IMG/VR virus record: IMGVR_UViG_3300024239_000014 | Location: 185,641-249,640 of that record | Length of the DNA: 64,000 nucleotides | Direction: 5' to 3' (one strand) | The notes under the pieces: generated by a model | The model's database searches: none | The model's input: only the letters and a program-made list of their open reading frames with translations | What the model was told of the DNA's origin: nothing | Made by a program: the position numbers and the translations under genes | In this document: piece after piece, positions 1 through 64,000 of the stretch | How positions within the stretch are numbered: the stretch's first letter is position 1 | How the letters are laid out: each line of letters begins with the position of its first letter

Positions 1-949
1 CAAAGATCGACAACCCCAGTAGACGCATCCACATGTGGGTATCTTCCAGGTCTTCCAGGTACAAGATGCGGTTCGGGTAATGATCCATCACGTAGAAGAA
101 CCCAGCCACCATGGATTCCACTTTCGCTGTTACGTGAGCCCGTTTGACAGCCAAACGAATGGTCGTAGCTGACCACGGCTTACGGCGCATGCTGGAGGGA
201 GTTGACCCCGATGGACCGTAGATGACGTAGCTGTCAGGCGGGAAGTTCGTGGTGTTGATTTCATCCAACGTACCGACATGGACATTGGTTTCTGCAAACA
301 CGGCGAAAGCCCGGCTCAATCCGTATTTGGCGAACATGTACAGCGCCAGCGGTTCCACCGATTTCACGAAGTCCGTGTGTTTGGTCACGGAGCGATCGGG
401 TTTGTGGTGGTGGATGGAGCTGTGGTGGTAGAACGTGGGGCGGTGGTTACCGTCGACCGAAATGGTCCACTGCGTCTGACGGAAGATTAATTTATCGCGC
501 GTTAGCGGTACGTACAGCAGGTTCTTGGTTACCGATACACACCGATCTGCCAATACCGGTGAAATGGTAAATACCGAGCCTCTGAGCACAATGGTGCCTG
601 CATCGCCCAGATAGGGTAACAACAGGTACCGTGGTCGCAGCTTGGACGCGTTGTATTCGAAATTGAACTGCACCATGTACAGGTCTGAACGACTAACGTC
701 ATAAAGACTTTTGCCGGAAGGACTCCGGCTGGTACGGATGCGAGCCAACTCCATGAACTGGCGATACGGATCCACTCGTTCATAGCCGAGGTATTTCAGC
801 CCAGGTGGGAAGCTCTGCATGGCACAGCGCCAAATCCGGTCAATATTGACTTCCGGACTTTCCATTTGTCGAGTGACAATCCCTTCTGCAATCGTTGGAT
901 TGAATTTGGGTTGTTTCGACTGGATATAGGCGAATAATCTGTCATCCAT
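1..949 (-). CDS. nvRNAP beta-like N-terminal subunit (phiKZ gp123-like), 3' end outside window
   Basis: Absent from the ORF track. Translated by hand from ATG at 949 (overlaps upstream stop, ATGGATGA): MDDRLFAYIQSKQPKFNPTIAEG...YLLLPY...GFFYVMDHYPNRI...WMRLLG, open to base 1. Synteny after the capsid gene matches phiKZ gp120-gp123. Confidence 0.8.
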   Translation of the reverse strand, partial: MDDRLFAYIQSKQPKFNPTIAEGIVTRQMESPEVNIDRIWRCAMQSFPPGLKYLGYERVDPYRQFMELARIRTSRSPSGKSLYDVSRSDLYMVQFNFEYNASKLRPRYLLLPYLGDAGTIVLRGSVFTISPVLADRCVSVTKNLLYVPLTRDKLIFRQTQWTISVDGNHRPTFYHHSSIHHHKPDRSVTKHTDFVKSVEPLALYMFAKYGLSRAFAVFAETNVHVGTLDEINTTNFPPDSYVIYGPSGSTPSSMRRKPWSATTIRLAVKRAHVTAKVESMVAGFFYVMDHYPNRILYLEDLEDTHMWMRLLGLSIF

Positions 950-1976
950 CTTTCCCTCCTCCTAACTTTTTCTTAAAGGTCAGAATCACAGTTGCCAGAC
1001 CGATTGCCGCAGTCACGACCTTGGCTACTGTTTCAAAGGTTTTACCGGTACCTTGTACTCGCTGTTCGATCAGTTTACGTTCAGCTTGGATCTCATCTCG
1101 AGCCAGTTCGCGAGTGAGGACTTCTTTCTTCAGCTCCAGTTTTTCTTGTTCGAATACGGCTTCTGGATTGCCGTTTGCTTTCGCAAGGGCATAGGATGAA
1201 TAAACCCGAATGGGGCACTTACCCTTTTCCAGATCTTCAAACGACATGACCAGGTGGGGTACCGCATTCGGAGTACGGCGCAATCCAGAGAACTTCGTAT
1301 TCCAACCGTTGGTTATTAGATGCACACCGTCCGCTAGGTTGGGGTCCGTCACTCGTGGGATTTCAAAGGGCTCTGCTCCGAATATTGAAAACAGTCGACC
1401 ATAGCGGTTAAACTGATCGACATAAAACATCCGGAACTGAGTGTCGTCCTTATTCTTCTCGACTTGGTCGTAGAAGTGATTAACGACATCTTCTACGGCA
1501 TGCGGATGACTCAACAACGAATCAGCACCAACGACACTAATAACCATATCCAGGTTATGGTCGTAAATCACACCACCAAGTTCGATGATCTCATCAAACG
1601 TAACGGTGTAAATATAGCTAGCAGTCTGCGGACCGCTTTGATGCCGGCAAATCAAATCTTGTAACTTGTTTGCCAGGGAGTAGCCACTAACAGATGATAC
1701 CGGTACGTCCGTTTTAACATAGTAGTTGTAGGTATCGTAATACTCAATTTCCAAACGCCGTTGAGCGTTACGCATGTCGCCGCGAATAAACTCCTGTCTG
1801 GGTGGCAGGGTAATGCGTAAACCACTACGCTCAATCAGCACAACTTCCCGGTCACTACAGTTGAGGATCTTGCGGTGAGTGCTAAATTCAGGGTTGCTGT
1901 TATTATTGCGAAAGACAGCGACTTCCGGATAATGGACAGTAACCGGGAGGCTAGCGCTGTAAGTGCGGTCGGTCAT
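942..1976 (-). CDS. conserved protein (phiKZ gp122 position) with coiled coil and C-terminal hydrophobic anchor
   Basis: Track ORF 942..2000; likelier start MTDRTY at 1976 (GGAG upstream). C-terminus VAKVVTAAIGLATVILTFKKK. Confidence 0.7.
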   Translation of the reverse strand: MTDRTYSASLPVTVHYPEVAVFRNNNSNPEFSTHRKILNCSDREVVLIERSGLRITLPPRQEFIRGDMRNAQRRLEIEYYDTYNYYVKTDVPVSSVSGYSLANKLQDLICRHQSGPQTASYIYTVTFDEIIELGGVIYDHNLDMVISVVGADSLLSHPHAVEDVVNHFYDQVEKNKDDTQFRMFYVDQFNRYGRLFSIFGAEPFEIPRVTDPNLADGVHLITNGWNTKFSGLRRTPNAVPHLVMSFEDLEKGKCPIRVYSSYALAKANGNPEAVFEQEKLELKKEVLTRELARDEIQAERKLIEQRVQGTGKTFETVAKVVTAAIGLATVILTFKKKLGGGKDG

Positions 1977-2012
1977 GTAGAACTCCGTAATGACAAGCAC
2001 CGCACCTACAGG

Positions 2013-2267
2013 CTACGTAGATTGTCGGTGGCGAAAATAGAGGATGCCGTATGCGACTAAGGCAGCTGTGGCAGCAACTGTAACCTTAGCCAACAGGCTG
2101 GTTTTCTGAGGCGGGTACTCAGTTTCGTCAAAGAGCACTGTCTGATCGTTTTCATCAACGACGACTGTGCGCACCATTGACTTCCCGCTGGGATACTTCG
2201 TCTGGATGCGATGACGCTTTGTGCGTTTAAGCACCAGCGGCTGCTTCGGTTCGGTCTGATCGGTCAT
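2013..2267 (-). CDS. small single-pass membrane protein (84 aa)
   Basis: C-terminal LLAKVTVAATAALVAYGILYF followed by RHR; GGGGT RBS; tight operon spacing. Confidence 0.75.
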   Translation of the reverse strand: MTDQTEPKQPLVLKRTKRHRIQTKYPSGKSMVRTVVVDENDQTVLFDETEYPPQKTSLLAKVTVAATAALVAYGILYFRHRQST

Positions 2268-2270
2268 GAC

Positions 2271-2519
2271 TTACCCCTTCTTAATGGGTAGCAAGAACGC
2301 CAACACCGCACTATACAAGACGATATCGGCATGGCGGTACAACACCTTTACAAAGTCTGGTGCTGTGGGGGAGATGTGGATCGATCGTTTACTGCGATGG
2401 ATCCGGTTGTTGATTGATGTGGTTTTGTGGCGCAATACCAGACCTGCAAACGTTTGTTCGCGGGTAGTGGTGACCAATTCAACTTCATCGGTCTTCTGAG
2501 CAACGGAACATGGTATCAC
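2271..2519 (-). CDS. small protein with C-terminal hydrophobic segment (82 aa)
   Basis: GGAGG RBS; ends IVLYSAVLAFLLPIKKG. Confidence 0.7.
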   Translation of the reverse strand: MIPCSVAQKTDEVELVTTTREQTFAGLVLRHKTTSINNRIHRSKRSIHISPTAPDFVKVLYRHADIVLYSAVLAFLLPIKKG

Positions 2520-2528
2520 ACGTCCTCC

Positions 2529-2738
2529 TTAGCTACTGTTGCGTTCACCGACAAGGCGGCGGATGACACCGATCATGGCAGCGACAACCAGGGTTGCACC
2601 GACGACACGTTCAGTGGGGGTGGCACTGCGATCCAACTCAAAACGGATGTCGGTATCAGTACTACCGGTGATATCGTCACTGGTGGTGGAAGTCAGTGCA
2701 ATACCCAGAAAGTTTACGGATTTCTTCACAGTCGACAT
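2529..2738 (-). CDS. small single-pass membrane protein (69 aa)
   Basis: GAGGT RBS; VVGATLVVAAMIGVI followed by RR. Confidence 0.7.
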   Translation of the reverse strand: MSTVKKSVNFLGIALTSTTSDDITGSTDTDIRFELDRSATPTERVVGATLVVAAMIGVIRRLVGERNSS

Positions 2739-2796
2739 GATATTTACCTCGAGTTACGGTTGGTTGTAAAGGAAGGAGATTGGGGGTGCAGATAGA

Positions 2797-2824
2797 TAAT
2801 ATCTGTTTCAAAAACCGTTGGATT
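2797..2824 (-). promoter_or_regulatory. putative early (virion RNAP) promoter
   Basis: AATCC-AACGGTT-TTT-GAAACA-GATAT-TA; same spacing as five other copies. Confidence 0.55.
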
Positions 2825-2825
2825 T

Positions 2826-2878
2826 GCGGCATAAAACAAAAAAAAAGAGAGGGGTCATAACTCCCTCTCTTTTGCCGG
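2826..2878. terminator. bidirectional intrinsic terminator with TGCCG tails
   Basis: AAAAGAGAGGG/CCCTCTCTTTT stem; tails TTTTGCCGG (+) and TTTTATGCCGC (-). Confidence 0.8.
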
Positions 2879-2882
2879 TGGC

Positions 2883-3110
2883 TTAGCCCTCGCTGGGCTC
2901 GCCACCGTTGCCGGCGTACTTGCTGTACGCATAGGCTGCACCGCCGATCACGGCGGCAGCCAAGGCACCGTACCCCACGACCTTGGCGGTCGTGGCCCAC
3001 CAAGAAGACTTGGCAGGTGCTGCGGTAACTGTCGGCATGGGAACAGCGGCGGCTACCGCCTCGGCGGTGGCGGCGATGGCTTCAGCGGCGTTGGTGTTGG
3101 TCTGAGACAT
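2883..3110 (-). CDS. small Ala-rich single-pass membrane protein (75 aa)
   Basis: GAGG RBS; VVGYGALAAAVIGGAAYAY segment; GC3-rich codons. Confidence 0.8.
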   Translation of the reverse strand: MSQTNTNAAEAIAATAEAVAAAVPMPTVTAAPAKSSWWATTAKVVGYGALAAAVIGGAAYAYSKYAGNGGEPSEG

Positions 3111-3186
3111 GATAAATTCCTCGTGTTTTGGGTTTTGGTTCCGGCTTGTGGTAAGTGACTCCCGCCGGAAGGAGTCACCTTTTTGT

Positions 3187-3327
3187 TTAGTAGCCCCGGC
3201 GATTGCCGAGGCTAAGGGCTATTAGGCCGAACACCACCGCGGTGGCGACTCCGGCCAAGAAACCCCTGGTGAACACCTTTTCGGCGTCCACCTGGGCCTC
3301 GTCGGTGGCAGTGGCGGGAGAACTCAT
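3187..3327 (-). CDS. small single-pass membrane protein (46 aa), not in ORF track
   Basis: MSSPATATDEAQVDAEKVFTRGFLAGVATAVVFGLIALSLGNRRGY*; GGAG/AAGGG RBS; fills the gap between neighbouring ORFs. Confidence 0.75.
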   Translation of the reverse strand: MSSPATATDEAQVDAEKVFTRGFLAGVATAVVFGLIALSLGNRRGY

Positions 3328-3334
3328 GACGCCC

Positions 3335-3517
3335 TTACTCCCGCCCGAAGGCGAGACGCAGGGCGCCTCGCAGCAGGACGCCGCCGATCGTCCCGGCTAT
3401 CAAGCCGGTGATCAGTGGGGTGACGACGCTGACGTGGCTGGTCTCCATCTCGTCGATCTCGTCACGCACCGCACGGGCGCTGGCGGCGGCGTTCTGGAAC
3501 TCGGTACGAATATCCAT
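3335..3517 (-). CDS. small single-pass membrane protein (60 aa)
   Basis: AAGGAG RBS; VSVVTPLITGLIAGTIGGVLL then RGALR. Confidence 0.75.
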   Translation of the reverse strand: MDIRTEFQNAAASARAVRDEIDEMETSHVSVVTPLITGLIAGTIGGVLLRGALRLAFGRE

Positions 3518-3521
3518 TACT

Positions 3522-3635
3522 TTACTCCTTATTCATCTTGGCAGCCAGGTAGCTGCCAACAATGAAAATTACGGTACCGTAAAATGCCGTGTTATAGACG
3601 GCAGCGGTGATTTTGCGCGAGGTTTTGACCTTCAT
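3522..3635 (-). CDS. small single-pass membrane protein (37 aa), not in ORF track
   Basis: AGGAG RBS; MKVKTSRKITAAVYNTAFYGTVIFIVGSYLAAKMNKE*; first ORF after the promoter at 3689-3715. Confidence 0.7.
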   Translation of the reverse strand: MKVKTSRKITAAVYNTAFYGTVIFIVGSYLAAKMNKE

Positions 3636-3688
3636 TTTAAACTCCTATGTTCTGGGGTTCAGTATTACTACCGTAGACTCACCTGTGC

Positions 3689-3715
3689 GATATAGGTCTG
3701 AGATTTTTTTGGATT
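3689..3715 (-). promoter_or_regulatory. putative early (virion RNAP) promoter
   Basis: AATCC-AAAAAAA-TCT-CAGACC-TATAT-C. Confidence 0.7.
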
Positions 3716-3742
3716 CGATTTTCATTAGTTTTTAATAGACTT

Positions 3743-3771
3743 GCGGCATAAGAGAGCCCCGAAGGGCTCTC
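3743..3771 (-). terminator. capsid gene terminator
   Basis: GAGAGCCC-TTCG-GGGCTCTC followed by TTATGCCGC. Confidence 0.8.
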
Positions 3772-3816
3772 CCATGACTTTACCATCGTCTGTCGAGGGT
3801 TGCTCACCCCGGCAGA

Positions 3817-5988
3817 TTAGGCCTGCTCTTTGGTCGGAACAGCCTTCAGCGCCACCAGAGCCTTGTCCAGGTTGGTCACGTTGATCACGAACCACACCGG
3901 CAGGTTGTGGACGTGAACGTTACGCGGCTGTACAGACAGCTGGTTGTAAGTGGCGTTGCCACGGCTCACCGGACCGGTGCTGACCAGTTCAGGGATCCAG
4001 TAGTGGTTACCGGAGCTGAGCGGGCAGAAGCCGCTGCGACCCTTGCGGGTGAAGGTGCCGATGATCTTGTTCTGCATGCGAACGTCCGGGGTAGCCAGGA
4101 CTTCGAAGTCCATGCCGATACCAGCGGTGCGCGGGTCACCCTGGATCATCATGTACTGTTGCAGGTTGATATCGGTACCCAGCAGCAGGGTCGGCTTGTC
4201 TTCGGCACCACCGCTGACCTGCTGGAGGGCAGGCAGGTAGTTGGATTCGACGACGGCGCGGTAGGCCACTTCGCGTACGGTGTTCAGGATCAGCGAGTTC
4301 AAGTCGGCCACGCGGTCGGTAGAACGCAGGGTCTGTACCTGAGCAAAGAGATCCAGAGCCACTTCGGCGTAGAACGGGGTTACCAGCCAACGACCAGCAC
4401 CTTCCAGACTGGCGCTGGAATCAGCACCGGCACCGATCAGGTGTTTGTTCTGGGCGCAGAAAGCCTTCAGACCTTCGAGGTAGTTCAGCTGTGCGGCGAT
4501 AGCACGGTTGCTGGTGGCGATGCGAGTCGCGTTCACCAGGTCGTCGAGGCCGACAGAGACGTTCTCTTCAGTGGTGGGCACCTGGACGCTGATCGGAGCG
4601 CCGACCGGGATCGGGGTGTAGTCGGTCTTGTAGCCGCGGTCCAGCAGCAGGCCAGCGGTGCGGCGGTTGCTGTTGATACGGTTGGCTTTCAGATCGATAC
4701 CGACAACGGTGAACACCAGGTCAGCGAGGATCGGGGCCAGGGTGGCATCGGCCGGAGAGATCAGGTCTTTGGTCACGCGGTGATAGGCTTTGCCAGCCGA
4801 CACCGAACCATCGAACTTGTAGTGGCCGGTCTGCACGTTCACGCTACCAGACAGCGACAGATCCAGGTGGATCTGGAACTCAGTGGTGTTCAGGTCAGAC
4901 AGCGGAGCAGGCTGAGCGCCAGCCGGGTTCTTGGTGTCCTTGTCGACGGCCAGTTCGCTGGTCATGGCGGACAGGGTCAGCTCGTAGGCGTCACCAGCAG
5001 GCGCTTTGTACATTTCGAAGCGCTTGAGGTTGGCGGTCGGGAACTTCACGACGCCGACTTCGGTGCCGGCACCGTTGGCCACGCGAACGTACACAGCAGA
5101 AACGGTGATGGCTTCCTGGATCTGATCGGTCTGGTCGTAGGTACCTTCCAGAGCGGCCGGGTTCTGGCTCAGGGCCAGCAGGTCACCAGCGACGCCGATG
5201 GCGATCGGAGCGGTGTTGTAGGTAACACCGTTGACTTCTTTGGCCACCGGGGCCACGAGCGAAGCGGCGACGAACTTGTTCAGGTTGCTGTTGTCAGCCT
5301 GTACGTGCGGGATCAGAGCAGTCGACGGAGCGTCGAGCAGCTTGCTGTCGCGGTAGGCTTCGAGGATGTTCTTGAAGTTCCAGGACTTGACGTCGCCGGA
5401 CAGAGCGCGCTGAGCGCCTTTGAACACGCGGATCACCGGAACTTTGGTAACCACGGCAACCTGGTCAGGGGTCTGCACCACAGTCGGGTAGAAACCTTCG
5501 GCGTAGTTGTCCTGACGGGCAGCGCCGTAGTTCCAGGCAGCAGAGTAGGCAGCCACAACGGTCAGGTCGCGGTTGTCAAAAGCTTCCATGGCGACGTCGG
5601 TGAAGGACACGTCCATGGCGCCGTGGATACCCACGGTGGTCGGCATGATAACGTTGGCACCTTCCATCGACATGGCGGCAGTGGCCAGAGCTTTGGCCTG
5701 GTAACGGTTGGCGCTGGCGGCGCCCATGAAGGCGATCTGAGCGGCTTCGAGAGCAACGGAGTCAGCAGCAGCATCACCAGCGAAGAGACCTTTCAGCTCA
5801 TTCTGGATGTTGCGGCCGGAGGCGACCAGGGCGCTGCGAGCAGTAGGAGTGGCAGATTCGAGCGACAGCAGGGCGCCAACGTCGTCGGCACCAACCACGA
5901 CATCACCACGTTTCTGGAGAGAAACGAGTTCATCAGCAGCCTGACCAATGGACTTGGTCGCGGCGTTCTGGGTATTGAAAATCGACAT
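3817..5988 (-). CDS. major capsid protein (phiKZ gp120-like)
   Basis: 723 aa; strong GC3 codon bias; N-terminal propeptide with A/S-X-E sites (SLES, ALEA, SMEG, AMEAF); FYPTVV and RQD motifs; divergent from the DnaB gene as in phiKZ gp118-120. Confidence 0.9.
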   Translation of the reverse strand: MSIFNTQNAATKSIGQAADELVSLQKRGDVVVGADDVGALLSLESATPTARSALVASGRNIQNELKGLFAGDAAADSVALEAAQIAFMGAASANRYQAKALATAAMSMEGANVIMPTTVGIHGAMDVSFTDVAMEAFDNRDLTVVAAYSAAWNYGAARQDNYAEGFYPTVVQTPDQVAVVTKVPVIRVFKGAQRALSGDVKSWNFKNILEAYRDSKLLDAPSTALIPHVQADNSNLNKFVAASLVAPVAKEVNGVTYNTAPIAIGVAGDLLALSQNPAALEGTYDQTDQIQEAITVSAVYVRVANGAGTEVGVVKFPTANLKRFEMYKAPAGDAYELTLSAMTSELAVDKDTKNPAGAQPAPLSDLNTTEFQIHLDLSLSGSVNVQTGHYKFDGSVSAGKAYHRVTKDLISPADATLAPILADLVFTVVGIDLKANRINSNRRTAGLLLDRGYKTDYTPIPVGAPISVQVPTTEENVSVGLDDLVNATRIATSNRAIAAQLNYLEGLKAFCAQNKHLIGAGADSSASLEGAGRWLVTPFYAEVALDLFAQVQTLRSTDRVADLNSLILNTVREVAYRAVVESNYLPALQQVSGGAEDKPTLLLGTDINLQQYMMIQGDPRTAGIGMDFEVLATPDVRMQNKIIGTFTRKGRSGFCPLSSGNHYWIPELVSTGPVSRGNATYNQLSVQPRNVHVHNLPVWFVINVTNLDKALVALKAVPTKEQA

Positions 5989-6144
5989 AACGGATTTCTT
6001 CCTTCTTCGATGGTAAAGACCGGCTCAGTAGCGAAGCCTCATAAAAGAAGAGCTACGCGTCGAGTCGTTTTGTGAACTAAACCGCTGGGAGCTGTAATAA
6101 GTAAAACCTTACTACGGCTATAACCGAGCAGTGAGAGCAACCCT

Positions 6145-6148
6145 CATA
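6145..6148 (-). promoter_or_regulatory. putative late promoter TATG for the capsid gene (TSS at G 6145)
   Basis: phiKZ late promoters carry TATG over the TSS. Here the G coincides with the first base of the 5' panhandle arm. Confidence 0.45.
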
Positions 6149-6180
6149 GTTAATGAGGTGTAACTTCGCTTCTTTTTACT

Positions 6181-6798
6181 TCAGGCAATCTGACGCAATG
6201 AAGCAGTGGACTCCCGGTTAAGGGCTGCTAAGTAATCAGTAAAGAACTGACTACCTGCTAGCTCACGCCACGACATCATCATACTGATAGCCTTAAGGGC
6301 ATTCAGATAAATCTTCGCACGTTCGCCGGGTCGACGATTATCAAAACAAGGATCGTCAGAAACAATCGTTGAAATGACCAAAGTGTCGTTGATCACCTCG
6401 AACTGAAAATCCAGGCATTTGTCGCCGTAGGACGCTTCTGGGCGATACGACTCAATACCCAGACCCGCCAATGCAAAGAAGAGCTGATCTTCATTGAACC
6501 GGCTGATCATCGCTGCTTGTTCGGGATAGTCCTGACGGATATCCAAAACGGCAGCGGTCACGGTTGTCACAGAGCCTTCGGAGCTCTGGACACCAGTCAG
6601 GGTGTTAAACGAACCCAACAGGTTCGCATAACTATTAAACTTGTTGAGCAGACGTTGGGTGAGGCTGTAAGCTTTTACATCAGCCTTCCCAAGTATGGAC
6701 ACCAGCGCTTCTTCACCACCTGTTACCAAGGTTTTCGACAAGCCCCGATTAGCCAGATGGGTGGACAACCACAGCGGCACAAACGCAATTTTAATCAT
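6181..6798 (-). CDS. virion protein (phiKZ gp119 position)
   Basis: Track ORF 6181..6825; likelier start MIKIAF at 6798 (GGAG). Called on synteny only. Confidence 0.6.
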   Translation of the reverse strand: MIKIAFVPLWLSTHLANRGLSKTLVTGGEEALVSILGKADVKAYSLTQRLLNKFNSYANLLGSFNTLTGVQSSEGSVTTVTAAVLDIRQDYPEQAAMISRFNEDQLFFALAGLGIESYRPEASYGDKCLDFQFEVINDTLVISTIVSDDPCFDNRRPGERAKIYLNALKAISMMMSWRELAGSQFFTDYLAALNRESTASLRQIA

Positions 6799-6898
6799 CT
6801 CCGCACTCCGGTTTTTAACGGCCAATGTCAGTGGTGTTCGACCCCCACTAATATTGTGCGGCCGACAAAGACAACAATCACAGTATCAAAGGTATCTC

Positions 6899-8449
6899 AT
6901 GGACGCTAAGCTTATCCTGCAACAAGCCATTTGCCTGCTGTTTCGCGAATCGCAGCTCGAAAAGCGTCAGTTCACATCAAAAGATTTGGTTAAGGAAATA
7001 GTCGCTACCATCCGTGTTCCTGAACAGATGATGGATGGCGATCGATTCCGCGAAACGATATTGGCGCTGCGCACAACGGCTCTTTACCTGGCAGACCTGC
7101 CGGAGGGGCAAGAGCTCGCCCGCGACATGCTGCTTCAGCGCTTGCGCTTAAACGTAGGGTACGACACCAACCTCTACCATGCCTTTGAGCAGGGTTTGGT
7201 GGATCTTTCCTCACAAGAAGAGATCAAAAAACACATTCTGCGTTACCGTGACGACTTACGCTCTTATCAACGTTCGTTGAAAATCAAAGATGTAGTCAAA
7301 CGACATAACGCCAAAGTTAACTTTCCGCAAGGTGATATCAACTGGGGTTCTGTCGTCGATGAACTGATGGACGAACTCGAGCCACTGCGTAATGGGTCTC
7401 TTGGGGTTTCACCTGAGTGGCTGGTCGACGATATCGACCTGGATGACCTGGATGCGTTGCAAGGAGCGATTGAACGCTCGCTGGAAGAAAACAACACTGA
7501 TGGGATGCTCAGAAGCGGTTGGCAGGGCTGTAACCGCATGTTGGGTCCGGACACCTATTACCGGCGCGGCGATATGGTTGTCGTGGGAGCCCTGCAGCAC
7601 AACTTTAAAACAGGTTGGGTGGTCAACCATCTGAAGCATTTTGCGCTGTACAACAAACCGTACATGCGTGACCCGTCCAAGAAACCTTTGTTGGTTTTGC
7701 TTAGTACCGAGAACAGCGTAAAAGATAACCTGCTGTCTCTGTACATTTCCTTGAAGGAAAACGAAACCGGTGAGCCGTGTGATGTGAAGAACATCTCCGC
7801 AGAAGAAGTGGCCAAGTATGTCACCACTCGTTTGCGTGAAAATGGTTATCACATCAAGATGCAACGGGTTAACCCGTCTGACTTTACTTATCGCGATTTG
7901 TTTGACCTGGTACTGAAGTGGGAAGCACAAGGGTTTGAAATTCATGCTCTGCTGATGGATTACCTGAACATGATTTCCAAGAAAGGGTGTACGCAAGGAC
8001 CCATCGGTTCTGATATTCGTGACTTGTTCCGTCGAGTCCGTAACTTCATGAACCCGCGAGGTATCTTGTTTATGACCCCACATCAGTTAGCGTCTGACGC
8101 AAAACAGCTGCTGCGTTCTGGTGTGACACCTGAAAACTTTGTCAAAGAGATTGCGAATAAAGGGTATTGGGACGGTTGTCGAGTGATTGACCAAGAAGTG
8201 GATTTGGAAATCTACATCCACAAAGTCGTGACCGGTAAAGGTTCATTCCTAACGGTACAACGCGGTAAGCACCGTAAACCAACGCTGACCCCTGAGAAAG
8301 ACCAGTTCTTTGTCCTCCCCTTCCACCAAGTCGGCGCACTGCGTGACGACGTTCTGGGTGCCGATACGACGTTGAAGAAAGTCGGTGGCAAACCAGTGGC
8401 TGAAGGCGGCGATGCAGATTGGTACGACGGATTTGACGTCGCAGCCTAA
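6899..8449 (+). CDS. dnaB: DnaB-like replicative helicase (phiKZ gp118-like)
   Basis: Start MDAKLIL at 6899 (AAAGGT RBS). Variant Walker A GALQHNFKT, MDYL, TPHQL, QEVDL and QRGKHR motifs. Confidence 0.85.
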   Translation: MDAKLILQQAICLLFRESQLEKRQFTSKDLVKEIVATIRVPEQMMDGDRFRETILALRTTALYLADLPEGQELARDMLLQRLRLNVGYDTNLYHAFEQGLVDLSSQEEIKKHILRYRDDLRSYQRSLKIKDVVKRHNAKVNFPQGDINWGSVVDELMDELEPLRNGSLGVSPEWLVDDIDLDDLDALQGAIERSLEENNTDGMLRSGWQGCNRMLGPDTYYRRGDMVVVGALQHNFKTGWVVNHLKHFALYNKPYMRDPSKKPLLVLLSTENSVKDNLLSLYISLKENETGEPCDVKNISAEEVAKYVTTRLRENGYHIKMQRVNPSDFTYRDLFDLVLKWEAQGFEIHALLMDYLNMISKKGCTQGPIGSDIRDLFRRVRNFMNPRGILFMTPHQLASDAKQLLRSGVTPENFVKEIANKGYWDGCRVIDQEVDLEIYIHKVVTGKGSFLTVQRGKHRKPTLTPEKDQFFVLPFHQVGALRDDVLGADTTLKKVGGKPVAEGGDADWYDGFDVAA

Positions 8450-8460
8450 ATAACATTTAG

Positions 8461-8501
8461 GGCATAGCAGGAGGAGGGGAATTTCCCCTCCTCCTATGCC
8501 G
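8461..8501. terminator. bidirectional terminator between convergent genes
   Basis: GGAGGAGGGG-AATTT-CCCCTCCTCC with TATGCC tails on both strands. Confidence 0.8.
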
Positions 8502-8502
8502 T

Positions 8503-9132
8503 TTAGCTATATCGCACTTTCACGAGGTGACTGTCACCAAGCATGGCTTCGACAAACTTTGGGCGTTTACGATCAGCCAGGTTGGAATGCGCCATAATCG
8601 CCATTGCTTTATCAGCAAGGGCCTGGAAGTCCCATCGATCAGACGATAGCGAGCGGACTTGAAAGGTGTTATGGAGCTCACGGGTAACCATGACATTGAG
8701 CCGGTGTCGCCAGGGGCAACAGTCGAACACGGCATGATCACCTACGGTCAAACGGTGATTGCGGGACGTATAGTACCCGATTAACTTACCGTACTCTTCG
8801 GTGTAGTACCCAAAAGACAAAGCGCAGCGTTCAATGACGTTGAGCTCTGCCTTAAAGGTAGAGAGTCGGTCGAGGATATGTTGCAGAGAGCCTGCACGTT
8901 GGGTAATCAAAAAGGTAAACAGGACATTATTGTCCGGGTCAAATATCACGAGGTAGTCACACTCCTTGCGAGTGTAGGTGGTATTGGCGTTGGTCGGGAA
9001 GTGGGATACAGCCAACGAATGTTGGCCATACCGACGAATCGTCGGAAGGAGTCGTTTGACAAGGCTTTCCGTGGTCAGCCGGAAAAACAATGCCGTAAAC
9101 GACCGACAGCAATCGGCCAGGAAATACATCAT
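8503..9132 (-). CDS. hypothetical protein (209 aa)
   Basis: GAGGAGG RBS; no recognisable motif. Confidence 0.65.
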   Translation of the reverse strand: MMYFLADCCRSFTALFFRLTTESLVKRLLPTIRRYGQHSLAVSHFPTNANTTYTRKECDYLVIFDPDNNVLFTFLITQRAGSLQHILDRLSTFKAELNVIERCALSFGYYTEEYGKLIGYYTSRNHRLTVGDHAVFDCCPWRHRLNVMVTRELHNTFQVRSLSSDRWDFQALADKAMAIMAHSNLADRKRPKFVEAMLGDSHLVKVRYS

Positions 9133-9279
9133 TACTCGTCCTCCTCAGGGCGACCCATTACAGACTCGTTGTAAAACGCGCTCAAACGGGCGCTACAGCA
9201 TCCGATGCCGTATCCACGACGACAGCTACTGCCAGCAGCTCGAAAGCCACTAGCGGTGCTCCTGCTGTACCATACGATT

Positions 9280-9306
9280 CGGCATAAAGGAGCCCCGAAG
9301 GGCTCC
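9280..9306 (-). terminator. intrinsic terminator
   Basis: GGAGCCC-TTCG-GGGCTCC followed by TTTATGCCG. Confidence 0.75.
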
Positions 9307-9307
9307 A

Positions 9308-9712
9308 CTAAACAAACGACCGAGTCATTAACTGAATCGCAATCCCACGTTCTTCCACCACCATCATGGATACCGAGGTAATCGGTATTCCTTTCACGAG
9401 GTCCTTAGCAATGGCCAGCAAAGTTAACCACCATGCTAAAATTGGATGAGTTGGGCGACTGTTTTCACGCCAATGCCAGAGCAACTGACCTGCCAGTCCA
9501 ACCATGTCCTCGTCGGGATGAGTGTTGGACAAATCAGGTAGTTCGATAAAAACATCCGTGATCTTCTTGCTGCCATCGTTGACGACTGCTAAACGAACGT
9601 CCTTAAACTCCGGGTTAGTGCCGATCTGACTAACGTCACCCGATAACCGCTCAATAAATGCTGGGCGATTAAGAGAGTTATCTTCCGGACCGAAGTAAAG
9701 CACATACTTCAT
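9308..9712 (-). CDS. hypothetical protein (134 aa)
   Basis: ORF track; stop abuts the terminator. Confidence 0.6.
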   Translation of the reverse strand: MKYVLYFGPEDNSLNRPAFIERLSGDVSQIGTNPEFKDVRLAVVNDGSKKITDVFIELPDLSNTHPDEDMVGLAGQLLWHWRENSRPTHPILAWWLTLLAIAKDLVKGIPITSVSMMVVEERGIAIQLMTRSFV

Positions 9713-9765
9713 TTCGGTTTCACCGGAAATGGTGTCGTTGCGATTGGGTGATATTTGATAACCAT
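9709..9765 (-). CDS. possible 18-aa leader ORF
   Basis: AAGGAG RBS; MVIKYHPIATTPFPVKPK*; stop overlaps the next start (ATGA). Confidence 0.3.
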   Translation of the reverse strand: MVIKYHPIATTPFPVKPK

Positions 9766-9816
9766 GTTAGACCACTCCTTGTTGGGCAGATTATCTGCAT
9801 TCACATCTTAGTCACT

Positions 9817-9860
9817 GCCGTAATAATAGACGGAGGGATGCCCCTCCGTCTCTATGCCGG
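9817..9860. terminator. terminator hairpin downstream of the gp98-101-like operon
   Basis: AGACGGAGGG/CCCTCCGTCT stem; + strand tail CTATGCCGG. Confidence 0.7.
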
Positions 9861-11216
9861 TTAGTTATCAACTTCTGTGCGCATCACAAAGACCGACAAT
9901 ACCACCGTCGTCTGGTGCTTCACCGATCGGGCCATTGTCCCAGCTGCGATTGACACAGATTCCGCGGACAATAAACAACCGTCTATTTGCCGGATGGTTT
10001 CACCGTGCATGTAGAGGAGTCGTACCGGCATACCTGGATGTAAACACCCGATATAACCGTTTTCCCACACCGTCTGAACAACAGATCCGCGGCGTTTAGC
10101 CAAGGCCGTGAGTTCTTCACAGTGGTTATCAGTTACACGGTGGCCAGACACTGGCGTGTAGTGGAGGTTAGTTGGTGACTTGTCGGCTAGGTATTCGTTG
10201 CCGTTCTTACTGCGGTCAATAAAAGCCTTATTTCCCTTGACCTCAGCAAAGCCCTCAAAAACTGTCTTAGAGCGCACGTACCGCGTACCGCTACCCTGGT
10301 TCAACTGATCACGTTCAGAACGATCTACGTGCTTCGTATCGCCCGTAGCGATGATGTAAACGTGACCTCCATCAATTTTGTATGTTCTCTCTTGGTGAGG
10401 GAACTCTCTTGATGGAATATTGGCGATGGTTAAGGTCCTTTTGGAGTTCTTAAACCGGGTAACATCGTACAACGGAAAGACGTACCAATGCCGTTTGTGG
10501 TAGAACGCACCAAGACCAGTGTTGTAGATCCCACCCACTTTCCGTTGCAGGTACTTAGGGAGATCAACCAATCGAACACCGTGTTCGATGATGACGTGAT
10601 CTCGCACTTCGGTGTTGTCAGGTTTAATGAGATCCACACCCAAGCAAGCAATGTCGGCAGAAACCTTTACTCCTTGCGTAAGGTTTGTCAACAGTGTCCG
10701 CATGACACTGGCGGTCGTCTGTTTTACGTAGACACCGCCGATCAGTTTGGTACGGAGTTGGAACACCACATCGTTTAACAGATCAACGTGATATTCCTGG
10801 AAACTCCCCAGGTCGGCATTTGCTGGATTGGTCTCAGCAATAGAGCTGGCTTGGAGTACTTGGTCGTCTTCGTTCGCCAACACGGCTCGATACTCGTAGG
10901 TTTCAATCGGACGGGTATTACCATCCGACTCACCGACTTCCATGACGTTGGTGAAAGTCATACGCACCCGCAAGTCACGGCGGTTACGATACAACTTATT
11001 CCGATAAAGAGCACCGGATAACATAAAACTCAACGAGATCTGGGGAGCAAAGAATTCGGCATAATTCGCGTTAACACGAAACTGCGTAACCTGGTCGGCT
11101 TTTATTTCTTCGCCATTAACCAGGAAAATGGCTTCCCACCGACCAATGGTACCATTACCGCCACGGGCAATGATCTCCTTGATCTCCTGGTACAACGAGC
11201 TGGTTTTGATGGCCAC
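9861..11216 (-). CDS. virion tail/baseplate hub-type protein (phiKZ gp101-like)
   Basis: 451 aa; GIYNTGLGAFY and LHPGMPV motifs; synteny. Confidence 0.6.
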   Translation of the reverse strand: MAIKTSSLYQEIKEIIARGGNGTIGRWEAIFLVNGEEIKADQVTQFRVNANYAEFFAPQISLSFMLSGALYRNKLYRNRRDLRVRMTFTNVMEVGESDGNTRPIETYEYRAVLANEDDQVLQASSIAETNPANADLGSFQEYHVDLLNDVVFQLRTKLIGGVYVKQTTASVMRTLLTNLTQGVKVSADIACLGVDLIKPDNTEVRDHVIIEHGVRLVDLPKYLQRKVGGIYNTGLGAFYHKRHWYVFPLYDVTRFKNSKRTLTIANIPSREFPHQERTYKIDGGHVYIIATGDTKHVDRSERDQLNQGSGTRYVRSKTVFEGFAEVKGNKAFIDRSKNGNEYLADKSPTNLHYTPVSGHRVTDNHCEELTALAKRRGSVVQTVWENGYIGCLHPGMPVRLLYMHGETIRQIDGCLLSAESVSIAAGTMARSVKHQTTVVLSVFVMRTEVDN

Positions 11217-11228
11217 AGCGGACTCCTA

Positions 11229-11798
11229 TCACGACCGCCATTCACGATGACGATGACTGAGGTTGGCGATCTGATCGGACAGCGGCGAATGCTGCGACTG
11301 ACGGATGTTATCGGCCACAGTCTGCTGCCGCACGGTAGGTGGAAGGGCCGATTGAGAAATGAACGAAAAGATCGAATTCGTTTCGCCTTTGCGCGACTCA
11401 GCAATCAAGCCACGGGCCATGAGGTACAATCGATCTGCCAGCGCATCAAGCATTCGGAGGTCGTCGAGCGGCGGTTCACGAACACTGAGCGGGTTTCTGG
11501 CTTCTCTCAACCAGTCATCCAAATGCTCTTTGATGATGTCGTACATCCTCACCGAATCGCGAATGTCGTACAGCTCAATTTTTACCCCCTCGGCGTGCCA
11601 GCGGGCAATCTTGCTGATGGTGGTGGTGTGTTCGCACATCTCCGCAGCACATTCACGGTCCAGATCACGAAACCCTGAAATGGCAACACCGACTTTTTCG
11701 ATTTCACCTTCCAGGTAAGTCGCATACTGCGGGACGCGCACACGGAACGGGTAATGGAACAACTTGTAAGCGGCGTTGTGTGGTTGGTTAACAGTCAT
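11229..11798 (-). CDS. conserved protein (phiKZ gp100-like)
   Basis: 189 aa; synteny and size. Confidence 0.6.
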   Translation of the reverse strand: MTVNQPHNAAYKLFHYPFRVRVPQYATYLEGEIEKVGVAISGFRDLDRECAAEMCEHTTTISKIARWHAEGVKIELYDIRDSVRMYDIIKEHLDDWLREARNPLSVREPPLDDLRMLDALADRLYLMARGLIAESRKGETNSIFSFISQSALPPTVRQQTVADNIRQSQHSPLSDQIANLSHRHREWRS

Positions 11799-11800
11799 GG

Positions 11801-13177
11801 TTACACTCGCTTCATCGCTGCATTAAGAAGTAATACCAGCACAGGGATGTAATAGAAACGCTCCATCAAGCCCCAGTTAGGGACATCGTTGATCAAGCGA
11901 ATCAATACATCCGTATCCAGCTCCATCTTTTCCAGATAGCGCCAGGTCTGATATTCCAGATGTGATTGGCCGTACGTGGACTTGGTGTAGAACCGTTCGG
12001 ACAATACGTAGAAGTCATCGCACCCGACAGGGTGGATCAACGGGACGGTGATTTGATCTGGTGGGATGTCACCGGTGCCGTTTAAGATTCGGTTGCGGAT
12101 GGCGTAGGTCAGTTCGATAGCCTCGATCTCGGGTTCGCTGTAAGGGCTTACCAAACGCTCGTGTGTTATCGCTACATCGCGACCATCAACCGATAACCCT
12201 CGGTTTTTCGGAAAGAGTGTGCGCTCAATGGCCGAAAACCGCAAGCCTCGGAAATACGCTCTCGCTGGTAACTGGCTCACCGATACCGTATCAAACTCAC
12301 GCTCCAACTGATCGATGAGGACAGCATCACCACGAATCAGACATTGCCACAGCGTCAGGACTTCAAAGCCCTGGTCTCCGCCAGGAACGTAGTGCTTGAT
12401 TCGTTTATCCGCAGGTTGGGTCTGGTAAGGGAACCAGTAATCCAGAATGTCCATCATAAACGGGTCGTACGTTTTCTTGTGCTGACGTGGCACCAAGAAG
12501 GTCTTGGTTGCAGCATCGTAACACTGGGCCATGTATCGAACCCGGAGGTCCTCGATGGCTTTCCCCATGACCAAGATGGCATTATGCTCACCTTCGATCA
12601 CGATGGGGTTCTGGCCGCTGATGACAAACTCGCGGTGGAAGTAAGTCGTCTTAACCGTTTTACGTTCGAGATCGACTTTACGTTCTTCCGTCAGGTAATC
12701 CACGACCTGATACTGAATTGCATAAGTCGTATCCCGAAAGATATTCTTCTGTTCGACTTCGGTCACTTCGAACACAGCGCGACGCCCATCGCCAATGTCG
12801 GCAATGAACATATCGCCTTTGTTGGGACGGAACGATGGATAAATCGTACCACCGCCTGACAGTTTGGATTCTGACGTCTCAGCTTCAAATGACGACGTCA
12901 GCGGGTCCGTTACTTTCAGCTCAAACCCGTTGATGACTTGGTACTGCTGCTCAATCGGAGCACGATCGGGCTGTTGGGCAGACACCTCATTATCAGTGGT
13001 CAGCAGCTGGCGGTAGTAGGTTACAATCCAACTACTCCCTTCCACATAAACCAGCATTTGCGATACTGCAGTTTTCTGCGCATCAACAGGCAGGCCTTTG
13101 TAGGGCGTCTTAGATGTGTAAATCGGTTTCTTCTCTTCAGCCACGGGTGTGGCTGCCGGTACAAATAGCGGCGGCAT
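11801..13177 (-). CDS. virion structural protein (phiKZ gp99-like)
   Basis: Likelier start MPPLFVP at 13177 (AAGGGG RBS); YVEGSSW, PNKGDMFIADIGDG and ERFYYIP motifs. Confidence 0.65.
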   Translation of the reverse strand: MPPLFVPAATPVAEEKKPIYTSKTPYKGLPVDAQKTAVSQMLVYVEGSSWIVTYYRQLLTTDNEVSAQQPDRAPIEQQYQVINGFELKVTDPLTSSFEAETSESKLSGGGTIYPSFRPNKGDMFIADIGDGRRAVFEVTEVEQKNIFRDTTYAIQYQVVDYLTEERKVDLERKTVKTTYFHREFVISGQNPIVIEGEHNAILVMGKAIEDLRVRYMAQCYDAATKTFLVPRQHKKTYDPFMMDILDYWFPYQTQPADKRIKHYVPGGDQGFEVLTLWQCLIRGDAVLIDQLEREFDTVSVSQLPARAYFRGLRFSAIERTLFPKNRGLSVDGRDVAITHERLVSPYSEPEIEAIELTYAIRNRILNGTGDIPPDQITVPLIHPVGCDDFYVLSERFYTKSTYGQSHLEYQTWRYLEKMELDTDVLIRLINDVPNWGLMERFYYIPVLVLLLNAAMKRV

Positions 13178-13187
13178 AATAAACCCC

Positions 13188-14780
13188 TTATGCACCCGAA
13201 CCCAGTTTTTCGAGGTACGCCAGTTCTTGTGCTGTAATATCCGCCATTCGGCGAGCATCCACAGTAAAGGACATGACGTGCATGCGAATCACTTCGTGTT
13301 TGGTCCGGTAATGTTCGTTCGTGGTTCGAATCCGGCCGATGGCGCGCCAGAACTCATCGCGCGGTAACGATCCGTCAGAGGCCATCGTGGGGAGGTACCC
13401 CCATTCTTCCAAACGAGGCTCGAGCGCAGTCAGGATGGCTAATGCCAAAGCACCTGATTTACGCAGTCGTTCGATAGCATCGGATGTCAAAATCGTCAGG
13501 TTATTTACCAGCGAAACCCTCAGCCGGTAAGTAAACCGCAGTGACATATCAAACGTCGTTCTGACATTCAGGTCGTCGTCAATCGTGATGCTTTCTGGGT
13601 CTACACGATCATCGTTTTGGAACAACTCTACAACAAACGGACTGTCTATCGAAAACCGCATGTAGTTCGGGTTTTCTCGGATGTAAGGTAGCAGCAACGG
13701 ATGGATGTTGTAAGGACCAAGATTGGTCAAATTACAAACATCGCGGCGGTCGTCCGGCGATACCATGATCAGGATCCGGATGATGGTACTCGTTTGATTT
13801 TGACCGAGGACAGGTAGCCAATCGTCGTAGACCGGATAATGCGCGCCACTAATAGGACGCATGTACTCTGGTGCACCCATGGCCACCTTCAGGCGATTGA
13901 ACGCATGCTGGCTAAACGACGGGGCTTCGTACGCACTTTCAGCCCGGTACGCCTCACACTGACGAATCCAATGTTGAGGAATCAACTGGTTGTGCACGAG
14001 CAGTGGGTAATAAAGCGACAGCGAAATGGGCTTATCGTAGTACAGCTTGTAATCTACGGAAACTTCCCAGATCGCACCGTCTTCACCCTTTTCTTCTTTA
14101 GGTGGGGTATCGAAATCAAAGCGCCCCAGAGCATAAGTCTGGAGTTCTTTAATTGCAATTTCCGGATTACCGCCAACCATGTCCGTGAGCGTCGTGGCCT
14201 TAGGCGTAAAACACTTCTTCAAATACGCCTGAATGTCTTCACCGTATTCTGCTTGATTCTCACGCAGCGTGTGGATGTCAGTCAACATCATCACGACTTT
14301 ATCGGGCATGGCGTAGTAGTATTCCAATGAATGGAAACCTGCACCTCGACCTTCTGCCACCTTACGACGCATCAGGTTGCGCCAGCGTTCCGCGCTTACC
14401 TGACTCTCAGCTCGAAACTTCAAGGTGATGGTCATCTCCATCTTGCTGTACAGCGTTTGAATGCGCAGCTCTAATGAAGGATCTTCAAAGATGGATACCG
14501 TTTCAGGCTTGAAGGTCGGCATGTTCAGGAGTTCGTCTTCCGCGTACTCCTCCGCTACCTGGATAAATACCCGGCGCGTTTGTTTAAACCGTGCTGGATC
14601 AAAGTTACCGTTTTCCAACGCGCTGCCGTTCAGTACCGCGGTCTGGGTGGGCCCTTGAAACAGCACATCGGTATCTTTTTCCAGTCCCATCAGCTTACAA
14701 ATGTGTCTGCTGGCTTCGACTGCTACGGGTCGCGTTACACTGGCCCACGTGTCGTCGAGTTCTAAGATCGCGCGAGGCAT
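13188..14780 (-). CDS. virion structural protein (phiKZ gp98-like)
   Basis: 530 aa; synteny; YPLLVHNQLIP motif. Confidence 0.65.
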   Translation of the reverse strand: MPRAILELDDTWASVTRPVAVEASRHICKLMGLEKDTDVLFQGPTQTAVLNGSALENGNFDPARFKQTRRVFIQVAEEYAEDELLNMPTFKPETVSIFEDPSLELRIQTLYSKMEMTITLKFRAESQVSAERWRNLMRRKVAEGRGAGFHSLEYYYAMPDKVVMMLTDIHTLRENQAEYGEDIQAYLKKCFTPKATTLTDMVGGNPEIAIKELQTYALGRFDFDTPPKEEKGEDGAIWEVSVDYKLYYDKPISLSLYYPLLVHNQLIPQHWIRQCEAYRAESAYEAPSFSQHAFNRLKVAMGAPEYMRPISGAHYPVYDDWLPVLGQNQTSTIIRILIMVSPDDRRDVCNLTNLGPYNIHPLLLPYIRENPNYMRFSIDSPFVVELFQNDDRVDPESITIDDDLNVRTTFDMSLRFTYRLRVSLVNNLTILTSDAIERLRKSGALALAILTALEPRLEEWGYLPTMASDGSLPRDEFWRAIGRIRTTNEHYRTKHEVIRMHVMSFTVDARRMADITAQELAYLEKLGSGA

Positions 14781-14824
14781 AGTGCGCTCCCGTCTTGTTG
14801 ATTTTTAACATTCCATACGATGAA

Positions 14825-14859
14825 CGGCAAAAAGGTGGGGGCCGAAGCCCCCACCCTCA
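14825..14859 (-). terminator. intrinsic terminator
   Basis: GGTGGGGGC-TTCG-GCCCCCACC followed by TTTTTGCCG. Confidence 0.75.
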
Positions 14860-14954
14860 ACCAACCACACAATCCAGAGAGAAAGACGTCGCGGTATCGC
14901 CACCAACGATAACACGATTAGACAGGACGGAGAAGACCTGCCTATATCATTACA

Positions 14955-16220
14955 TCACTTCAATCCGCCGGTCAAATTGCGCATAGCCAAACGCAAAACC
15001 GAACGACCCACCTGCGACAGGTAGTTAGCGTACTCAAGCTGAACTTTGGAGGTCCACGATGAATACGTATTGATGAAGTCGACTGCGGTGCGGTAATAGG
15101 TTACCGGTCCTTTACGAGCTTCATCACCACTGCGCATGTTTGCCACTCGCTTGCGAACGGATTCCAATGCCGCCTCAGCACGACGGCTCTGATCAAGCAC
15201 GTCGCTACTGGTGAAGGTTTTTCCTTTAGCAATGACATCAGCCATCGCTGTGGCCATGGCCGCCACCCCTTCAGCAAAGAACGCCGGAATGACCGCTTCG
15301 GTGTCGTACGCCCGCAGTTGTTCGTAAGTGTCAGTAAAGACGATCTTCGAACGCCGGATCTTCTCAGCGGTGATCAGCACATTACCTTGCTGATTGGTAT
15401 CCCAGTTCACTGAAAAGAAACTGTGATTCCAGAGCAACGCTTCTGATGCCTGCACCTTGCCAGTCGGACCTGCATCAAAGCGGGTGTCAGAAGCCACAGC
15501 ACGAAAACAGAGGGCTGCGACAGGATTGGCCACCCCTTGGGTCATGGCGTTGCATGCGGCAATCAGGCTGGCTTCAGGTTTGGCGATATCAAACCCATTG
15601 ATGCTGTCAATGAGTCGTTTACCGACATTCGGCATCTGCTTGCTGTAATGGACAAACAAGGCATCTGCAAAAGTGTTCAGTTTATCAATCGCGTTGGTAA
15701 CGTCAGAATGAGTCGCCGGGAGCTTATTACCTGCTGCGAGGTAGCGAGCTTCAATCCCTAAACGAATTTCGCCTTTAGGGACGAGGTGGGTACGGCGTTT
15801 TGCCGCCTCGGCAGCGCGACGCAGTCCTCGCTCGCAATTCGTAAGCAGGTCCCAGAGTCCGGTAGCTGCTTTACGAATCATTGCCCACAACCGCTTAAGG
15901 CCGTCGATGATCTTCTCGAGAATCATCAGCGCACCGTCAACGAAACCTTCAGCGCTGTAAGACGTCATGACAGCATCGGGATTCAGGCCAGGTTCATCCA
16001 GCCCTACGATCGCCAACATACGTGCCTTATCGGCGCTCAGATCCAAACCTTCCAGCACCAGCGCTACTGCTTCGAGATTGAATGACTTACGCGAGGCTTC
16101 ATCCAAGGTATTGTGCATCTGATCGACGCGTTTAATCTCTTCGGTGGCTTCAGTGGCCTTGTCGACGAGAGCATCTTCTTCCAACACGTCGATGTACGTA
16201 TCAGGATTAAGTTCAGACAT
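14955..16220 (-). CDS. internal head protein with cleavable propeptide (phiKZ gp93-97 family-like)
   Basis: Likelier start MSELNPD at 16220 (GAGG). Acidic N-terminus, YSAEG site, then helical LKRLWAMIRK segment. Confidence 0.65.
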   Translation of the reverse strand: MSELNPDTYIDVLEEDALVDKATEATEEIKRVDQMHNTLDEASRKSFNLEAVALVLEGLDLSADKARMLAIVGLDEPGLNPDAVMTSYSAEGFVDGALMILEKIIDGLKRLWAMIRKAATGLWDLLTNCERGLRRAAEAAKRRTHLVPKGEIRLGIEARYLAAGNKLPATHSDVTNAIDKLNTFADALFVHYSKQMPNVGKRLIDSINGFDIAKPEASLIAACNAMTQGVANPVAALCFRAVASDTRFDAGPTGKVQASEALLWNHSFFSVNWDTNQQGNVLITAEKIRRSKIVFTDTYEQLRAYDTEAVIPAFFAEGVAAMATAMADVIAKGKTFTSSDVLDQSRRAEAALESVRKRVANMRSGDEARKGPVTYYRTAVDFINTYSSWTSKVQLEYANYLSQVGRSVLRLAMRNLTGGLK

Positions 16221-16226
16221 AGTGTC

Positions 16227-16265
16227 CTCGCTGACACAGAGGGAGGCCATTAGGCCTCCCTCTGG
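16227..16265 (-). terminator. hairpin between head protein genes
   Basis: AGAGGGAGGCC-loop-GGCCTCCCTCT (16238-16263); no U-tract. Confidence 0.5.
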
Positions 16266-16269
16266 TGGA

Positions 16270-17499
16270 TTACGTCTGTGCCCGCTTACCGCCCCAGTTC
16301 GCCAACACCAGGTTGACGTACTTGACTGCATAGCTGGTCACGTTGATCGCGTAGACCGAGAAGTCTTTGCCGAGGGTAATGGTGTCACGTCCGATGGCGC
16401 GAGCACGTGCCTGCACTTCGGCAGTATTGTGACCACCAGCAGGACCTTCCACTTTCGACCATTCGGTTTCGAACTTCTTGACCGCGTTTTCGATGCCGAG
16501 CCAGTTCTTCTCGTGGCCGTTGATGGCGGTCAGGACTGCTTTACAGTCTTCGAGGATGGCTTTCATCTCGCTCTTCGACAGCATGGTGCCCACAGGGTCC
16601 TTGGCGTCGGCGGTGACTTCCACCACGAACTTCAGAGCGTTACCAGTGTTCTCGTCTTCTTCACCGACGAGGGTGAAACGAGCATGACCTGGCAAGTTGC
16701 TGACGTTGGCGAGATGTTTCAGCATGGCTTCTTCGCTGTCACCATCGAGGTCTGGTGCTGCGTCGAACTTGCCGAGGGCTTCAACCATCTTGGGCATGTA
16801 CTCGTTGTACACCTTTTCCGACACAGCTTTCAGTGCACCGGTGCTGGCTTTCAGGTGGACGAAAGACTTCTCGCCTTTCTGACCCAGGTACTTGATGTAC
16901 AGGCCGAGTGACTTGTCGGTGAACGAGCCAACCAGACTCTTCTCTGCGTCCAGGGCCTCGACCTTCTTCATCGCAGCGTCGATGCGGACCACGCAGCCAC
17001 GGCAGAACTGCTTGACCTTGATCCAGATGTCCTTCATCTTGGTCACCAGCTTCTTCAGCCACTCGATGACTTTCGCGTAGGCCTGGGACAGCTTTTCTTT
17101 CACGCTTTCCAGCGACACCTGGGTGGACTGGTAGCGAGTGGTGATGCCACCGAAGTGCTCGGTGGACAGATGGGCGACGGGTGCCAACTTCAGCTGTTTC
17201 ACAGCGGTAGCAAAGGACATCTGCGCCAGCTGAGCTTCGCGAGCGGTCAGACCGCCGGCAGGCAGTGCCGATTCCATTACCATCACGAGTGACTCGAGCG
17301 TGGCGGTGGCTTCGACTTCGGTTTCTTCGGTTGCGGTATCAGTAACTTCCACCGTTTGGACTTCGGTTACGATTTCCGCGTGGACGGCGTCGACATCGAT
17401 CTGATCGGCAGGAACCTGCTCAGGATCAACGGCGACTTCCTGCGACTCAAGGGTCACGAAACCCTTGCTCTTCAGCAGACTGTTCAGCAATTCGGACAT
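16270..17499 (-). CDS. internal head protein with cleavable propeptide
   Basis: Likelier start MSELLNSLL at 17499 (GGAG). TLES/VMES/STEH/SLES sites then KVIEWLKKL helix. Confidence 0.7.
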   Translation of the reverse strand: MSELLNSLLKSKGFVTLESQEVAVDPEQVPADQIDVDAVHAEIVTEVQTVEVTDTATEETEVEATATLESLVMVMESALPAGGLTAREAQLAQMSFATAVKQLKLAPVAHLSTEHFGGITTRYQSTQVSLESVKEKLSQAYAKVIEWLKKLVTKMKDIWIKVKQFCRGCVVRIDAAMKKVEALDAEKSLVGSFTDKSLGLYIKYLGQKGEKSFVHLKASTGALKAVSEKVYNEYMPKMVEALGKFDAAPDLDGDSEEAMLKHLANVSNLPGHARFTLVGEEDENTGNALKFVVEVTADAKDPVGTMLSKSEMKAILEDCKAVLTAINGHEKNWLGIENAVKKFETEWSKVEGPAGGHNTAEVQARARAIGRDTITLGKDFSVYAINVTSYAVKYVNLVLANWGGKRAQT

Positions 17500-17527
17500 G
17501 AGAATGCTCCGTATAAAAAAGGGGTGC

Positions 17528-18067
17528 TTAACCTTTCTGCGGCAGTGACGCAGTGGGGCCAAAGATGACGTACAGGGACGTGATCAGATCCACCAGACCT
17601 CCAGACCATGCCACCCACTCCTGAATCAGGTTGCTGCGGGTATTGGACAGGTTTTTGGCCAGGTCTGCCATGTTAACCGACGGCGCTGGCTGCTTGGGTT
17701 GAATCAAGAGCCCGGACGGGGTTTTCACAGCGGGTGGGTTGAAGAACGCAGTGCGTGATTGAATCATGAACGGCCGCTTGCCGGTTTGCATAAACCGGAG
17801 GCAGTCGACCAAGAACTCTTTCTCAGCAGTACCCAACGCATCATTGACGCTTTGGACCCGGAACCATTCACGACCGGTACCCATCAACCGCACCGCGGTG
17901 CGGAAGACGCGGTCTTTAAAGTTCCAGTCTTTCAGCAGCTCTGGGTTACTGCGAGCCAGGTTAAAAATCGTAACGACTTCCTGGTCCTCGCTGACCGGTG
18001 CATTCGATCCCAGAACAGATACCACACGATAACCGTTCGGGTATTGCTTGAATGCGACATTAGCCAT
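17528..18067 (-). CDS. conserved protein (phiKZ gp91/92 region)
   Basis: 179 aa; synteny. Confidence 0.6.
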   Translation of the reverse strand: MANVAFKQYPNGYRVVSVLGSNAPVSEDQEVVTIFNLARSNPELLKDWNFKDRVFRTAVRLMGTGREWFRVQSVNDALGTAEKEFLVDCLRFMQTGKRPFMIQSRTAFFNPPAVKTPSGLLIQPKQPAPSVNMADLAKNLSNTRSNLIQEWVAWSGGLVDLITSLYVIFGPTASLPQKG

Positions 18068-18944
18068 GACGTTCCTCCCAGGTACGGATCTCGTTATTCA
18101 GGCGAGCAATACGTGCTTCCTGGTAGGCGATCTGTTTGTCCAGAGCGGGATTAGCGCCTGGCTTGTGGTTTTCTTTCATGCGCAGCACTTTGAGTTCCAG
18201 CATGCGTTTTTCTTCCAAAGCGCTCTGGTAACGAGCCACAGCACGGTTGGCAGCCTGCATCCGGAACCAATAGATCGGCGATGTGGACGGCGACAGGAAA
18301 CCGAGCTGGAGTGCATCGGAGCGACTAGCACCCAAGGTACTCTTAACCACGGCATCGTTTTCTTCGTCAACCAGGATTTCAGGAATTTCATCCAGGGCTT
18401 TGGTGAACGCTTTCCGACCTTCAGCGGCAACTGCCAGAACACCCGCATACACCGCGAGGTTCTTTTCCAGGTAACGAACATCTCCTGGGGTGATGTCGTG
18501 TTCGTGACCTAGAGCATGGTGGTCTTCCATCCCAACGATGTGGCGCAACAGCGCACGAGAGTAGTCGGTCATGAAAATGACCAGATCCACCCAACGCAGA
18601 ATGGTGGCTTTGCGATAGGTCAAGCCGTCGCGAGCAATCTCGTCATCGAAAGATTCGACAACCGTGCTTTCCAGATAGGACAAGGTTTCCAGCAGACCAT
18701 TCAGCACACCAATGGTAGCTTTGGCCAGGGCACCTTTGATCTTCCCTCTGAGGTGAGCGCTGATTTTGTCAACCAGCGCTTTGTTTTCAGGAGCTTTGTA
18801 GCCACTACCAAACTGAGCGTCAACAGACTCCCAGCCGGGGATCAGGATTTCACTGATGATCTTTCGCGCAGTGGCGATATCGTCCAGCACCTGAGACCGA
18901 GCCATGCCGGGAATCAGTTTCTTGACGTAATCAAGAATCTTCAT
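18060..18944 (-). CDS. head/inner-body protein (phiKZ gp90-like)
   Basis: 294 aa; helical with C-terminal coiled coil; synteny. Confidence 0.6.
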   Translation of the reverse strand: MKILDYVKKLIPGMARSQVLDDIATARKIISEILIPGWESVDAQFGSGYKAPENKALVDKISAHLRGKIKGALAKATIGVLNGLLETLSYLESTVVESFDDEIARDGLTYRKATILRWVDLVIFMTDYSRALLRHIVGMEDHHALGHEHDITPGDVRYLEKNLAVYAGVLAVAAEGRKAFTKALDEIPEILVDEENDAVVKSTLGASRSDALQLGFLSPSTSPIYWFRMQAANRAVARYQSALEEKRMLELKVLRMKENHKPGANPALDKQIAYQEARIARLNNEIRTWEERHG

Positions 18945-18957
18945 GTTTGGTTACTCC

Positions 18958-20202
18958 TTAAAACGACGAGGGGGCTTTGCCCAGCTGGTAGGCCTTGAGT
19001 ACTTCAGCGATGTCCGGACCACCGCCTTTGCTGGCGCCTTTCAGCTCGCGCAAGTGCAGTGTGGTGGGGACATCAAAACCGCGATGGTACACGGTGACCA
19101 TCTCGTACTCGGTGTCGACGATGAACATCAACATCGACATAGTGGCCTTAAAGACCTGCATCCGGGTGGACGCATTGTCGATCGGGCTACCGATTTCCAT
19201 TTCAGCGCGCTTGGCCGTTTCTTTGGTGAACATGATCACCGCAGACGAGGTGGCCAGTGACGGTTCGCCGGTAATGGCGGCCGTCTTCACGCCGGCGCCG
19301 CTGCGCACCAACTGGTCGGCATAAAAGCCGGACTTGTCGTTCGCGAGTACCTTGGTGTGCTTGTCCACGATGTCCTGCATGAACACCAAATCCCGCCAGA
19401 ACTTCAGTTCACCCGAGCGATAACCGTGCCAGCGCTCTTTAAAGGTGTACTGACGGTTGTGGAGGCTAAGGATATGAACGACACTATCCTGGTCGGCAGT
19501 GCCTACCATCATGGTGATCATCACAGGGATTGTGGCCGACTGGCCATTCTGGCTGATGGTCACTTCGAGGATCTTGCCCACGCCGAGGTTGTTATTCTCG
19601 TTGATGGATACGATCGCATCTTTGTACTTCTGACCCGGCTCAACGCGAGTGGGCTTCTTGTCGTCTTTGTCGTCCTTGACGACGGTGGCGTTGCCTTTGC
19701 CGTCGTCTTCCAGTTGGTTGGTAATCGGATTCATCCGAAAACCTTCAGAAGAAAACGTGGCGGTTGCAGCCGACGGCAGGCCCAGCTTGAACGTTTCCAT
19801 ATTCAAGGTGCCGGTACCAACCAATTCTTCGGAAGCCATGCTCAGCCGACGTTTCAGGCGGCCAGCAGCAGCGCCGGGATTACGGTCAGGATTCAAACGA
19901 TCCAGAACTTCAAGCACGGCAACGCCCGACACCGAGGTGACCAACGATACGGCACGCAGATAGTAGCTGGAATAAATCGAACATGCGGTGTGCAGCAGAT
20001 CGTTGCTGTAGCTGGCGCCACGCAGCGCTTCTTCCATCAACACGCGCACACCCACCCGGGTAGAGCTGGTGAACTCGGACAGCGAACCGCTGTTGGACAT
20101 GCCGTGCAATGCAGCACCGGCGTTTGACGCCGCATGTGAAGCTACTTGAGTAGCATGATGCGCCGCAGCCGTCAGTAACGGTGTGACAAATGGATCGGCC
20201 AT
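18958..20202 (-). CDS. head/inner-body protein (phiKZ gp89-like)
   Basis: Likelier start MADPF at 20202 (GAGG). GKILEVTI and SGELKFWRDLVF motifs; ASEE/SSEG processing-type sites. Confidence 0.65.
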   Translation of the reverse strand: MADPFVTPLLTAAAHHATQVASHAASNAGAALHGMSNSGSLSEFTSSTRVGVRVLMEEALRGASYSNDLLHTACSIYSSYYLRAVSLVTSVSGVAVLEVLDRLNPDRNPGAAAGRLKRRLSMASEELVGTGTLNMETFKLGLPSAATATFSSEGFRMNPITNQLEDDGKGNATVVKDDKDDKKPTRVEPGQKYKDAIVSINENNNLGVGKILEVTISQNGQSATIPVMITMMVGTADQDSVVHILSLHNRQYTFKERWHGYRSGELKFWRDLVFMQDIVDKHTKVLANDKSGFYADQLVRSGAGVKTAAITGEPSLATSSAVIMFTKETAKRAEMEIGSPIDNASTRMQVFKATMSMLMFIVDTEYEMVTVYHRGFDVPTTLHLRELKGASKGGGPDIAEVLKAYQLGKAPSSF

Positions 20203-20226
20203 ATTCTTTTCCTCGCGAGGTAAAAC

Positions 20227-21351
20227 ATGTCTGGACAAAAAGACGGAATGACTTTCAATAACGGTCTGTTGCTGGGCCCAGCAATTGACAAGCCGCTTGA
20301 TTGGATCGATATCCTATCCCGTGAAAGCGGCATCAGCCAATACACCATGGCTCACGTTGAATCGATGGCCGGGATCAACGTACACGGTTACGGCAGTACC
20401 GTTCCTCAGAACACTGACAACCAAGGGCTTGTATTATTCACACGCCCCATGATGAATTTGTCATACGATAACTTGTCATCAATCCGTGAGTTAACGCCGT
20501 TGTTAACACCGAGACGCGACACTTATCAGTACTACATCCGGGAACTGTTGGATTCCAGTCGCCAGAACCAACCCAGAGGGGTGACCGATACGCAAGAACA
20601 GTTAAATGCTGACTTTGGCGAATCGTTGTTTTTGGATCGACGGATGCCCTTCATACCGATCTTAACCAACCACCTGAAATCCATGTCGGGTTGGCCAGAT
20701 TGGGTCATGGGGACATATACTTCAGCACAGGGTATTCGGCAGGAAGAATACTCGTTTGCTGATGGTCCGAAGAAGATCTACAACACCTGGTCAGCGACTT
20801 GCAACTTCCGCAACGTGCAGGGTGATCCGATTACCCAGCTCTTTGGCGTCTGGCATTTCTACATGGGCGCGGTGTACGATGGGACCATGGTTCCTTACCC
20901 ACAGGCGATTGCTAGAAACTACATCGACTACAATACAGCCATCTGGCGTCTGGTGCTTAATGAAGACCGGACGATTGTGACTGGCATCGCTAAAACCATT
21001 GCATTCCCGACCACGGTACCGAAGGGTGCCCGATACAACTACGATAACAGTCAATCGCGAATCGGTGAACACGACGAAATCAGTATTAATTTTCAGTGCA
21101 TGGGTGCTGAATATGATGATCCGATTTTGTTCGAGGAATTCAATGCGACCGTAGCAGCCTTTAATGGCGATATGGTTACCGGTAGACGTGAGAAGGCTCT
21201 TCAGAAATTGACGGTGGACGAATACAACCGTTATCTGAAGTATTCCGGTTATCCGTATATCGATCCACTAACTCAGGAACTCTCCTGGTGGGTTGAAAAG
21301 GACAAATACCGTCGTCTGATTGGTGGGCGCATTGTGCAGTCGGTTCGATAA
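20227..21351 (+). CDS. virion tail/baseplate protein (phiKZ gp88-like)
   Basis: 374 aa; LFTRPMMNLS and SMSGWPD motifs; divergent from the gp89-like gene. Confidence 0.6.
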   Translation: MSGQKDGMTFNNGLLLGPAIDKPLDWIDILSRESGISQYTMAHVESMAGINVHGYGSTVPQNTDNQGLVLFTRPMMNLSYDNLSSIRELTPLLTPRRDTYQYYIRELLDSSRQNQPRGVTDTQEQLNADFGESLFLDRRMPFIPILTNHLKSMSGWPDWVMGTYTSAQGIRQEEYSFADGPKKIYNTWSATCNFRNVQGDPITQLFGVWHFYMGAVYDGTMVPYPQAIARNYIDYNTAIWRLVLNEDRTIVTGIAKTIAFPTTVPKGARYNYDNSQSRIGEHDEISINFQCMGAEYDDPILFEEFNATVAAFNGDMVTGRREKALQKLTVDEYNRYLKYSGYPYIDPLTQELSWWVEKDKYRRLIGGRIVQSVR

Positions 21352-21369
21352 CCCAAAGAAGGTGGTTAC

Positions 21370-24249
21370 ATGAGTTTATCCATTGATGCCTGGGCTGCAG
21401 AAATCGCGCAGCTACGTCGAGACCCGACGGCAGTACAACGTATCGTCTTGCAGCGTATCTCCGAAGCTGTAAACGGTGAATTTGATATCGTCAGCGCCAG
21501 CACCCCGTTTGTTGCTTTGCTGGAGTCGACTACAGCATTGTCACTGGCGGCTATGACTGAGCACGAAAACATCCTGCAAGCCATGTACCCAAAATTGGCA
21601 CGGACGGAAGACGAGCTCTACCGACACATGTCGGACGTGGACTACGTCGGCCGGTTTGCCACCCCCGGTAAGGCTGTGTTCTCCATCGCCATGTTGGTCG
21701 CTGAGATCAAAGATAAGGCAGTGGCCGTGCCGGACAGCAATGTTCGTAAACTGGTCATTCCGCGTCATACCTTCTTCACCATTGCTGGCTACATCTTTAC
21801 CATGCAGTACCCGATTGAAATTCGGGTGATGCCGCACGGTGGGTTGCAGGTGGTCTATAACGTTGAAAAGCCTAGCCCGCTTTACGTGCCGTCCAGCAAC
21901 GTTGTTAATGCAGCGGTGAACAAGACGACATATGGCGAAATGTTGGTCATGGAGTTCCCGGTCGATCAGTTCGAAATCACCAGCATCCAACAGCCACTGT
22001 CGGTGGCTACTGGATTTGTGCGTGAATACGATCTGCAGGATCAGTACTACTACTGTCGGGCTTTCCAGTCGCTTGATGGGAAGACTTGGAAGGAATGCAC
22101 TACCACGCACAGCGCGTTGGTGTACGACCCCTTTGATCTGACAGTAGTGTTGAAGCTTGTTGGCAATAAGCTCAAGGTATCGATCCCACACATTTACTTT
22201 AGTAATGGTAAAGCGTCCGGCGTGTTGCGTCTGGACATCTACACCACCAAAGGATCGATCAACCTCGTCTTTGACGATTACCAAGGCAACGACTTTGTTG
22301 CCACCTGGGTGGACTACGATAACGACGAGAATGGTGTTTACACTGCACCGCTTTCAACCTTTGCCAATATGTCGGTCTGGTCTGATGTGCCGGCAGTGGG
22401 CGGTACCAACGGCATCGACTTCACAGCGCTACGGGAACGTGTCATCAAGAATGGCACTAAGACCGGTAAGCCGATCACCGGAAGCCAATTGGAAGTGGAG
22501 TTGGCGAATCGCGGGTACTTGATGGTCAAAAACATTGACCACATCACACGTCGTGTATATTTGGCTACCCGGTCACTGCCGAAACCGCGGAACAACAACC
22601 TGTACGCTGGTGCTAATGCAGCGGTGGATATGTTGGCTGCGAAGATGGCGGACTTGGCTTTGCTACCTACGGTACGCGACAACGGCCTGCGGATTACCAT
22701 CGAACCAGGAACACTGTTCAAGTACGAAGAAGGTAAAGTCGCTATCGTCGGCGTAGTTGAACGCGGTGAATTGTTGGCCGCTTCGGCCGAAGCACGTGCT
22801 AACCTCGTCAACGTTCGTGACTATGTCTTCACACCGTTCCACTATGTCATGGACAGCTCGGATAACAGCTTCGACTGTCGTGGCTACTACCTGGATAATC
22901 CAACCATCACCCGGCGACTGATGGTGGAAGAAAACGACACAGCCGAAATTGAAGTCAGTACCGGGTCGTACAGCGTGGAACGCACTGACACCGGGTATCG
23001 ACTCTTGGTGGTGACGACTTCGGGTAAAAGTTACCAGGACCTGCGTGACGACCAGGCTCATTGTCAATTGTCGTTCATTCCGGTAGGCGAGTCCACACGG
23101 GCTTATCTGACCGGTACGTTGATCGGCAAGAACGGAAGTGAGCGAGTCTTCTCGTTTAACTTGGCCTCTTCGATGGACATCGACCGGGACAACAACATTG
23201 TCCTGCGTTCGTTCAAGATGTTCGATGAAACACCAGACCCGTTTGCCATCGCACTGGAAGGCGAGTTCGATCTCGTACACCTGGTGTCTCAACTCTCCAG
23301 CAGCTTCTATAAACCGTCTGCCATTGACGAGCTGGTCAGAGACCAGGCTAACTTGCCAGTGAATGTTCGCGGCGTCATCCACGAACGTTTGACGGTGAAA
23401 TTCGGTACCACGCTCAATCATCTGTGGAGTAATTCACGGACGGTGGTTGGAGAAAACGATTACCTGCGCTACGCCGCTGACGTACCGTTACTGTATACCC
23501 AGAACGAATACGAACGCGATCCAATGACTCAGGCAATCGTCATTCCGCTGAATTTGCTGCACGCCAAAGACGATCCAGTGATGGCAGACGGCCAACCTGT
23601 CATGAAACACCGGGTCGGTGAAATCAAGCTCGATGCTTCTGGTGAACCAATTCTACTTAATCCGCGCAGCCTGGTGCGGCAGGTGGATTTGTTCTTCCTG
23701 GAAGGCCCGTTCTTGTTTGCCACCACCGCCAACGACGTGGCTTACCGTCGCCAGGTCGCTGAACAGGTGATTGCGTTTTTGAACGAAGACATCGCTGCAC
23801 TATCCAGCGACTTGCTTGAAGAGACGGAGCTGTACTACTACCCGAAACGGACACTAGGGCGTACCAAAGTGTTGGTGGAAAACAATACTCCGGTATACAT
23901 TCCAGCTACATTGGCGTTTAAGGTACGGTTCTACTTGAGAGCGAGTGTGTATAGCAACCAGGCCCTGCGTAACAGTTTGGCTGATACTGCTAAACGTGTT
24001 ATCGCTGAACAGTTGCAGAAACGCACAGTGAGCTTGACGGAGATCAGCAGTGCTATTCGTGATGCCTTGGGCAGCGATGTCGTACCGCTGGACGTGTTTG
24101 GGTTGGAAGAAGCAGGTGGGATCACCACTTACACGGTCTACGACGACAGTGCGCATTGCAGCATCAAACGGAAGCTGCAGCTCCTGCCGGATGGAACCTT
24201 GCAGGTGGTCGATGACATCACAGTGGAATTCATTCGTCACGGCGAATAA
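21370..24249 (+). CDS. large virion baseplate-type protein (phiKZ gp87-like)
   Basis: 959 aa; ASTPFVALLE and LYRHMSDVDY motifs; synteny. Confidence 0.65.
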   Translation: MSLSIDAWAAEIAQLRRDPTAVQRIVLQRISEAVNGEFDIVSASTPFVALLESTTALSLAAMTEHENILQAMYPKLARTEDELYRHMSDVDYVGRFATPGKAVFSIAMLVAEIKDKAVAVPDSNVRKLVIPRHTFFTIAGYIFTMQYPIEIRVMPHGGLQVVYNVEKPSPLYVPSSNVVNAAVNKTTYGEMLVMEFPVDQFEITSIQQPLSVATGFVREYDLQDQYYYCRAFQSLDGKTWKECTTTHSALVYDPFDLTVVLKLVGNKLKVSIPHIYFSNGKASGVLRLDIYTTKGSINLVFDDYQGNDFVATWVDYDNDENGVYTAPLSTFANMSVWSDVPAVGGTNGIDFTALRERVIKNGTKTGKPITGSQLEVELANRGYLMVKNIDHITRRVYLATRSLPKPRNNNLYAGANAAVDMLAAKMADLALLPTVRDNGLRITIEPGTLFKYEEGKVAIVGVVERGELLAASAEARANLVNVRDYVFTPFHYVMDSSDNSFDCRGYYLDNPTITRRLMVEENDTAEIEVSTGSYSVERTDTGYRLLVVTTSGKSYQDLRDDQAHCQLSFIPVGESTRAYLTGTLIGKNGSERVFSFNLASSMDIDRDNNIVLRSFKMFDETPDPFAIALEGEFDLVHLVSQLSSSFYKPSAIDELVRDQANLPVNVRGVIHERLTVKFGTTLNHLWSNSRTVVGENDYLRYAADVPLLYTQNEYERDPMTQAIVIPLNLLHAKDDPVMADGQPVMKHRVGEIKLDASGEPILLNPRSLVRQVDLFFLEGPFLFATTANDVAYRRQVAEQVIAFLNEDIAALSSDLLEETELYYYPKRTLGRTKVLVENNTPVYIPATLAFKVRFYLRASVYSNQALRNSLADTAKRVIAEQLQKRTVSLTEISSAIRDALGSDVVPLDVFGLEEAGGITTYTVYDDSAHCSIKRKLQLLPDGTLQVVDDITVEFIRHGE

Positions 24250-24253
24250 TACA

Positions 24254-24298
24254 CGTCATAGCGGGAGGGCTTTCGCCCTCCCGCTTATTCCCGCATAG
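24254..24298. terminator. bidirectional terminator
   Basis: GCGGGAGGGC-TTTC-GCCCTCCCGC; - strand tail TATGACG. Confidence 0.75.
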
Positions 24299-24318
24299 CT
24301 GCTGCAGTCGTTTTACCG

Positions 24319-25563
24319 TTACTTGTTGCGGTAGGACACCATCACAAGTTCGTAAAAATCATCAAAAATTTCGGAAATATAATTCCCGGCGAACTTGATT
24401 GCATGAAGCGACAGATTGACGTCTTTGATGATCGCGCTGATATCCGCAGATTTCAGCGTAGATGTGCTGGTCTTGTCGGCTTCTGCTACCAATCTGTCAA
24501 GGGTGCCGTAGATCTTCTCGATCGAGTTGCCAAACACAGTGCCCCAATTCTCAAGGATACCTGACATCTGACGCAGGAGACCTGCGTAGATAAGCACATC
24601 AGCCATTTCGAGATAAGGAACTTCGCCCTTTTTAGTGTAGTCAGTCCAGTGAACCTTGCCGTCTTTGGTGTACACGATGCTTGGCTGGCCCGGCAGTTCT
24701 TTGGACATCCGCTCGGGAATGGCGAAGTAGATGATGTCATCATCGCCTTTCCACTGGCGCTTTCCTTCAACTGCCGATTGAATGTTGGCCACCATCTCCA
24801 TCATAAACGTTATTGCACCATACTTTCCGTCGGTACAAAACCTGTGCGTCAAATCGACGAGCGCTGCCAGCGAAGACTGGTATTTCGATTTTTGAACACC
24901 ACCAATGTACTTGACGGGGTGCATCTTTGGCTCGCTTTTGCCGCCGAACCATTCCATTGAAACCGACTTACCTTTGGAGGCCAGAACTTCATCCAACTTC
25001 AGTCTGCGTTCAGCAGCTTTGGTCGAAATCCGTTTTGCAAAGTCGGCAATCTTGCTGACCAGGTCTTTCATGAAAGTACCGAGCCGTGCAAAACTATTTT
25101 TCAAGGTATCGACAAGCGACTCGAGTGCCACTTCAACTTTCTTGGTGGTCTCAGTCAGAGACTCCAGAGCTAATTGAGAAGCAGCCAACGACCCTTCGGT
25201 GGTGGTGAACGATTCCATTGCCGGAGCCTGAGGGCGTGCCAGGCCAATCAGCTTGTAATGGGCAGTCACAGCAGAATCGTGCAAGGCCATTTCCAGTGCG
25301 GTGTAACCGCGACCGGATTGGATCGTACTTTCCAGCGCCAAGGCCAACGACTCGAGTGCTTGGACGGACTCGGTGGTTGTATCGTGTTCTGTGACAGCTT
25401 TGTCGATTTCATTGACTTCAGCTACAACCTGTTCGGCCAATGTAGCATCAGCATCCAAAGGCTGTTCTTCGACTGGGTCGGTAGCAACCGGAGCAGTAGG
25501 TGCGGCGACATCATCCGATTCCAAAGCGATATTGGACAGAAGTTGTCTGAGCAAAGTAGCCAT
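24319..25563 (-). CDS. internal head protein with cleavable propeptide
   Basis: 414 aa; repeated ALES/AMES sites in the first ~150 aa. Confidence 0.7.
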   Translation of the reverse strand: MATLLRQLLSNIALESDDVAAPTAPVATDPVEEQPLDADATLAEQVVAEVNEIDKAVTEHDTTTESVQALESLALALESTIQSGRGYTALEMALHDSAVTAHYKLIGLARPQAPAMESFTTTEGSLAASQLALESLTETTKKVEVALESLVDTLKNSFARLGTFMKDLVSKIADFAKRISTKAAERRLKLDEVLASKGKSVSMEWFGGKSEPKMHPVKYIGGVQKSKYQSSLAALVDLTHRFCTDGKYGAITFMMEMVANIQSAVEGKRQWKGDDDIIYFAIPERMSKELPGQPSIVYTKDGKVHWTDYTKKGEVPYLEMADVLIYAGLLRQMSGILENWGTVFGNSIEKIYGTLDRLVAEADKTSTSTLKSADISAIIKDVNLSLHAIKFAGNYISEIFDDFYELVMVSYRNK

Positions 25564-25599
25564 ATTCTGGATTCCTTCATTGTTCAGTGAAATGGGTCG

Positions 25600-27156
25600 T
25601 TACCGACCCAATCGAGAAGTACGAGCCGCGGCATGTGCCTCGCGATGTCGTTCCAAGATGGTACGCAATTCTTCATGCAATTCAGGTTCATCGCGCAAAG
25701 CTACCGACATCGCCTGGATAACGGCACGCTGACCACGTTCGATCGTTTTAAGAACGAACATCAGATCAGCCTGCACCCGACGAATCATGGTAACAGCTTT
25801 GGTGATCATCATCACATCAGATTGCAGCCAGCGCATCCCGGTCATTACCGTATTGACGTAAACCTGGATGTCCAACGAGGTATCATCTGGTACAGTCAGC
25901 TTTTCGGTCAAACGTTCAATGTGGCGGTTCAGGTCTTTCACACGAGCTTCAGGTGATGCGACGTAACGAAACCCGTCCAAGGAACGACCCAAACGAACAA
26001 AGATCTCCGACAGGAGGGTTTTGTTTCGATAAGTTTCTTCCTTCAACAACGCCGTCGTCGACAGCAAACGGCGCGTCATGACGCTCTCATCCAGAGTCTT
26101 AGTCAGACGTGCTGCCAGGAACTTCCCGGACGTTTCACAAGTCTCGGTGTAGGTTGCCGGATCTACCACGCACGGATCGCTCAAGGTTGACAACATCCCG
26201 TACGGATTGGACTTCAGCAAGAAGTTACGGTCAACCACCGCACCGCCGTACTGATCAATCATCCGGAACAGAGGCGCACATACCTGGCCGAACATCAGGA
26301 TGCCGGTATTGGTATCCAAGGCCACCGGACCGTGTTCGCGCGCTCTCACCAGGAACTTATCGACACGCCCTTCGGCATTATCGATTTCGTTGATCGCGCG
26401 AGAAAACAGGTTGGTAGGCGCATCGTCAAAACTGGTCATCTTGATCAGCGCTTTGACCATCTCGAGCGAGTCGTTGCAGAGCTTCGGCATTTCAGTAGGG
26501 TCAAGGGCTGCCACTACCGGCTGAGTCAGGCGCTCATAAAGCGGTTCCAGGATCAAGTCCTTGTACAGCTTTGATACCGCGCCGGCATCGAGGTGAACCT
26601 TGGCTGCAGTTTGCGCTGCTACGAACTCGGTAGCTTCGACCGCGGCTTCGCTGGCGGTGGTGACTTGCGCCACCGCTTCAGGCAATGCTTTATCGGCACC
26701 AAAGGTTCTGCGCAGGAAGTCCATCAGCCAGTTCCAGCAGCGTTTGATAAACGTTACAACAGCCTCAAGACCTTTCTTGAATGTCCGTTTAATGGACTCC
26801 AACACCGACTCCAGGGTCACAACCTGGTTAGTGGGCGACGGAAGGACCGTAAAACCATTTGGCGGACAGCGTTCTGGCAGGCTGCCTGGATCAAGGGACT
26901 CCAGGGCTAACGCAGCAGAACGACTCGCACCTTTGGCTTGAACGTCGGCACGAATGGTCAGCAATGAGGCCACAGTCGCTTCAAGTGCCAGTAGCTCACG
27001 ACCGACATCCAGAGACTCCAGAGCGGTCAGTTCATTCTGCTCTGCTGCTTGCTGGGTTTCAACATCGAGATTGGTTTCCGCCACAGGTGCTACCGTAGCG
27101 GGGAGTCGTGCCTGTTTGGCGGCAGCCAGTGCCGCTTCGACATCAATTGCCGACAT
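25600..27156 (-). CDS. internal head protein with cleavable propeptide
   Basis: 518 aa; ALES x2 and TLES, then KRCWNWLMDF helix. Confidence 0.7.
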   Translation of the reverse strand: MSAIDVEAALAAAKQARLPATVAPVAETNLDVETQQAAEQNELTALESLDVGRELLALEATVASLLTIRADVQAKGASRSAALALESLDPGSLPERCPPNGFTVLPSPTNQVVTLESVLESIKRTFKKGLEAVVTFIKRCWNWLMDFLRRTFGADKALPEAVAQVTTASEAAVEATEFVAAQTAAKVHLDAGAVSKLYKDLILEPLYERLTQPVVAALDPTEMPKLCNDSLEMVKALIKMTSFDDAPTNLFSRAINEIDNAEGRVDKFLVRAREHGPVALDTNTGILMFGQVCAPLFRMIDQYGGAVVDRNFLLKSNPYGMLSTLSDPCVVDPATYTETCETSGKFLAARLTKTLDESVMTRRLLSTTALLKEETYRNKTLLSEIFVRLGRSLDGFRYVASPEARVKDLNRHIERLTEKLTVPDDTSLDIQVYVNTVMTGMRWLQSDVMMITKAVTMIRRVQADLMFVLKTIERGQRAVIQAMSVALRDEPELHEELRTILERHREAHAAARTSRLGR

Positions 27157-27170
27157 GGTACACTCCTTGG

Positions 27171-27638
27171 TTACTCAGATGCGGGTTCGCAAGCCTCAGC
27201 GGCCAGGAAGCACTGGAAGACGTCCTGCATCTTCAAAGTCAGATCGACGTTGGTGAACAGATCACGGTAGTCGAAACCAAATTCGGCTTCATGACTGGCG
27301 TTGAACAAAGCGTCAGCGAACTTGTGGTCGGCTACCGTCAACGGATTGAATACCAAGGCCAGCCGCAGCTTCCATACGAAAGCCACACCATCTTGGGTGC
27401 GGATGAAATCGAATGGTACAACTTCGACCAACTGGTTAAGGATACCATCGACCAGTGGGGCGATGTTTTCATCGTAGTACTGCTGGCGAGATTCAGGACA
27501 CATCGTCGGAATCGGTGCAGCAAAACCGAGCAGCTTGGCCAGCAGGAACGATACACTGCGAGCAGCCTGATCCATCGGTACGCTGCCTTTGATGGTACGC
27601 ATTGCAGCAGCGAGTTTCTGAATGTCAAAATTCAACAT
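27171..27638 (-). CDS. hypothetical virion-region protein (155 aa)
   Basis: GAGG RBS; operon position. Confidence 0.6.
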   Translation of the reverse strand: MLNFDIQKLAAAMRTIKGSVPMDQAARSVSFLLAKLLGFAAPIPTMCPESRQQYYDENIAPLVDGILNQLVEVVPFDFIRTQDGVAFVWKLRLALVFNPLTVADHKFADALFNASHEAEFGFDYRDLFTNVDLTLKMQDVFQCFLAAEACEPASE

Positions 27639-27675
27639 GTACTAATCCTCAAAAAGAAAAAGGGAGGTAGGGCGA

Positions 27676-28980
27676 TTACTCGCCCCGATGGAAGAGGGAA
27701 TTGGCTGAACTGAAGAGACGGTTATTGGCCATTTCTTCGATCAACTGCATGGTTGTCATGCGCGCCCGCTGCTGACGGATGCGTTTAGAAAACATGGAGA
27801 ACAGTCGTTCCTGGAAGGACTTGTGGTTCAGCATTTCCGCATCCATCTGTTCCATCAACTGGATTTGACGTTCCAGAGATTTGCGGTACTCTTTGTCCAG
27901 TTCCAGGTTCTTGGATGCATCGATCAGCTCACGTTTGATACGTGCAATGCGATCTTTGGACGTATCGTAAACACCGCCGAGCGGGTCGCTGGAAAAGTAC
28001 AGCAGGATGATGATAATCCCGAGTACCGGTACTGCCAGACCAAGCCATGTAGTGAATAGATAAGTCATTGCCGATGCGAAGTTGTAGTGGAAGGATGAAT
28101 GAAATGCCTCATCACCGCACATCTTAAAGATTTTGTACAAACCCTTGGCCAGATGTTCGCCAGCACCCTGTCGGGTGGCAAACTGGTCGGCGGCGGCTTC
28201 ACAGCTACGCGAGTCGTAGGTAATGGTACCAGTAGCGGAAATGCGTTTGTCACGACGCTTAGTCACCACGTCAACGTAGACGACCTTTTCGTCGTTGCAA
28301 TCGGCCAGCGCCTTGGCTTCGTTGGCGTCAATGTCGATTCCCAATGACTGATAACCGTTCTGGATGAGCTCCATTTTAACGGCAATGTCAGAGGTTTTCA
28401 TCACCTGGGTTACCATCGCATGAGCGATGACGTTGGTGGTGTAAAGCTCAGCAGCGAATTCAAGGGTGGTAAAGGCATGACCGATTTCATGCATCGCCAC
28501 CGCCGCCACCTCATCGGCAGTCAGACCAGCTTCGAAAAGCTCGGTGCCGAGACACCAGGAAATTTCCAGCTTCGAAAAAATCCCCGAGACACGACCCGTC
28601 TTGAGGTTGACTTCACCGGCTTCTTTCAGCTTCTTTTGGGCAAGTCTGATCGCATCGTCACCGGTACTGTGGTCGTACACATCCATCGAGAAAATGTGGT
28701 TCGCCGTCATGTCGGGGCAAAACACATAAGCATTCACAATCGGTTCAAATTTCACTTTGAACTTCATGCCGGTATACTTTTCGATGGTCTGGTCGAGATC
28801 CAGTGCATACCAGTCTTTGAGCGAAGACTTGGACGAAACTGATGAAAGTTTTTTCACCATTTCTTTGAAAAAAGGCGATTGCACCTGATGAGCAATTGCT
28901 TCGGTCGACATCGTCAGGGACTTCTCGATCGTCGCCTGCGGGATGTTAATCAGGTCTGCCAAAAGTGCAGAGCGAGTCAT
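27676..28980 (-). CDS. Zn-metalloprotease-like (M48-type motifs) membrane protein
   Basis: Likelier start MTRSALL at 28980. HEIGH, EAAADQFA...G...LAKGL, TM segment WLGLAVPVLGIIIILLYF, YDTSKDRI. Confidence 0.6.
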   Translation of the reverse strand: MTRSALLADLINIPQATIEKSLTMSTEAIAHQVQSPFFKEMVKKLSSVSSKSSLKDWYALDLDQTIEKYTGMKFKVKFEPIVNAYVFCPDMTANHIFSMDVYDHSTGDDAIRLAQKKLKEAGEVNLKTGRVSGIFSKLEISWCLGTELFEAGLTADEVAAVAMHEIGHAFTTLEFAAELYTTNVIAHAMVTQVMKTSDIAVKMELIQNGYQSLGIDIDANEAKALADCNDEKVVYVDVVTKRRDKRISATGTITYDSRSCEAAADQFATRQGAGEHLAKGLYKIFKMCGDEAFHSSFHYNFASAMTYLFTTWLGLAVPVLGIIIILLYFSSDPLGGVYDTSKDRIARIKRELIDASKNLELDKEYRKSLERQIQLMEQMDAEMLNHKSFQERLFSMFSKRIRQQRARMTTMQLIEEMANNRLFSSANSLFHRGE

Positions 28981-29054
28981 GTAAGCCCCCTTCGGAGTGC
29001 AGAAGAATAAAAGTTTACTCGTCATATGGATAGTATGTTTTAAGGAGGTTTCGC

Positions 29055-31046
29055 ATGCCCAATCTAGCCAAGAAAACCATCGTCGCACGAGAATGTCGTC
29101 ACGTCACGCACGTTACCGACCAGACACCTGATAGCGATAAAGACCTACTCGTCGCTAAGGAAGTTGTCCATTATTCCGATGGTACCAGCGAACCCAGATT
29201 ACAGTTCTTTGAAAACTATCCGATTGACTTCTATGTCACCAAGACTGGGTTTCGAAATCACACCGACAAGAAACTGTTTGAGCACATTGAGAAGCTTGAT
29301 CAGGTGAAGTGTACTCAACGTACGCTGGGGCAAACCATCGCCCGTGTACTACGCACCACCTATCAGCCCAATCTTCGGGTAATGGGACGCAGTCCATTCC
29401 TGTACGGTTCTGACGTTCCCTCTACAGTGCGATTGAAACACCGATACAAGAAGAAGTGGACTGACAAACAGACGCTCAATACGGTAGCCGTCTGTGACTT
29501 AGAAACCGATGTGGTTTGGGGGACTAGCGAGATTCTATCAGGCACCTTGTCGTTCAAAAACAAAGTACTCCTGGTGGTCAATCGAAAGTTCGTCGATACA
29601 CTACCGCTCTTTCAGAAAACGTTGCTTGAGAAGTTTGAAAAACATCTCGGAGAAGTAAAACGTCAGCGTGGCATTAATCTTCAGGTGGAGATTGCTGAAA
29701 CGCCTGGTCAGGTGGTCACCACACTCCTGCGTTATGCACATGAATGGAAACCAGATTTTCTAGCCTTTTGGAATATGGACTACGATATTCCAAAAATGAT
29801 TGATGCGTTGGAATACGAGCGCTTTGATCCAGCGTACTACTTTTCTGATCCGTCAGTCCCGGCACATTATCGGTACTTCCAGTACAAGCAAGGTCAGAAG
29901 GCGCTGACGACGGCAAGTGGTAAGCATAAGCCTTACGATCCGGCAGAACAGTGGCATACCGTGATCTGTCCGGCCAGTTTCTATGTCATCGATGCCATGT
30001 GTGCTTATTACCGGATTCGTATGGCCGGTGGTAAAGACTCCAGCTATTCATTGAATGCCGTACTGACTAAAGAACTCGGCATCCGTAAGCTGGACTTTAA
30101 AGAAGCCGAAGGGTTGGATGGTTTGGCATGGCACACGTTCATGCAACAGTACTACAAGATCGAGTATCTGATCTACAACATCTTTGACTGTATTTCAGTG
30201 GAGATGTTGGACGAGAAGACTAAAGATCTGTCGAGCACCATTTCGGTGCTAAATGGTTGCAGTGACTACCACACCTTCTCCAGTCAACCACGACGGACCT
30301 GTAATGACTTGCACTTCTTTGCATTGGAGAACGGGCACGTTATTGCGGCTACGTCTGATAAGATGGAGACCGAGCTCGATAAGCTAACCGTAGACGTCAG
30401 CGGGTGGATCGTCACCTTACCTGCGCACATGATTGTTCAGCACGGTGTGGCATGCATCGAAGAATTTCCGGATTTAAACACATGCATCTACCTCCATGTA
30501 GCGGATTAACAACATAGTCCCTTCCAGGAGTAATCTTGGTCGAATAACCCATCTAATTGCAAGAAAGCCGTAAAGGCCTCGGCAGGCCAGGTAACTTGCA
30601 GCGAAGCTTCCTTCTGGGAAGAACGTTCAACGACTATCGAAAGCCAGTGATATCTCACTGAAGCGAGTAGAGTAGGGGACAGCGTCCCCGAAATGGTGGG
30701 CCACCTCTAATACAGGTGGATGACATAGTCTGCTCTTATGCGAATAGCATAAGCGGGTACCTGAGCGTACCGAGTGTATTTAGCGCATACACTGGACAAT
30801 AGGATCGACGTAGCAGCCGCATACCCCAACGGAGAGGACATCAACAACATCAGCCATGAGACCACATTCCGAGAACTGTCTCAAATTGCTGGCGTAACGG
30901 ATGAAGCTCGTCGGCGTTGTGGTATTAACTTCACAGGCGGACCTAACAACGCTGTGGAGATCTGTCGAGAAATTTACAAATTGCCCGATCTCCATACCCT
31001 CTATTTAGACTTTGAAGACAGCCGCACTATTAACCAAGCGGCATAA
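29055..31046 (+). CDS. family B DNA polymerase subunit (exonuclease + motif A; phiKZ gp82-like), spliced: exon 1 29055-30506, exon 2 30804-31046, 564 aa
   Basis: ExoI CDLETD, ExoII FWNMDYD, ExoIII YNIFDC. Splicing joins VAD|IDVAAAYPN (motif A). Confidence 0.85.
30507..30803 (+). mobile_element. group I self-splicing intron, 297 nt, no ORF
   Basis: 5' exon ends in U (GGAU pairs with IGS GUCC) and intron ends in G. P AATTGCAAGAAA, Q TTGCAGCGAAGC, R GTTCAACGACTATC, S ATGACATAGTCT; P3 CCCATC/GGTGGG; starts with an in-frame TAA. Confidence 0.9.
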
Positions 31047-31100
31047 AGCGTAGCCCTCTTGTACTGCACTGTAAATGCAGTACAAGAGGGTGCTATGACG
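31038..31100. terminator. bidirectional terminator
   Basis: 15-bp stem CCCTCTTGTACTGCA/TGCAGTACAAGAGGG; tails TATGACG (+) and TTTATGCCGC (-). Confidence 0.75.
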
Positions 31101-32159
31101 TTATTCAATCGGCATCAAGTTAGCCGGCAGATCCTTGAACTCGTGTGATTCCAAGGAGGTGTTCTGCGGCAGGGTGATGTTCTTGAGTTCGGCGTACAGG
31201 GCTTCTACGTAGTCCTGGTGTGCTTCGATCAGCCGACGATGCAAGAGCCAACCGTTATGGCCGGCGTCAAGCAGGAGCTGGATAGCGTTATACACATCGC
31301 GAATCGGACCGAGACACTGGCTGGCCAACGCCCTCATTTCGCTATCGAGGTGGTCGTAATAAACTTCCAGTGCCTTGTTACCGAGGTCGTCGCCTTCTAC
31401 AGGTCTGCGTTGTACGTTCCAGCAATCGAGAATTTCTTCGATGGAATCGTACACGCCACTATTGTGGACGTGATCGAAAACGTTCAAACATTCGTTATAA
31501 GCGCCTGCCAGAACAATGTTTTCCATACATGCCGGCGAGTTCACCTTATCGTGCATCGGGATACTTTCGTACCACGGTGCCATGTGGCTGTAGAGGTTGA
31601 CGTCAATATGCGGAAGGCGTTTGACGAGCTTCCGAAGATTCTCCATCTCCAGCCCAGCGCGGATCACGCTTTGCTGCTGGCGCAGATCGTTAATACGGCG
31701 AACAACCCGAGCTACTTCCAGGTAAGGGACCAGGTGGCCACTGTCGATAAAGAACCGGCAGATGCGTACGAGCTCGTGATAAAATTTACCGCCGGTATAC
31801 AGGTCAAGCATGATCGGTGCGGTAGCTACGTAATCGCGGGCGCGGGCGGCGTTACAGAACTGGCGATACCACTTCAAGACATCATCGGTGAATGTGGTGG
31901 TCAGCACCGGCTTCTTGAGTAGCGTACGAGTGATTGCATCCATCGTGCGCTGATTGGTGAAAATACCACCATGCAGCAACGTGACGTAATCGTTGCCCTG
32001 GGGACCGAGTTCGCGGATCAGTTCAAGGACTTCGTTACGTTTGATGGTAGCTTTTTCGATGCGAGTACCGGTCAATGAAAAGGTACGTTTAAACCATTTA
32101 CCGATCTTGGCGAAGACATCGCCAATACCTTCTTGGGAGAGGGTTGTATTGCTGTCCAT
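31101..32159 (-). CDS. probable virion head protein
   Basis: Likelier start MDSNTTLSQEG at 32159 (GGAG); SQE|G site followed by IGKWFKR helix. Confidence 0.55.
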   Translation of the reverse strand: MDSNTTLSQEGIGDVFAKIGKWFKRTFSLTGTRIEKATIKRNEVLELIRELGPQGNDYVTLLHGGIFTNQRTMDAITRTLLKKPVLTTTFTDDVLKWYRQFCNAARARDYVATAPIMLDLYTGGKFYHELVRICRFFIDSGHLVPYLEVARVVRRINDLRQQQSVIRAGLEMENLRKLVKRLPHIDVNLYSHMAPWYESIPMHDKVNSPACMENIVLAGAYNECLNVFDHVHNSGVYDSIEEILDCWNVQRRPVEGDDLGNKALEVYYDHLDSEMRALASQCLGPIRDVYNAIQLLLDAGHNGWLLHRRLIEAHQDYVEALYAELKNITLPQNTSLESHEFKDLPANLMPIE

Positions 32160-32183
32160 TTTTACTCCATCTATGCAGAAATA

Positions 32184-32209
32184 AAGGAGTGGCAAATGCC
32201 ACTCCTTTA
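32184..32209 (-). terminator. intrinsic terminator
   Basis: AAAGGAGTGGC-loop-GCCACTCCTTT. Confidence 0.7.
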
Positions 32210-32224
32210 AAAGGTTATCGAAGC

Positions 32225-32875
32225 TTAAGGGCGTTTGAAGTACGCCAACAGCAACTGCCCGTCGGTGTCACCAAGGCCAGCAGCCAGTTTGTTGAAGTCC
32301 ACACGCTGAGCCACAGACTGGCGAGTTGCCGGGTTGCAAGCCAGGATGTAAAGACGCAACAGGCCGCTGAAGGTGTCGAGTTCGGCGTTGGTCAGATGGA
32401 GTTCATCAAAGAACCGGAACACGTAGGCGGACTGAAAAGCACCACCAGCGTGACGGCGGAAGGTGTCGAGCACGAGCGACATGGCGTCCTGGAATTCGAC
32501 GATCGGCAGCTTAAAGACCGACAGCAGGATGCTGCGCAGTTCGAGCTGATGGTTACAGCCGGTATGTTTGTCCATCGGCGCATTGGGAGCCATGGCGGTT
32601 GCATAACCGTTCAGGCGAGCTTCGATGCTGCGGAATGCTGCTGAGCGCTGGTCTTCCACTACGACGGTGGTGCCGATATCAACAGCAGGAATGGTAGAAG
32701 GAACTGCTTCTTCCACCACTTCTTTGATCTCCGGCTCCACAGGAGCGGACATTGCAGCCACTTGGCTAACCGGCATTTCAGGCACAGGTGCAGCTTCAAC
32801 CACCACCTGAGGGGTGACTTGCTGCTCCGGATTCAGCGGTGCTGGAGCAACGACAGTCTTGGGTTTCTTTGACAT
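32225..32875 (-). CDS. conserved protein (216 aa, P/V/A/E-rich N-terminus)
   Basis: GGAG RBS; GC3-rich codons; synteny near the gp80-like gene. Confidence 0.7.
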   Translation of the reverse strand: MSKKPKTVVAPAPLNPEQQVTPQVVVEAAPVPEMPVSQVAAMSAPVEPEIKEVVEEAVPSTIPAVDIGTTVVVEDQRSAAFRSIEARLNGYATAMAPNAPMDKHTGCNHQLELRSILLSVFKLPIVEFQDAMSLVLDTFRRHAGGAFQSAYVFRFFDELHLTNAELDTFSGLLRLYILACNPATRQSVAQRVDFNKLAAGLGDTDGQLLLAYFKRP

Positions 32876-32942
32876 GAAACAGTCTCCTGCGAGAGTTGGA
32901 TGATCAGTGAGCAGTGCTCGTCATAATTTATCGACCGCACTG

Positions 32943-34250
32943 TTAAGAAATACAGGTCGCGAGGTTAAGTTTAGTGATCTTTAGTGCCGTACCGTGCATC
33001 TTTTTCATGAAGATGTACATGAACTGAGATGGGGCTTCTGCGGCCACGTTGGCAATGGCATTCGGCGTGTTGATAAAAGATTCACCAAAACACGTGGAAC
33101 AAATGTCGCCGTTACCGATCTTGCAGGTCGCAGGGTCGCGCATCAGGACGGTTTTGTCGATCAAATCCTTCGCATTCTCTGGCATGATCTTCACCAACGC
33201 ACCATCGATCATTGCGAAGTTATTGTAAAACCGCTTGACCGTTTGCTTGGTGATTCGACGCGGAATGTAAACCGTGGTCTTGCAATCGCCGACAATCAGA
33301 CGTGTGTTCTGATAACGACGATAAAACAGTTTCACCCCTTCGCCACCGAGCGCAGTATTGGCACCGCGGTTAAACGACCCCAGACGAGCGGAGTTGTTCA
33401 TTTCGGAGAAGCGGTTGAAATCCCACCCTTCGGCCAGCGACTTGGTAATGAGGGCAAAGGTGCCATCATCGTGGAATGACATCTCCACACCAAAGATCAC
33501 TTGGTTACGTAGCAAGATGGTATCGAACTGCTTGTTCTTGATCATGAACGACGCGCCCGGATCGTTCTTGAAATCTTCTTTAAGGGCGTCGACCAGCTGT
33601 TTGATAATCCCGGCGACAACGGTCAGGTTATCAAGTTCGTGCTTATGCTCTTCGAGCAGGCGGTCACGCAAAGCGAGAATGGCTTTGCTCGGTACCAACA
33701 TACGGCGTGTGCTGGATGCCACTGCGATCGAAGACATGTTGCCGATGATGTTGAACATCACGTCTTGATGCTGGTAGACCTGGGTTACTGTAACCTTACC
33801 AGGAGGAACCGGTTCACCATCAGCGGGAGTATCCACGATGAGATCAATGAATAGCCCTTCGATGGCTTCGGGTGACGCTTCTTTATTGTAGTAAGGAATC
33901 GTGTTACCAAAAGGGAAACACAAGGCAGTTGCATTGAAGAACGCGTTAGCAAAAGTCGTGGTTTGTTCTTCAACAACGTTCGCTAAGTCACCTGGTTTGA
34001 TAACGAAGGTTTCGTGGATTGGGTAAAGTCCAGACCCCTTCAATACTCCTTCTTCAAGACCAACCCACTTGGACGCCTCTGCATCGTAATAGTGGTACAC
34101 CCCTTCAAAGGCGTGAAGTCGATACGGATAAAGTTCTTTGTTGGGATCGATCTTACTAAAGTCCACTTCCGTAAACGCACAGAGCAGCCAGCTGCGATAA
34201 CGCCATGCCTCAGCTCTAAGTGCCGCAAGAAAGTATTCAATGCGGTTCAT
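32943..34250 (-). CDS. virion RNA polymerase beta'-like subunit (phiKZ gp80-like)
   Basis: Zn-site RDPATC...DICSTCFG; trigger-loop-like AEAPSQFMYIFMKKMHG. Confidence 0.8.
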   Translation of the reverse strand: MNRIEYFLAALRAEAWRYRSWLLCAFTEVDFSKIDPNKELYPYRLHAFEGVYHYYDAEASKWVGLEEGVLKGSGLYPIHETFVIKPGDLANVVEEQTTTFANAFFNATALCFPFGNTIPYYNKEASPEAIEGLFIDLIVDTPADGEPVPPGKVTVTQVYQHQDVMFNIIGNMSSIAVASSTRRMLVPSKAILALRDRLLEEHKHELDNLTVVAGIIKQLVDALKEDFKNDPGASFMIKNKQFDTILLRNQVIFGVEMSFHDDGTFALITKSLAEGWDFNRFSEMNNSARLGSFNRGANTALGGEGVKLFYRRYQNTRLIVGDCKTTVYIPRRITKQTVKRFYNNFAMIDGALVKIMPENAKDLIDKTVLMRDPATCKIGNGDICSTCFGESFINTPNAIANVAAEAPSQFMYIFMKKMHGTALKITKLNLATCIS

Positions 34251-34253
34251 GGT

Positions 34254-35138
34254 TTACTCCAGATACTGAGATACGGCAGCTTCGACCTTAATCAAGGTCG
34301 CCGGGTCAATATCGTAAGGTTGAAGAATATTACCGACCTGGCTACGCAGTTCTGCGATGTTTGGTGTCAGCGATCGCAACCATGTTTCAGCCAAAGCTCG
34401 GGGGAATTCGGCATCCGCCGGATCAAGATTCGCCACCAACAACCCAGTGGAATACAGCGGGTAGTGCGTGAGGTTGACACCTTCGTCCAACAGTCGAGCA
34501 ACAACCGGCGAAGCGCCATGTTTATCAACGAACGTCTTGATACGTTCGCGGTAATCCGCAGGTAGTTTCGAAGTGGCTTTGGTTTCAAGGCTACGCGCCA
34601 CTGTGCAAATACGACGCAGTAGAGCAGGGCTGACCTGGTCGATCCAATCTAACCGGCTTTCCAATTCAGGAGTAATGCGCTCCAGAATTGCTACAAGCGC
34701 AGATACAGTATCTGCAGCACCATCGATCAGAAGCGGGAATTCAGCCAGGTCTTCGTGATTCTCGATGGAGTACAACGTCTGAAGCATCAGGGTATAAATA
34801 CCCAGATCTTGTGCATCAAGCTGATCGATATCAAGCTGAATACCGGCGGCGGCTGTGGCGCGCGTCAAAAGACCGAGCGCGTATTCGTCCAATTCACGAG
34901 CAATGGCCGTAGGCTCACCGTCGTCATTGATCATCTGATCGACTGACATGTAAATATCTTCGCCCAGGATAGCCGCCAAGGTGCGATACATTTCAACTAC
35001 CACGGCGCGACGTTCATCTGAAGTAACAAGACTCAGATACAGGTTAAGATCCTGAAGCATGTCGTTATCCTTTGTTAAAAAATACTGGAATGCATCCCCA
35101 TATGAGTAAGTACTCTGTTGGTGCAGATCCAAGGTCAT
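34254..35138 (-). CDS. conserved virion-associated protein (phiKZ gp79 position)
   Basis: 294 aa; synteny. Confidence 0.55.
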   Translation of the reverse strand: MTLDLHQQSTYSYGDAFQYFLTKDNDMLQDLNLYLSLVTSDERRAVVVEMYRTLAAILGEDIYMSVDQMINDDGEPTAIARELDEYALGLLTRATAAAGIQLDIDQLDAQDLGIYTLMLQTLYSIENHEDLAEFPLLIDGAADTVSALVAILERITPELESRLDWIDQVSPALLRRICTVARSLETKATSKLPADYRERIKTFVDKHGASPVVARLLDEGVNLTHYPLYSTGLLVANLDPADAEFPRALAETWLRSLTPNIAELRSQVGNILQPYDIDPATLIKVEAAVSQYLE

Positions 35139-35178
35139 AAAGTTAAGCAGTCACTCATTTACTACAGCTGGAGTTCAC

Positions 35179-35616
35179 ATGCCTGAAAACGCAAAGCCGC
35201 GCCGTAAATACGTCCCCAAGACCTCCAACAAAATGGGTGCATGGGACCAGGCGCGCGCCATCCAACAAGAATCACGCAACCTGCTGTCGGTCGTCCCGAG
35301 TGTAGGTCGCGCCATCCGCCAGAAGATGGAGAGCGGCGAACCGTACGATCGGGAGCGCCTGACCGAGCTAGCCAATCTATTTAAGAAAGACGTCGATCTC
35401 TACAGCGCGGAGATCGACCAGATGGACACGCTGCTGGCATCGAAGTCCGGCGATTTTAGCGATGACGACGATCTGGCCACCGCACTGGAACTGGCCATGC
35501 AGTACAGCAATTGGAATGAACGCTGGGCCATGGTGGTTATCCCCACTATCACCGAAATCCTCAATCACTGCCGCCCCGCTGCGGCCACCCCGTCGACTGT
35601 AGAAGGAAGTGCTTAA
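35179..35616 (+). CDS. conserved helical protein (phiKZ gp78 position)
   Basis: 145 aa; GGAG RBS; stop overlaps the next start. Confidence 0.65.
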   Translation: MPENAKPRRKYVPKTSNKMGAWDQARAIQQESRNLLSVVPSVGRAIRQKMESGEPYDRERLTELANLFKKDVDLYSAEIDQMDTLLASKSGDFSDDDDLATALELAMQYSNWNERWAMVVIPTITEILNHCRPAAATPSTVEGSA

Positions 35617-37193
35617 TGGCCACCATTGACGAAAACGATCTGCCGAAACCACCTCACGTGGAAGATCAAGCCGAACCGACTGCTGCTCAGGAATCGGAAG
35701 CTGCCGATAAAGCAGCAAAAAACGAAACGGACGAGCAGGGCGATATCATCCAGCCGGCCAAACCACGCCAGGGTAAGGTTAGCGGGAAGTCGCCACTCCA
35801 CCCGATGGCAGACGGTGCCCTTTCTGCAGAAGAACCGCACATCATTCTGCCAGGTACCGATTCGATCACCTACAAGCAAGATGTGATGTCAACCATCAAC
35901 CCGCTTCCTGAAAAGGAAATGGAGCGGTTGTTCACATCGGATTGGGGCGTCAGCTTGGTGTTGGGCGAAGAGCTCGCTTATCGCAATGACGACCTGGCAG
36001 AAGCACTCGATCGCACCGATTCCATCTGGGATCATGGGCAAATGCACGATGGTCGAAAGATCAACATCGGTCGCTATTCGCCTAAGTCGGCCGGTGGTCA
36101 GGAGATCTCCGGGCTGATGGCGGTCGCTCGCTTGGCAGCCAGTCAGAACATCGGTAAACCCGTCACCGCACCTCTCTGGCACAGTGGCATTTGGGTGACC
36201 CTGCGCCCTTCCCAGAACATCGACCTGATGAACATGGAAGCCAAAGTCAGTTCGCTCAAAGCAGCGTTTGGTCGCCAGACTCGTGGTCGTGTGTTCTCGC
36301 AAAGCGATGTCTACCTCAAGATGACGGTGGTGGATTTTGTACTCGATCACATCGAGGCTACCACTGCACCATCCGGTGATAAAGCTGATCTGAAAGCACT
36401 GATCAAGATCACCGACATCCCGCTGTTAGTTTGGGCGATGGCTAGCGCTAACCACCCCCAAGGACACTACTACGCTCAGGCATGTACAGCCAAGCCAGGC
36501 AAGTGTAGTTACGTGGCTCGTGGTAAGGTCAACATCCCTGATCTGCTCTATGTAGACAGTTCTGCCTTTACGGACAATCAACGTAAAGCAATGCTGTCAC
36601 CAACACAAAAGGTGTCGAAGGCCGAAAGCCTGGAAGCATACCAGCTTGAATTCAACACCCGTGGTCTGGACTCTTTCGTCTACAATGACACATTGAAGAT
36701 CGAGTTCCAGGTACCCTCTATCGCCGACTATGAAACCGCCGGCTACAGCTGGGTGGCTGAGCTGGAGAAGGCTTACGAGTCACTCTTCGGTCGCGGCGTT
36801 GCATTGGAGCAACGAGGTGAGTACATTACCCAGCAAGCAGAACTGGCCGCACTGCGCCAGTATTCTCACTGGGTGAAGCGTATCGTCTTCCTTGATCCTA
36901 ATGGTGACGAGGGCGACTGGATCGAAAACCGTGACGTTCTGGTCAAGAACATCGAACGTCTGACGGATGATCCGGAATTCAGTAAAGCGTACTACACGCA
37001 TGTGATCAGTTTTATCAACCAAGTCACAGCGGCAGTCACAGCGATTCCGAATTTCGTTTGTCCGTCGTGCGGGAGCCGTCAACCTACTGACGAAGGTCGT
37101 TTCCAACACCTGGTACCGGTAGACATGGCTCAGGCTTTTTTCACCCTCGCCCGCCTGCGAGTATTGACGGCAGTCAGATCGAGCAACATCTAA
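35616..37193 (+). CDS. baseplate-hub/tail assembly chaperone-like protein (phiKZ gp77 position)
   Basis: 525 aa; PLWHSGIWVTLRP motif; C-terminal CPSCG as in T4 gp26/gp51-type proteins. Confidence 0.55.
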   Translation: MATIDENDLPKPPHVEDQAEPTAAQESEAADKAAKNETDEQGDIIQPAKPRQGKVSGKSPLHPMADGALSAEEPHIILPGTDSITYKQDVMSTINPLPEKEMERLFTSDWGVSLVLGEELAYRNDDLAEALDRTDSIWDHGQMHDGRKINIGRYSPKSAGGQEISGLMAVARLAASQNIGKPVTAPLWHSGIWVTLRPSQNIDLMNMEAKVSSLKAAFGRQTRGRVFSQSDVYLKMTVVDFVLDHIEATTAPSGDKADLKALIKITDIPLLVWAMASANHPQGHYYAQACTAKPGKCSYVARGKVNIPDLLYVDSSAFTDNQRKAMLSPTQKVSKAESLEAYQLEFNTRGLDSFVYNDTLKIEFQVPSIADYETAGYSWVAELEKAYESLFGRGVALEQRGEYITQQAELAALRQYSHWVKRIVFLDPNGDEGDWIENRDVLVKNIERLTDDPEFSKAYYTHVISFINQVTAAVTAIPNFVCPSCGSRQPTDEGRFQHLVPVDMAQAFFTLARLRVLTAVRSSNI

Positions 37194-37615
37194 CCAGTGC
37201 TCGGTTTAACATCGATAATGCCGGTAGGGTCATCACTCAACCTGAAGCGGTCCTGGACGTACTAAACGGCGTTCCAGGGCCCTTGGATCCAGTGATGGCG
37301 AGATTGGTACTGGATGTGGCGTATCATCGCGCTTACGGGCTAAATGAGGGGATTGACGTAAACAATCCCCTAAACCCTGTGCTGGTGAGACCCAAGGTCA
37401 TCCATACTGAAGATCCATTGTACACGTTTTCCAGACACTTCATGAAGTCAAAGGTAGGAGAGTATTTCCATATCTCCTTCATTGAATTCATGCGTTTACC
37501 GCCTTACCTTTGTGAGTACTTGCTCGACCTGGCAACCAAACGCACTGAGGCCGATGGCCAAGCGGTGGGGAGTCAGGTCGACAAGCTCAAGGCCCTTGAA
37601 AGAGGTAAACCGTAA
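37136..37615 (+). CDS. -1 frameshift extension of the upstream gene (gpGT/gp51-like C-terminal domain)
   Basis: Slippery T TTT TTC at 37136-37142. The -1 frame is open 37091-37615 with no ATG/GTG/TTG before 37283 and no clear RBS there. Confidence 0.6.
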   Translation, partial: FFHPRPPASIDGSQIEQHLTSARFNIDNAGRVITQPEAVLDVLNGVPGPLDPVMARLVLDVAYHRAYGLNEGIDVNNPLNPVLVRPKVIHTEDPLYTFSRHFMKSKVGEYFHISFIEFMRLPPYLCEYLLDLATKRTEADGQAVGSQVDKLKALERGKP

Positions 37616-37640
37616 AAGGTGGAAAGGAGACAAGAACCCC

Positions 37641-38084
37641 ATGATTGTCTACGAAGGACCTGGTGATATCTTCCGTAGTCCAGCGCAGACTTTGGTCTGT
37701 CCTGTCAACACGAAAGGCGTAATGGGGAACGGATTGGCGTTGGCCTTTAGTCAGCGCTTTCCGGGTTTGTTAGATGTGTACAAGGAATATTGCCAGAGCG
37801 GGCAGTTTAAAGTCAATAGTCTGTTACTGTTAAACCGTGTGTTGTGTTTTCCAACCAAAGATGAATTTTGGCGCGCTAGTCAGCTAGAATGGATTGATGC
37901 CAATCTGGCGAAGCTAGCTGCCACGTACATGCAGCATGACATCCGATCATTAGCCGTACCTGGTCTTGGGTGTGGTAAAGGTCAGTTGTCGTTGTCTGAA
38001 GTCGGACCACTGGTGTATCAACACCTTGACCCGTTACCGATTGACGTGTACTTCTATACGTCACGGGCACCGCACATGCGTTAG
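37641..38084 (+). CDS. macrodomain protein (DarG/Appr-1-p processing type)
   Basis: Start MIVYEGPGDIF at 37641 (AGGAG). VCPVNTKGVMGNGLA, CFPTK...W and AVPGLGCGKGQL motifs. Confidence 0.85.
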   Translation: MIVYEGPGDIFRSPAQTLVCPVNTKGVMGNGLALAFSQRFPGLLDVYKEYCQSGQFKVNSLLLLNRVLCFPTKDEFWRASQLEWIDANLAKLAATYMQHDIRSLAVPGLGCGKGQLSLSEVGPLVYQHLDPLPIDVYFYTSRAPHMR

Positions 38085-38087
38085 ACG

Positions 38088-38128
38088 AAAAAAAAGAGGA
38101 GGGGTAACACCCTCCTCTTTTATGCCGC
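38088..38128. terminator. bidirectional terminator
   Basis: AAAAGAGGAGGG/CCCTCCTCTTTT; + strand tail TATGCCGC. Confidence 0.8.
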
Positions 38129-38134
38129 CTCCCA

Positions 38135-38503
38135 TTACAGGAGGCGGATGACAAGGCCGATCAGGCCGCTGACCGCGCCGGCAGCCAGACCTTGAGCGGT
38201 GACCTCTTCCCGCTCAGCCTTCCGGGCTGCTGCTCGTGCAACCCGGATTTTCTCCTCCAGTTCGGCCACTTTGGCCTCAATGAAGGAGAGCTTGCCAGCA
38301 AGCAGGAATGCCGCCTGCTGGTCGCCATTGGCCACCTTCCGGAAAAGGTGGCCAGTTTCCTTGGACCAGCTTGACAGCTGGTCCCGAGTGACTCCGAGCC
38401 CGGCGGCTCGGGTCAGCACGGCGTCTAGCCGTGCTTTGGCTTCCGCCGGAGCGGAAGCGACGGCCTGGGGTTCGAAAGAACCCCATGTGAGCGTTGAGCT
38501 CAT
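38135..38503 (-). CDS. small helical protein with C-terminal membrane anchor (122 aa)
   Basis: Likelier start MSSTLTW at 38503 (AAGGAG; ATGA overlap); ends GLAAGAVSGLIGLVIRLL. Confidence 0.7.
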   Translation of the reverse strand: MSSTLTWGSFEPQAVASAPAEAKARLDAVLTRAAGLGVTRDQLSSWSKETGHLFRKVANGDQQAAFLLAGKLSFIEAKVAELEEKIRVARAAARKAEREEVTAQGLAAGAVSGLIGLVIRLL

Positions 38504-38832
38504 GCTGCACTCCTTTGGTCCCGCGCCCAGGACCAACGATCTAATGCTAACTCCAGCACACGACCCGCGTCACGGTCGTGTGCCTTTACCTTGTGCAGAA
38601 GTTCCAACACCATCGCCTCTGCTGAGCGATAGTACCGGGACTCCTGCCGTCTAACCATGCGATGGTCGTACATGAAATCTGACTCATGTACAGCACCGCG
38701 TGCGACCGCATGAAGACGGTCGCACAAGATTTTTTTGGTCAATAAATCGACCCCTGGCGTCTCAAAGACGACCCGAGCGATCGACTTCGCACCATTATTG
38801 ACCTTGGTGCGAAAAGAAATTATTGGTGCCAT
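38500..38832 (-). CDS. hypothetical early protein (110 aa)
   Basis: GAGGAGAGGAGG RBS; directly downstream of a promoter motif. Confidence 0.7.
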   Translation of the reverse strand: MAPIISFRTKVNNGAKSIARVVFETPGVDLLTKKILCDRLHAVARGAVHESDFMYDHRMVRRQESRYYRSAEAMVLELLHKVKAHDRDAGRVLELALDRWSWARDQRSAA

Positions 38833-38936
38833 ACCTCCTCTCCTCGTCCCTGAGTGGTGGTTACCCAGAAGACCTATGGCGGTTTATGTTAAGAAAGTCA
38901 AATGGGTCCAGCATTTGAACTCTCCGTTCACCTGAG

Positions 38937-38964
38937 GAATATAGGTTTGAAATCTGTTGGAATT
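38937..38964 (-). promoter_or_regulatory. putative early promoter
   Basis: AATTC-CAACAGA-TTT-CAAACC-TATAT-TC. Confidence 0.65.
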
Positions 38965-38976
38965 GGATTTAGGGGC

Positions 38977-39007
38977 AAAAAAAGAGGTCGGGATTACCCG
39001 ACCTCTA
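38977..39007 (-). terminator. intrinsic terminator
   Basis: AGAGGTCGGG-TAAT-CCCGACCTCT followed by a T-run. Confidence 0.8.
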
Positions 39008-39014
39008 CTGGCTG

Positions 39015-39431
39015 TTACTTCTTCTTGTTAGCTTCGTCCAGGTGCGCATTCACTGCAATTTCACAGAGCACATCTGCCACGTATTCGAGGTACGCCTTAA
39101 AGGGTCCGGACACCTCTTCACTCTTAGCGAGTGTCAGCAAAAGACCGCTTGTGTACTCGTACCACTTCTTCACCAATCGAAAATCCTGCGGATATTTCAA
39201 CGTAGCGATCAGATTGCGAAAACCCTCAGCCTGATTATGGGCGGTTGTGTGCTTCAGCATGTAATTGACGATACGCTCACGCACATCGGTCAGGAAGACA
39301 TCAACCCAATCGGCCGAATATTTGGCTTGTTTCTGATGTTCCTTCCACTTAAACAAACCCACACCTACGAGGATGCCGCAGAGTACACCTGCGATTGCGA
39401 GGGAAATCATCATTGCTGTTACTGAGTCCAT
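39015..39431 (-). CDS. N-terminally anchored membrane protein, paralog family member
   Basis: N-terminal MMISLAIAGVLCGILVGVGLF; GGAG RBS. Confidence 0.7.
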   Translation of the reverse strand: MDSVTAMMISLAIAGVLCGILVGVGLFKWKEHQKQAKYSADWVDVFLTDVRERIVNYMLKHTTAHNQAEGFRNLIATLKYPQDFRLVKKWYEYTSGLLLTLAKSEEVSGPFKAYLEYVADVLCEIAVNAHLDEANKKK

Positions 39432-39464
39432 TTTTAGCTCCGGGAAAGTAAACAGGTTAATGTA

Positions 39465-39845
39465 TCAGGCGATCTGTTCCAGGTACGGACCAAAGGCCTC
39501 GTCTCGCGCCAGCAGCACCATCTTCACGGCATCTTTCACCGTGTATGGTAGCTCCACAGCCTCGAGTGCTGAAGCGACGTCAGAGAGCTCCACAGCCCAC
39601 TTCTCGAGAAACACTCGACTGGGCTGTGATGCCAACTCAATGAACTCACCCAGGTGTGGCACCAGACTTTTTTCGTAGAACGCTTCCAGGTATGCCACCG
39701 ACGCTTTGGCTGTATTGTGGTACAGGTCGAACTGCTTACCATACAACGTCGAGATACGAATCGACTGGTAGATGTAGTAGGTGTACGCTAGTATGGCAAC
39801 GATCAATCCTACCACCAACAACTTAATTACAACGACCATCTCCAT
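39465..39845 (-). CDS. N-terminally anchored membrane protein, paralog family member
   Basis: N-terminal VVVIKLLVVGLIVAILAYTYYIY; AAGGAG RBS. Confidence 0.7.
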   Translation of the reverse strand: MEMVVVIKLLVVGLIVAILAYTYYIYQSIRISTLYGKQFDLYHNTAKASVAYLEAFYEKSLVPHLGEFIELASQPSRVFLEKWAVELSDVASALEAVELPYTVKDAVKMVLLARDEAFGPYLEQIA

Positions 39846-39857
39846 TCTCCTTGTTTA

Positions 39858-40190
39858 CTAAACGTACTCCCCGAAATAGGTAGAGCAGTTGGTGATAATG
39901 CGATTAATCGCACCCTTGACATCATCCGGCAGCGGTAGTTCCAGTAGACGGTTATTGAGGTGTTCCATCGTCTTGTACCAGTGCACGAGCGATTGACTGG
40001 TCGGTAGCACGGCGACTTCCGCGAAGGTTTTCAAAACGCGGCTGTTAAGTACCTCGTGGTTATAGCGATCGAGAAAACCGGCATCGGCAATAATCGCTTC
40101 TCGGTAACGGTAGATCACATCCGTGTAGTCGGGTTCTTCAACCGGTCGGGTATTAAAGAAAGACGCAAGCCAGCTAAAAAATGTCAACAT
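39858..40190 (-). CDS. small helical protein, paralog family member
   Basis: Ungapped similarity to the C-terminal half of 39465..39845. Confidence 0.7.
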   Translation of the reverse strand: MLTFFSWLASFFNTRPVEEPDYTDVIYRYREAIIADAGFLDRYNHEVLNSRVLKTFAEVAVLPTSQSLVHWYKTMEHLNNRLLELPLPDDVKGAINRIITNCSTYFGEYV

Positions 40191-40203
40191 AGTGTTCCTT
40201 ATT

Positions 40204-40244
40204 GCGGCATAAGGCGGATGGGAATCCCATCCGCCGTTTATGGG
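40204..40244 (-). terminator. intrinsic terminator
   Basis: GGCGGATGGG/CCCATCCGCC followed by TTATGCCGC. Confidence 0.75.
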
Positions 40245-41771
40245 TTAAATAGAGTACCCGGAATTATACACCAGGTGACTCAAACATTTCCCTTTGAAGT
40301 AGTCCATCTTTCGGTTGTGATAGTCTACGTGTTTAGGGATGTCGCTGCAGAAGATGTAGTAGAACTCCGGGTTAACATCCGGCCAATCTTTCAACCGACG
40401 GAGACGACCTTTGACCTGCTCATTGGCAGAAGGTGAATCCATCGAATTGGACATGATGGCAATCCGTAACCCAGGAATATCCACACCTGTACCGGCAGAC
40501 AAAACCGTTGACACCGTGATGTCATTGGTAAGCATGTCGTCGTAGACATCTTCTTGCGTGTAGCGTCCAATTTTGAGTTGTGGGTACTTAGCACGCAGGC
40601 GCTTCATGTACAACGTACAGAAGTCGACAGAAGACGCAAAGACCAAACAGCGCTGCCCAGGTTCCCTGACTTGGATGTACTTTCGCAGTACGATTTCATC
40701 CAAGAAGGTCATGTACTTCTCGAGGCTGCGTTTGTTCTTCATCAGCCACTGTTCGAATACCACATGGCTGTAAGCCCCCTTGTATCCTTTACAGCGGATC
40801 TTCCGAGGCTCGTCAGCATGGTACGCCAGACCCACCACATTGATGTATCGATCGTACTCCAAACCATCGTAACGGTCGTTCATCGGATAAGCAATCTGCC
40901 GCATCCGACGTAAGAACGCTTCATTGGCATCGAGGGTGGCCGATAAATACACCGCCTTTGTGATGTTCGTGTAGCAATCCATCTTGAAGTTCAGTGCACT
41001 GTTTTTGTGCACTTCATCGATGACTCGATACCCGAGACCTAAGAGTGCGTAGAGCTCCTCGGGACGGCAGACAGTCTCTTCTGCAAACTTGGGATTGGAC
41101 TCGTAGGCCTTAATCAGCAACATGATCGTTGTCGACGTAATGACATACGCCGATGCATGGTTTTCACCGCTGGCTTTGGTCAGCAAGGCTGCCTTCAAGG
41201 CTTTAAGACCTTTGATCAGCAGGATGTCACCACGCTTGTGGTGAAAAACCGTTTCCAGTTCGGTATACCACATGTCGGCATACATCGCCGGTACGACCAC
41301 TGCAAACTTTTCACCAATCTTTGCGGCAGCAAACAACGATGTCTTTGTCTTTCCTTTGCCTGTTTGCATGGTAGCCACACGGATGGACTTACCAGGTTCG
41401 ACCAAGAAATCAACGATGGGTACCTGATAATCAAGTGGCTTGAAATGCTCACGCATCACAAGCGACGAGGCCTCGCCTTTAGGCACATCGTGAAAGGCGT
41501 AGATTAGAGCATGATCGCTGTACCCACAGTCGGTCATGTACCGTTTGAATTCTGGCAGGACGTTTCGATGAAACCAGTATTCGGTCTGGCCATCCGAAAC
41601 TCCGCCAAAAAAGTCGCCAGGCCGTTTTTCAACACGACCTCCAGGTAACCGCTCGAACTCCATCTTGGTAAACGATTCAGCGAACCGTGCCAGACGTGGA
41701 ATGAGTTCGTAGCGGTACCCAGAGACTCGAAAGCCATGGCTGTAGACGTCAACACGACCTCTACATGTCAT
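40245..41771 (-). CDS. SF2 (UvsW-like) DNA helicase (phiKZ gp75-like)
   Basis: QTGKGKT, VIDEVH, SAT, GTGVDIPGL and QVKGRLRR motifs. Confidence 0.85.
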   Translation of the reverse strand: MTCRGRVDVYSHGFRVSGYRYELIPRLARFAESFTKMEFERLPGGRVEKRPGDFFGGVSDGQTEYWFHRNVLPEFKRYMTDCGYSDHALIYAFHDVPKGEASSLVMREHFKPLDYQVPIVDFLVEPGKSIRVATMQTGKGKTKTSLFAAAKIGEKFAVVVPAMYADMWYTELETVFHHKRGDILLIKGLKALKAALLTKASGENHASAYVITSTTIMLLIKAYESNPKFAEETVCRPEELYALLGLGYRVIDEVHKNSALNFKMDCYTNITKAVYLSATLDANEAFLRRMRQIAYPMNDRYDGLEYDRYINVVGLAYHADEPRKIRCKGYKGAYSHVVFEQWLMKNKRSLEKYMTFLDEIVLRKYIQVREPGQRCLVFASSVDFCTLYMKRLRAKYPQLKIGRYTQEDVYDDMLTNDITVSTVLSAGTGVDIPGLRIAIMSNSMDSPSANEQVKGRLRRLKDWPDVNPEFYYIFCSDIPKHVDYHNRKMDYFKGKCLSHLVYNSGYSI

Positions 41772-41777
41772 TGCTTA

Positions 41778-43754
41778 TCACCCCTTTAAGATCGGATCCA
41801 TCGGCGAAGCAGGACGCTGGATGTCCAGATAACTGCTGATCGAATGGATGGTTTCCACTTGTGCTTGGTAGGCCATCGCTGGAGCCAACGATCGCATCCG
41901 CATCAATTCCGTGTACGGTGCAAACTCTGCCTTGTGCCACGGTTTCGGTAACCGGTAATCGTTGTTCGCTTTCGAACGAATCATCGTCGAATAGAGCAAG
42001 ACTTCCAGGTGAACGACGTTAACACTCAGCTTCGTTCCCACAATGTCATGGAACTGCGCCAATACGCTACCGAAGTCAGCAGGATCTGTTGGCTTACCGC
42101 AACGACGCAACGGTGACGTTGCTGTTTTGGTGTGGGCTGCCTTGATGAACTGCTCAACCTCGGTCTTAAACTCCAGCATACTGCGATGTTTCAATGGTAG
42201 ACGGAATACCGGCAGACTGAAGTCCCAATCAGCCAGATCTACCATATACATACCGCTGTCTGCCAGCAATACCCCCTTTTCTTTCATGTAGGCCATGAAT
42301 TCAAAGGTAAAGGACGCCTTGCGCGACCCCATCGATACCGTGACCGGAAATTCCAGGTAGCCACCAGAAGGGCGCTCCGTACGGATACGCACCTCACTCA
42401 TGCTGGCAATGGTTTCACTGCTCACCATCGACAAATCGGACGCAGCTTCCAACTGTGCCAGATTCGGGGCTTCAAGAACATGGAACTTCAGCTTGGCTTG
42501 ACGTTCTTTGAGCTTCTTACGCAAACGCAACCGACCATCCTCATCGGCCACTGACAAATACGGCTCGTCAGCAGGTTGGATGATAAAGTCTTCCACTTTC
42601 ACACCGCTGTCAAGGTGTTTGGTGGACAACGTGATTTGGGTAACGTTCTTGTTAAGCTCCACGCAGGAGGTATGCCCCACGTTAGCACCTTCAGGAACAC
42701 TGAGTGCGATCTCACCGTAACAGGTGGAACACACCCCTTGTTCATCTGGGTGCATACAGCCACGGATTGACCGAAGCTGTACCGTGGTACCGATCATGGT
42801 TTTATCTTTCACGTCCTTGGCCGTAATGACCGCCAGAGTACCATCGTCTTTGACGTAGTACTTACCTTGCAGTTCATCCAGAACCTTCGCGGTCTTGATG
42901 AAATACGGCACCGTGACCTTACTACCGCAATCCGTGTCGTGATGAAGGTTCATGACGACACCAGCTTCCAGCTGGATTTCACGGTTGTAGTACTGAACCT
43001 TCTGAAGAGGCGTCTTGGTGAACATCAACGCTTTAGACGCTGACCGCGATTCCACCATGCTGTCATACAACGACACCAGACCTTCTGAGAAGTTCGTGGT
43101 TACAGGGATCGGGAACACCGTTGAATCTACGGCGGTCCGCAAACCAATTGGACCGAAACATTGGGCAACCTGACCGTCAGACACCAGCGCACAGCGCACG
43201 GCCTCGGCAATGCGATTGCCGTCTAACTCCGTCTGGTCTTTGAGAACCTTCAGGATTCCGTCTTGCGCCGTCTTGATGGATTCGTAATACGGTTTAACTT
43301 CCTTATTAAACCGCATCACGGTTGGGTGGTCGAGGACTTCAAGCACATCGTCAGCGTCAATCGTTACCACGTAATCCTCGAGGTTATTCGCCACGAAGTT
43401 GTAGATTCGATTGATGACTTCATAACCGACTCGCCAGTATTCACTGACTGGGAGCACCGTGGGTTCGCCGCGGCGCTTGCGGTACAAAATCACTTCTGTC
43501 ATGCACTCACCAAGCAACTTCAGCTGCAAGGACTGGGTGAAGTCCTTGTTACCGACATGGTGCTTGTCCTTCATCGGTACACCTTGATCGATCCGGAAGA
43601 ATTCCCAGAAGTACCAGCTCAGGATGGTGGCCCGAGCTGTGGTGAACAGCTCGGTAGCGTCATCGAAAACAATGGTAAGCGGACCGTCCGGCAACGCGTG
43701 AATCTGGTCTTCCGAGTATGCCATCAGTTCTCTTGATGTAAAGCTTACCATCAT
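41778..43754 (-). CDS. nvRNAP beta' C-terminal subunit (phiKZ gp74-like)
   Basis: RSIRGC...GVCSTCYG Zn site; QITLSTKH trigger-loop-like motif; bridge-helix-like LYDSMVESRSASKAL. Confidence 0.85.
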   Translation of the reverse strand: MMVSFTSRELMAYSEDQIHALPDGPLTIVFDDATELFTTARATILSWYFWEFFRIDQGVPMKDKHHVGNKDFTQSLQLKLLGECMTEVILYRKRRGEPTVLPVSEYWRVGYEVINRIYNFVANNLEDYVVTIDADDVLEVLDHPTVMRFNKEVKPYYESIKTAQDGILKVLKDQTELDGNRIAEAVRCALVSDGQVAQCFGPIGLRTAVDSTVFPIPVTTNFSEGLVSLYDSMVESRSASKALMFTKTPLQKVQYYNREIQLEAGVVMNLHHDTDCGSKVTVPYFIKTAKVLDELQGKYYVKDDGTLAVITAKDVKDKTMIGTTVQLRSIRGCMHPDEQGVCSTCYGEIALSVPEGANVGHTSCVELNKNVTQITLSTKHLDSGVKVEDFIIQPADEPYLSVADEDGRLRLRKKLKERQAKLKFHVLEAPNLAQLEAASDLSMVSSETIASMSEVRIRTERPSGGYLEFPVTVSMGSRKASFTFEFMAYMKEKGVLLADSGMYMVDLADWDFSLPVFRLPLKHRSMLEFKTEVEQFIKAAHTKTATSPLRRCGKPTDPADFGSVLAQFHDIVGTKLSVNVVHLEVLLYSTMIRSKANNDYRLPKPWHKAEFAPYTELMRMRSLAPAMAYQAQVETIHSISSYLDIQRPASPMDPILKG

Positions 43755-45892
43755 TTTCCTCCTTCTTCTGGGAATATGTAGCGGGCGCCGCCGCAGCGCA
43801 CCAGGTGTTTGACAAACCCGAGCGCACGGTTATTGCCGTGAGGCGCCTGCTGCATATCGCGCACTTTCATGATATTGGTTGGCGTACCTGCTGTCAGGAT
43901 ATTCCGAACCACATGTTTGTGCACTTGTGGCGCATTGGTCATGTCGAGCAACTCTGCTACAGTGTCACCACCGCATGCCGCTGCCAACAACCGAGCCTCA
44001 TCTTCACCCAAGAACCGCACCGGCGACTCATGCCCTGGTGTCGACTGTTTATCCAGTCGGCTCAGCTTGGCAGGAATACCGAAGTGCTGCAACCTGGGTG
44101 ATGATACCGACGACCAATCATCGCCAGTTTTCTCCAGCACGATGATGTACATGCTGCCAATCAGGACCTTGCGAATGGTCTTGATCATCTTGCCGCTATT
44201 ACCTCGGTACGCCACCGGAGATTTCGGCGGTCTGAACCCAACGGCCTTGAGCCGGCGGATCTGCTCGGCACCAGCAACCGAACTATTAGGCGGCAGGAAT
44301 CGAACGATCTCGCTTTTGCGGATGCAATCCAAATGGTACTGCACCGCTTCATCGTAGCGACCCTTCTGGCGTTCCTGTTCCAGATATTCGGTCATCATGG
44401 TCCAGTGTTCCGGATACCCTGCCTTGTAATAGTTGCAAATGTACCGCCATGCACCTTGGAGATTGCCGCTATCGAGCAGTGCGAGTACGGTCTGACGCAC
44501 ATGCCACGACAACGCATTGGTCCAATGCTCGTAGAGGCGTCCCATGTTCATGCGCTTGATCGTCGAGTCGCCATCGAGTACCAGATCGGCACGACGACCC
44601 CACTGATCCACCGGCATGTCTTCATCCTTGAGGACTTCGACGATTACACCCTTGCCGCCATGCGTGTCCGTTACCTTAAAACCGATGGTAGGTACCAGGG
44701 TGTATTGGTAAGTGAACTCGATTCGCCAGTCGTCGACAGGGGTTTGTTTGTACGTGAATTGGAGTTTGTGGCCATTAGGCACTTTCCCCAATCGCGCATA
44801 TGCTTCGACCAGTTTCCGCTGGAAGCGAGGACTGAGTGGTGGTTCCATACCACCGCACATCTTCTTCAAGCGGTAGTAACACCCCACCAAGCGGTCAAAG
44901 TACTGACGATGTTGTTCGTTGTACTTTTCAAACTGCGATTCCATCCCCACAGGAAGCCGATCGTTCATGTTCCGATGTTGACCACCGAACCAGACATCGA
45001 CATCCGTAATGATCGCACCAGCCTTACCACGAATAGGTCGGTCAAAGGCATAATCAATCCTGCGTAATGCCTTTGGTGTCATGTTCACCGGCGCCATCAT
45101 CGGATCAAAACGACGCAGTGCCATGATCATGCCGTGATCGGCAATAGGTTCGCCGACATCCGGGAATGGTTTATAATGACGATCATCACCATAGAGGTTT
45201 AGCGGCACAAACCGACCGCCGCATTGCGCAACGGCTTTCTTGATAGCGGTGAAAGAAGCCTTCTTGCAGAAGGACTCGGAGGCACGAATACCGTCTTCGA
45301 TAATTGCCGGAACCGACATAAACGCTACGTTGGTTTCAGTGCCGTAGGTCCAGTCACCGTGTTCAGTCACGTTGGGAGACTGCTTCAGGATGGTGTTGTC
45401 AGGAAACACCATGTCCGGTGCAATCATCTGATAAGCTGGAGTGTTTTTGAACCGGTAGCCGTAACTCTGGTGCATGATGTGGTGGTCATCAAGTTCCAGC
45501 AAATCGTACAAAACATTTCCGTCTTCGTCAGAGGTTCCCAGTACCAGTGTGGTACACGGGTTGTAGTTCACTGCAAATTCGGTAATACCACCACGAAACC
45601 GAGGAATGTATTCAATGACACGACTTTCACGTTCGATCTTGCGATTGAACACATACTTGCCGTATTCGCGTTCAGCGCCCGATTGAATCAAGCGAACAGT
45701 TGCACCTTCAATAACCGGCATCTGACCCAGGTGGGATGTAAACATCTGCAGGCGTGACGGCGAAATGGTTGAAACAAACGGATTGAGGCCGACAGCGGTG
45801 CCGAGTAGCCGCGGATGAAGTTCGTTCTTGCGCATGTGGGGTGGTAGTTCTAACTCCACATGAGTTAGATCGAGGTCTTCGTGATTCAACAT
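43751..45892 (-). CDS. nvRNAP beta C-terminal subunit (phiKZ gp71-73-like), uninterrupted
   Basis: IIEDG, GFKVTDTHGGKGVI, RMNMG and RFLGEDEARL beta motifs. Confidence 0.9.
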   Translation of the reverse strand: MLNHEDLDLTHVELELPPHMRKNELHPRLLGTAVGLNPFVSTISPSRLQMFTSHLGQMPVIEGATVRLIQSGAEREYGKYVFNRKIERESRVIEYIPRFRGGITEFAVNYNPCTTLVLGTSDEDGNVLYDLLELDDHHIMHQSYGYRFKNTPAYQMIAPDMVFPDNTILKQSPNVTEHGDWTYGTETNVAFMSVPAIIEDGIRASESFCKKASFTAIKKAVAQCGGRFVPLNLYGDDRHYKPFPDVGEPIADHGMIMALRRFDPMMAPVNMTPKALRRIDYAFDRPIRGKAGAIITDVDVWFGGQHRNMNDRLPVGMESQFEKYNEQHRQYFDRLVGCYYRLKKMCGGMEPPLSPRFQRKLVEAYARLGKVPNGHKLQFTYKQTPVDDWRIEFTYQYTLVPTIGFKVTDTHGGKGVIVEVLKDEDMPVDQWGRRADLVLDGDSTIKRMNMGRLYEHWTNALSWHVRQTVLALLDSGNLQGAWRYICNYYKAGYPEHWTMMTEYLEQERQKGRYDEAVQYHLDCIRKSEIVRFLPPNSSVAGAEQIRRLKAVGFRPPKSPVAYRGNSGKMIKTIRKVLIGSMYIIVLEKTGDDWSSVSSPRLQHFGIPAKLSRLDKQSTPGHESPVRFLGEDEARLLAAACGGDTVAELLDMTNAPQVHKHVVRNILTAGTPTNIMKVRDMQQAPHGNNRALGFVKHLVRCGGARYIFPEEGGK

Positions 45893-45927
45893 ACCTGCGA
45901 CTCCTTGTTGTTCTTCTAGCCTTTTAA

Positions 45928-45955
45928 TGATATAGTTCTAAGAGTTCGAGGGATT
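45928..45955 (-). promoter_or_regulatory. putative early promoter for the nvRNAP beta/beta' operon
   Basis: AATCC-CTCGAAC-TCT-TAGAAC-TATAT-CA; overlaps the RBS of the divergent gene starting at 45957. Confidence 0.7.
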
Positions 45956-45956
45956 T

Positions 45957-46295
45957 ATGTTCAAAATTCAATCCTCGCTGCGGTCCAGCGGAAATACCAT
46001 GTACTACGATCCCGGCTTTCGCAAGGTGATCGAAGACCACATTCCCTGGTTGATTCAACGCAGCCAGGGTAGAATCCTGACAGTGCCAAAAACAGATCTG
46101 GTCAAGCATCAGTACGACCTATCAGGGTTTCTGAATGCATCAAATATTCTGCCTGACCAGCATTGGGCGATTATGCGAGTTAACGGGATGTATTCGAACT
46201 ATGACTTTGATGGCACAGTCACAGAGCTCATGGTCCCGAACACAACCGACCTGGAAGATTTACGCCGGCGGTACATGTCTACATATAACGTGTAG
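45957..46295 (+). CDS. small conserved protein, possibly LysM-like baseplate wedge component
   Basis: 112 aa; YDLSGFL...HWAIMRVNG pattern recalls LysM-like tail proteins (inference). Confidence 0.5.
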   Translation: MFKIQSSLRSSGNTMYYDPGFRKVIEDHIPWLIQRSQGRILTVPKTDLVKHQYDLSGFLNASNILPDQHWAIMRVNGMYSNYDFDGTVTELMVPNTTDLEDLRRRYMSTYNV

Positions 46296-46332
46296 TCCTG
46301 TAACTTTAGACGTTCCTCTAGTCGATTGTGTG

Positions 46333-46372
46333 AAAAAAGAAGGGAGGGCCAGAAGGCCCTCCCACTATGCCG
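46333..46372. terminator. bidirectional terminator
   Basis: GGGAGGGCC-AGAA-GGCCCTCCC; + strand tail CTATGCCG; A-run upstream. Confidence 0.75.
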
Positions 46373-47830
46373 TTACCGGTTATAAATCGGAATAGGCACA
46401 CCCTGACCAGGGTATCCAGCAGGAATTGCACGACCATCCGGACCCCGCATTACCTGAGGCTGTTGTGGATAACCGGCAGGCTGAGGGTACAATGGTTGTT
46501 GCGGATACAACGGCGCTTGCGGATAACCGCCAGGATAACCTTGGGGTGCTTGCACCTGAGGATATCCCATCACCTGCGGTGCACCGTAAGGTGCGACAGG
46601 AGCGGCTGGCGTATTAGCAGGAATGCCAAACCAACCAGCACGCGGGTCCTGTTGGACAGGTTGCTGGTAATTCAACATCGGCTGCGGATACGGTGATGCC
46701 ACTACCGGTGGTGCCATATTCAGCGCACCAGGACGATACGGCTGAACACCAGTCGGACTAGGTGGAGCCACCTGTTCCTGCTGGAGTCTGTCCCACTCTT
46801 CCTGTACATCCACTTGCGGTACGACATGCATCGGACGCTCCGGCGCTGGAGCAGAGGGTTGTACAGGCCGTGCCAATTCCACCTTGTCTGCTGCCATTCG
46901 GCCCAGTTGCCGTTGCCGTGGTGTAGCTGCTGGTTGCGCCTTTTCTTCCTCGGTTACTTGGCCGGTGTTGTAGTCCAGCGCTTCCAGGATATTCGAATAA
47001 CCGGTCAAGTCTTCCAGTTCCGATTCCCAGTTGGTGTCGAACTCCAACAGTGAGATTTCAGAATCCATGTTGGCAAACAGACGAATGTGGTGATTCATCC
47101 GCTTAACCAACTTGAATGCTGACCCCATCAGACACTCCAGGTACGGCGCCGTCATCTTGTTGGTGCCGTAGTGGTACGCCTCGAGCGTTTCAGGTTCGCC
47201 GTCGATCACCCCAAAGAGGTAATAGAACAACGCCTTAATCGCACCGTAGTCACCGACGTTACACTTAACACCGAAGATGGTTTTGGCTTCGTCATCCATG
47301 GCATCAAAGACTGGGAAGTTCACCACACAGAGACGGTGATACTTGACACCTTTCAGCATCCCAGGACGCTTCAGGTACATGTTCACGATCAGTTTGTGGT
47401 TATCGGCGCCCAGTTGGTCAAGGATCTTGCCCATGGTCACCATGGTCGATTCCTTGGCCTTCGGCATCAGTGTCAGGAATTCCGATGCCTTAGCACCCAG
47501 ACGTTTGTGGCAGCTATGGTCAGCAGCCACTTTCGTCATGAACTCCAACAACTGACTGGCTGTGTGGTTAATGCGAAAGATAATCAGCGAGCGCAGTCGC
47601 TTCAGTACTTCCGATTCACCGCGGTGCGGCTTTTCTGACATCGGATGGAATGCGATGTAGTTATCCCAATCCGGGTTACGGAGGAATTCGCGGGTGGGAA
47701 GACGGAGTTTCTTCCCACCAACGGTAACGGGTTCTTCATCGCCATCCAGAGTGGCGACCACCACACCGTCGGCGTTAGGTGCGACACCTGCCAGTCCCAA
47801 GATGGCTTTATAGAAGTCGAGCAATTCCAT
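46373..47830 (-). CDS. conserved core protein (phiKZ gp70 position) with P/Q/Y/G low-complexity tail
   Basis: 485 aa; IAFHPMSE...GESEV motif; follows the PicA-like gene. Confidence 0.7.
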   Translation of the reverse strand: MELLDFYKAILGLAGVAPNADGVVVATLDGDEEPVTVGGKKLRLPTREFLRNPDWDNYIAFHPMSEKPHRGESEVLKRLRSLIIFRINHTASQLLEFMTKVAADHSCHKRLGAKASEFLTLMPKAKESTMVTMGKILDQLGADNHKLIVNMYLKRPGMLKGVKYHRLCVVNFPVFDAMDDEAKTIFGVKCNVGDYGAIKALFYYLFGVIDGEPETLEAYHYGTNKMTAPYLECLMGSAFKLVKRMNHHIRLFANMDSEISLLEFDTNWESELEDLTGYSNILEALDYNTGQVTEEEKAQPAATPRQRQLGRMAADKVELARPVQPSAPAPERPMHVVPQVDVQEEWDRLQQEQVAPPSPTGVQPYRPGALNMAPPVVASPYPQPMLNYQQPVQQDPRAGWFGIPANTPAAPVAPYGAPQVMGYPQVQAPQGYPGGYPQAPLYPQQPLYPQPAGYPQQPQVMRGPDGRAIPAGYPGQGVPIPIYNR

Positions 47831-49335
47831 TAGTAAAACCCTCCGCTTTGTTGAGCGATGCCGACCGGTTGAACGATCTGCGAAGCGATACCCATCAGGT
47901 CATTGGCCATCCCTTGAAGATGGTTGTAATCTGAAGTCATCACCGGTGAGAACAACTGGCCAGCATACAGCGGTGCAACGTAATCCACCGGATGCTGACC
48001 ATTCATGGCGATAGACACCCAGAGATCACCCGTCAAGCGAGCATCCACGGTGAGGTTAACCGCATACAGGCCATTCTGCGTGATGGCGCTGAAGATCTCG
48101 TGAATGAACTGCATCTGGAACACGTTAAGTGCTGGTGCCATGTTCATCGTTTCGTAGAAGCCCTGACCACCCACACCTGGCACCCACTGGAAAGCAGGTT
48201 GTCCATCCAAAGTGCAGTTGGTGACACTGAACGCCACACGAGTCAGCAGTAGTCGTCCCATCAATGCCGGTACCGACTGAGCCAGGATGGTTGCCGCAAC
48301 CGTTTCATTGGTTGCAGACGTCCAGAACTCAGTTTGACCCTGACGGTGAACACGCTGTATGTTATTCTGCGACAACGGAATCACCATCGTGATGCTGTCA
48401 GAAACCACGTTGGGGTCGAGCATCTTCAGCTCACGCCAGCTAAAGAACCCTGCACCCACCTGAGTCAGCATGGTGTTTTTGGACAAAATGTTCAGCAGCG
48501 GGTTTGCTGACCAGTTTGCATCGCGAACCACACCAATGCCGGGGTTGGATGACGGGAACGCCTCACCAGCAAGCATCTCGTACGGGTCAGAAACAGACCG
48601 CGCCGTCTCGGCAATCAACGCCTTGCTCAAATAAGCCGATGGCATGTTATTGTCGATCGAGGACAGTTTGTTACCATCGTAGAAGGTGGACGGGGTGTGA
48701 CGAATGTCGGCCGCACCATGGGACCCCAGGTGAACCAGTTCCGATGTGGCATGAAGAGAAGCCACATCTGACGGACGCATGGAGAAGTCATTGGGCAGCG
48801 ACGCAGGTTGACCAATCGAAGGCACTGGGGCATTCCAGGTCTGGTTTGGCTGGTTCCAGTTACCGCGCAGTACTTGGCTGACGTTCACCGGCATTGCCTG
48901 AGCCCCCAGCGAAGTCTGTGCCAGCCGCACTGTGATGACGTTGTCAACGTAGAACTTCATTTCTGGTGGTAAGTCACCGCCGGAGCTCCAGTCGCACGCA
49001 TCAGTGTAACCGCTCAGAATGTATTCTTCGCTCTGAGTCAGGCCGTTGTTAACGATCACTGACATGAAGAACAGAAACCGCGACGTTCCCCAGCCATTAT
49101 CGATTATGGCGTGCTGATTGGTCTGAGCTGCGGGACGCAGCATCGACCCGGCAACAGCAGCAACATGGCTGCGGTCGATTTGAGTACCGCCCAGGGTATC
49201 GTCGTGCAGGCGGTTCATCAGCGACGTATCGCCTGTCAAGTGGTACGGTCGACGCATCATGTCGTTGTACGTCCCCGTCTGCATCATCATCAGACGTTTG
49301 ACAGCCAGCTTACTGGGGAACTGTGAATTAAGCAT
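47830..49335 (-). CDS. picA: nuclear protein import factor PicA/Imp1-like (phiKZ gp69 position)
   Basis: 501 aa, immediately after the gp68-like gene. QTGTYNDMMRRPY, IDNGWGTSRFLFFM and RPSDV motifs. Call rests on synteny and recalled motifs. Confidence 0.7.
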   Translation of the reverse strand: MLNSQFPSKLAVKRLMMMQTGTYNDMMRRPYHLTGDTSLMNRLHDDTLGGTQIDRSHVAAVAGSMLRPAAQTNQHAIIDNGWGTSRFLFFMSVIVNNGLTQSEEYILSGYTDACDWSSGGDLPPEMKFYVDNVITVRLAQTSLGAQAMPVNVSQVLRGNWNQPNQTWNAPVPSIGQPASLPNDFSMRPSDVASLHATSELVHLGSHGAADIRHTPSTFYDGNKLSSIDNNMPSAYLSKALIAETARSVSDPYEMLAGEAFPSSNPGIGVVRDANWSANPLLNILSKNTMLTQVGAGFFSWRELKMLDPNVVSDSITMVIPLSQNNIQRVHRQGQTEFWTSATNETVAATILAQSVPALMGRLLLTRVAFSVTNCTLDGQPAFQWVPGVGGQGFYETMNMAPALNVFQMQFIHEIFSAITQNGLYAVNLTVDARLTGDLWVSIAMNGQHPVDYVAPLYAGQLFSPVMTSDYNHLQGMANDLMGIASQIVQPVGIAQQSGGFY

Positions 49336-49352
49336 AACGTTTCCTCGGTGGT

Positions 49353-50939
49353 TTAGGATCGTTCGTACAGGTGGATAAACAACGAAGCCAGGTCGTTGCG
49401 CAACGTTTGCGGTACAGCAACCATACCGTCGTTGAGTAACAAATTAGCTTCCTTGAGGATTTCTGGCGGGGCTAAACACAGCCATGCTGACAACGATAGC
49501 AGTTGGTTATACTGCTCGATGGCAACAGTACCGAAGTTATCGCCCGGTTTGCGTTCACTACCCTTACCAGACGGCCGGTAGTACGGGTAGATGGCTGATA
49601 GCTTACGAAGGTTTTCGCTCGTCGTCCGCGAACGAAACTCCGTAGCCTCGCCAAGGTATTGATCACTGCGTGGTCTGGATGACACGGACATCATGGCCGC
49701 CAATCCAGTAAACCCCCAATGCCAGAGAATGGCTTGTACAGCCACCACGGCATTGAACGTTGCAGTTGCTTCCAAATGCCGTTCACTGCTCGGCGGTAGT
49801 GGTTCAGACAGCACCCAATTGGTCATGATCAACTGATGCTGATGGTACGTCAACTGACCGGTCATCCGCGCCTGGTTCAACGCGTCGTAACAGATCCTGA
49901 CTTTCTCTTCGGGTACGGTAGGATCCACCGCGTCAATCAAACGACGCAGGTCTTCGGCAAAGACACTGAAGACCATCAGGTCGCCAGGACTGATGTCCTG
50001 TCGAGGTTTGTAACCTTCAATGACGGAAGTGTTATCTTCTTCATTGCGACCACGACCACCATCCGGATTCTTTTCGCGAATGTCCCCATCGCGACCGAAG
50101 TTTTTCCCGCCTTTATCCACTGCCACATTGATCGTCTTGTAAACAGTCGATACAATGTTGATGTTGGTGTTGGTCTGACTGAGTTCACCGATGGCAACTC
50201 GGCGAATCACGGTCATGGCAAACAGCCATTCCGGGAACTGTTCTGAACCTACGCTGTGGATTACTGCCACCAGCGGCGTTTCAGCATTACTGGCCATGGC
50301 ATCCACCATACGACGCAGTTTATGCATATCCGGATCGGGAGTGTGGTTGCCTTGATCATCCACCGTACCCATCAGCCAGGTATTCACGATCAGCCGCATC
50401 GCCAGGATTTCTTTACGCTCCACGGCATCAGCACGCACCACGCGAATAAACTCCGCCCAGATCGGCACCATGACACGCAATGCCAGCACCAGGACAGTGA
50501 GACCGTGGTAATGACCGCGCAGGTAAGTCCGTTCTTCTGGGTTGGTGCCGTACTGGTCGGGCAATGTAGATGGTGAACACACGTTGTTGCGAGTGATCAG
50601 GTAGTACGACAGTTCGTTCTTGGGATGCAGTACGTACAACCGTTCCACGATGTTCTGTAACTTCACCATCATTCGTGAGAAATTCGGCACCGTATTCAGC
50701 GTTTCATGCGCTTCTTTATACAGGTCGAAGATTTCTTGCTGACGCGTTGCTGGTAAGAGAGACCAGTAATCGTTGATGTGGAAGAAGAGATTTTCTGGCT
50801 CAGTAAACGCTGGTTGGTCGTAGTTACTGGCCAGCCAGATTAATTCTTCGTCACCGTGACGAATGGCTAACTGCCCCAACCGCATCCGCGTTTGCGGACC
50901 ACCGGGTGTCAGTAACGCACCGAGATTGATAATCTCCAT
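49353..50939 (-). CDS. nvRNAP promoter-specificity (sigma-like) subunit (phiKZ gp68-like)
   Basis: 528 aa, helical; VPIWAEFI motif; synteny. Confidence 0.75.
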   Translation of the reverse strand: MEIINLGALLTPGGPQTRMRLGQLAIRHGDEELIWLASNYDQPAFTEPENLFFHINDYWSLLPATRQQEIFDLYKEAHETLNTVPNFSRMMVKLQNIVERLYVLHPKNELSYYLITRNNVCSPSTLPDQYGTNPEERTYLRGHYHGLTVLVLALRVMVPIWAEFIRVVRADAVERKEILAMRLIVNTWLMGTVDDQGNHTPDPDMHKLRRMVDAMASNAETPLVAVIHSVGSEQFPEWLFAMTVIRRVAIGELSQTNTNINIVSTVYKTINVAVDKGGKNFGRDGDIREKNPDGGRGRNEEDNTSVIEGYKPRQDISPGDLMVFSVFAEDLRRLIDAVDPTVPEEKVRICYDALNQARMTGQLTYHQHQLIMTNWVLSEPLPPSSERHLEATATFNAVVAVQAILWHWGFTGLAAMMSVSSRPRSDQYLGEATEFRSRTTSENLRKLSAIYPYYRPSGKGSERKPGDNFGTVAIEQYNQLLSLSAWLCLAPPEILKEANLLLNDGMVAVPQTLRNDLASLFIHLYERS

Positions 50940-51004
50940 GGAAACTCCGCGTCGTTATGGTTATTCTTATCCCAATTGCCGCATTGGGAATCGTCTGCCA
51001 TGTA

Positions 51005-51033
51005 GTAATATCTGTCCGAAAAAAATTGGGTTA
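51005..51033 (-). promoter_or_regulatory. putative early promoter for the gp68/PicA operon
   Basis: TAACC-CAATTTT-TTT-CGGACA-GATAT-TAC; contains the phiKZ-type TATTAC. Confidence 0.6.
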
Positions 51034-51041
51034 CGTTGGGG

Positions 51042-51071
51042 GAATAACGCGCAGCCCAAACAGGCTGCGCG
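51042..51071 (-). terminator. hairpin after the chmC-like gene (overlaps panhandle 3' arm)
   Basis: CGCGCAGCC/GGCTGCGCG 9-bp stem followed by TTATT. Confidence 0.6.
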
Positions 51072-51112
51072 CTACAAAGTATCACCAGATAGCAAAGCGT
51101 TGGACATCGCCC

Positions 51113-52078
51113 TTAAAAGGAGGTGTCCTCATCAAAGACGGCTGGTTCTGGCTGGTAGTTGTTGGCCTGGTTGCTTTTCCAGTCGCCACCTGATTGCTGG
51201 GACTGTTGCTGATAACCCCCACCCTGGCGTTGGTATCCACCACCGCCACCACCTTGGCGCTGCTGGTAGCCACCACCACCACCGCCGCCTTTCCAACCAC
51301 CACCGCCGTTGTTACCTTTCCAGCCACCACCGCCACCACCTTGGCGTTGGTATCCGCCACCACCGCCTTTCCAGTTACCACCACCGCCACCACCACCCTG
51401 GCGGTTGTTGTTCCAGTTACCACCGCCTTGACGCTGATAACCACCACCACCGCCAGACGGTTGTTCCTGAGGTGTGCTCTTAGGCGCAGCATCTGGATCA
51501 GACTGGAGGCGATCGGTGTAATTCACTGCCAAAACGGAGGCCACCAGGTTTTCCATCAGGATAATCCAACCGGTGGTAAACCATTCGGACACCAGAGCTG
51601 GATCAAGCTGACGACCATCCGAACCGGCGAGGTCGTGGTATTCAGTCGGACGCATTACGAACTGCAGCCGGCGTGACTTATCAGCATTCAGCAAACCGAT
51701 GAACAGTGTCTTGTCCTGATCACGACCGTAAATGACGGTGGTGTCCAGAACAATCGGGTCGCGACCTGTTTTGCAGGTGATAGCGCGTCGACCGAAGTCG
51801 CGATCAGCGACCGCCTTCTTCATATCGGCCAACAGGGCATAAGCGGTAGCCGCATCCATCTTGGCTTCCAGTAGCCAATCGCGACCATCGTGGTCAGGAA
51901 CCCCCGACCAGGCACGCAGACGAACCTGATTAGCAATGCTCATGACACCCAACATAGCTCGCTTCGAGCCGCCGGGCTGAACATCGCCAATAATCCGAAG
52001 TTTGTAGTCATCCAGCATGTTGCGTTTACGCGCACCGTCGGCGGTTGGAGCTGCGGGTGCTGCGTTTTCATTACTCAT
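51113..52078 (-). CDS. chmC: ChmC-like nucleus-associated RNA/ssDNA-binding protein (phiKZ gp67 position)
   Basis: Likelier start MSNENAA at 52078. ~200-aa folded domain, long Gly/Gln-rich IDR, acidic tail DEDTSF; located directly upstream of the gp68-like gene. Confidence 0.65.
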   Translation of the reverse strand: MSNENAAPAAPTADGARKRNMLDDYKLRIIGDVQPGGSKRAMLGVMSIANQVRLRAWSGVPDHDGRDWLLEAKMDAATAYALLADMKKAVADRDFGRRAITCKTGRDPIVLDTTVIYGRDQDKTLFIGLLNADKSRRLQFVMRPTEYHDLAGSDGRQLDPALVSEWFTTGWIILMENLVASVLAVNYTDRLQSDPDAAPKSTPQEQPSGGGGGYQRQGGGNWNNNRQGGGGGGGNWKGGGGGYQRQGGGGGGWKGNNGGGGWKGGGGGGGYQQRQGGGGGGYQRQGGGYQQQSQQSGGDWKSNQANNYQPEPAVFDEDTSF

Positions 52079-52139
52079 GGGTTCGTCCTTTTGCAAGCTG
52101 CATAAGCCGTGTACATAAATACCCCCTGCGCGTTATTCT

Positions 52140-52970
52140 TTACGCTTTTAGGAGTTCCAGGAAGACATCTTTGGCATAAGGATCACGAAGCTGGCGAATT
52201 GACCAAGCAACGCGGTCATCGGTGGTATGTGGTCCCCACTGACGTTCTTCTGCCAATAACAGCAACACCTCTTTCACCGCGCTTTTCATGGGCGAGAAAT
52301 CGGTGTTGTCACCAAAGACCTGGAGGGTTAAGCGATTAAACGGGATCCGGGTCATCTGGTTCCCGTTCATCAGTTTGGTATACCACTTCACCCATTTCTT
52401 TTGCGTCCCAGTGTGCGATTCCAACAAAATGGTATCGCTGGGGCAGTAGAGTAAATCCACTGCATGGTGGGTGATGATCATCGCAGGTTTGCTACTGCGT
52501 GGTGGTCCGATGTCAGTTTTAATCACTTCCAAGTCTGCATCAGCTTTGAGTCGTTCTGGATGGTCAATAAAGGGCTTTAAAACCGCCGTATTGATGATCT
52601 GGAACGCACGTTGACGATCGGTATTGACCCCTCGTAGGTTTGCTTTAGGGAAGGTTTTGCCCATCCCTTTGTACGTCGGCAAGTAAAAGATTACTTCGCC
52701 GATCCCTTTAGTAAGGTCTTTGACGATGTCAACAATCGCACGCATTTCGGCCACTAGGGCATATACATAATCTGCGGCTGGCAGCATGTCCCGCGATTCG
52801 GGTGCTACACAGCCATGCAAGTTACGGAACAAGGTGTGCATGTTCAACATCCACACCATCGCGCCGTTATACCCATCCTCGTACAGCTTTTCGAACGGCA
52901 CGGCGGTCGCTACTGAGATCGGTAGCTTCTCGCCTAGCGCTCGTTCAGCGAAGATTTGATCGCTACTCAT
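52140..52970 (-). CDS. conserved core protein (phiKZ gp66 position), possibly nuclease-fold
   Basis: 276 aa; NMHTLFRN and LLESHTG...WYTK motifs; synteny. Confidence 0.6.
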   Translation of the reverse strand: MSSDQIFAERALGEKLPISVATAVPFEKLYEDGYNGAMVWMLNMHTLFRNLHGCVAPESRDMLPAADYVYALVAEMRAIVDIVKDLTKGIGEVIFYLPTYKGMGKTFPKANLRGVNTDRQRAFQIINTAVLKPFIDHPERLKADADLEVIKTDIGPPRSSKPAMIITHHAVDLLYCPSDTILLESHTGTQKKWVKWYTKLMNGNQMTRIPFNRLTLQVFGDNTDFSPMKSAVKEVLLLLAEERQWGPHTTDDRVAWSIRQLRDPYAKDVFLELLKA

Positions 52971-52978
52971 AACCCCTC

Positions 52979-54121
52979 CTATAGCACCGCTGTCAGCAAT
53001 TCTTCAGCTTGTAAGCGGATGACATCCGACACACCCTTCGCACTTAACCGTGCAGACAGCAACCCTTGCAGGTTATCTGACGTGATGTCAATGGGTGTGT
53101 AACTAAATTCCAGCTCCTGCAACCGTAGCTGGGTATCAGGTTTATCGCTTTCATATTCCCCTTTGAAGTGGAACTGAAAATATCGATCCCGAATTACCCC
53201 AATGGCCTCTTTTACTGGGTCATCACGATTAGCCTTCAACCGAAACGCACTACCAGGCGGATAGTCTTTATATTCGTCCAGAATGGTGAAGATGTCTGCC
53301 AACGACTTACCGTGCAACGGCACTGTTTTGTACACTTTGGCTTTTTCATTCTTTACGAACGCGACATCAGTTCGCTTAGGGTGCGCATGTACACGCAGGT
53401 GACCCTTAGCTTCTTCTTCACCGTGCTTAAGACGTTCTAACGAACCAGGCACCCAGATCTTACCTGACTGTTTAGGTGTGTGGTCATGGCCGATGATAAT
53501 CGCTCGCCGCACAATACTTTCATACCGCACTTGACGATGGGTTGATTCTGACATTGCCACCAACGGCAGTTGGAATTCAAAACAACCGTGCATCATTGCG
53601 AAGTCGACTTCTGAAACGCCGTTGTTACTGAGCTGTTCTTGGACCAATGACCATACTTGATCACCGCTACCCATTTCATCAGGCACGTAAAGCACTGTCA
53701 TCCCGTATTGGTCGAATGACTCAATCGAGACTCGGTCAACGTATTTCAAATCAACTTCAAGGCCTGCGCTGTCGTTGAAGTTGGTGAACATCCTGGATTG
53801 TTTGTAGTCGTGCGACGGAGTTCCTTCCAACACCCGTAACACGATGTTGTGTTTCTTACACAACCGCAATAAAGAGATGACCCAAGCTTCAATCATCAAC
53901 ACCCGGTCTTCGGGCAATAACAACAGTTTATCGAACAAGTCACCGGTAATGAAGATCAAGTCCAACGCTGCCGTAGATGCGTTATCAGGAAACACCTGTA
54001 TCAAGGATTCAATGATCTTCTCGGTCGGTGTTTCCTGGTGTCCTAGGTGAACATCAGAAATGATCGCAAAATGAAGGACATCGGTCTGTTTCGTCCCTTT
54101 AAAGGGTCTCAATGTCGTCAT
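52979..54121 (-). CDS. sbcD: SbcD/Mre11-family nuclease
   Basis: SDVHLG, TGDLFD, GTPSHD, MMHG and GHDH metallophosphoesterase motifs. Confidence 0.85.
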   Translation of the reverse strand: MTTLRPFKGTKQTDVLHFAIISDVHLGHQETPTEKIIESLIQVFPDNASTAALDLIFITGDLFDKLLLLPEDRVLMIEAWVISLLRLCKKHNIVLRVLEGTPSHDYKQSRMFTNFNDSAGLEVDLKYVDRVSIESFDQYGMTVLYVPDEMGSGDQVWSLVQEQLSNNGVSEVDFAMMHGCFEFQLPLVAMSESTHRQVRYESIVRRAIIIGHDHTPKQSGKIWVPGSLERLKHGEEEAKGHLRVHAHPKRTDVAFVKNEKAKVYKTVPLHGKSLADIFTILDEYKDYPPGSAFRLKANRDDPVKEAIGVIRDRYFQFHFKGEYESDKPDTQLRLQELEFSYTPIDITSDNLQGLLSARLSAKGVSDVIRLQAEELLTAVL

Positions 54122-54668
54122 CCGCCAACTCCTGTTTCGCGGGCTGAGACGATGACGTATTTTCGGTATTCACCGCGCCGCCGTCTTTAAAGAAGCGGCG
54201 CGGATAACCATAACGGTCAAAGAGTGCATCCCAACGCCGCATGGCTTCAGTGCGATAGTTCTTCACCGTCTCTGATGTCATTTGATAATCATGGCGTGCC
54301 GGCAACATCTCGCTGAGCAAACGCTCAGCTGCTGGTGGTGATAGCGCGCGGGTGTGCTCAACGCGATCAATCAGAGTCGCAATGGCGTCGCTGTTCTTGT
54401 AGCCGATTTCAGTAGGATATGGTAAACTAATCGGCGGGACCACGAAGACCACGTTGCCGTGTTCATCGACCAGATCGACTTCCGCATCGTAGTTCTTTGC
54501 CACGTTAGCAATGTACGTTTCAATTTCCTGATACCGGCCGTTCACGTTAGCAATGATCGGCAAATATCTGACCTTGAACTCTTCCTCGGTAATCCGAGGG
54601 CGAATCTGTTCAAGAATGGTCTTGAGCATTGCCTGTTGGGCTGGGGTATTTTTCATCGGATCAGCCAT
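54099..54668 (-). CDS. conserved hypothetical protein (189 aa)
   Basis: Operon position; acidic C-terminus. Confidence 0.65.
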   Translation of the reverse strand: MADPMKNTPAQQAMLKTILEQIRPRITEEEFKVRYLPIIANVNGRYQEIETYIANVAKNYDAEVDLVDEHGNVVFVVPPISLPYPTEIGYKNSDAIATLIDRVEHTRALSPPAAERLLSEMLPARHDYQMTSETVKNYRTEAMRRWDALFDRYGYPRRFFKDGGAVNTENTSSSQPAKQELADDDIETL

Positions 54669-54681
54669 GATAATACATCCA

Positions 54682-55089
54682 TTAACCGTTGTTGAGGGTG
54701 ATCAGTTTCAATGATGGGCTGGAGACATCTTCGATGACTCGATCAAACGTGATGCCTTTGCCACCATCAATCACCGCGACCTTAAAAATCAGCCTAGTGC
54801 GATTTGATTCGCCAATTTGAACTGTTTCGGTTTCGCAGTTCACTGTGACCTGTTCAAACAAGCCACTCAGATGCCGGTTGAGGGTTTCAGAGGCTAGACG
54901 CTTTAGCACCATAAGGTCACTGCCTGCGTTCTGAATAACGTAAGGGAGTGATGCAATTTTGCCGTAAAACACTTCTGACTGAGAATAGTTGGATGCAAGG
55001 AAGTCGGCAATTGCCAAGTCGAATTTTTTAACAGGGTCGGTTACCCAACCCAGTGAAGATAAGGACGGAATGCATGGTAATCCTGACAT
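54682..55089 (-). CDS. probable gp25-like baseplate wedge protein
   Basis: 135 aa; PSLSSLGWV...ASNYSQS pattern; fold assignment is inference. Confidence 0.45.
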   Translation of the reverse strand: MSGLPCIPSLSSLGWVTDPVKKFDLAIADFLASNYSQSEVFYGKIASLPYVIQNAGSDLMVLKRLASETLNRHLSGLFEQVTVNCETETVQIGESNRTRLIFKVAVIDGGKGITFDRVIEDVSSPSLKLITLNNG

Positions 55090-55124
55090 GATCAGCTCCT
55101 TTTGACTAATAAAAATAAAGAAGA

Positions 55125-55155
55125 CGGAGAAAAGGGAGGCCGAAGCCTCCCTCTG
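55125..55155 (-). terminator. intrinsic terminator
   Basis: GGGAGGC-TTCG-GCCTCCC followed by TTTT. Confidence 0.7.
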
Positions 55156-55165
55156 TTTCCAAACG

Positions 55166-55453
55166 TCAGTGGTTGGCTCGTTGAGCTTTCAATCCTTGAG
55201 CCACCAGCTTCCAGCTTTCATCGATGGCGAGCTTTTGTGCTTCGTGTTCGATGTTTTCTGGTAGGACGTGTGTCTGTTTCAGACGAGTAGGCGAAGCGTC
55301 AGCGTTCACGAGACAAGTCGCCGACCAATCGTCTTCATCCAGATCCAGGATCACGCCGTTGCCGAGTTGCATGGCGTAATATTCCTGGCGTTGGTTTAGC
55401 ACTTTCAGTGCTTCTGGCAAAGTAGCGTTTTTGGCGCTAGGCTTGCAGGGCAT
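55166..55453 (-). CDS. hypothetical protein (95 aa)
   Basis: Likelier start MPCKP at 55453 (GGAGG). Confidence 0.65.
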   Translation of the reverse strand: MPCKPSAKNATLPEALKVLNQRQEYYAMQLGNGVILDLDEDDWSATCLVNADASPTRLKQTHVLPENIEHEAQKLAIDESWKLVAQGLKAQRANH

Positions 55454-55711
55454 GGGAACCTCCAATCGTCATTTAATAGTGACGAATTTGTGAAGCCCAC
55501 TACTACTGCTGGGGCAACTACGCAGCTACCCCGTGGAGGTGGGCGATGTTAAGCGTATTAGCCATTCTTTTCTACCTTGTCCATTCTTGTTGTTCAGTCT
55601 GCCTTTAGGCACGTATCCGTTTTCGACTGTACTGCAACATCTTTCTACCAATCAGACGGATATTGCATACATTTAGTTCTAAATGTAACTTTTAACTGTA
55701 CCAAGGTAACC

Positions 55712-55743
55712 GTGAAAAAAAGAGGAGGGATTTCTCCCTCCTC
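55712..55743. repeat. 32-nt terminator repeat, copy 1
   Basis: GTGAAAAAAAGAGGAGGGATTTCTCCCTCCTC, identical to 58376-58407. Confidence 0.9.
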
Positions 55744-55751
55744 CTATGTCG

Positions 55752-56378
55752 TTACAGCGAAGCATTCCATGGACTGGTCGGATCATCAGACCCGTACTGG
55801 AGCTGATGGCGCAACGCATCCCACGAACGCAGGATGGCTTCTTGTTGATGCAGTTCCAGATTGTCTTCTGGTTCCACATCCTCGAAGCAGTTGACCGACG
55901 TCCAGTCATGCTCGGCTTCGTCGTCGTCAGACACTTGAATGATACCATCCATCACGCGACGATAATCGTAGTTGTGTTCGCCGTGTCTCACCCCTTCAGG
56001 TTGGACATAACGACCACTCCAGCCATCGAGTGTCTGTTCTTGGATGCGTTTGCTGACTTGCGGTTCGGCAGCTAACCAACGCAGCATCGTATTAGGCGGA
56101 TGCTGTAATTCACCGATCGTGTTGAGCGTTCGGATCGTGTCGGTCTGCCACACATTGGTCAAGAAACGCTGTGCTGCTTTTGCCAATCGCATCGCTTCAG
56201 AACTGGCTACACGGTCAACCAGATTCTTGGTCTGCTGGATAAACCAACTACCGGCAGCGTTAAGGCGTTCGGTAGCGACCTGCGGTGCATTTTGCAGAAA
56301 TTGCAGCGTCCCAGGATGTTGGGAGCCAAAAGCCAGACCATCGAAGAGTTCCGGACCACCCTCGACAATTTTGACCAT
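55752..56378 (-). CDS. conserved core protein (208 aa) after nvRNAP beta'
   Basis: Start overlaps upstream stop; NYDYRRVMDG and DDPTSPWNASL motifs. Confidence 0.7.
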   Translation of the reverse strand: MVKIVEGGPELFDGLAFGSQHPGTLQFLQNAPQVATERLNAAGSWFIQQTKNLVDRVASSEAMRLAKAAQRFLTNVWQTDTIRTLNTIGELQHPPNTMLRWLAAEPQVSKRIQEQTLDGWSGRYVQPEGVRHGEHNYDYRRVMDGIIQVSDDDEAEHDWTSVNCFEDVEPEDNLELHQQEAILRSWDALRHQLQYGSDDPTSPWNASL

Positions 56379-58344
56379 TACTCCCCCTTCGCTGGGCTCG
56401 TTTGGAGCCAGTGGTTAAGTGTTGCCAGGATTGGTGCTGGCAGTGCTACATCTCGGCTAACCGAGTACGGTTTATTCAAGTCCATCAACGAGAGGTGAGA
56501 CGCCAGTGGTTCAAGACGTTTGTTCATCTCCCAATCCAGACTCAAAATACCGTTGAGCTGGTCACCGTCAAAGTCGGCCGTACTTTCATGCAGTTCGCTA
56601 CGCTGCACAGTTCTCGTTTGCAGTAAACCAGAGGATGAAATCCACCACAAATGAACTTCCCCAATTCTCATTGGGATACAAGACTATATCTTCACCATAC
56701 CGAGTACATGACTCGGGTTAGGGCTCCCCATTTCGATTACCATTTGGCTGGATAATCTACTCTACTCGCTTCTTCACTCAGACCTCGCGACCTGAGCTAT
56801 GCTTTCGATAGTCGTTGAACGTTCACCACGCTGTGTTATGCCACTTCGGCCAAAGCAGAGGTGCTTCGCTGCTGATTGTCCCTTGGTTCGATCGTATCTG
56901 TTTTTAGAGCATATCGCGTCGAGACTTTCGTCTTGGTGTCGCATGCCTCACGGCAGTACGTCCCGCTGTAGCCAGATACGGAAAAGGAGTTCCCAGCAAT
57001 TAGAGGAGTTACATCCTAAAGTTTCCCTTAGGCGGAACATATTTCATTCGGGCCTTTGAGGACTAGCACCGACAAGCACATAGCGTTGATGTCAGGATCT
57101 TTGATGATAGCCGTGACAAAAAGCCGTTGTGCACTTAACCGTTGCAATGACGGGTTACGCTGAAGAACCACCACCGGACCCCGTCCAGGCGCTTCAGCAA
57201 TCAACTGATCCAAAAGCTCCGACATCTTGTCGTTGTATTTGATCATCGAATCGGTGATGAACTGCGTGGCTTGTTTGGGCGTGTAACCTAACTTCGCCAA
57301 CTTGTTGTGCAAGTGCATCTTAAACAAACTGATGGCCAACGACCACGGCAAATGGCAATCGTCGTACCGATGCGGTCTCGATATCGATGTAATCACAGCA
57401 CGGAATGAGAATGCCGGCCGCGAACCAAACACATGGCGGCGGAACCAACCACCCTTTGAGCTCAGGTTGTGCTTGTACTGTTGAAAGTAGAACGACGCTA
57501 ACTGAATCGACGCTTTAGCGGCGCGCGCTTCTTTGAGCTGCAATGAAGGTTGCGTATCAATACCACTGTACAAACCTTGGATGGTTCGCATGGCATCGAG
57601 GGCATCCCGCATTCGGAGATCGGCACGAGGTGCACCGATATCCAACGACTCAATGATGAACGTGATCTTGCACGGAATCGGAAGGTGCTGCGGAAAGAAC
57701 TTGTGGCGATTCTGTGCTATCCACTGTTTGGTCCTGGCCAACTCGGCTTTCTTCAGGCTGGTAAAGCCATTCACCGATAGCAGGATTTCCATAATGGCGT
57801 CGAAGTTAGCAATGAAGTAATTGAGCCCTCGCTCAACACCTGCATCGCTCAGTAACCGCAACCATTCCGACCGAGGAGACGGCGGACGGTAATACGGATC
57901 AACCAGCCAAGTCAAGATATCGTTATTGTCCTTCTTGAACAACTTCGATAAGATGTTCCACACCGTTGGGTTGATCAGACCCAACACACCGTCGGGCGCT
58001 TTGATCCACACCTTGGATTCAATGGGCTTTTCAGCCGGTACGATTGCTTCAGTCCCACAATCCTGACAAATGATGCCAGGTACGGTGGTGTGTCCACACT
58101 CGCACGTAGGTGTCGCTTCCAAGCTCTCGGTGTCGTAACGCGTCATCAACAGATCATTCAGTTCCGCACGAGACGAAACATCATCGGTAGACCACTCATT
58201 AGCAATCACCGGGCGGCTACTTAGAGAATGGAAGTACTCGTCGATGTCTTCCACATCCAAATAAACACCCCGGAGGGCTTGTTGAAGCTCTTCATTTTCA
58301 TCCACGGGTTGGATTTCTTGGCCTGTTTCTGTTTCAGTCTCCAC
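56378..58344 (-). CDS. nvRNAP beta' N-terminal catalytic subunit (phiKZ gp55-56.1-like), spliced: exon 1 58344-57046, exon 2 56578-56378, 499 aa
   Basis: Zn ribbon CECG...CQDC, KGGWFRRHVFGSR, RAVITS, LQRNPSL. Splicing restores GPN|ADFDGDQLN. Confidence 0.9.
56579..57045 (-). mobile_element. group I self-splicing intron, 467 nt, no ORF
   Basis: 5' exon ends in U (GAAU/GUUC P1) and intron ends in G. P AATTGCTGGGAA, Q AATCAGCAGCGAAGC, R GTTCAACGACTATC, S AAGATATAGTCT; P3 CTCCTC/GGGGAG. Confidence 0.92.
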
Positions 58345-58375
58345 TGGACTTTCTCCTTTACAGGTGGCTGTACAG

Positions 58376-58407
58376 GTGAAAAAAAGAGGAGGGATTTCTC
58401 CCTCCTC
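58376..58407 (-). terminator. chimallin terminator; 32-nt repeat copy 2
   Basis: GAGGAGGG/CCCTCCTC stem followed by T7. Confidence 0.85.
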
Positions 58408-58419
58408 TTTCCAGTTGCT

Positions 58420-60267
58420 TTACCAGCGAGATGAACCGGCGTAGCCGACGTTGGTCTGGGTGCCGAACTGCTGGGTCTGATGCAGCTGCTGGCCGATACC
58501 GCTGTTGCCGAGGCCCAGCAGACCGAGGTTCTGACGAACCTGCGGCACGCCGTAGAAGCTACCGCGAGAATCGTTCAGACGGATGCCAGCACCCACTTCC
58601 TTCATGGCAGCAGCCAGTGCGGACAGGAAGTCCGGGGTGAAGGTCAGGTGGTAGCCATACCCGGCCAGCTCGTAACCAGGCAGCAGAGCACCGAGCAGGC
58701 GAGCACGTTCAGCCAGGCAAACCGATGCAGGACGACCGGCACGGTTTTCGATGGTTTCGATGTAGCTCGCACGTGCGTGCGGGTCCTGCTGAGTCAGGGC
58801 CAGGATCGCCAGGTGGTCGATATCGCGGATATCCCGCTTCTCGCCGTTGGCGTCGGTGTAGGTACCGAGCAGGATCTGACGACGCAGGGTAACGACTTGC
58901 GGACCCTGTTTCCAGTGGTTGCTGAACGCACCGCCGGTCAGGTTGTTCGCAGCATTCAGGATGGCGGTAGTCGCGGCCTGATTGCCCATCGCCGAGCTGA
59001 TGAACTCGTTGTAGATCGCACTGTACGGGCCAGTGGGATCGACCTGCAACGAAATGATCAGGTTACGGTGGAAAAAGTCGTTGAAGAACGCGCCCATTTC
59101 CTCAGGGGACATGGCGCCGCCTTTGAGACCCTTCACCGGAGCGAACGGAGCGCCCGGCTGTGGCTGATACTCGGTACCCAGGATGCCGACGTCGCGCTGG
59201 TTGATGTCGTTCTTGCTGCCCTTGCCACCCATACCACGCGGCTGGTAAGCCCAGGACCACAGAGCGTTCTCTTCCAGCAGACCAGCAGACACCAGTGCCA
59301 TCAGCACGCGGTCGAGATGCATGTCAACCGACAGCGTGGAGATGTCGGTGATGACCGCTTCGGCCATGTACGCCTTGGTGGAACCCGGCTGCACGATGCC
59401 GTTGACGACCTGCTGACCCACCGGGCCAACGAAGTTGGTGTCAACGTAACCATGCACACGGAACAGGTCACAACCGGCGTTGGCGATGGTACCCGGCTTG
59501 GTGTTTGCCGGACTGGCGCCAACCGAGATCACGACATCAGCACGCACCGGACGACCAACAGCATCAGCGGTCTGCACCAGCGGGAACTGAACAGTACCGT
59601 TCAGCTGTGCCGGTTCTTCCGGAGTACGCAGGGCGATGGCCAGGTTCAGCGGCATGGCTTCGTCGGCCTTGGCGGTGATGTTGGCAAACAGCACGTGGGC
59701 CAGGCGGCGCATGGCGGTTTCGTCGCTGGTATCGATATCGCTCGGCACCACGAGGCAGCCGGAATCGATGACTTCGGCTACGTTGGCGATGCTGTCTTTC
59801 AGGCGACGCTCAACTGCTGACCAGAAGTCGTTGTTCCAGCAGTCGCCGGTGGTGACAGGCAGTTCGTACTGCTGGCCCATGTACTGCTCGACACGCGGTT
59901 GGATGCGGCCGGTCGGTGCCTGGGTCATGATGACGCTGACAAACAGTTTCTTGTCAGCACGGAACTTGCACACGGCAAGCGCGTTGGCCGGGAGGCGGTT
60001 GGCGGCTGCATCCAGCGGCATGGCATGCCAGCCAGCGCCAGCTTCTTTCAGGAAGGTGGACAAACCTTCATGCAGGCGGCGCAGGGTCTCGGCGTCGGCC
60101 ACCGGACGAACCGGAGTGTTACCCGTGCCAGCCAGGGCGAAAATCGAACCCACTGCGCGAGTAGCCACGTCGGCAGCTACCGACTGGGCGGGCGCACCGG
60201 TATCGACCGGAGCACGAGTCGGGGTCTGTGCAGCAGCGGCAGGTTTGGTTTTATCGTTCAAGGCCAT
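58420..60267 (-). CDS. chmA: chimallin, phage nucleus shell protein (phiKZ gp54-like)
   Basis: 615 aa with flexible A/P N-terminus and G/Q C-terminus; GYVDTNF...AVITD...LMAL...W..AYQP pattern; lies between the gp52-like gene and nvRNAP beta'; early promoter; strong codon bias. Confidence 0.85.
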   Translation of the reverse strand: MALNDKTKPAAAAQTPTRAPVDTGAPAQSVAADVATRAVGSIFALAGTGNTPVRPVADAETLRRLHEGLSTFLKEAGAGWHAMPLDAAANRLPANALAVCKFRADKKLFVSVIMTQAPTGRIQPRVEQYMGQQYELPVTTGDCWNNDFWSAVERRLKDSIANVAEVIDSGCLVVPSDIDTSDETAMRRLAHVLFANITAKADEAMPLNLAIALRTPEEPAQLNGTVQFPLVQTADAVGRPVRADVVISVGASPANTKPGTIANAGCDLFRVHGYVDTNFVGPVGQQVVNGIVQPGSTKAYMAEAVITDISTLSVDMHLDRVLMALVSAGLLEENALWSWAYQPRGMGGKGSKNDINQRDVGILGTEYQPQPGAPFAPVKGLKGGAMSPEEMGAFFNDFFHRNLIISLQVDPTGPYSAIYNEFISSAMGNQAATTAILNAANNLTGGAFSNHWKQGPQVVTLRRQILLGTYTDANGEKRDIRDIDHLAILALTQQDPHARASYIETIENRAGRPASVCLAERARLLGALLPGYELAGYGYHLTFTPDFLSALAAAMKEVGAGIRLNDSRGSFYGVPQVRQNLGLLGLGNSGIGQQLHQTQQFGTQTNVGYAGSSRW

Positions 60268-60392
60268 GGAATATCTTCCTTTCTCTGGGTTGGTTTGCTT
60301 TAGCTAAAACAAGCGGTACCTAAAACAGTGCCTCAACTGGAAACCGTCGTTTCCAAGGCTAAGATTGTCTTAGGGTATGCACTCGCCTAATG

Positions 60393-60421
60393 GTGATATA
60401 TAGACGAGATTTTTTGGGATT
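60393..60421 (-). promoter_or_regulatory. putative early promoter for chimallin
   Basis: AATCC-CAAAAAA-TCT-CGTCTA-TATAT-CAC. Confidence 0.7.
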
Positions 60422-60601
60422 CAATCAAGTTGGGGGCTTAGGCCCACGTTGGATCCCTGTTACAGGATCGGCGAGCAGTAGCTCTTCCATACTATACACT
60501 CATTACGTAAATCTTAACAGACGATACATCTTCCACAGATCGTTCCGATGATATGAACGCTTTAAAACAATCATCGTTTTGCGAACCAGAAAGGTAACGC
60601 C

Positions 60602-61699
60602 ATGTTCACGATTTTCACGGATTTGCCTTTGCCAGTGCGTGGCGCACGCCTATTTCCTGAAGTCGATGTTTACCGCGATGGTGTAGAACGGAATATCCGC
60701 ACCATGGTGCGATATTACCAAACCAACACTTTTGCGACACTGAATCAGCATCTGTTGGTTCGGCTGCTCGGATCGTTGTCCATACCTTTCGGTAGTGATG
60801 TTAGAAAATACTACGATGCGGTTTATGACTTGGCGTACGAGCTGGCTTCGGCCATGAACATCACTTCACCCTACCGCACCGGTAAGCCGTCAGATACGCC
60901 TTGGTTATACGGTGACAACTGTGTTGAATTTCCAGTAGCCCTCCATGAGAAGCGCTGGACACTCCCGCCGATGGATGAATCCAATCGCTACGGAATGGAT
61001 CAATACCCGCCGTTACGGATCCTTCGCCATCCCAGAAGCGATTTGTCCTTCCATGCGTTGGATGGGAAAGGTGGTGGGAGTGAGAACGGTGTAGTGGTGT
61101 GGACCATTGACATTCCTTTACTGGCTTGTCAGTGGCGTGCATTTTACCTGGATCAGAAAAAGAAAGCCAGCGGCGACACCTTAGGAGAACAACACTTCTT
61201 GATGAAGTATGTTCTACCTTCGATCATCCGTGACCACGTTCGTGTGGCGTCTGCCAATGCGCTGATTAAGACCTATCTGGGTTTGCCAACGGGTGATGAC
61301 ATGCGTCGTCAGATTGTTGGTTTGCCTGGGTTTGATCTGCGTATGGATACGCTTTACAAGAACATGGCTAATTGGGTAAAAGATCGAAAATTGTCATACG
61401 CTGAAATGGTTAACAGTTTGCAGCTAGCAACGCCAGATGAAACTTGGCGGCTATTGTTTACCATGCCAGATGCTCTCTACACCCGTCAGGTGAAGTGGGT
61501 GCTGTTTCTGGCACAACTGCCGTATGTGGACTTCTTGATGACGCTGGATAAAGCCAGTGGCGCTAGCATCAACGATACTATTAACCAATTGGCCTTACGC
61601 GAACTTCGGTACGCAAAGAACGACAGTGTGTTCCGTCAACAACTGTTGGGCAACGCTTACAGTCAGTTCATGACAACGATTGATCGATTACTGGCATAA
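60602..61699 (+). CDS. conserved virion-associated protein (phiKZ gp52 position)
   Basis: 365 aa; NQHLLVRLL, ILRHP and IDIPLLACQWRAF motifs; synteny. Confidence 0.6.
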   Translation: MFTIFTDLPLPVRGARLFPEVDVYRDGVERNIRTMVRYYQTNTFATLNQHLLVRLLGSLSIPFGSDVRKYYDAVYDLAYELASAMNITSPYRTGKPSDTPWLYGDNCVEFPVALHEKRWTLPPMDESNRYGMDQYPPLRILRHPRSDLSFHALDGKGGGSENGVVVWTIDIPLLACQWRAFYLDQKKKASGDTLGEQHFLMKYVLPSIIRDHVRVASANALIKTYLGLPTGDDMRRQIVGLPGFDLRMDTLYKNMANWVKDRKLSYAEMVNSLQLATPDETWRLLFTMPDALYTRQVKWVLFLAQLPYVDFLMTLDKASGASINDTINQLALRELRYAKNDSVFRQQLLGNAYSQFMTTIDRLLA

Positions 61700-61738
61700 A
61701 GGAACGGGCCCAGGGGAAACCCCTGGGCCCTATGCCGG
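61692..61738. terminator. bidirectional terminator
   Basis: GGGCCCAGGG-loop-CCCTGGGCCC; tails TATGCCGG (+) and TTTATGCCAG (-). Confidence 0.8.
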
Positions 61739-61741
61739 CAA

Positions 61742-63892
61742 TCAGTACAGATCGCTCAGCAGTCGCGTATTATGCGTATCACGCATGAAGATGTTCAAAG
61801 GTTCCAGGATCAGATAAAACGGCGATGTAATGTCGTACACGATGTCACGTACGGCAGCCACATCCGATATCTCTTTAGGAATACCTTTTGTTACCGCAAT
61901 TGGAGCTGGGACGTTAAATGTTCCCACCGCTTTCCGACCATTGCGTTTTAAGTATTCCTCCATGCGCGTAGCCAAGGCTTTATCTTCCATGGATGCAAAC
62001 CACGCTTTCAATAGAGACGGTTTATCCAAATCCACATTGATCTTGATCGCACCGTACGGCGGCGGTGGGACCGATCCATACTTCGGAGCAAAGACTTCTT
62101 CCCAAAGCTCATACGAGGTGTAAGGGTTAGTACCTCCTTCCTTGTATGTTTCCTTAGGTTTTACCTGAAGACCTTTGAAGTACTTAAAGCCGCCATTGCG
62201 GATATCGGCAATAATCTGCCGCTCCACATCTGCCATCTCTTTCAAGATAGGGAGAATGGCAACCTTACCAGTTTCGGCAACAGACTTCAAAATACGGTCG
62301 ATGAATCCGCGAGCCTTCTCGGCGACTTCTGGAGGTGTCTTTGAACTACGCAGCGACACGCCTTTGATTTCGAGTTTAGGTTTAGGCCACACGTTACCCT
62401 CCTGCTCGGTGATGATGCTGTAATAGTGCTTTGCCAATGGCGTAAGGGCAAACACCGGAAACGCATACTCGTTCTTCATGGCCAACTGATGAATCTTGTC
62501 GCGATCGACACCCATGTTGCCGGACATGGTAGCAAGAAGATGTACGACTGTCTGCGATGCGATATACACCATGGCGTTACGGACAGCATTGGTCAACCGA
62601 TCGACTCGATTATAACCAGCGTACCATTTACACCAATTCTGAACCGTAAAAATCGTGGAGTCCGTATCGGAAACCACACCTGCACGTCGAGTGGCCGAAG
62701 TAAACGACGCAACTGATAATGGCATATTGCGGGTGGTCAGTAGCCCTCGAATAATCGGACGATACTTATCCAGCACCGCATACGTCTTCAATGCAGTAGA
62801 CGCAATCCGACCACGGATTTCCAGCGGTTCGTCCTTGAGGTCGACGGCTTTACCGTCAGCACCCACTGAACGCATATGCGCTGTCAACGAACCAATAAAC
62901 GCCTTCATGTCGCTATCAAGCGACTTCATAACAGCGTCGGGTTCCGGATGAACATCATCAGATACTTCGATCATGTCGCCAATCAATTGGCGCATCAGCT
63001 CCTGGTTATATTTACCCAGGTGATACAAATCGCCAATGTACATGAAAGCAGCGCGTTCAACTGGCGTGCAGCCATTGAGCAACTGCAAGATCTGCTGGTA
63101 GGCTTCGCCCGACTGGGAAATCCAATAGAAGTCGCTGCTGTAACGAACGCAATCTAAACATTCGTCTGCTGTCGGCAAATACAGATTGAACATATCCACG
63201 GCTTCTTGGAAAGCCGTGAAGTCAGTCAATGCGATGATGGAAACAATGTTTTCAATCACCACATTGTGGTTGTAGTAATGGCGGTTACCCCACAACAACT
63301 TTTCGTTATTGGCGTTAGCGTAAGCCGCTGCCGTCCGACAGGTGGACGTTAAGGTGCTGTGTGCTGAACGAAGCCAGAGGACTGTGAACTTGGAGTTATG
63401 GGCGCCAGAAAGTGAGTTGTTGTTGATCTTGAACGATGTCTGTTCTGAGTTCTTGATACCCTCTAAGACCACGTCACCTGCATGCTTGGCAGCGTACATG
63501 GCGTGCTTGGCTGCGTTGCGTTTAGCAACGTTACCGCCAATATACATACCGAGCAACGAACGCTTTTCGCGAGCATTGAGATAGATCGCCAAAGAAGGAG
63601 ATGCGATGCGTCGTTTTTCAACGATATCATCCAGCATCTCATCAAAGGTGATGACTTCTTTAACGCGATTACCTTCGGTGTGGCGAGTCAGCACCAGTGC
63701 TGCTGGATCGGTTTTGGCAAATTTACCACCAAAGGCTGTAACTCGTTTAACGTGCTCAAATGCCACGGCATAAGACACTTTAGACATCCGCTCGATATAC
63801 AGAGCCGCATTGTGGCAATACTGTTCGTAAAATCGATAATCTCGTTTATACGAAGCAGGCGGGTTAACAAAATGGTTAGTTCTTGCACTCAT
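61742..63892 (-). CDS. family B DNA polymerase subunit (motifs B and C; phiKZ gp50-like)
   Basis: Motif B KINNNSLSG; motif C VSDTDST; KNEY and EIKGVSLRSS. Confidence 0.85.
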   Translation of the reverse strand: MSARTNHFVNPPASYKRDYRFYEQYCHNAALYIERMSKVSYAVAFEHVKRVTAFGGKFAKTDPAALVLTRHTEGNRVKEVITFDEMLDDIVEKRRIASPSLAIYLNAREKRSLLGMYIGGNVAKRNAAKHAMYAAKHAGDVVLEGIKNSEQTSFKINNNSLSGAHNSKFTVLWLRSAHSTLTSTCRTAAAYANANNEKLLWGNRHYYNHNVVIENIVSIIALTDFTAFQEAVDMFNLYLPTADECLDCVRYSSDFYWISQSGEAYQQILQLLNGCTPVERAAFMYIGDLYHLGKYNQELMRQLIGDMIEVSDDVHPEPDAVMKSLDSDMKAFIGSLTAHMRSVGADGKAVDLKDEPLEIRGRIASTALKTYAVLDKYRPIIRGLLTTRNMPLSVASFTSATRRAGVVSDTDSTIFTVQNWCKWYAGYNRVDRLTNAVRNAMVYIASQTVVHLLATMSGNMGVDRDKIHQLAMKNEYAFPVFALTPLAKHYYSIITEQEGNVWPKPKLEIKGVSLRSSKTPPEVAEKARGFIDRILKSVAETGKVAILPILKEMADVERQIIADIRNGGFKYFKGLQVKPKETYKEGGTNPYTSYELWEEVFAPKYGSVPPPPYGAIKINVDLDKPSLLKAWFASMEDKALATRMEEYLKRNGRKAVGTFNVPAPIAVTKGIPKEISDVAAVRDIVYDITSPFYLILEPLNIFMRDTHNTRLLSDLY

Positions 63893-64000
63893 CCGACACC
63901 CTAACTGACAATGAAACGAATCCTAGTATACATGTACCCGGACCGTATAAAAAGACAGGAAAAATAGGTTTGCGGAAAAAACCCCTCCCATTACGTGAGG

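Follow-up and report, generated by a model that had tools for sequence, protein, structure and literature searches.

A lineage-specific, two-unit cassette of small genes for predicted single-helix membrane proteins beside the nvRNAP operon of a chimallin-encoding jumbo phage

Introduction

The Imm and Sp proteins of phage T4 are small, early inner-membrane proteins that act in superinfection exclusion, and the T4-like phages carry hyperplastic early regions. The host-takeover module of the Bacillus phage SPO1 includes the membrane protein gp56, and this module is, to our knowledge, not known as a strain-variable cassette. The coat protein of phage Pf3 is oriented N-out/C-in following YidC-type insertion. 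The terminators and early promoters of the phiKZ type have been described elsewhere (Putzeys 2024, PMC10914365; Wicke 2020, PMC8244752; Sokolova 2020 review, PMC7598289).

Here we describe a locus in the window, meaning the whole 64,000-nucleotide stretch of DNA analyzed, which derives from an uncultivated chimallin-encoding (nucleus-forming) jumbo phage. Given that the same phage genome encodes a chimallin homologue, the biology of nucleus-forming phages is plausibly applicable. The locus holds a cassette of small genes that is a lineage-specific insertion, with the capsid gene on one side and a conserved gp122-nvRNAP operon on the other, and that comprises two transcription units of opposite evolutionary behavior. 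We give about an even chance to the reading that this is a two-unit insertion of small bitopic membrane proteins in which unit 1 serves as a swappable, strain-specific module.

Results

Position of the cassette and coding evidence

The flanking genes are as follows (window coordinates).

3817..5988, minus strand: major capsid protein gene, the upstream neighbor outside the cassette (PHROG 3231 major head protein, E 5e-155; Pfam PhiKZ_MCP on the record)
942..1976, minus strand: gp122-like protein (PHROG 7727, E 1.8e-23; PHROGs 7286 and 15024 link it to phiKZ gp122)
2..949, minus strand: N-terminal part of an nvRNAP subunit, phiKZ gp123-like (PHROG 2943 'polymerase', E 4.7e-78; synteny with phiKZ gp123)

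The nvRNAP subunit that a sequence-only reading had placed next to the cassette is thus borne out. The stop codon of the gp122-like gene overlaps the nvRNAP start, and the gp122-like gene is syntenic in phiKZ, Xoo-sp14 and the related genomes L002 and L003. Its product is built of a beta-rich N-domain, a long helical stalk and a C-terminal hydrophobic helix followed by KKK, in agreement with the earlier claim that it ends like the cassette proteins; a hydrophobic helix also ends the relatives in all four of those genomes. Between the capsid and gp122-like genes lie seven minus-strand ORFs, all present at the sizes first reported.

3522..3635, minus strand: 37-aa protein; Shine-Dalgarno (SD) site and ATG, basic N-terminus (+4), 24 uncharged residues, tail KMNKE
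3335..3517, minus strand: 60-aa protein; acidic amphipathic N-terminus, helix with GxxxGxxxG, basic tail ending FGRE
3187..3327, minus strand: 46-aa protein; acidic variable N-terminus, conserved helix, tail NRRGY
2883..3110, minus strand: 75-aa protein; Ala-rich variable N-terminus, WW motif, Gly/Ala-rich helix, acidic tail
2529..2738, minus strand: 69-aa protein; C-terminal helix, tail RRLVGERNSS
2271..2519, minus strand: 82-aa protein; basic N-domain with a conserved RSIHISPTAPDF block, short C-terminal helix, tail KKG
2013..2267, minus strand: 84-aa protein; Lys/Arg-rich N-domain, C-terminal helix, tail RHRQST

An SD site of the GGAG/AGGA/GAGG type lies shortly 5' of the start in every one of the seven, and all are called both by JGI's gene caller and by the codon-model caller built for this analysis; the claim that the 37- and 46-aa ORFs are missing from the gene track was not reproduced. 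L002 carries orthologues of all seven at 32-60 % amino acid identity, with mismatches lowest at the second codon position (0.35), higher at the first (0.46) and highest at the third (0.63), and with pN below pS. Orthologues of all seven occur in up to four related metagenomic contigs. Where measurable (against L009 and L015), dN/dS was 0.06-0.34, which points to purifying selection on the seven small genes. Strain indels within them are net multiples of three, and their starts and SD sites are kept across five genomes. RNA-library contigs map to 1871-2074, 2787-2934 and 3304-3456, but they are tiny and could reflect DNA carry-over.

One could object that such short ORFs arise by chance in intergenic or regulatory DNA, or that the long plus-strand ORFs at 2427-2795 and 3203-3565 (120 and 122 aa) are the genes instead, given that long antisense ORFs arise in GC-rich DNA and that the small proteins match no family. 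We considered these antisense ORFs and rejected them, as their frames are broken or unconserved in L002. Conservation on the minus strand is frame-specific, dN/dS is well below 1, indels stay in frame, and the starts and SD sites recur in five genomes. The objection has a negligible chance of being right and is for practical purposes refuted by the frame-specific conservation and dN/dS evidence, which indicates that the seven ORFs are real genes.

Terminators and promoter-like elements divide the cassette

The following elements were found around and within the cassette.

3742..3776, minus strand: terminator T1, phiKZ-type; GC-rich hairpin, then directly TTATGCCGCA (fold -26 kcal/mol, z -4.55)
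3679..3720, minus strand: early-type promoter motif A; AATCGAATCC, an A-run, CAGACCTATATC, then GGTGA
3153..3180, minus strand: internal hairpin between the 46- and 75-aa genes, a weak or degenerate terminator (fold -16.7 kcal/mol, z -2.85)
2825..2872, minus strand: terminator T2, which ends unit 1; hairpin, U9, then TTATGCCGCA (fold -21.6 kcal/mol, z -4.07)
2794..2809, minus strand: motif C, a promoter-like element ahead of unit 2; GAAACAGATATTATCT, a 16-mer different from motif A

The T1 and T2 hairpins (z -4.6 and -4.1) are each followed by TTATGCCG, as in phiKZ terminators, and T1 matches the phiKZ consensus, which ends TTATKYYGT (PMC10914365). The window has 6 copies of TTATGCCGC, with 0.30 expected, and a hairpin followed by TATGCCG occurs about 40 times in the genome. 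The T1 stem shows compensatory changes in L002, T2 is conserved in L009, L015, L002 and L010, and TTATGCCGG is retained after the internal hairpin in the L002 alignment.

Motif A (3696-3679) has 2 exact copies in the window against 0.00 expected. Nine core copies lie between genes of this genome; each is on the minus strand and precedes a minus-strand gene by 39-113 nt, and the 19 best matches to its matrix are likewise all on that strand. It is kept in L002, L009 and L010. The phiKZ early-promoter motif TATATTAC, which has 33 forward copies in phiKZ compared to 10 for a control, sits at the syntenic spot between gp120 and gp121. Motif C has only 2 genomic copies, the second 41 nt before a minus-strand operon, and ranks 17 against the motif A matrix (score 12.4), suggesting at best a weak variant of the early motif. 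Of the two early-promoter motifs proposed previously, the one at 3689 therefore stands, being repeated and phiKZ-like in position and sequence, whereas the one at 2797 is this weak variant. The intergenic region 2739-2882 is nearly identical in L009 and L015, even though the coding flanks of L015 are only 61-74 % identical.

These signals divide what had been read as one kit into two transcription units, of which one is hypervariable and exchanged between strains and the other is conserved and linked to gp122 and nvRNAP. Unit 1 (3720-2825) runs from the phiKZ-type early-promoter motif to the phiKZ-type terminator and carries the 37-, 60-, 46- and 75-aa genes, while unit 2 carries the conserved 69-, 82- and 84-aa genes, packed against the gp122-like and nvRNAP genes. 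From the likeness of motif A to the phiKZ motif we infer that the cassette would be expressed early. Proteins of 50-58 aa with a C-terminal helix open three other motif A operons of the genome.

TATG, the phiKZ late-promoter core, sits within the terminator motif of both intergenic regions, and late or continuous transcription is thus possible. The same core would suit holins, antiholins or other lysis-timing factors, as would the position of the cassette after the late capsid gene and the charged C-termini of its small single-helix products. We regard a role in lysis control as very improbable. Genes more typical of lysis are found over 100 kb from the cassette, with three membrane proteins directly before an SLT-domain protein (genome 80745-82750) and a lipoprotein/membrane spanin-like pair (genome 63336-64360). 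The cassette itself has no muralytic gene nearby and is set apart from the capsid gene by a strong terminator, and the nvRNAP operon, to which unit 2 is fused, has to precede late-gene expression.

Unit 1 varies between strains and unit 2 is conserved

Compared to L009, the flanks of the window are 96.5-99.6 % identical in nucleotides (dS 0.02-0.16), whereas identity falls to 77-86 % (dS 0.39-1.6) across exactly ~3680 to ~2880. Between L002 and L010, neighboring genes are 83-92 % identical in amino acids, but the 37-aa protein only 54 % and the 60-aa protein 53 %. Unit 1 holds 3-6 genes per strain: L002 and L010 have two genes more, and the 37-aa gene is missing from strain X9, in which 3518-3667 is absent. 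The 37-aa protein has four alleles (54-78 % identical; dN/dS 0.07 against L009), as does the 60-aa protein (46-87 %; dN/dS 0.14), in which GxxxGxxxG is invariant; this pair is the most variable part of unit 1, yet it is under purifying selection. The 46-aa protein also has four alleles (dN/dS 0.28), with an in-frame 3-nt indel in one wastewater strain, and the 75-aa protein has five (47-83 %; dN/dS 0.34; strain indels net multiples of 3). An early 58-aa protein from a different part of the genome has weak similarity to the 75-aa protein (E 0.013). These alignments show unit 1 to be a recombining hypervariable module, swapped and reshuffled from promoter to terminator among related strains.

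The unit 2 orthologues follow another pattern. Those of the 69-aa protein are 99 % (L009), 78 % (L015) and 39 % (L002) identical (dN/dS 0.06-0.20), those of the 82-aa protein 100 %, 76 % and 32 % (dN/dS 0.17), and those of the 84-aa protein 99 %, 68 % and 34 %. The 82-aa gene starts with GTG in the window and ATG in L015.

The cassette is absent between the capsid gene and gp122 in L003, Xoo-sp14 and phiKZ. Neither Pfam nor PHROG gave a family match for the small proteins (E up to 1 or 0.01). A profile search seeded with the 60-aa family and run exhaustively matched only the lineage's own alleles, a word search with the 82-aa protein matched lineage members alone, and the 84-aa protein gave no lead scoring above 0.85 in Atlas. 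These searches suggest that the small-protein families are restricted to one phage lineage.

This distribution bears on the possibility that the proteins have a conserved function in structure or remodelling, either as membrane components of the early infection vesicle or as tethers that join the vesicle, ribosomes and the chimallin shell as it forms. In its favor, chimalliviruses start infection in a lipid vesicle, the present phage has a chimallin homologue, and an early-type motif precedes the cassette. Both unit 2 and gp122 are conserved, carry a C-terminal anchor and share their expression with nvRNAP; knockdown of phiKZ gp122 with an ASO strongly perturbs phage transcription (PMC12571901); and the 82- and 84-aa proteins have basic N-domains with which they could bind ribosomes or nucleic acid. 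However, a core vesicle function would be expected to be conserved across the family, and no relatives were detected outside the lineage; unlike structural parts, unit 1 varies in gene number and sequence between nearly identical strains; and the vesicle arises at injection, ahead of any new protein synthesis. We consider such a role unlikely, if credible.

Third-position GC content (GC3) was compared among the 269 genes of the genome: the 60-aa gene ranks first (highest), the 46-aa gene third and the 75-aa gene sixth, with the capsid gene fourth and the chimallin gene seventh. This hints that unit 1 is highly expressed; the high GC3, which is weaker in L002, could alternatively come from a foreign origin or from a composition rich in Ala and Gly. 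The codon bias, of the kind seen in highly expressed genes, and the early-type promoter would also fit at least one protein being a small membrane toxin or an inhibitor of processes in the host envelope (cell division, secretion or proton-motive force), comparable to the early host-shut-off peptides of other virulent phages, and not aimed at other phages or at defenses. The proteins are very small, the 37-aa protein has a basic end and one helix like small membrane-active peptides, and GxxxG motifs favor oligomeric pores. Conserved host targets would call for conserved effectors, in contrast to the deep allelic divergence and gene gain and loss of unit 1, and family searches found no similarity to known toxin families. 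We therefore view host-directed peptides as rather improbable.

Predicted membrane character

Hydrophobicity was scored on a simple scale (Kyte-Doolittle, 19-residue window means). In all seven proteins the best window ends 3-15 residues before the C-terminus (means 1.47-2.23). Together with the SD sites, this upholds the earlier description of one ribosome-binding site and one hydrophobic helix per ORF. Elsewhere in the genome such a C-terminal helix is found in only about 5 of 40 small predicted genes, and seven in a row is thus not expected by chance (rough binomial p ~1e-5). The tail after the helix is net basic in 6/7, as had been noted; the 75-aa protein, with an acidic tail, departs from this. 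The basic tails stem partly from the SD site of the next gene, read as Lys/Arg-Glu codons.

The positive-inside rule predicts N-out/C-in for the 60-, 46- and 69-aa proteins and N-in/C-out for the 37- and 75-aa proteins. In the 82-aa, 84-aa and gp122-like proteins the helix spans only 15-17 uncharged residues and may serve as a peripheral anchor. The label of tail-anchored proteins consequently does not hold uniformly across the cassette. From these profiles we infer that the cassette proteins insert in a membrane.

Discussion

The cassette products are probably early accessory inner-membrane proteins for exclusion, defense evasion or host takeover. In the favored two-unit reading, the virion RNA polymerase would transcribe both units soon after injection, unit 1 being an accessory, highly expressed, early-type module that strains could exchange by homologous recombination at the conserved promoter and terminator. 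Unit 2 would be translated from one tightly packed message that also encodes the nvRNAP subunits and the gp122-like protein with its C-terminal anchor, and may work together with gp122. The proteins would enter the host inner membrane, or a membrane derived from it, via one Gly/Ala-rich (GxxxG-type) helix, the 60- and 46-aa proteins with translocation of their short acidic N-tails and the 37- and 75-aa proteins anchored by the C-terminal helix. Once inserted, they may oligomerize or dock on membrane machinery of the host or a rival phage, so that unit 1 would form a strain-specific interface for superinfection exclusion, membrane-associated defense evasion or envelope takeover. The swapping of unit 1 suggests that it forms a rapidly evolving interface, facing either the host envelope or rival phages. 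Its hypervariability appears to fit exclusion or an arms race better than a conserved structural or remodelling role; of the functions guessed in the sequence-only reading, exclusion thus suits unit 1, and remodelling fits less well.

The phiKZ gp120-gp123 locus shares the order of capsid gene, gp122-family protein and nvRNAP subunit, a hairpin-TTATG terminator behind the capsid gene, an early-type AT-rich motif ~50-90 nt beyond it, and a gp122 family protein ending in a hydrophobic helix. It differs in having a single soluble-looking 150-aa gp121 (PHROG 23099, without a hydrophobic helix) in place of seven small membrane proteins, and the present locus has an extra terminator and a second promoter-like element. 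The terminators here follow the phiKZ type, a GC hairpin then TTAT(G/T)(C/T)(C/T)G. Like phiKZ early promoters, motif A has a conserved AT-rich element of ~10 nt with a T/A-rich stretch upstream, on the leading strand ahead of operons, but its putative promoter core is CCTATAT(C/T) plus GGTGA, with AATCnAATCC upstream, in place of TATATTAC.

Read from charges only, the 60- and 46-aa proteins resemble Pf3/M13 coat-type proteins (acidic N-tail, one helix, basic C-tail) and the 37- and 75-aa proteins resemble tail-anchored proteins (basic N-flank, short C-tail); the filamentous-phage coats are unrelated to the cassette proteins. The SPO1 module would be analogous in grouping very small early genes that have strong promoters and ribosome sites, with some membrane-bound products and action on host envelope processes, but it uses host RNA polymerase promoters, compared to presumably virion RNA polymerase here, and shows no homology. 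T4 Imm and Sp and the T4-like early regions would likewise share small, dispensable early inner-membrane proteins behind early promoters that vary between related phages. They differ in having no sequence similarity, by the Pfam and PHROG searches, to the present proteins, of which 3-6 are co-transcribed as single-helix proteins within a promoter-to-terminator swap unit.

Seven small genes behind the major capsid gene

The window is the final 64 kb of a 249,640-bp IMG/VR virus record, and it carries the seven small open reading frames (ORFs) within the following locus.

Features of the locus, in window coordinates
3817-5988, minus strand: major capsid gene (PHROG 3231; PhiKZ_MCP)
after the capsid gene, minus strand: seven small ORFs of 37, 60, 46, 75, 69, 82 and 84 aa, in that order
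942-1976, minus strand: gp122-like protein, 344 aa (PHROG 7727)
2-949, minus strand: nvRNAP subunit, start of the gene only (PHROG 2943)

The seven small ORFs are real, lineage-restricted genes for proteins with a hydrophobic helix. As the sequence-only reading had claimed, each has a ribosome-binding site, of the GGAG/AGGA/GAGG type and close upstream of the start codon in 7 of 7. Between adjacent small genes, the Lys/Arg-Glu end codons (AAGGAG, CGGGAG) double as the Shine-Dalgarno site of the next gene, an overlap that implies tight translational coupling. The nearest relative with sequence context is L002, a 139.6-kb ENA contig with a capsid protein 60% identical to ours; its locus holds nine small genes and provides an orthologue for all seven window ORFs (32-60% identity). 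Pooled mismatches between the window and L002 follow the coding pattern, rising from codon position 2 through position 1 to position 3 (0.35, 0.46 and 0.63), and pN is below pS in every gene pair. Three more related metagenomic contigs (L009, L010 and L015) were retrieved using the small proteins themselves, and at the shorter distances to L009 and L015 dN/dS is 0.06 to 0.34 for all genes that differ. In wastewater strains aligned to the window, every indel within a gene nets a multiple of three. The 82-aa gene begins with GTG in the window and with ATG in L015. The genes had been thought too small for routine annotation, but the JGI caller and our own codon-model caller each predict all seven.

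Two plus-strand ORFs, at 2427-2795 (122 aa) and 3203-3565 (120 aa), were rejected as true genes, being broken or unconserved in L002. These antisense frames overlie GC-rich small genes and could mislead callers that favor the longest ORF.

No match to any of the seven proteins was found in Pfam (E up to 1) or PHROG (E up to 0.01), and in these two databases none fell into a known superinfection-exclusion or defense family. An exhaustive HMMER search with the 60-aa family across 1.84 billion cluster representatives returned only alleles of this lineage and one spurious repeat protein, and the 60- and 82-aa proteins, used as word-search queries, retrieved lineage members only. Megablast against GenBank phages found no close relative of the phage, the best capsid protein match there being 34% identical. 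IMG/VR was scanned with four queries (gp122-like protein, capsid protein, capsid alignment, promoter DNA pattern); apart from the contig of the window itself no match came back, and a JGI metagenome scan returned the source contig only.

Hydrophobic helices near the C-terminus

Tail-anchored proteins carry one transmembrane helix, no more than about 30 residues from the C-terminus, lack an N-terminal signal sequence and adopt an N-in/C-out orientation. On a simple hydropathy scale, the best hydrophobic window ended 3 to 15 residues before the C-terminus in 7 of 7 small proteins and in the gp122-like protein, bearing out the C-terminal helices noted earlier, and no N-terminal hydrophobic segment was found in any of them. 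The position of the helix and the absence of an N-terminal signal sequence are thus as in tail-anchored proteins. A C-terminal helix of this kind was found in about 5 of 40 small predicted genes elsewhere in the genome. The proposal that the proteins are tail-anchored stands for helix position, but charge predicts N-in/C-out only for two of them (37 and 75 aa), and those of 60, 46 and 69 aa are predicted to be N-out/C-in; for the 82- and 84-aa proteins the charge balance is ambiguous. The 37-aa protein has an N-terminus of +4, and the 75-aa protein combines a basic N-flank with an acidic tail. The acidic N-tails and basic C-tails of the 60- and 46-aa proteins give them a charge layout like that of the Pf3 coat protein. 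Basic residues had also been reported after the helix, and six of the seven proteins do have a net basic tail, but this is partly a by-product because the Lys/Arg-Glu end codons also serve the following gene as its Shine-Dalgarno site.

The cassette helices are rich in Gly and Ala, and in the 82-aa, 84-aa and gp122-like proteins the uncharged stretch spans just 15 to 17 residues. The 60-aa protein keeps a GxxxGxxxG pattern unchanged in each of its four alleles, and GxxxG or small-xxx-small patterns are present in the other small proteins. Complex prediction for the 60- and 37-aa proteins gave a score of 0.02, the mark being 0.32, a result that speaks neither for nor against a pairing. ESM Atlas matches to the 84-aa protein (scores of at most 0.85, structural TM below 0.5) were set aside as offering no lead.

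Terminators and promoters of the locus

The phiKZ terminator consensus is a hairpin followed by TTATKYYGT (PMC10914365). Two GC-rich hairpins of the locus have this form: the one after the capsid gene (3747-3776; -26 kcal/mol, z -4.55) has TTATGCCGCA directly after it, and the one after the 75-aa gene (2844-2872; z -4.07) is followed by U9 and TTATGCCGCA. The 46- and 75-aa genes are separated by a weaker hairpin. There are six copies of TTATGCCGC in the window versus 0.30 expected, and a hairpin with TATGCCG occurs about 40 times genome-wide.

Sites of (T/C)TATGCCG after a hairpin, in window coordinates
2826-2834
3743-3751
13171-13179
31038-31046
38120-38128
40204-40212

A GC-rich hairpin with (T/C)TATGCCG is this genome's standard inter-operon element, and it is also present 3' of the capsid gene of Xoo-sp14. 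The element holds TATG, the core of the phiKZ late promoter, and so might serve both to end transcription and as a late start site. Just past the capsid stop and upstream of the terminator hairpin, a 21-nt block (3792-3812; CTGCCGGGGTGAGCAACCCTC) is conserved in L002 and able to fold a small hairpin of its own.

Early promoters of the phiKZ type, which are used by the virion RNA polymerase, are conserved AT-rich elements of about 10 nt, repeated before operons with a leading-strand bias; transcription starts about 7 to 10 nt downstream, and they are active in the opening minutes of infection. The first terminator is followed downstream by motif A, composed of AATCGAATCC, an A-run, CAGACCTATATC, five bases and GGTGA. 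The genome contains nine copies of its core, each of them intergenic, minus-strand and 39 to 113 nt ahead of a minus-strand gene, and the exact motif is found twice in the window versus 0.00 expected. A matrix built from the nine cores found about 8 weaker variants, and its best 19 matches were all on the minus strand. The motif at 3696-3679 is thus a repeated AT-rich element with strand bias, as phiKZ-type early promoters are, and it is syntenic with TATATTAC at 120657 in phiKZ, where the capsid gene is likewise followed by hairpin-TTATG and then by TATATTAC ahead of gp121. The octamer has 33 forward-strand copies in phiKZ versus 10 for a control, which agrees with the 28 to 32 published early promoters, and the early class of the promoter before gp121 is assigned from this motif count. 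Given the same layout in phiKZ and this count, we read motif A as the probable early promoter of our phage.

The sequence-only reading had placed two early-promoter motifs here. The site at 3696-3679 fits the early class, but that at 2794-2809, motif C, is only a weak match to the motif A matrix (score 12.4, rank 17; core sites score 36 to 58). Motif C, a distinct 16-mer, occurs just twice in the genome; in the operon that follows the second copy, PHROG profiles matched nothing but a dihydrofolate reductase. Strong conservation of the motif extends to L009, L015 and L002, and the intergenic region that contains it (2739-2882, with terminator and 5' leader) is near-identical in L009 and L015, while adjoining coding DNA of L015 is 61 to 74% identical. 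Constraint on this region exceeds that on the genes, and the region may serve either in regulation or as an anchor for recombination. A sigma-70 promoter scan gave no minus-strand site upstream of the 37/60/46/75-aa genes or of the 69/82/84-aa genes.

The 60-, 46- and 75-aa genes rank 1, 3 and 6 for GC3 among 269 genes; the other top ranks include another early small membrane gene (2), the capsid gene (4) and the chimallin gene (7). Codon usage in these genes is like that of the genes with the highest expression, which hints that they too are strongly expressed, and the trend recurs in L009 and L010 and more weakly in L002. Contigs from RNA libraries cover parts of the locus, but they are too small, cannot show starts or timing and may be DNA.

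Divergence of the cassette in two units

The seven genes had been regarded as a single kit. That description has to be given up for two units bounded by phiKZ-type signals, one a swap module and the other a conserved set. Unit 1, from motif A to the terminator after the 75-aa gene, contains the 37-, 60-, 46- and 75-aa genes; unit 2 contains the 69-, 82- and 84-aa genes. Between the window and L009, the capsid, unit 2, gp122-like and nvRNAP genes are 96.5 to 99.6% identical in nucleotides (dS 0.02 to 0.16), whereas the unit 1 genes are 77 to 86% identical (dS 0.39 to 1.6), with dN/dS still 0.07 to 0.34. The divergent block runs from about 3680, just past motif A, to about 2880, the 75-aa stop, which is exactly unit 1 minus its promoter and terminator. 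A wastewater strain differs at 74 sites with 29 gap positions across 2377-3456, versus 14 differences over 1253-2328. In this strain, from run X9, 3517 is joined to 3668, so that 3518-3667, the 37-aa gene and its leader, is absent. At its head, unit 1 has two further genes for single-helix proteins (50 and 45/46 aa) in L002 and L010, and between these two contigs the neighboring proteins are 83 to 92% identical, as against 54% for the 37-aa and 53% for the 60-aa protein. Given divergence confined to unit 1, gene gain and loss, and the 37/60 divergence, unit 1 is a mosaic, recombining module with the 37+60 pair as its most variable core. The unit 2 proteins are 78, 76 and 68% identical to those of L015 and the gp122-like protein is 73% identical, so unit 2 tracks the gp122-like gene in divergence.

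The phage or near-identical strains were found in subsurface, soil, groundwater and wastewater runs of 11 studies. The lineage is widespread, and many more unit 1 alleles could be assembled from these public runs.

The gp122-like protein and the wider genome

The gp122-like protein matches PHROG 7727 (E 1.8e-23) and 7286 (E 7.4e-07); phiKZ gp122 matches PHROG 15024 and 7286, and Xoo-sp14_122 and L002 match 7727/7286/15024. Its gene lies directly upstream of that for the gp123-like nvRNAP subunit, the stop of the one overlapping the start of the other, and profile and position together place it in the phiKZ gp122 family. The earlier remark that it ends like the small proteins extends to every gp122-family member examined, all of which have a C-terminal hydrophobic helix. 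AlphaFold2 on a 5-row alignment reached a mean pLDDT of 45, too poor for a fold search, and the model loosely outlines a beta-rich N-domain and a long C-terminal helix. Antisense knock-down of gp122 in phiKZ strongly alters phage transcription (PMC12571901). Unit 2, packed against this gene, may well work together with gp122.

Other features, in genome coordinates unless stated
window ~58420-60267 (genome 244060-245907), minus strand: chimallin homologue, 627-aa frame, E 6e-28
26720-27124 and 31306-31543 (locus L012), outside the window: motif A operons starting with C-terminal-helix proteins of 58, 58 and 50 aa
80745-82750: likely lysis locus, three membrane proteins and then an SLT-domain protein
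63336-64360: spanin-like pair, lipoprotein and membrane protein
82066, 49161 and 10002: SLT-domain genes

The chimallin homologue is 27% identical to phiKZ gp54 over residues 110-599, and its GC3 is among the highest in the genome. Chimalliviridae are marked by a chimallin shell, a phiKZ-type capsid protein and an nvRNAP split into several subunits. With this gene, a PhiKZ_MCP capsid protein and an nvRNAP subunit, the phage has the marks of Chimalliviridae, and we predict that it is of the nucleus-forming type since it encodes a chimallin homologue. The spanin-like pair suggests a diderm host.

In three other motif A operons, the first genes encode proteins of 50 to 58 aa with a C-terminal helix. 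One of the 58-aa proteins shows similarity to the 75-aa protein (E 0.013) and, in L002, to the product of the extra 50-aa gene (E 5e-4), both values being weak and from single comparisons; they hint that small membrane genes may move between early operons. The second motif A copy in the window (38928-38945, minus strand) precedes genes for 110 and 122 aa, downstream to about 38135. The last 17 residues of the 122-aa protein (38135-38503) form a hydrophobic helix, making it another C-terminally anchored protein of an early operon.

Possible roles of the cassette

Nucleus-forming jumbo phages are studied for the way in which they build membrane- and protein-bound compartments, and to our knowledge hardly anything is known of the membrane proteins that phages themselves encode and produce early on. 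The locus described here offers a compact and defined set of candidates: seven ORFan families, four of them in a naturally exchanged promoter-to-terminator unit. We infer that these would be early proteins that enter the inner membrane and work in it. Alleles that diverge deeply while under purifying selection, genes gained and lost, and exchange at conserved flanks favor unit 1 as an accessory conflict interface, a reading that fits the sequence comparisons best and would cover superinfection exclusion, evasion of membrane-associated defense or competition with co-infecting relatives. A conserved structural role in the infection vesicle, or as a tether of vesicle or nucleus, fits poorly, since the whole family would be expected to have such a role in common; in the distant relatives L003 (marine) and Xoo-sp14 the capsid gene is followed straight by the gp122-like gene, without small genes. 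Host-takeover peptides are a rival to the conflict interface. Lysis control is another, and holin or lysis cassettes pair a small membrane protein gene with an endolysin or spanin and are expressed late. However, no muralytic or spanin gene adjoins the cassette, and the genome has a lysis locus of a more usual kind elsewhere, at 80.7-82.7 kb, and a spanin-like pair at 63.3-64.4 kb.

The hypervariable unit beside a conserved one fused to gp122/nvRNAP suggests two roles, one at an interface of conflict and one as a membrane anchor linked to core functions. As a long shot, unit 1 might be a strain-specific "identity" module of nucleus-forming phages, in which the co-diverging 37- and 60-aa proteins would form a cognate pair. 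The pair would mark or guard the membrane of the infected cell, or a vesicle that arises from this membrane, and would shut out or sabotage co-infecting chimalliviruses with a different allele; the alleles would be kept by balancing selection and by cassette swapping at the conserved promoter and terminator.

In phiKZ itself, a single 150-aa gp121 without a hydrophobic helix lies between the capsid gene and gp122. A few early-motif operons there also open with small membrane ORFs, but this is not the rule. One-helix ORFs of 41 to 53 aa directly follow TATATTAC at about 106,875-108,500 and 4,516 of phiKZ NC_004629 (loci L016 and L021), and these are possible counterparts, some perhaps unannotated. 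Collectively, our findings show that terminators and an early-promoter layout of the phiKZ type reach as far as a very distant relative, with a capsid protein about 30 to 34% identical, and such shared signals will help in the annotation of uncultivated chimalliviruses.

What the first reader, a model, noticed from the sequence alone, without database searches (positions are those of the whole stretch)
3795..6148. Capsid mRNA is closed by a 5'-end/3'-UTR panhandle (first of three such genes)
Seen: on the minus strand the leader begins, at the G of a TATG late-promoter motif (6145), with GAGGGUUGCUC-UC-AC-UG-CUCGG (6145-6124). Four bases after the capsid stop lies CCGGG-GU-GAGCAACCCUC (3812-3795). 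They form 11 perfect bp + 2 bp + 5 bp, about 2.3 kb apart, just before the terminator. The U.G pair (6127/3809) works only on the mRNA strand, favouring RNA pairing over a DNA inverted repeat. The same architecture surrounds chmC (13 bp) and chmA (10 bp) but was not evident by eye at ordinary genes. Inference: a shared closed-loop signal on abundant transcripts, acting in export from the phage nucleus or early vesicle, 5'-end protection from RNase E, RNase III maturation, ChmC binding or ribosome recycling. I know no description of this in Chimalliviridae, but cannot search the literature.
Basis: partly seen in the sequence, partly recalled or inferred. Interest (0 to 1): 0.85.

Follow-up and report, generated by a model that had tools for sequence, protein, structure and literature searches.

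The report
Capsid mRNA ends pair, conserved
In this nucleus-forming jumbo phage and about a third of its relatives, the untranslated start and end of the major-capsid messenger RNA carry matching sequences that have stayed complementary while changing in sequence. This points to a conserved long-range RNA contact not previously described for these phages.

Summary
6145-6135 (minus strand, starting at the G of a TATG) is the perfect complement of 3805-3795, with the stated 2+5 bp extension.

It is not chance. A second perfect 11-mer links the same two UTRs (6018-6008 with 3788-3778). Both arms of helix A are sequence-identical in two relatives whose capsids are only 60-62% identical.

A 5' arm just upstream of the ribosome-binding site pairs with a 3' arm abutting the terminator hairpin. 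Across 53 non-redundant chimallivirus capsid loci this positional complementarity is strongly enriched:
- 17/53 loci at p<=0.05.
- Cognate versus non-cognate z=9.4.
- The 5'UTR is the unique best partner in 10/53 loci, against 0.8 expected.

At least 12 different arm sequences occur, with compensatory changes. The helix is present in cultured phages FLC9 and LucasX and not detected in phiKZ or PhiPA3.

The chmA and chmC "panhandles" are not kept in relatives and look like chance. A different second helix (14872-14857 with 11791-11776) shows two compensatory G-C to U-A changes.

Function is inferred, not shown. Stabilisation or closed-loop formation in cis is most likely. A trans-acting, sRNA-like role is the main rival.

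The parts
6145..6148 (-). TATG late-promoter core P1; G6145 is the inferred transcription start
   Evidence: Sequence. The last G of TATG is +1 for phiKZ nvRNAP (PMC4666361). The block CATTAACTATG is invariant in L002 and L003.
6124..6145 (-). Arm A: 5'-terminal 11 nt of the P1 leader (6145-6135) plus its interrupted extension
   Evidence: I17. Invariant in L002 and L003 except C6128 to U, which keeps a wobble. Cofold pair probability about 0.99 for the P1 transcript.
3795..3812 (-). Arm A': 3'UTR partner of arm A, starting 4 nt after the stop
   Evidence: The 16-nt block GGGGTGAGCAACCCTC is identical in L002 and L003 while flanking 3'UTR sequence diverged.
6040..6043 (-). Second TATG (candidate promoter P2) inside the leader
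   Evidence: The TTT(A)TATGA(A/G)G block is conserved in L002 and L003. Multiple capsid promoters are reported for 201phi2-1 and phiKZ (PMC11512511).
6008..6018 (-). Arm B: CUUUACCAUCG, 1 nt upstream of the AGAAGGAAG ribosome-binding region
   Evidence: I16. Positional counterpart of the family-wide 5' arm. Cofold pair probability about 0.99 for the P2 transcript.
3817..5988 (-). Major capsid protein gene (723 aa, PF25620 PhiKZ_MCP)
3778..3788 (-). Arm B': CGAUGGUAAAG, ending 1 nt before the terminator hairpin
   Evidence: In L002 it is partly kept in the same register: 8 of 9 pairs, with two A-to-G changes giving U.G. An alternative 7-bp register also exists.
3747..3776 (-). Terminator hairpin CAUGGGAGAGCCC-UUCG-GGGCUCUCUUAUG, followed by CCG
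   Evidence: (I15). The stem covaries in L002 (GGGAGGGC/GCCCTCCC). The CATA-stem-loop-stem-TTTATGCCG form recurs across the family.
14857..14872 (-). Second long-range helix, arm 1: UUGUGUGGUUGGUUGA. It abuts the terminator (14858-14831) of the upstream head-protein gene.
11776..11791 (-). Second long-range helix, arm 2: UUAACCAACCACACAA, at codons 3-8 of gene 11229-11798
   Evidence: L002 has 13 bp at the homologous sites, with two G-C to U-A compensatory changes.
   Evidence: It lies upstream of the nearby TATG motifs.
51042..51054 (-). chmC downstream 13-mer; it is the descending arm of a local hairpin
   Evidence: The 98% relative L096 carries a T-to-C change that breaks the 13-mer.
58408..58417 (-). 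chmA 3' 10-mer; it overlaps the base of the chmA terminator
   Evidence: No counterpart in L090.

Best explanation
The capsid mRNA carries selected base-pairing between its 5' leader and its 3' UTR.

In this phage there are two helices. Helix A joins the first 11 nt of the transcript made from the upstream TATG promoter to the segment just after the stop codon. Helix B joins an 11-nt segment next to the ribosome-binding site to the segment that abuts the terminator hairpin. Helix B is the local version of an element found at the same two positions in roughly a third of chimallivirus capsid genes.

Shown here: the complementarity, its positional conservation, and its covariation.

Inferred: the pairing forms within one mRNA molecule. 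This is plausible because these phages transcribe inside a ribosome-free nucleus. It would tie the 5' end or leader to the terminator stem. That would shield the most abundant late message from 5'-end- or leader-dependent endonuclease attack and bring stop and start codons together. The model is the 14-bp 5'/3'-UTR contact that protects the B. subtilis hbs mRNA.

The stated confidence covers the whole statement including the cis stabilising function. That the pairing itself is real and selected I put at about 0.85.
For: Window:
- Two perfect 11-mers link the capsid UTRs.
- They are the two best partners of the 3'UTR in the whole 5-kb locus (L004).
- The motifs are unique in 64 kb.

Close relatives (60-62% capsid identity): both arms of A are invariant amid diverged UTRs. 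B is partly kept, with wobble-compatible changes.

Family (53 loci; 5' window -75..-8 against 32 nt before the terminator):
- 17 loci at p<=0.05 and 9 at p<=0.01 against dinucleotide shuffles.
- Inverted beats the direct-orientation control, Wilcoxon p=7.7e-5.
- Cognate mean 18.5 versus non-cognate 14.7, 0 of 20,000 permutations as high.
- The 5'UTR is the unique best partner in 10/53 loci versus 0.79 expected.

At least 12 unrelated arm sequences sit at the same positions. Compensatory A-U/G-C, A-U/U-A and G-C/A-U changes occur within one clade. Cofold gives pair probability >=0.8 in 18/22 loci, and 0.99 for A in the P1 transcript and B in the P2 transcript.

Precedent: hbs (PMC5737220).
Against: - No transcript ends, structure probing or functional data exist for this phage. 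P1 and P2 are inferred from TATG motifs only.
- Helix A shows no covariation, because its arms are invariant in the only two relatives.
- A and B cross each other (order A, B, A', B'), so they are either alternative or pseudoknotted.
- The helix is not detected in phiKZ, PhiPA3, Psa21, PS119XW, Noxifer, SPN3US, PCH45 and others. It is therefore not essential to the family.
- Loci are phylogenetically related, so p-value counts overstate independence.
- The G.U versus A.C asymmetry expected for sense-strand RNA is only a trend.
- The 'arm plus terminator' layout fits a trans-acting RNA equally well. The second helix in the window targets another gene's initiation region.
Confidence: 0.5

Rival explanations
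1. The 3' arm plus terminator hairpin acts as a 3'UTR-borne regulatory RNA. It works either as part of the mRNA or after processing. It pairs in trans with leaders or initiation regions, giving feedback on capsid translation or cross-regulation between late genes. The model is OppZ/CarZ-type autoregulatory 3'UTR sRNAs.
For: - The layout 'seed directly 5' of a stem-loop with a U-rich tail' is the sRNA layout.
- The second helix in the window joins the 3'UTR of the gene 14955-16250 to codons 3-8 of gene 11229-11798. Arm 1 lies upstream of that operon's own TATG. Two compensatory changes are seen in L002.
- In L012 and L062 the 5' arm reaches into the ribosome-binding region.
- Precedent: PMC7398697.
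Against: - In the largest clade the 5' arm lies at -47..-36, outside a ribosome footprint, so direct translational repression is not the conserved effect.
- Both capsid arms are in one transcription unit, which favours cis pairing.
- Negative feedback on the most needed virion protein is not obviously useful.
- No capsid 3'UTR sRNA was reported in the 201phi2-1 ONT-cappable-seq data, although that phage group lacks the helix.
Confidence: 0.2
2. The paired flanks form a double-strand-specific RNase (RNase III) site. The site excises or matures the capsid message from longer late transcripts, as the flanks of 16S/23S rRNA do.
For: - Helices A and B sit 6 nt apart on the 3'UTR and could stack into about 22 bp.
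- Some relatives show extended imperfect duplexes of 20-30 nt (L029, L041, L043).
- icaR 5'/3'-UTR pairing recruits RNase III (PMC3868564).
Against: - Most helices are 8-13 bp, below the roughly 20 bp usually required. This is my own knowledge of RNase III substrates.
- Cleavage would remove the protective terminator hairpin.
- No processing data exist.
Confidence: 0.1
3. The arms are DNA-level inverted repeats. They would be two inverted copies of a binding site for a phage DNA-binding protein, or a recombination site, co-evolving with that protein's specificity.
For: - Perfect inverted repeats are strand-symmetric.
- The sense-versus-antisense (G.U versus A.C) test is not significant.
- Concerted change of two sites could mimic covariation.
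Against: - Several helices depend on U.G pairs that exist only in the mRNA sense: L047 with four, L040/L054/FLC9, and L051.
- The arms are anchored to RNA landmarks (the ribosome-binding site and the terminator stem), not to fixed DNA spacing.
- No recombinase or transposase is nearby, and no other copies exist in the window.
Confidence: 0.05
4. Helix A as read by the first stage is a chance 11-mer between two blocks that are each conserved for other reasons. The 5' block would be conserved for promoter or initial-transcribed-sequence function, and the 3' block for some unrelated signal.
For: - About 1 in 100 non-cognate flank pairs reach 11 bp.
- phiKZ late promoters need downstream sequence (PMC4666361), which could explain conservation of the first 20 nt.
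- There is no covariation in A.
Against: - Complementarity of 11+2 bp between two short conserved blocks is itself improbable. I estimate roughly 1e-5 for blocks of 16-25 nt.
- A second helix links the same UTRs, and the family-wide signal shows this gene is under selection for 5'-3' pairing.
- Post-stop coding is excluded: there is no synonymous change in GGGGTGAGCAACCCT, and L002 stops after 10 codons.
Confidence: 0.1

Closest known systems
B. subtilis hbs mRNA 5'/3'-UTR interaction (Braun, Durand & Condon 2017, PMC5737220)
   Same: A short (14 bp) long-range helix joins the leader and 3'UTR of a very abundant protein's mRNA. It limits endonuclease cleavage in the leader and couples stability to translation.
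   Different: hbs is a single bacterial gene of about 0.4 kb. Here the loop is 2.2 kb, the element is in a phage, it recurs with covariation across a virus family, and in this phage there are two helices. The function is untested.
S. aureus icaR 5'/3'-UTR pairing (Ruiz de los Mozos et al. 2013, PMC3868564)
   Same: The 3'UTR pairs with the 5'UTR of the same mRNA.
   Different: The icaR 3'UTR covers the Shine-Dalgarno sequence, blocks translation and triggers RNase III decay. Here the 5' arm usually lies upstream of the ribosome-binding site, and the gene needs maximal expression.
Autoregulatory 3'UTR-derived sRNAs OppZ/CarZ (Hoyos et al. 2020, PMC7398697)
   Same: A pairing segment lies in the 3'UTR just upstream of an intrinsic terminator and is complementary to a site in its own operon.
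   Different: Those are RNase E-released, Hfq-dependent, trans-acting repressors. Release, Hfq dependence and repression are all unknown here.
Cyclisation or panhandle elements of RNA viruses, and 3'CITE-5'UTR long-distance pairing of plant viruses (own knowledge)
   Same: Short complementary 5' and 3' terminal sequences covary and close a long RNA into a loop to coordinate translation or replication.
   Different: Those act on RNA genomes. This is an mRNA of a dsDNA phage with no replication role.
Flanking-stem RNase III processing of rRNA precursors and T7 early mRNAs (own knowledge)
   Same: Sequences on both sides of a long RNA pair over kilobases.
   Different: Those stems are 20 bp or more and are cleaved. 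The helices here are mostly 8-13 bp, and no cleavage is known.

Membership tests
Bacterial mRNA 5'UTR-3'UTR base-pairing (hbs / icaR type) | Complementary segments lie in the 5' and 3' untranslated regions of one transcription unit | tested here: met
   A: 6145-6135 with 3805-3795. B: 6018-6008 with 3788-3778. Transcript limits are inferred from the TATG and the terminator only.
Bacterial mRNA 5'UTR-3'UTR base-pairing (hbs / icaR type) | Complementarity is maintained in evolution (conservation or covariation) | tested here: met
   for the B-type helix. Helix A is conserved but invariant.
Bacterial mRNA 5'UTR-3'UTR base-pairing (hbs / icaR type) | Pairing occurs in vivo and changes stability or translation | not testable with these tools
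   Only thermodynamic models are available.
icaR subtype | The 3'UTR arm covers the Shine-Dalgarno sequence | tested here: not met
   Arm B ends 1 nt before AGAAGGAAG. In the largest clade the arm lies at -47..-36. Only L012 and L062 overlap the ribosome-binding region.
3'UTR-derived autoregulatory sRNA (OppZ type) | A seed lies immediately upstream of an intrinsic terminator in the 3'UTR, complementary to a site in its own operon | tested here: met
   B' ends 1 nt before the hairpin. In relatives the gap is 0-15 nt in most loci (up to 23 nt in L062).
3'UTR-derived autoregulatory sRNA (OppZ type) | Endonucleolytic release of a stable small RNA, and Hfq dependence | not testable with these tools
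   No expression data are available for this uncultured phage.
RNase III flanking-stem processing site | About 20 bp or more of near-continuous double strand formed by the flanks | tested here: inconclusive
   Two 11-bp helices are separated by 6 nt on one strand and 116 nt on the other. Some relatives have 20-30-nt imperfect duplexes, but most have 8-13 bp.
Mobile-element or invertase terminal inverted repeats | Inverted repeats bracket a recombinase or transposase or an invertible segment, with further copies in the genome | tested here: not met
   The bracketed gene is the capsid gene. No other copies occur in 64 kb. Neighbours are a helicase and small ORFs.
Known Rfam RNA families | A match at or above the gathering score | tested here: not met
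   Only two sub-threshold hits inside the CDS.

The most novel reading that the evidence does not exclude
Because nucleus-forming phages make mRNA in a ribosome-free compartment, long-range 5'-3' pairing has become a general device for their late structural messages. A completed transcript would close on itself through an arm next to its terminator. This closed form would be what is licensed for export, protected, and efficiently re-initiated, so that only full-length capsid mRNA is translated. The second helix in this window and the independent arm turnovers would be instances of one such system.
Probability: 0.12. Interest if true: 0.9.

Novelty: new variant of a known kind. Interest (0 to 1): 0.72.

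Why it matters
Long-range 5'/3'-UTR pairing in bacterial-type mRNAs is known from a handful of single genes. Here it appears as a conserved, covarying feature of the most highly expressed gene across many lineages of a virus family. That family's defining trait is the separation of transcription from translation, which is the condition under which kilobase-range mRNA folding can form unhindered.

How chimallivirus mRNAs are stabilised, exported and translated is an open question, and ChmC binds near start codons without known specificity (PMC11077065). This gives a concrete RNA element to test. It is present in cultured phages (Burkholderia FLC9, Xanthomonas LucasX), with natural negative controls (phiKZ, PhiPA3).

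It may also be useful for phage engineering and for designing expression cassettes in jumbo phages.

Tried and rejected
- **RNAduplex, all genes.** RNAduplex energies over 200x100-nt flanks for all 63 genes did not discriminate. Long gappy duplexes dominate.
- **Gapped local alignment.** A Smith-Waterman-like scan of pairing over 58 loci was also too noisy. I switched to contiguous helices and positional windows.
- **Searches for closer relatives.** Megablast against GenBank phages gave no hit. IMG/VR and JGI metagenome scans returned only the source contig. Only L002 and L003 are available for helix A.
- **chmA.** Tested in L090 (53%) and L091 (98%), and rejected as conserved.
- **chmC.** Tested in L093/L094 (51-53%) and L096 (98%), and rejected.
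- **Genome-wide 'seed before terminator' scan.** Over about 17 intergenic hairpins, only the 14858 terminator gave a standout partner. This is therefore not a rule for all terminators.
- **Sense versus antisense wobble test.** Trend only.
- **Post-stop coding as the reason arm A' is conserved.** Rejected.
- **The local CCTCAT/ATGAGG inverted repeat at the promoter.** Not conserved: it is CCCCCAT in L002.
- **The count of structure pairs.** Not run, because the two arms are 2.2 kb apart and the structure string would have had to be typed at full length. Pair counts were done by script instead.
Full report
**What the window is.**
The 64-kb window comes from an uncultured jumbo phage, IMG/VR contig IMGVR_UViG_3300024239_000014 of 249,640 bp. 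It carries the chimallivirus hallmarks:
- a PhiKZ-type major capsid protein at 3817-5988(-);
- chimallin ChmA at 58420-60267(-);
- split RNA polymerase subunits and a DNA polymerase;
- a ChmC homologue at 51113-52078(-), which matches PHIKZ067. The ChmC paper equates PHIKZ067 with ChmC.

It is distant from every GenBank phage. There is no megablast hit, and the best capsid identity is about 34%.

**Checking the observation.**
Read on the minus strand, TATG is at 6148-6145 and GAGGGTTGCTC at 6145-6135. The capsid stop is at 3819-3817. CCGGGGTGAGCAACCCTC is at 3812-3795. A terminator hairpin sits at 3776-3747.

A single 11-mer is weak evidence. The window holds 365 inverted repeats of 10 nt or more within 6 kb, as chance predicts. 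About 0.9% of non-cognate upstream/downstream flank pairs reach 11 bp.

Three further facts change that.
1. The same two UTRs share a second perfect 11-mer, CTTTACCATCG at 6018-6008 with CGATGGTAAAG at 3788-3778. I call this helix B. In a block scan of the whole 5-kb locus, the two best partners of the 3'UTR are exactly these two leader sites (L004).
2. Neither motif occurs elsewhere in the window.
3. Conservation, described next.

**Close relatives.**
Only two close relatives exist in the collections searched: L002 (ENA, 139.6-kb contig, capsid 60% identical) and L003 (Logan, 62%). The IMG/VR and JGI scans returned only the source contig.

In both relatives the promoter-plus-arm block CATTAACTATGAGGGTTGCTCTCACTG is invariant. 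So is the 3' block GGGGTGAGCAACCCTC. The rest of each UTR has diverged heavily.

The 3' block is not conserved because it is coding. It shows no synonymous change, and the post-stop frame closes after 10 codons in L002.

Helix A therefore shows conservation of both arms but no covariation. Its 5-bp extension is weakened in L002, to U.G, U.G, C-G, G-C and one G/G mismatch.

Helix B is partly kept in L002. In the window's register, 8 of 9 positions still pair. Two A-to-G changes in the 3' arm create U.G wobbles, and one A/C mismatch appears. A shifted 7-bp register, CATCGCC/GGCGGTG, gains two new C-G pairs. The terminator stem covaries cleanly.

**The family-wide signal.**
I fetched 80 capsid loci from IMG/VR with 1.5-kb flanks, giving 58 non-redundant loci. 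I added 17 cultured phages.

An unbiased scan compared 220 nt upstream with 130 nt downstream. Perfect complements of 10 nt or more occurred in 8/58 loci, against 2/58 and 3/58 for the direct-repeat and reverse-only controls.

Inspection revealed a common geometry. The 5' arm lies about -47 to -17 from the start codon, just upstream of the ribosome-binding site. The 3' arm abuts the 5' side of the terminator hairpin.

The arm sequences differ between lineages:
- window: CTTTACCATCG / CGATGGTAAAG
- L012: CAACCGGGA / TCCCGGTTG
- L036: CGCAGCAA / TTGCTGCG
- L020: GCCCATTA / TAATGGGC
- L039: GCCCCAAAAGC / GCTTTTGGGGC
- L040, L054 and FLC9: AGCCCCAATAGC / GCTGTTGGGGCT (one U.G)
- L041 and L043: AGCCCCAGT / ACTGGGGCT
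- L022: ACCCAATAGTT / AGCTATTGGGT
- L047: 18 bp with four U.G
- L075: TTTTTCCAAC / GTTGGAAAAA
- LucasX: TAGGCTACTACTG / CAGTAGTAGCCTA
- L006 and L010: two nested helices

**Statistics.**
I used positional windows: -75..-8 on the 5' side, against 32 nt before the hairpin plus 6 nt on the 3' side.
- 17 of 53 loci have p<=0.05 and 9 have p<=0.01 against dinucleotide shuffles. About 2.7 and 0.5 are expected.
- With wider 3' windows, the inverted orientation beats the direct-orientation control, Wilcoxon p=7.7e-5.
- Pairing each 5' window with its own 3' window gives a mean score of 18.5, against 14.7 for other phages' windows. None of 20,000 permutations reached the observed mean (z=9.4). Scores of 24 or more occur in 12 cognate pairs against 1.0 expected.
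- Within each locus, the 5'UTR window is the single best partner of the terminator-adjacent window among about 68 blocks in 10 of 53 loci, against 0.79 expected.

Within the largest clade, three helix positions show compensatory changes: A-U to G-C, A-U to U-A or U.G, and G-C to A-U.

A two-piece cofold model predicts the helix with mean pair probability of 0.8 or more in 18 of 22 loci.

Caveats apply. The loci are related, so these counts are not independent events. My conservative reading is at least 10-12 independent arm types.

The helix is not detected in phiKZ, PhiPA3, Psa21, PS119XW, Noxifer, DT01, Eowyn, pEa_SNUABM_54, PhiEaH1, SPN3US, PCH45 or pVp-JHP1101. It is borderline in Goslar, Xoo-sp14 and RSL2. 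So this is a feature of roughly a third of lineages, not a family constant.

**RNA or DNA?**
Several helices rely on U.G pairs that exist only in the mRNA sense: L047, L040/L054/FLC9 and L051. The mean score gain from allowing G.U is 2.5, against 0.6 for the antisense-equivalent A.C. A sign test is not significant, however.

The anchoring to RNA landmarks (the ribosome-binding site and the terminator stem) and the wobble-compatible changes in L002 favour RNA. A DNA-level explanation is not formally excluded.

**The other two genes.**
The chmA complement (10 bp) and the chmC complement (13 bp) exist, but they do not behave like the capsid element.

For chmA, the leader arm overlaps a local hairpin, GGAAAC-GACG-GTTTCC. 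That hairpin is what is conserved in the 53% relative L090, which has no complement in its 3'UTR.

For chmC:
- The 5' arm lies upstream of the nearby TATG motifs.
- The 3' arm is the descending strand of a local GC-rich hairpin.
- A 98%-identical relative (L096) has a T-to-C change that breaks the long-range 13-mer while lengthening the local stem.
- The 51-53% relatives lack the complement altogether.

With 1.3 genes of 63 expected to reach 10 bp by chance, I treat both as unsupported.

**A different second example.**
The longest intergenic-anchored inverted repeat in the window joins 14872-14857 (UUGUGUGGUUGGUUGA) to 11791-11776 (UUAACCAACCACACAA). That is 16 bp with one G.U.

Arm 1 abuts a canonical terminator (14858-14831) in the 3'UTR of the head-protein gene 14955-16250. 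It lies upstream of the next operon's TATG (14817-14814). Arm 2 covers codons 3-8 of gene 11229-11798, 3 kb downstream.

L002 has 13 bp at the homologous sites. Two of the window's G-C pairs are U-A there, which makes two compensatory double substitutions. This holds even though arm 2 is coding.

A genome-wide scan of the 24 nt before each of about 17 intergenic hairpins found no other standout partner. This example shows that 'arm plus terminator' can address a translation-initiation region of another gene. That is why I keep a trans-acting, sRNA-like model as the main rival.

**How it most likely works.**
Shown: the complementarity, its position, and its evolutionary maintenance.

Inferred, in steps:
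1. By analogy with phiKZ, the G of TATG is +1 (PMC4666361). Capsid genes of 201phi2-1 and phiKZ have three stacked promoters (PMC11512511).
2. In the model, the long P1 transcript (from G6145) pairs its very 5' end with A' at probability about 0.99. Its ribosome-binding site is sequestered by an upstream CUUCUUU.
3. The short P2 transcript (TATG 6043-6040) lacks that anti-SD segment. It pairs B with B' at about 0.99 and leaves the ribosome-binding site open.
4. A paired 5' terminus, and a leader tied to the terminator stem, would hinder 5'-end-dependent and leader-directed endonuclease attack. They would also place the stop codon near the start codon.

The closest documented mechanism is the 14-bp 5'/3'-UTR contact that protects the leader of the abundant hbs mRNA (PMC5737220). 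Transcription inside a ribosome-free phage nucleus (reviewed in PMC12908238, listed) removes the usual obstacle to kilobase-range mRNA folding.

I put about 0.85 on the pairing being real and selected. I put about 0.5 on cis stabilisation or closure being its role.

**Comparison with known systems and novelty.**
The element works like the hbs and icaR 5'/3'-UTR contacts, and like viral cyclisation elements. Its layout also matches 3'UTR-derived autoregulatory sRNAs.

It fails the icaR-specific feature of covering the Shine-Dalgarno sequence. It does not meet the length expected of an RNase III stem. It matches no Rfam family.

Full-text searches found transcript maps, ChmC eCLIP data and promoter studies for these phages, but no description of capsid 5'-3' UTR pairing. 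The library is limited to open-access papers and bioRxiv preprints.

I therefore rate it a new variant of a known kind. It is of real interest to phage RNA biology, and it is directly testable in FLC9 and LucasX.

Noticed in passing
L084 (PhiPA3) 2804-2893, L086 (phiKZ) 2930-3007, L087, L088, L085 (Goslar); all TGA-ending capsid loci among L004-L108: Major-capsid genes that end in TGA (n=20) are all followed in frame by at least 12 sense codons (median 18.5). The median is 7 for TAA-ending genes (n=54; Mann-Whitney p=3e-5). In phiKZ, PhiPA3, PS119XW and Psa21 the translated extension is conserved (AGKG..RYLEDG..), with fewest changes at codon position 2. This suggests a programmed TGA-readthrough C-terminal extension of the capsid protein. 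The window's capsid ends in TAA and shows no such signal.
   Followed up: partly
window 3776-3742(-); also 9306-9281(-), 61706-61740(+), 46342-46375(+), 40213-40243(+); most capsid loci: Terminator hairpins are framed by CATA before and T(T)TATG(C/T)CG after the stem. So the late-promoter core TATG sits in the tail of the terminator. Other hairpins in the window show the same box, or CGGCATA on the opposite strand. This could be a combined terminator and re-start signal for the phage RNA polymerase.
   Followed up: no
window 3716-3690(-), 60412-60391(-); L002 12293-12320; L090; downstream of the capsid terminator in PhiPA3, phiKZ, Psa21, PS119XW: A recurrent box GAATCC(N)AAAAAATCT(N4-6)CTATAT(T/C)AC occurs upstream of chmA and upstream of the small-ORF cluster after the capsid gene. 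It looks like the early (virion RNA polymerase) promoter consensus of this lineage.
   Followed up: no
window 51071-51047(-) versus L096 1496-1520: The loop of the hairpin after chmC is TGTTTG in the window and its reverse complement CAAACA in a 98%-identical relative, with the stem kept. This indicates a loop inversion within a palindrome.
   Followed up: no
window 6060-5995(-): In the long capsid leader, a CUUCUUU segment (about 6050-6044) is predicted to pair with the AAGAAGG ribosome-binding region. The candidate P2 start (G6040) lies between them, so only the long transcript isoform would be self-masked.
   Followed up: partly
L006 and L010 (IMG/VR), capsid flanks: The leader segment CCACGTTAATGAAAGG can pair either with TTTCATTAAC (+31) or with TTAGCGTGG (about +122, next to a second hairpin). 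A further helix joins CGCATTTTTAACC (-94) to GGTTAAAAATGCG (+49). This gives a nested two-helix panhandle with an alternative partner.
   Followed up: no

What the first reader, a model, noticed from the sequence alone, without database searches (positions are those of the whole stretch)
30507..30803. ORF-less group I intron inside DNA polymerase motif A
Seen: a compact 297-nt intron with full P/Q/R/S core splits VAD|IDVAAAYPN and begins with an in-frame TAA. The track's two ORFs (484 and 90 aa) are one 564-aa subunit. Established: phage group I introns favour conserved catalytic motifs. This insertion site in the gp82-like subunit is not one I recall being described. Replication would depend on splicing in a phage whose transcription and translation are spatially separated (inference).
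Basis: partly seen in the sequence, partly recalled or inferred. Interest (0 to 1): 0.65.

Follow-up and report, generated by a model that had tools for sequence, protein, structure and literature searches.

The report
Self-splicing intron in phage DNA polymerase
A 297-base self-splicing RNA element (a group I intron with no gene of its own) interrupts the DNA polymerase gene of an uncultured phiKZ-like jumbo phage two codons before a catalytic residue. It is real, but it is one more member of an intron family that already sits at this spot in phage Goslar and in many environmental relatives.

Summary
Window 30507-30803 (+) is a group I intron: Rfam RF00028 scores 57.1 bits (cut-off 50, E 7e-12), a U·G wobble marks the 5' splice site, and the intron ends in G. 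Ten related introns support the helices by covariation. Exon 1 (29055-30506, 484 codons) and exon 2 (30804-31046, 80 codons) abut exactly on the DNA polymerase profile and on uninterrupted homologues (phiKZ gp82 D560|L561). A 97.5%-identical natural allele lacks exactly these 297 bases.

The site lies two codons before the motif A catalytic Asp (phiKZ D562). The host gene is the N-terminal subunit (DNAP-N) of the split family B polymerase of chimalliviruses. The window also encodes the partner subunit (DNAP-C) and a homologue of chimallin, the phage-nucleus shell protein.

The site is not new. Goslar gp068 carries an HNH-containing intron at the same junction, noted in an October 2026 preprint. 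About 20% of the 120 closest environmental homologues appear interrupted in or next to motif A. PhiPA3 has an unannotated intron two codons downstream.

Splicing itself has not been shown. Verdict: a new member of a known kind, of moderate interest.

The parts
29055..30506 (+). Exon 1 of the DNAP-N gene (484 codons). It encodes the N-terminal and 3'-5' exonuclease domains of a split family B DNA polymerase and ends ...H-V-A-D.
   Evidence: ORF. phrog_3011 profile 3-494, E 9e-174. 40.5% identity to phiKZ gp82 and 48.5% to Burkholderia phage FLC9. Exo I/II/III residues are invariant in alignment A1. The fold matches RB69/T4 gp43 at E 1e-13.
30507..30803 (+). ORF-less group I intron, 297 nt. It begins with an in-frame TAA and ends with the terminal G (30803).
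   Evidence: RF00028 at 57.1 bits, E 7e-12. The indel against the intron-less allele is exact. Homologous introns sit at the same site in L006, L010, L012, L016, L015, L017 and Goslar.
30503..30520 (+). P1 hairpin: GGAUUA (30503-30508) pairs with the internal guide UAGUCC (30515-30520). The 5' splice site follows U30506, which forms the U·G wobble with G30517. The loop is only 6 nt; relatives carry their HNH ORF at this position.
   Evidence: Sequence. ORF positions in L015, L017 and Goslar relative to the core.
30548..30730 (+). Catalytic core. P3 30548-53/30695-700; P4 30558-63/30595-600; P5 30567-69/30590-92; P5a 30575-78/30585-88; P6 30607-11/30617-21; P7 30632-36/30726-30 (pseudoknot with P3); P7.1 30637-30666; P7.2 30675-30689; P8 30701-06/30714-19.
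   Evidence: Helices located. Covariation over 10 introns: 76.7% of cells paired against 37-47% when partners are slid, 52 of 79 pairs changed on both sides, 0 of 500 shuffles as good. P6 and P7 are 100% paired.
30735..30792 (+). Peripheral 3' hairpins: P9 (30735-41/30747-53), P9.1 (30756-60/30767-71) and P9.2 (30774-79/30787-92).
   Evidence: All six P9.2 pairs show changes on both sides.
30804..31046 (+). Exon 2 (80 codons plus stop). It starts I-D-V-A-A-A-Y-P-N, so it carries the motif A catalytic Asp (second residue) and the Y-P of motif A, followed by the start of the palm-insertion region.
   Evidence: phrog_3011 profile 495-571. It abuts FLC9 residue 504 and phiKZ residue 561. D484, D486, Y491 and P492 are invariant. 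Alignment to RB69 405-430. phiKZ D562 is named as motif A.
31054..31090 (.). 15-bp perfect hairpin between the convergent DNAP-N gene and the 364-aa ORF on the minus strand. It is probably a two-way transcription terminator.
   Evidence: Read directly from the sequence; no scan was run on it.
61745..63886 (-). DNAP-C gene, the partner subunit (rest of the palm with motif C, plus fingers and thumb). Context only, not part of the intron.
   Evidence: tblastn with phiKZ gp050 gives 36% identity over residues 5-731 of 731, E 3e-144.
58420..60267 (-). Chimallin (phage-nucleus shell protein, phiKZ gp054) homologue. Context for the point about separated transcription and translation.
   Evidence: tblastn with phiKZ gp054 gives 24.6% identity over 582 of 626 residues, E 8e-26. 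ORF.

Best explanation
Window 30507-30803 is a functional ORF-less group I intron, IA2-like because it has P7.1 and P7.2. It lies in the gene for DNAP-N, the N-terminal subunit of the split family B DNA polymerase of a phiKZ-like (chimallivirus) jumbo phage.

Proposed mechanism. The pre-mRNA folds into the P1-P9.2 structure. An exogenous guanosine bound in P7 attacks after U30506, the U·G pair of P1. The freed exon 1 then attacks after the terminal G30803. The product joins GCGGAU to AUCGAC and gives an mRNA for a 564-aa protein reading ...HVAD-IDVAAAYPN....

Unspliced RNA stops at the intron's first codon (TAA). That yields a 484-aa protein with the exonuclease domain but without the motif A catalytic Asp, so polymerase activity, and with it phage replication, depends on splicing.

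The intron belongs to a family that occupies this site, and two sites 2 and 7 codons downstream, in many relatives. In those relatives an HNH/NUMOD1 homing endonuclease gene often sits in the P1 loop. The window's copy has lost that gene and cannot home by itself. It is polymorphic in nature.

Shown here: the structure, the junction, occupied and empty alleles, and the family relationships. Inferred: the catalysis itself, the dependence of replication on splicing, and how the intron was gained or lost.
For: Rfam match above the curated cut-off.

Hallmarks seen directly in the sequence: a U·G wobble at the 5' splice site, a terminal G, and a P7/P3 pseudoknot.

Covariation across 10 homologous introns: 52 of 79 pairs changed on both sides, 76.7% of cells paired against 37-47% in slid controls, 0 of 500 shuffles as good.

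The exons abut exactly on the PHROG profile (494|495) and on uninterrupted FLC9 and phiKZ proteins.

Natural intron-less alleles at 97.5% amino-acid identity (P0131; L008, L009) and 83% (P0002; L007) lack exactly the 297 nt.

The same site is occupied in hosts of 46-97% identity, with or without HNH ORFs. In Goslar my junction equals the published one.

The window and L010 introns are 87% identical while their exons are 68-72% identical.

D486 is the motif A catalytic Asp.

The intron holds no endonuclease-like ORF, and the 250-kb record has no HNH_3 match.
Against: No RNA evidence. The four runs laid (three labelled RNA, two of those probably DNA; contigs only) show no joint across 30507-30803, only contigs that cross the intron-exon borders.

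P10 pairing with exon 2 is at best 2 bp.

The Rfam score is only 7 bits above the cut-off, and Rfam's own P5 alignment has non-canonical pairs.

The phage is uncultured and the record is about 90% complete, so a homing endonuclease supplied from elsewhere in the genome cannot be fully excluded.
Confidence: 0.9

Rival explanations
1. The element is a dead intron relic. It no longer splices, so this DNAP-N gene is a pseudogene or the record is a defective phage.
For: There is no homing endonuclease gene, the Rfam score is modest, splicing has not been observed, and the phage is known only from metagenomes.
Against: The core helices are kept through compensatory changes even between the 92%-identical window and L006 copies. 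Both exons stay open and conserved, with invariant catalytic residues. The same intron-bearing allele turns up in several samples, and the partner subunit is intact. DNAP-N is part of the replicative polymerase.
Confidence: 0.05
2. The gene is truly split at this point. The 484-aa protein and a separately translated peptide of about 80-90 aa assemble without RNA splicing, just as DNAP-N and DNAP-C do.
For: Chimallivirus polymerases are already split into subunits. A GTG-started 90-aa ORF exists at 30774..31046.
Against: The spacer is a complete group I ribozyme with splice-site hallmarks at exactly the codon boundary. The GTG start lies inside the P9.2 hairpin. 287 of 290 cultured-phage homologues and most environmental ones are continuous here. 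Such a split would put the two invariant Asp residues, D484 and D486, on different chains.
Confidence: 0.03
3. The intron splices but is not autonomous. Efficient splicing in vivo needs a phage or host RNA chaperone, or needs export to the cytoplasm and translation of exon 1, so that splicing acts as a timing or regulatory step for polymerase production.
For: The window encodes a chimallin homologue, so transcription probably takes place without ribosomes. T4 introns are reported to need translation of the pre-mRNA for efficient splicing in vivo (Sandegren and Sjoberg 2007; I saw only its title, in the reference list read). The in-frame TAA at the first intron codon would keep ribosomes out of the core.
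Against: Nothing here tests it. Compact IA2-type phage introns generally self-splice in vitro (general knowledge). This is a refinement of the main explanation rather than a contradiction of it.
Confidence: 0.2

Closest known systems
Group I intron in Escherichia phage Goslar gp068 (DNAP-N) carrying the homing endonuclease gene gp069
   Same: Same host gene family and the same insertion point: exon 1 ends ...GCGGAT followed by TAAC..., and exon 2 starts L-D-I-S-S-S-Y-P-N. The RNA core is homologous. The published CDS, 79690-81186 + 82949-83203 of NC_048170.1, equals my junction.
   Different: The Goslar intron is 1762 nt and holds a NUMOD1/HNH_3 ORF in the P1 loop. The window's intron is 297 nt with a 6-nt P1 loop and no ORF. 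The host proteins are only 34% identical.
PhiPA3 gp210 intron in the virion RNA polymerase beta-subunit gene (Birkholz et al. 2024, PMC11620839)
   Same: A putative group I intron in a chimallivirus polymerase gene, inserted right after conserved catalytic-centre Asp residues. This genome's third intron sits at that same H-D-D| site.
   Different: It lies in a different gene from the finding and encodes an active nicking HNH endonuclease that acts as a weapon against phiKZ. The window's intron has no endonuclease.
Group I introns in DNA polymerase genes of SPO1/SP82/phi-e, Bastille, LUZ24 and Pf-WMP3
   Same: They are phage group I introns that interrupt the replicative DNA polymerase gene in conserved regions. 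The SPO1, Bastille and Pf-WMP3 introns encode nicking HNH endonucleases, and the LUZ24 intron interrupts the phage DNA polymerase gene (titles and text seen).
   Different: From my own knowledge, not tested here: their host genes are mostly family A polymerases and the insertion sites are unrelated. The introns are not shown to be homologous to this one beyond the common core.
T4 td, nrdB and sunY (nrdD) introns, subgroup IA2
   Same: Small phage group I introns with P7.1 and P7.2 between P7 and P3', and an early in-frame stop in the intron (own knowledge). The window has P7.1 at 30637-30666 and P7.2 at 30675-30689.
   Different: The host genes differ. The T4 introns carry, or once carried, GIY-YIG or HNH ORFs in other loops (P6, P9.1). 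The window's relatives carry theirs in the P1 loop.

Membership tests
Group I intron (Rfam RF00028) | Covariance-model score above the curated gathering threshold over the whole model | tested here: met
   57.1 bits against 50, model positions 1-253, E 7.4e-12. The L006 copy scores 66.3 bits.
Group I intron (Rfam RF00028) | Conserved core helices P3-P8, including the P3/P7 pseudoknot, supported by covariation | tested here: met
   52 of 79 pairs changed on both sides; P3 88%, P4 92-95%, P6 100%, P7 100% and P8 75% of cells paired; slid controls 37-47%.
Group I intron (Rfam RF00028) | A U at the end of the 5' exon forming a U·G wobble in P1, and a terminal G at the 3' end of the intron | tested here: met
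   U30506·G30517 within GGAUUA/UAGUCC, and G30803.
Group I intron (Rfam RF00028) | Precise removal restores a continuous, conserved reading frame | tested here: met
   Profile positions 494|495, FLC9 503|504 and phiKZ 560|561, and an exact 297-nt indel against L008/L009.
Group I intron (Rfam RF00028) | Guanosine-dependent self-splicing, or spliced RNA in vivo | tested here: inconclusive
   The contigs of four wastewater runs show no joint and cannot show RNA processing.
Subgroup IA2 (T4 td-like) | Extra hairpins P7.1 and P7.2 between P7 and P3' | tested here: met
   P7.1 lies at 30637-30666 and P7.2 at 30675-30689. Five of six P7.2 pairs are changed on both sides. The P7.1 distal stem is present only in the window and L006. 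No formal subgroup classifier was run.
Mobile (homing) group I intron | Intron-encoded homing endonuclease gene | tested here: not met
   The only + strand ORF of 40 aa or more that overlaps 30507-30803 is the 90-aa frame that runs on into exon 2. The P1 loop is 6 nt. The genome record has no HNH_3 match.
Mobile (homing) group I intron | Occupied and empty alleles among close relatives, and endonuclease-bearing versions at the same site | tested here: met
   L006 is occupied, while L008 and L009 are empty at 97.5% amino-acid identity. HNH ORF-bearing introns sit at the same site in L011, L015, L017 and Goslar.
Chimallivirus DNAP-N (phiKZ gp82-like subunit of a split family B DNA polymerase) | Full-length homology to gp82, with invariant Exo I/II/III residues and motif A (D-x-D-x4-Y-P) | tested here: met
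   40.5% identity to PHIKZ082. D148/E150, N240/D244, Y374/D378 and D484/D486/Y491/P492 are invariant. Collinear matches to RB69 gp43 and a fold match.
Chimallivirus DNAP-N (phiKZ gp82-like subunit of a split family B DNA polymerase) | A separate DNAP-C partner gene and a chimallin gene in the same genome | tested here: met
   gp050 homologue at window 61745-63886 (-) and gp054 homologue at 58555-60267 (-).

The most novel reading that the evidence does not exclude
One intron lineage, recognisable by the same P1 (exon ...GAU followed by UA...UAGUCC), may be targeting Asp codons at the catalytic centres of all three polymerase genes of nucleus-forming phages. The sites are DNAP-N motif A (three sites within 7 codons), RNAP beta H-D-D| and RNAP beta-prime N|ADFDGD. 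On this reading the lineage jumps between genes and is still moving in natural populations, using HNH endonucleases supplied by co-infecting relatives. Its ORF-less copies would have to fold and splice without co-transcriptional translation inside the phage nucleus. That would make them natural reporters of where RNA processing happens in these phages, and possibly a switch between an exonuclease-only protein and a full polymerase.
Probability: 0.2. Interest if true: 0.65.

Novelty: new member of a known kind. Interest (0 to 1): 0.4.

Why it matters
Gene callers split this essential gene into a 484-aa 'polymerase' and a stray 90-aa ORF. The same mis-annotation is present in the RefSeq records of the model phages Goslar and PhiPA3, and in roughly a fifth of the closest environmental homologues. 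Anyone who expresses, models or builds trees from chimallivirus DNAP-N from such calls loses the motif A catalytic Asp.

Biologically, the finding adds a population-level picture. The motif A codons of DNAP-N are an intron hot spot with occupied, empty, ORF-bearing and ORF-less alleles. All three introns of this genome sit at catalytic acidic motifs of polymerases. In phages that separate transcription from translation, these introns pose a testable question: where, and with what help, do group I introns splice? None of this changes what is known about how group I introns work.

Tried and rejected
Searches that gave nothing useful:
- Megablast of the gene against 50,697 phage records found no match.
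- A viral-contig scan with exon 1 found no relatives.
- Pfam on the window's own exons gave nothing meaningful.
- phmmer of exon 1 against PDB sequences gave only noise. A profile of 40 natural homologues was needed to reach RB69 gp43, and even then only at E 0.04.
- The AlphaFold2 model of the intron-less allele P0131 is confident for residues 1-430 but below pLDDT 50 at 480-510. The fold search therefore confirms only the N-terminal and exonuclease part. The motif A assignment rests on the sequence alignment and on the published phiKZ structure.
- Laying four wastewater runs on 29900-31100 gave no spliced joint. All four are contigs, two of the three 'RNA' runs are probably DNA, and intron-less DNA alleles exist, so the result says nothing either way.
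- The sharp depth peak at 30597-30637 is the conserved P6/P7 core shared by many unrelated introns, not expression.
- An HNH_3 search of the genome found nothing.

Readings considered and rejected:
- Intein: the insert is RNA-structured, starts with a stop codon and has no protein homology.
- Translational bypass of 297 nt: the insert is a complete ribozyme.
- Two independent polypeptides: see the rival explanations.

I never built or submitted an exon 1 + exon 2 protein. The exons were searched separately by reference, and natural uninterrupted alleles (P0131, P0002 and others) stood in for the spliced product.

Full report
**What is there.** The window is the last 64 kb of a 249,640-bp IMG/VR virus record that is about 90% complete. 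At 29055-30509 the ORF list shows a 484-aa frame ending ...LHVAD followed by TAA. At 30774-31046 it shows a 90-aa frame that contains ...IDVAAAYPNGE.

Rfam's group I model (RF00028) matches 30497-30753 on the + strand over its full length. The score is 57.1 bits against a gathering score of 50, with E 7.4e-12 for the whole window.

The splice-site hallmarks can be read straight from the sequence:
- GGAUUA (30503-30508) pairs with UAGUCC (30515-20) to form P1.
- U30506 forms a U·G wobble with G30517.
- The intron starts UAA at 30507.
- Its last base, 30803, is G.

**The junction is exact.**
- Searched separately, exon 1 matches positions 3-494 of the PHROG DNA polymerase profile phrog_3011, and exon 2 matches positions 495-571.
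- Against uninterrupted homologues, exon 1 ends at FLC9 residue 503 and phiKZ gp82 residue 560. Exon 2 begins at 504 and 561. The homologues read HVAD|LDVSASYPN and HIAD|LDIVSTYPN.
- The protein database holds a natural 564-aa allele, P0131 (contigs L008 and L009). It is 97.5% identical to exon 1 and 100% identical to exon 2, and its DNA runs ...GCGGAT ATTGAC... without interruption.
- A sister contig, L006, carries the 297-nt intron at the same point.
- L006 and L008 differ at 36 of 1452 exon 1 bases and 4 of 243 exon 2 bases, plus the clean 297-nt indel.
- The bases at the borders allow no other placement of the indel.
- A second empty allele at 83% identity is L007.
- I did not build or submit a joined exon 1 + exon 2 model. 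The natural empty alleles served that purpose.

**The RNA structure is real.** I located helices P1, P2, P3, P4, P5, P5a, P6, P7, P7.1, P7.2, P8, P9, P9.1 and P9.2. I then counted the pairs on an alignment of ten introns from this gene family: the window, L006, L010, L012, L016, PhiPA3, and the cores of L015, L017, L013 and Goslar.

| Measure | Result |
|---|---|
| Cells forming a standard pair | 76.7% |
| Same, with 3' partners slid 1-3 columns | 37-47% |
| Pairs changed on both sides | 52 of 79 |
| Shuffles reaching the observed values | 0 of 500 |
| P6 and P7 | 100% paired, with compensatory changes |

Even the window and L006, whose introns are 92% identical, differ by compensatory pairs in P5a and P8. 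The presence of P7.1 and P7.2 makes the intron IA2-like. This rests on my knowledge of the T4 introns; no classifier was run.

**The host gene and motif A.** The protein is the homologue of PHIKZ082, at 40.5% identity. The nearest cultured relatives are Burkholderia phage FLC9 and Xanthomonas jumbo phages.

Two October 2026 preprints describe the chimallivirus replicative polymerase. It is a family B enzyme split into DNAP-N (phiKZ gp82, Goslar gp68) and DNAP-C (phiKZ gp50), plus a clamp-like RNase H protein. D562 of gp82 is the motif A catalytic Asp, and D562A is the polymerase-dead mutant used in their assays.

phiKZ D562 is the second residue after my junction (D560|L561). In an alignment of 40 natural uninterrupted homologues, D484, D486, Y491 and P492 are invariant, as are the Exo I, II and III residues.

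The profile of that alignment hits RB69 gp43 first. The match is weak (E 0.04) but comes in three collinear stretches, and it places D486 on RB69 D411 within SFDLTSLYPS. An AlphaFold2 model of P0131 matches RB69/T4 gp43, Pol II and Pol epsilon at E about 1e-13 over the N-terminal and exonuclease part. It is unreliable around motif A when folded without DNAP-C.

The intron therefore sits two codons upstream of the catalytic Asp, between two invariant aspartates.

The window also encodes the partner subunit and the nuclear shell protein:
- DNAP-C at 61745-63886 (-), 36% identical to gp050 over its full length.
- A chimallin homologue at 58555-60267 (-), E 8e-26.

**How it most likely works.**
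- Shown: a complete, covarying ribozyme with canonical splice-site features, placed so that its removal recreates an invariant catalytic motif.
- Inferred: guanosine-initiated self-splicing joins GCGGAU to AUCGAC.
- Inferred: unspliced RNA terminates at the first intron codon and gives an exonuclease-domain protein without motif A, so replication depends on splicing.
- Untested: whether folding happens in the nucleus without ribosomes or after export.

The only RNA-level attempt was uninformative. Contigs of four wastewater runs, laid on 29900-31100, showed no joint.

**It belongs to a family that uses this site as a hot spot.** The called proteins of the 120 best homologues of exon 1 include:

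| Where the called protein ends | Proteins |
|---|---|
| At, or a few junk codons after, the same H-V-A/G-D | about 19 |
| Two codons later (HVADLD) | 3 |
| After DLDVxAS | 2 |

DNA behind a sample of these proteins confirms introns:

| Locus | Host identity to window | Insert | Notes |
|---|---|---|---|
| L010 | 66% | 317 nt, same site | ORF-less; RF00028 75.5 bits |
| L016 | 46% | 441 nt, same site | RF00028 58.7 bits |
| L012 | 49% | 435 nt, same site | no Rfam hit at the cut-off, but it aligns with the family |
| L015 | 47% | about 1.7 kb, same site | 443-aa HNH_3 ORF |
| L017 | 51% | about 1.7 kb, same site | 418-aa ORF with faint HNH_3 and NUMOD1 matches |
| L011 | 52% | incomplete | HNH ORF follows exon 1; the locus ends before exon 2 |
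| L013 | 47% | two codons downstream | 467-aa ORF |

In the ORF-bearing copies the ORF sits in the P1 loop. In the window that loop is 6 nt.

Among 290 cultured-phage records with the region, 287 are continuous. Two exceptions were examined:
- **Goslar** is split at the same point. Its intron (L018 2242-4003) holds gp069, a NUMOD1/HNH_3 protein, and my junction equals the one given in the preprint's Methods.
- **PhiPA3** has a 344-nt ORF-less intron immediately after the catalytic Asp (L019 2762-3105). RefSeq does not annotate it, and the gp085 CDS stops at the intron's TAA.

**Evolutionary hints.**
- The window and L010 introns are 87% identical although their exons are only 68-72% identical. 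This fits lateral spread, or stronger constraint on the intron. I cannot separate the two.
- Differences between the window and both L006 and L008 pile up in the 200 nt just upstream of the junction: 37 of 92 and 39 of 81 exon 1 differences (binomial p 4e-10 and 1e-13). Nine of the 12 amino-acid differences fall at residues 444-477.
- That pattern looks like a recombination or co-conversion tract ending at the intron. However, the segment is also a low-confidence, probably variable loop.
- The record has no HNH_3 gene, so this copy cannot move on its own.

**Comparison with what is known, and novelty.** Group I introns in conserved motifs of phage DNA polymerase genes are classical (SPO1, Bastille, LUZ24). 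Chimallivirus introns are known from PhiPA3 gp210. This exact site is recorded for Goslar.

The finding is therefore a new, ORF-less member of a known kind, not a new insertion site. This work adds:
- the occupied/empty allele pair;
- the three-site hot spot around motif A;
- the unannotated PhiPA3 intron;
- the observation that all three introns of this genome sit at catalytic acidic motifs of polymerases.

I found no paper that surveys DNAP-N introns. The library does not hold every journal.

**Verdict.** Confidence in the mechanism is 0.9, pending a splicing assay. Interest is moderate, 0.4.

Noticed in passing
window 56579-57045 (- strand): A second ORF-less group I intron (467 nt; RF00028 69.6 bits at 56659-57058). 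It sits in the RNA polymerase beta-prime-like gene that is homologous to phiKZ gp055. Exon 1 ends ...LKGPN (AAU, last base 57046), the intron's last base 56579 is G, and exon 2 starts ADFDGDQ at 56578. It therefore splits the N|ADFDGD catalytic motif.
   Followed up: partly
G000:C1:37989-38330 (- strand) = L001 1453-1794: A third ORF-less group I intron (342 nt; RF00028 78.5 bits) in an RNA polymerase beta-like gene. Exon 1 ends ...IVHDD (GAU) and exon 2 starts MKRALFASIQQ. From the paper's description, this is the H-D-D| site where PhiPA3 carries its gp210 intron; I did not align the PhiPA3 gene. Its 5' end (GAT|TATTTACATAGTCC) resembles that of the DNAP-N intron.
   Followed up: partly
L019 2762-3105 (Pseudomonas phage PhiPA3, NC_028999.1, gp085 region): An unannotated 344-nt ORF-less group I-type intron in the PhiPA3 DNAP-N gene, directly after the motif A catalytic Asp (HVADLD|IVSTYPNV). 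The RefSeq CDS stops at the intron's TAA, and exon 2 (from L019 3106) is not annotated.
   Followed up: partly
L014 4475-4525 and the identical stretch in L022 (from 2975); JGI peat/soil-type metagenome contigs: In a DNAP-N homologue (P0055, seen on 7 contigs) a 51-nt AT-rich insert sits after the first base of the motif A Tyr codon. It has three in-frame stops and a 10-bp hairpin. Exact removal restores SAS-Y-PNG. It begins after a T and ends in G, like a group I intron, but is far too small to be a ribozyme. In L021 the same position is followed by a normal-looking group I intron 5' half. Relatives at 58% identity (L023, L024) are uninterrupted. It is unexplained: possibly an intron remnant that needs splicing in trans or bypass, or a dead gene.
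   Followed up: partly
window 30307-30506: Nucleotide differences between the window and its closest relatives (both L006 with the intron and L008/L009 without it) are concentrated in the 200 nt just upstream of the intron. The tally is 37 of 92 and 39 of 81 exon 1 differences, p 4e-10 and 1e-13. L006 and L008 are almost identical to each other there. The pattern looks like a recombination or co-conversion tract ending at the insertion site.
   Followed up: partly
genome intron 3 (L001 1453-1794) compared with DNAP-N introns of L012, L016 and PhiPA3: The RNAP-beta intron of this genome is more similar to DNAP-N introns of other phages (62-65%) than the window's own DNAP-N intron is to them (50-53%). 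This hints that the intron family moves between polymerase genes. Global-alignment identities in this range are noisy.
   Followed up: partly
L014 4688-5014 and 5067-5714 (-): The same L014 gene has a strong RF00028 hit (82.8 bits) overlapping its 3' end. An I-TevI DNA-binding-domain ORF follows on the opposite strand. I did not work out what this intron interrupts.
   Followed up: no
window 30597-30637: In wastewater runs, contig depth peaks 10- to 100-fold on this 40-nt stretch (the P6/P7 core...GAACGTTCAACGACTA), with many loose ends on both sides. Many different group I introns in those communities share this core sequence.
   Followed up: no
L013 7364-7467 and beyond: Near the DNAP-N gene of contig SRR23924977_2546, an 861-aa gene carries a LAGLIDADG_3 domain. 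It may be an intein or another homing element in a neighbouring gene.
   Followed up: no
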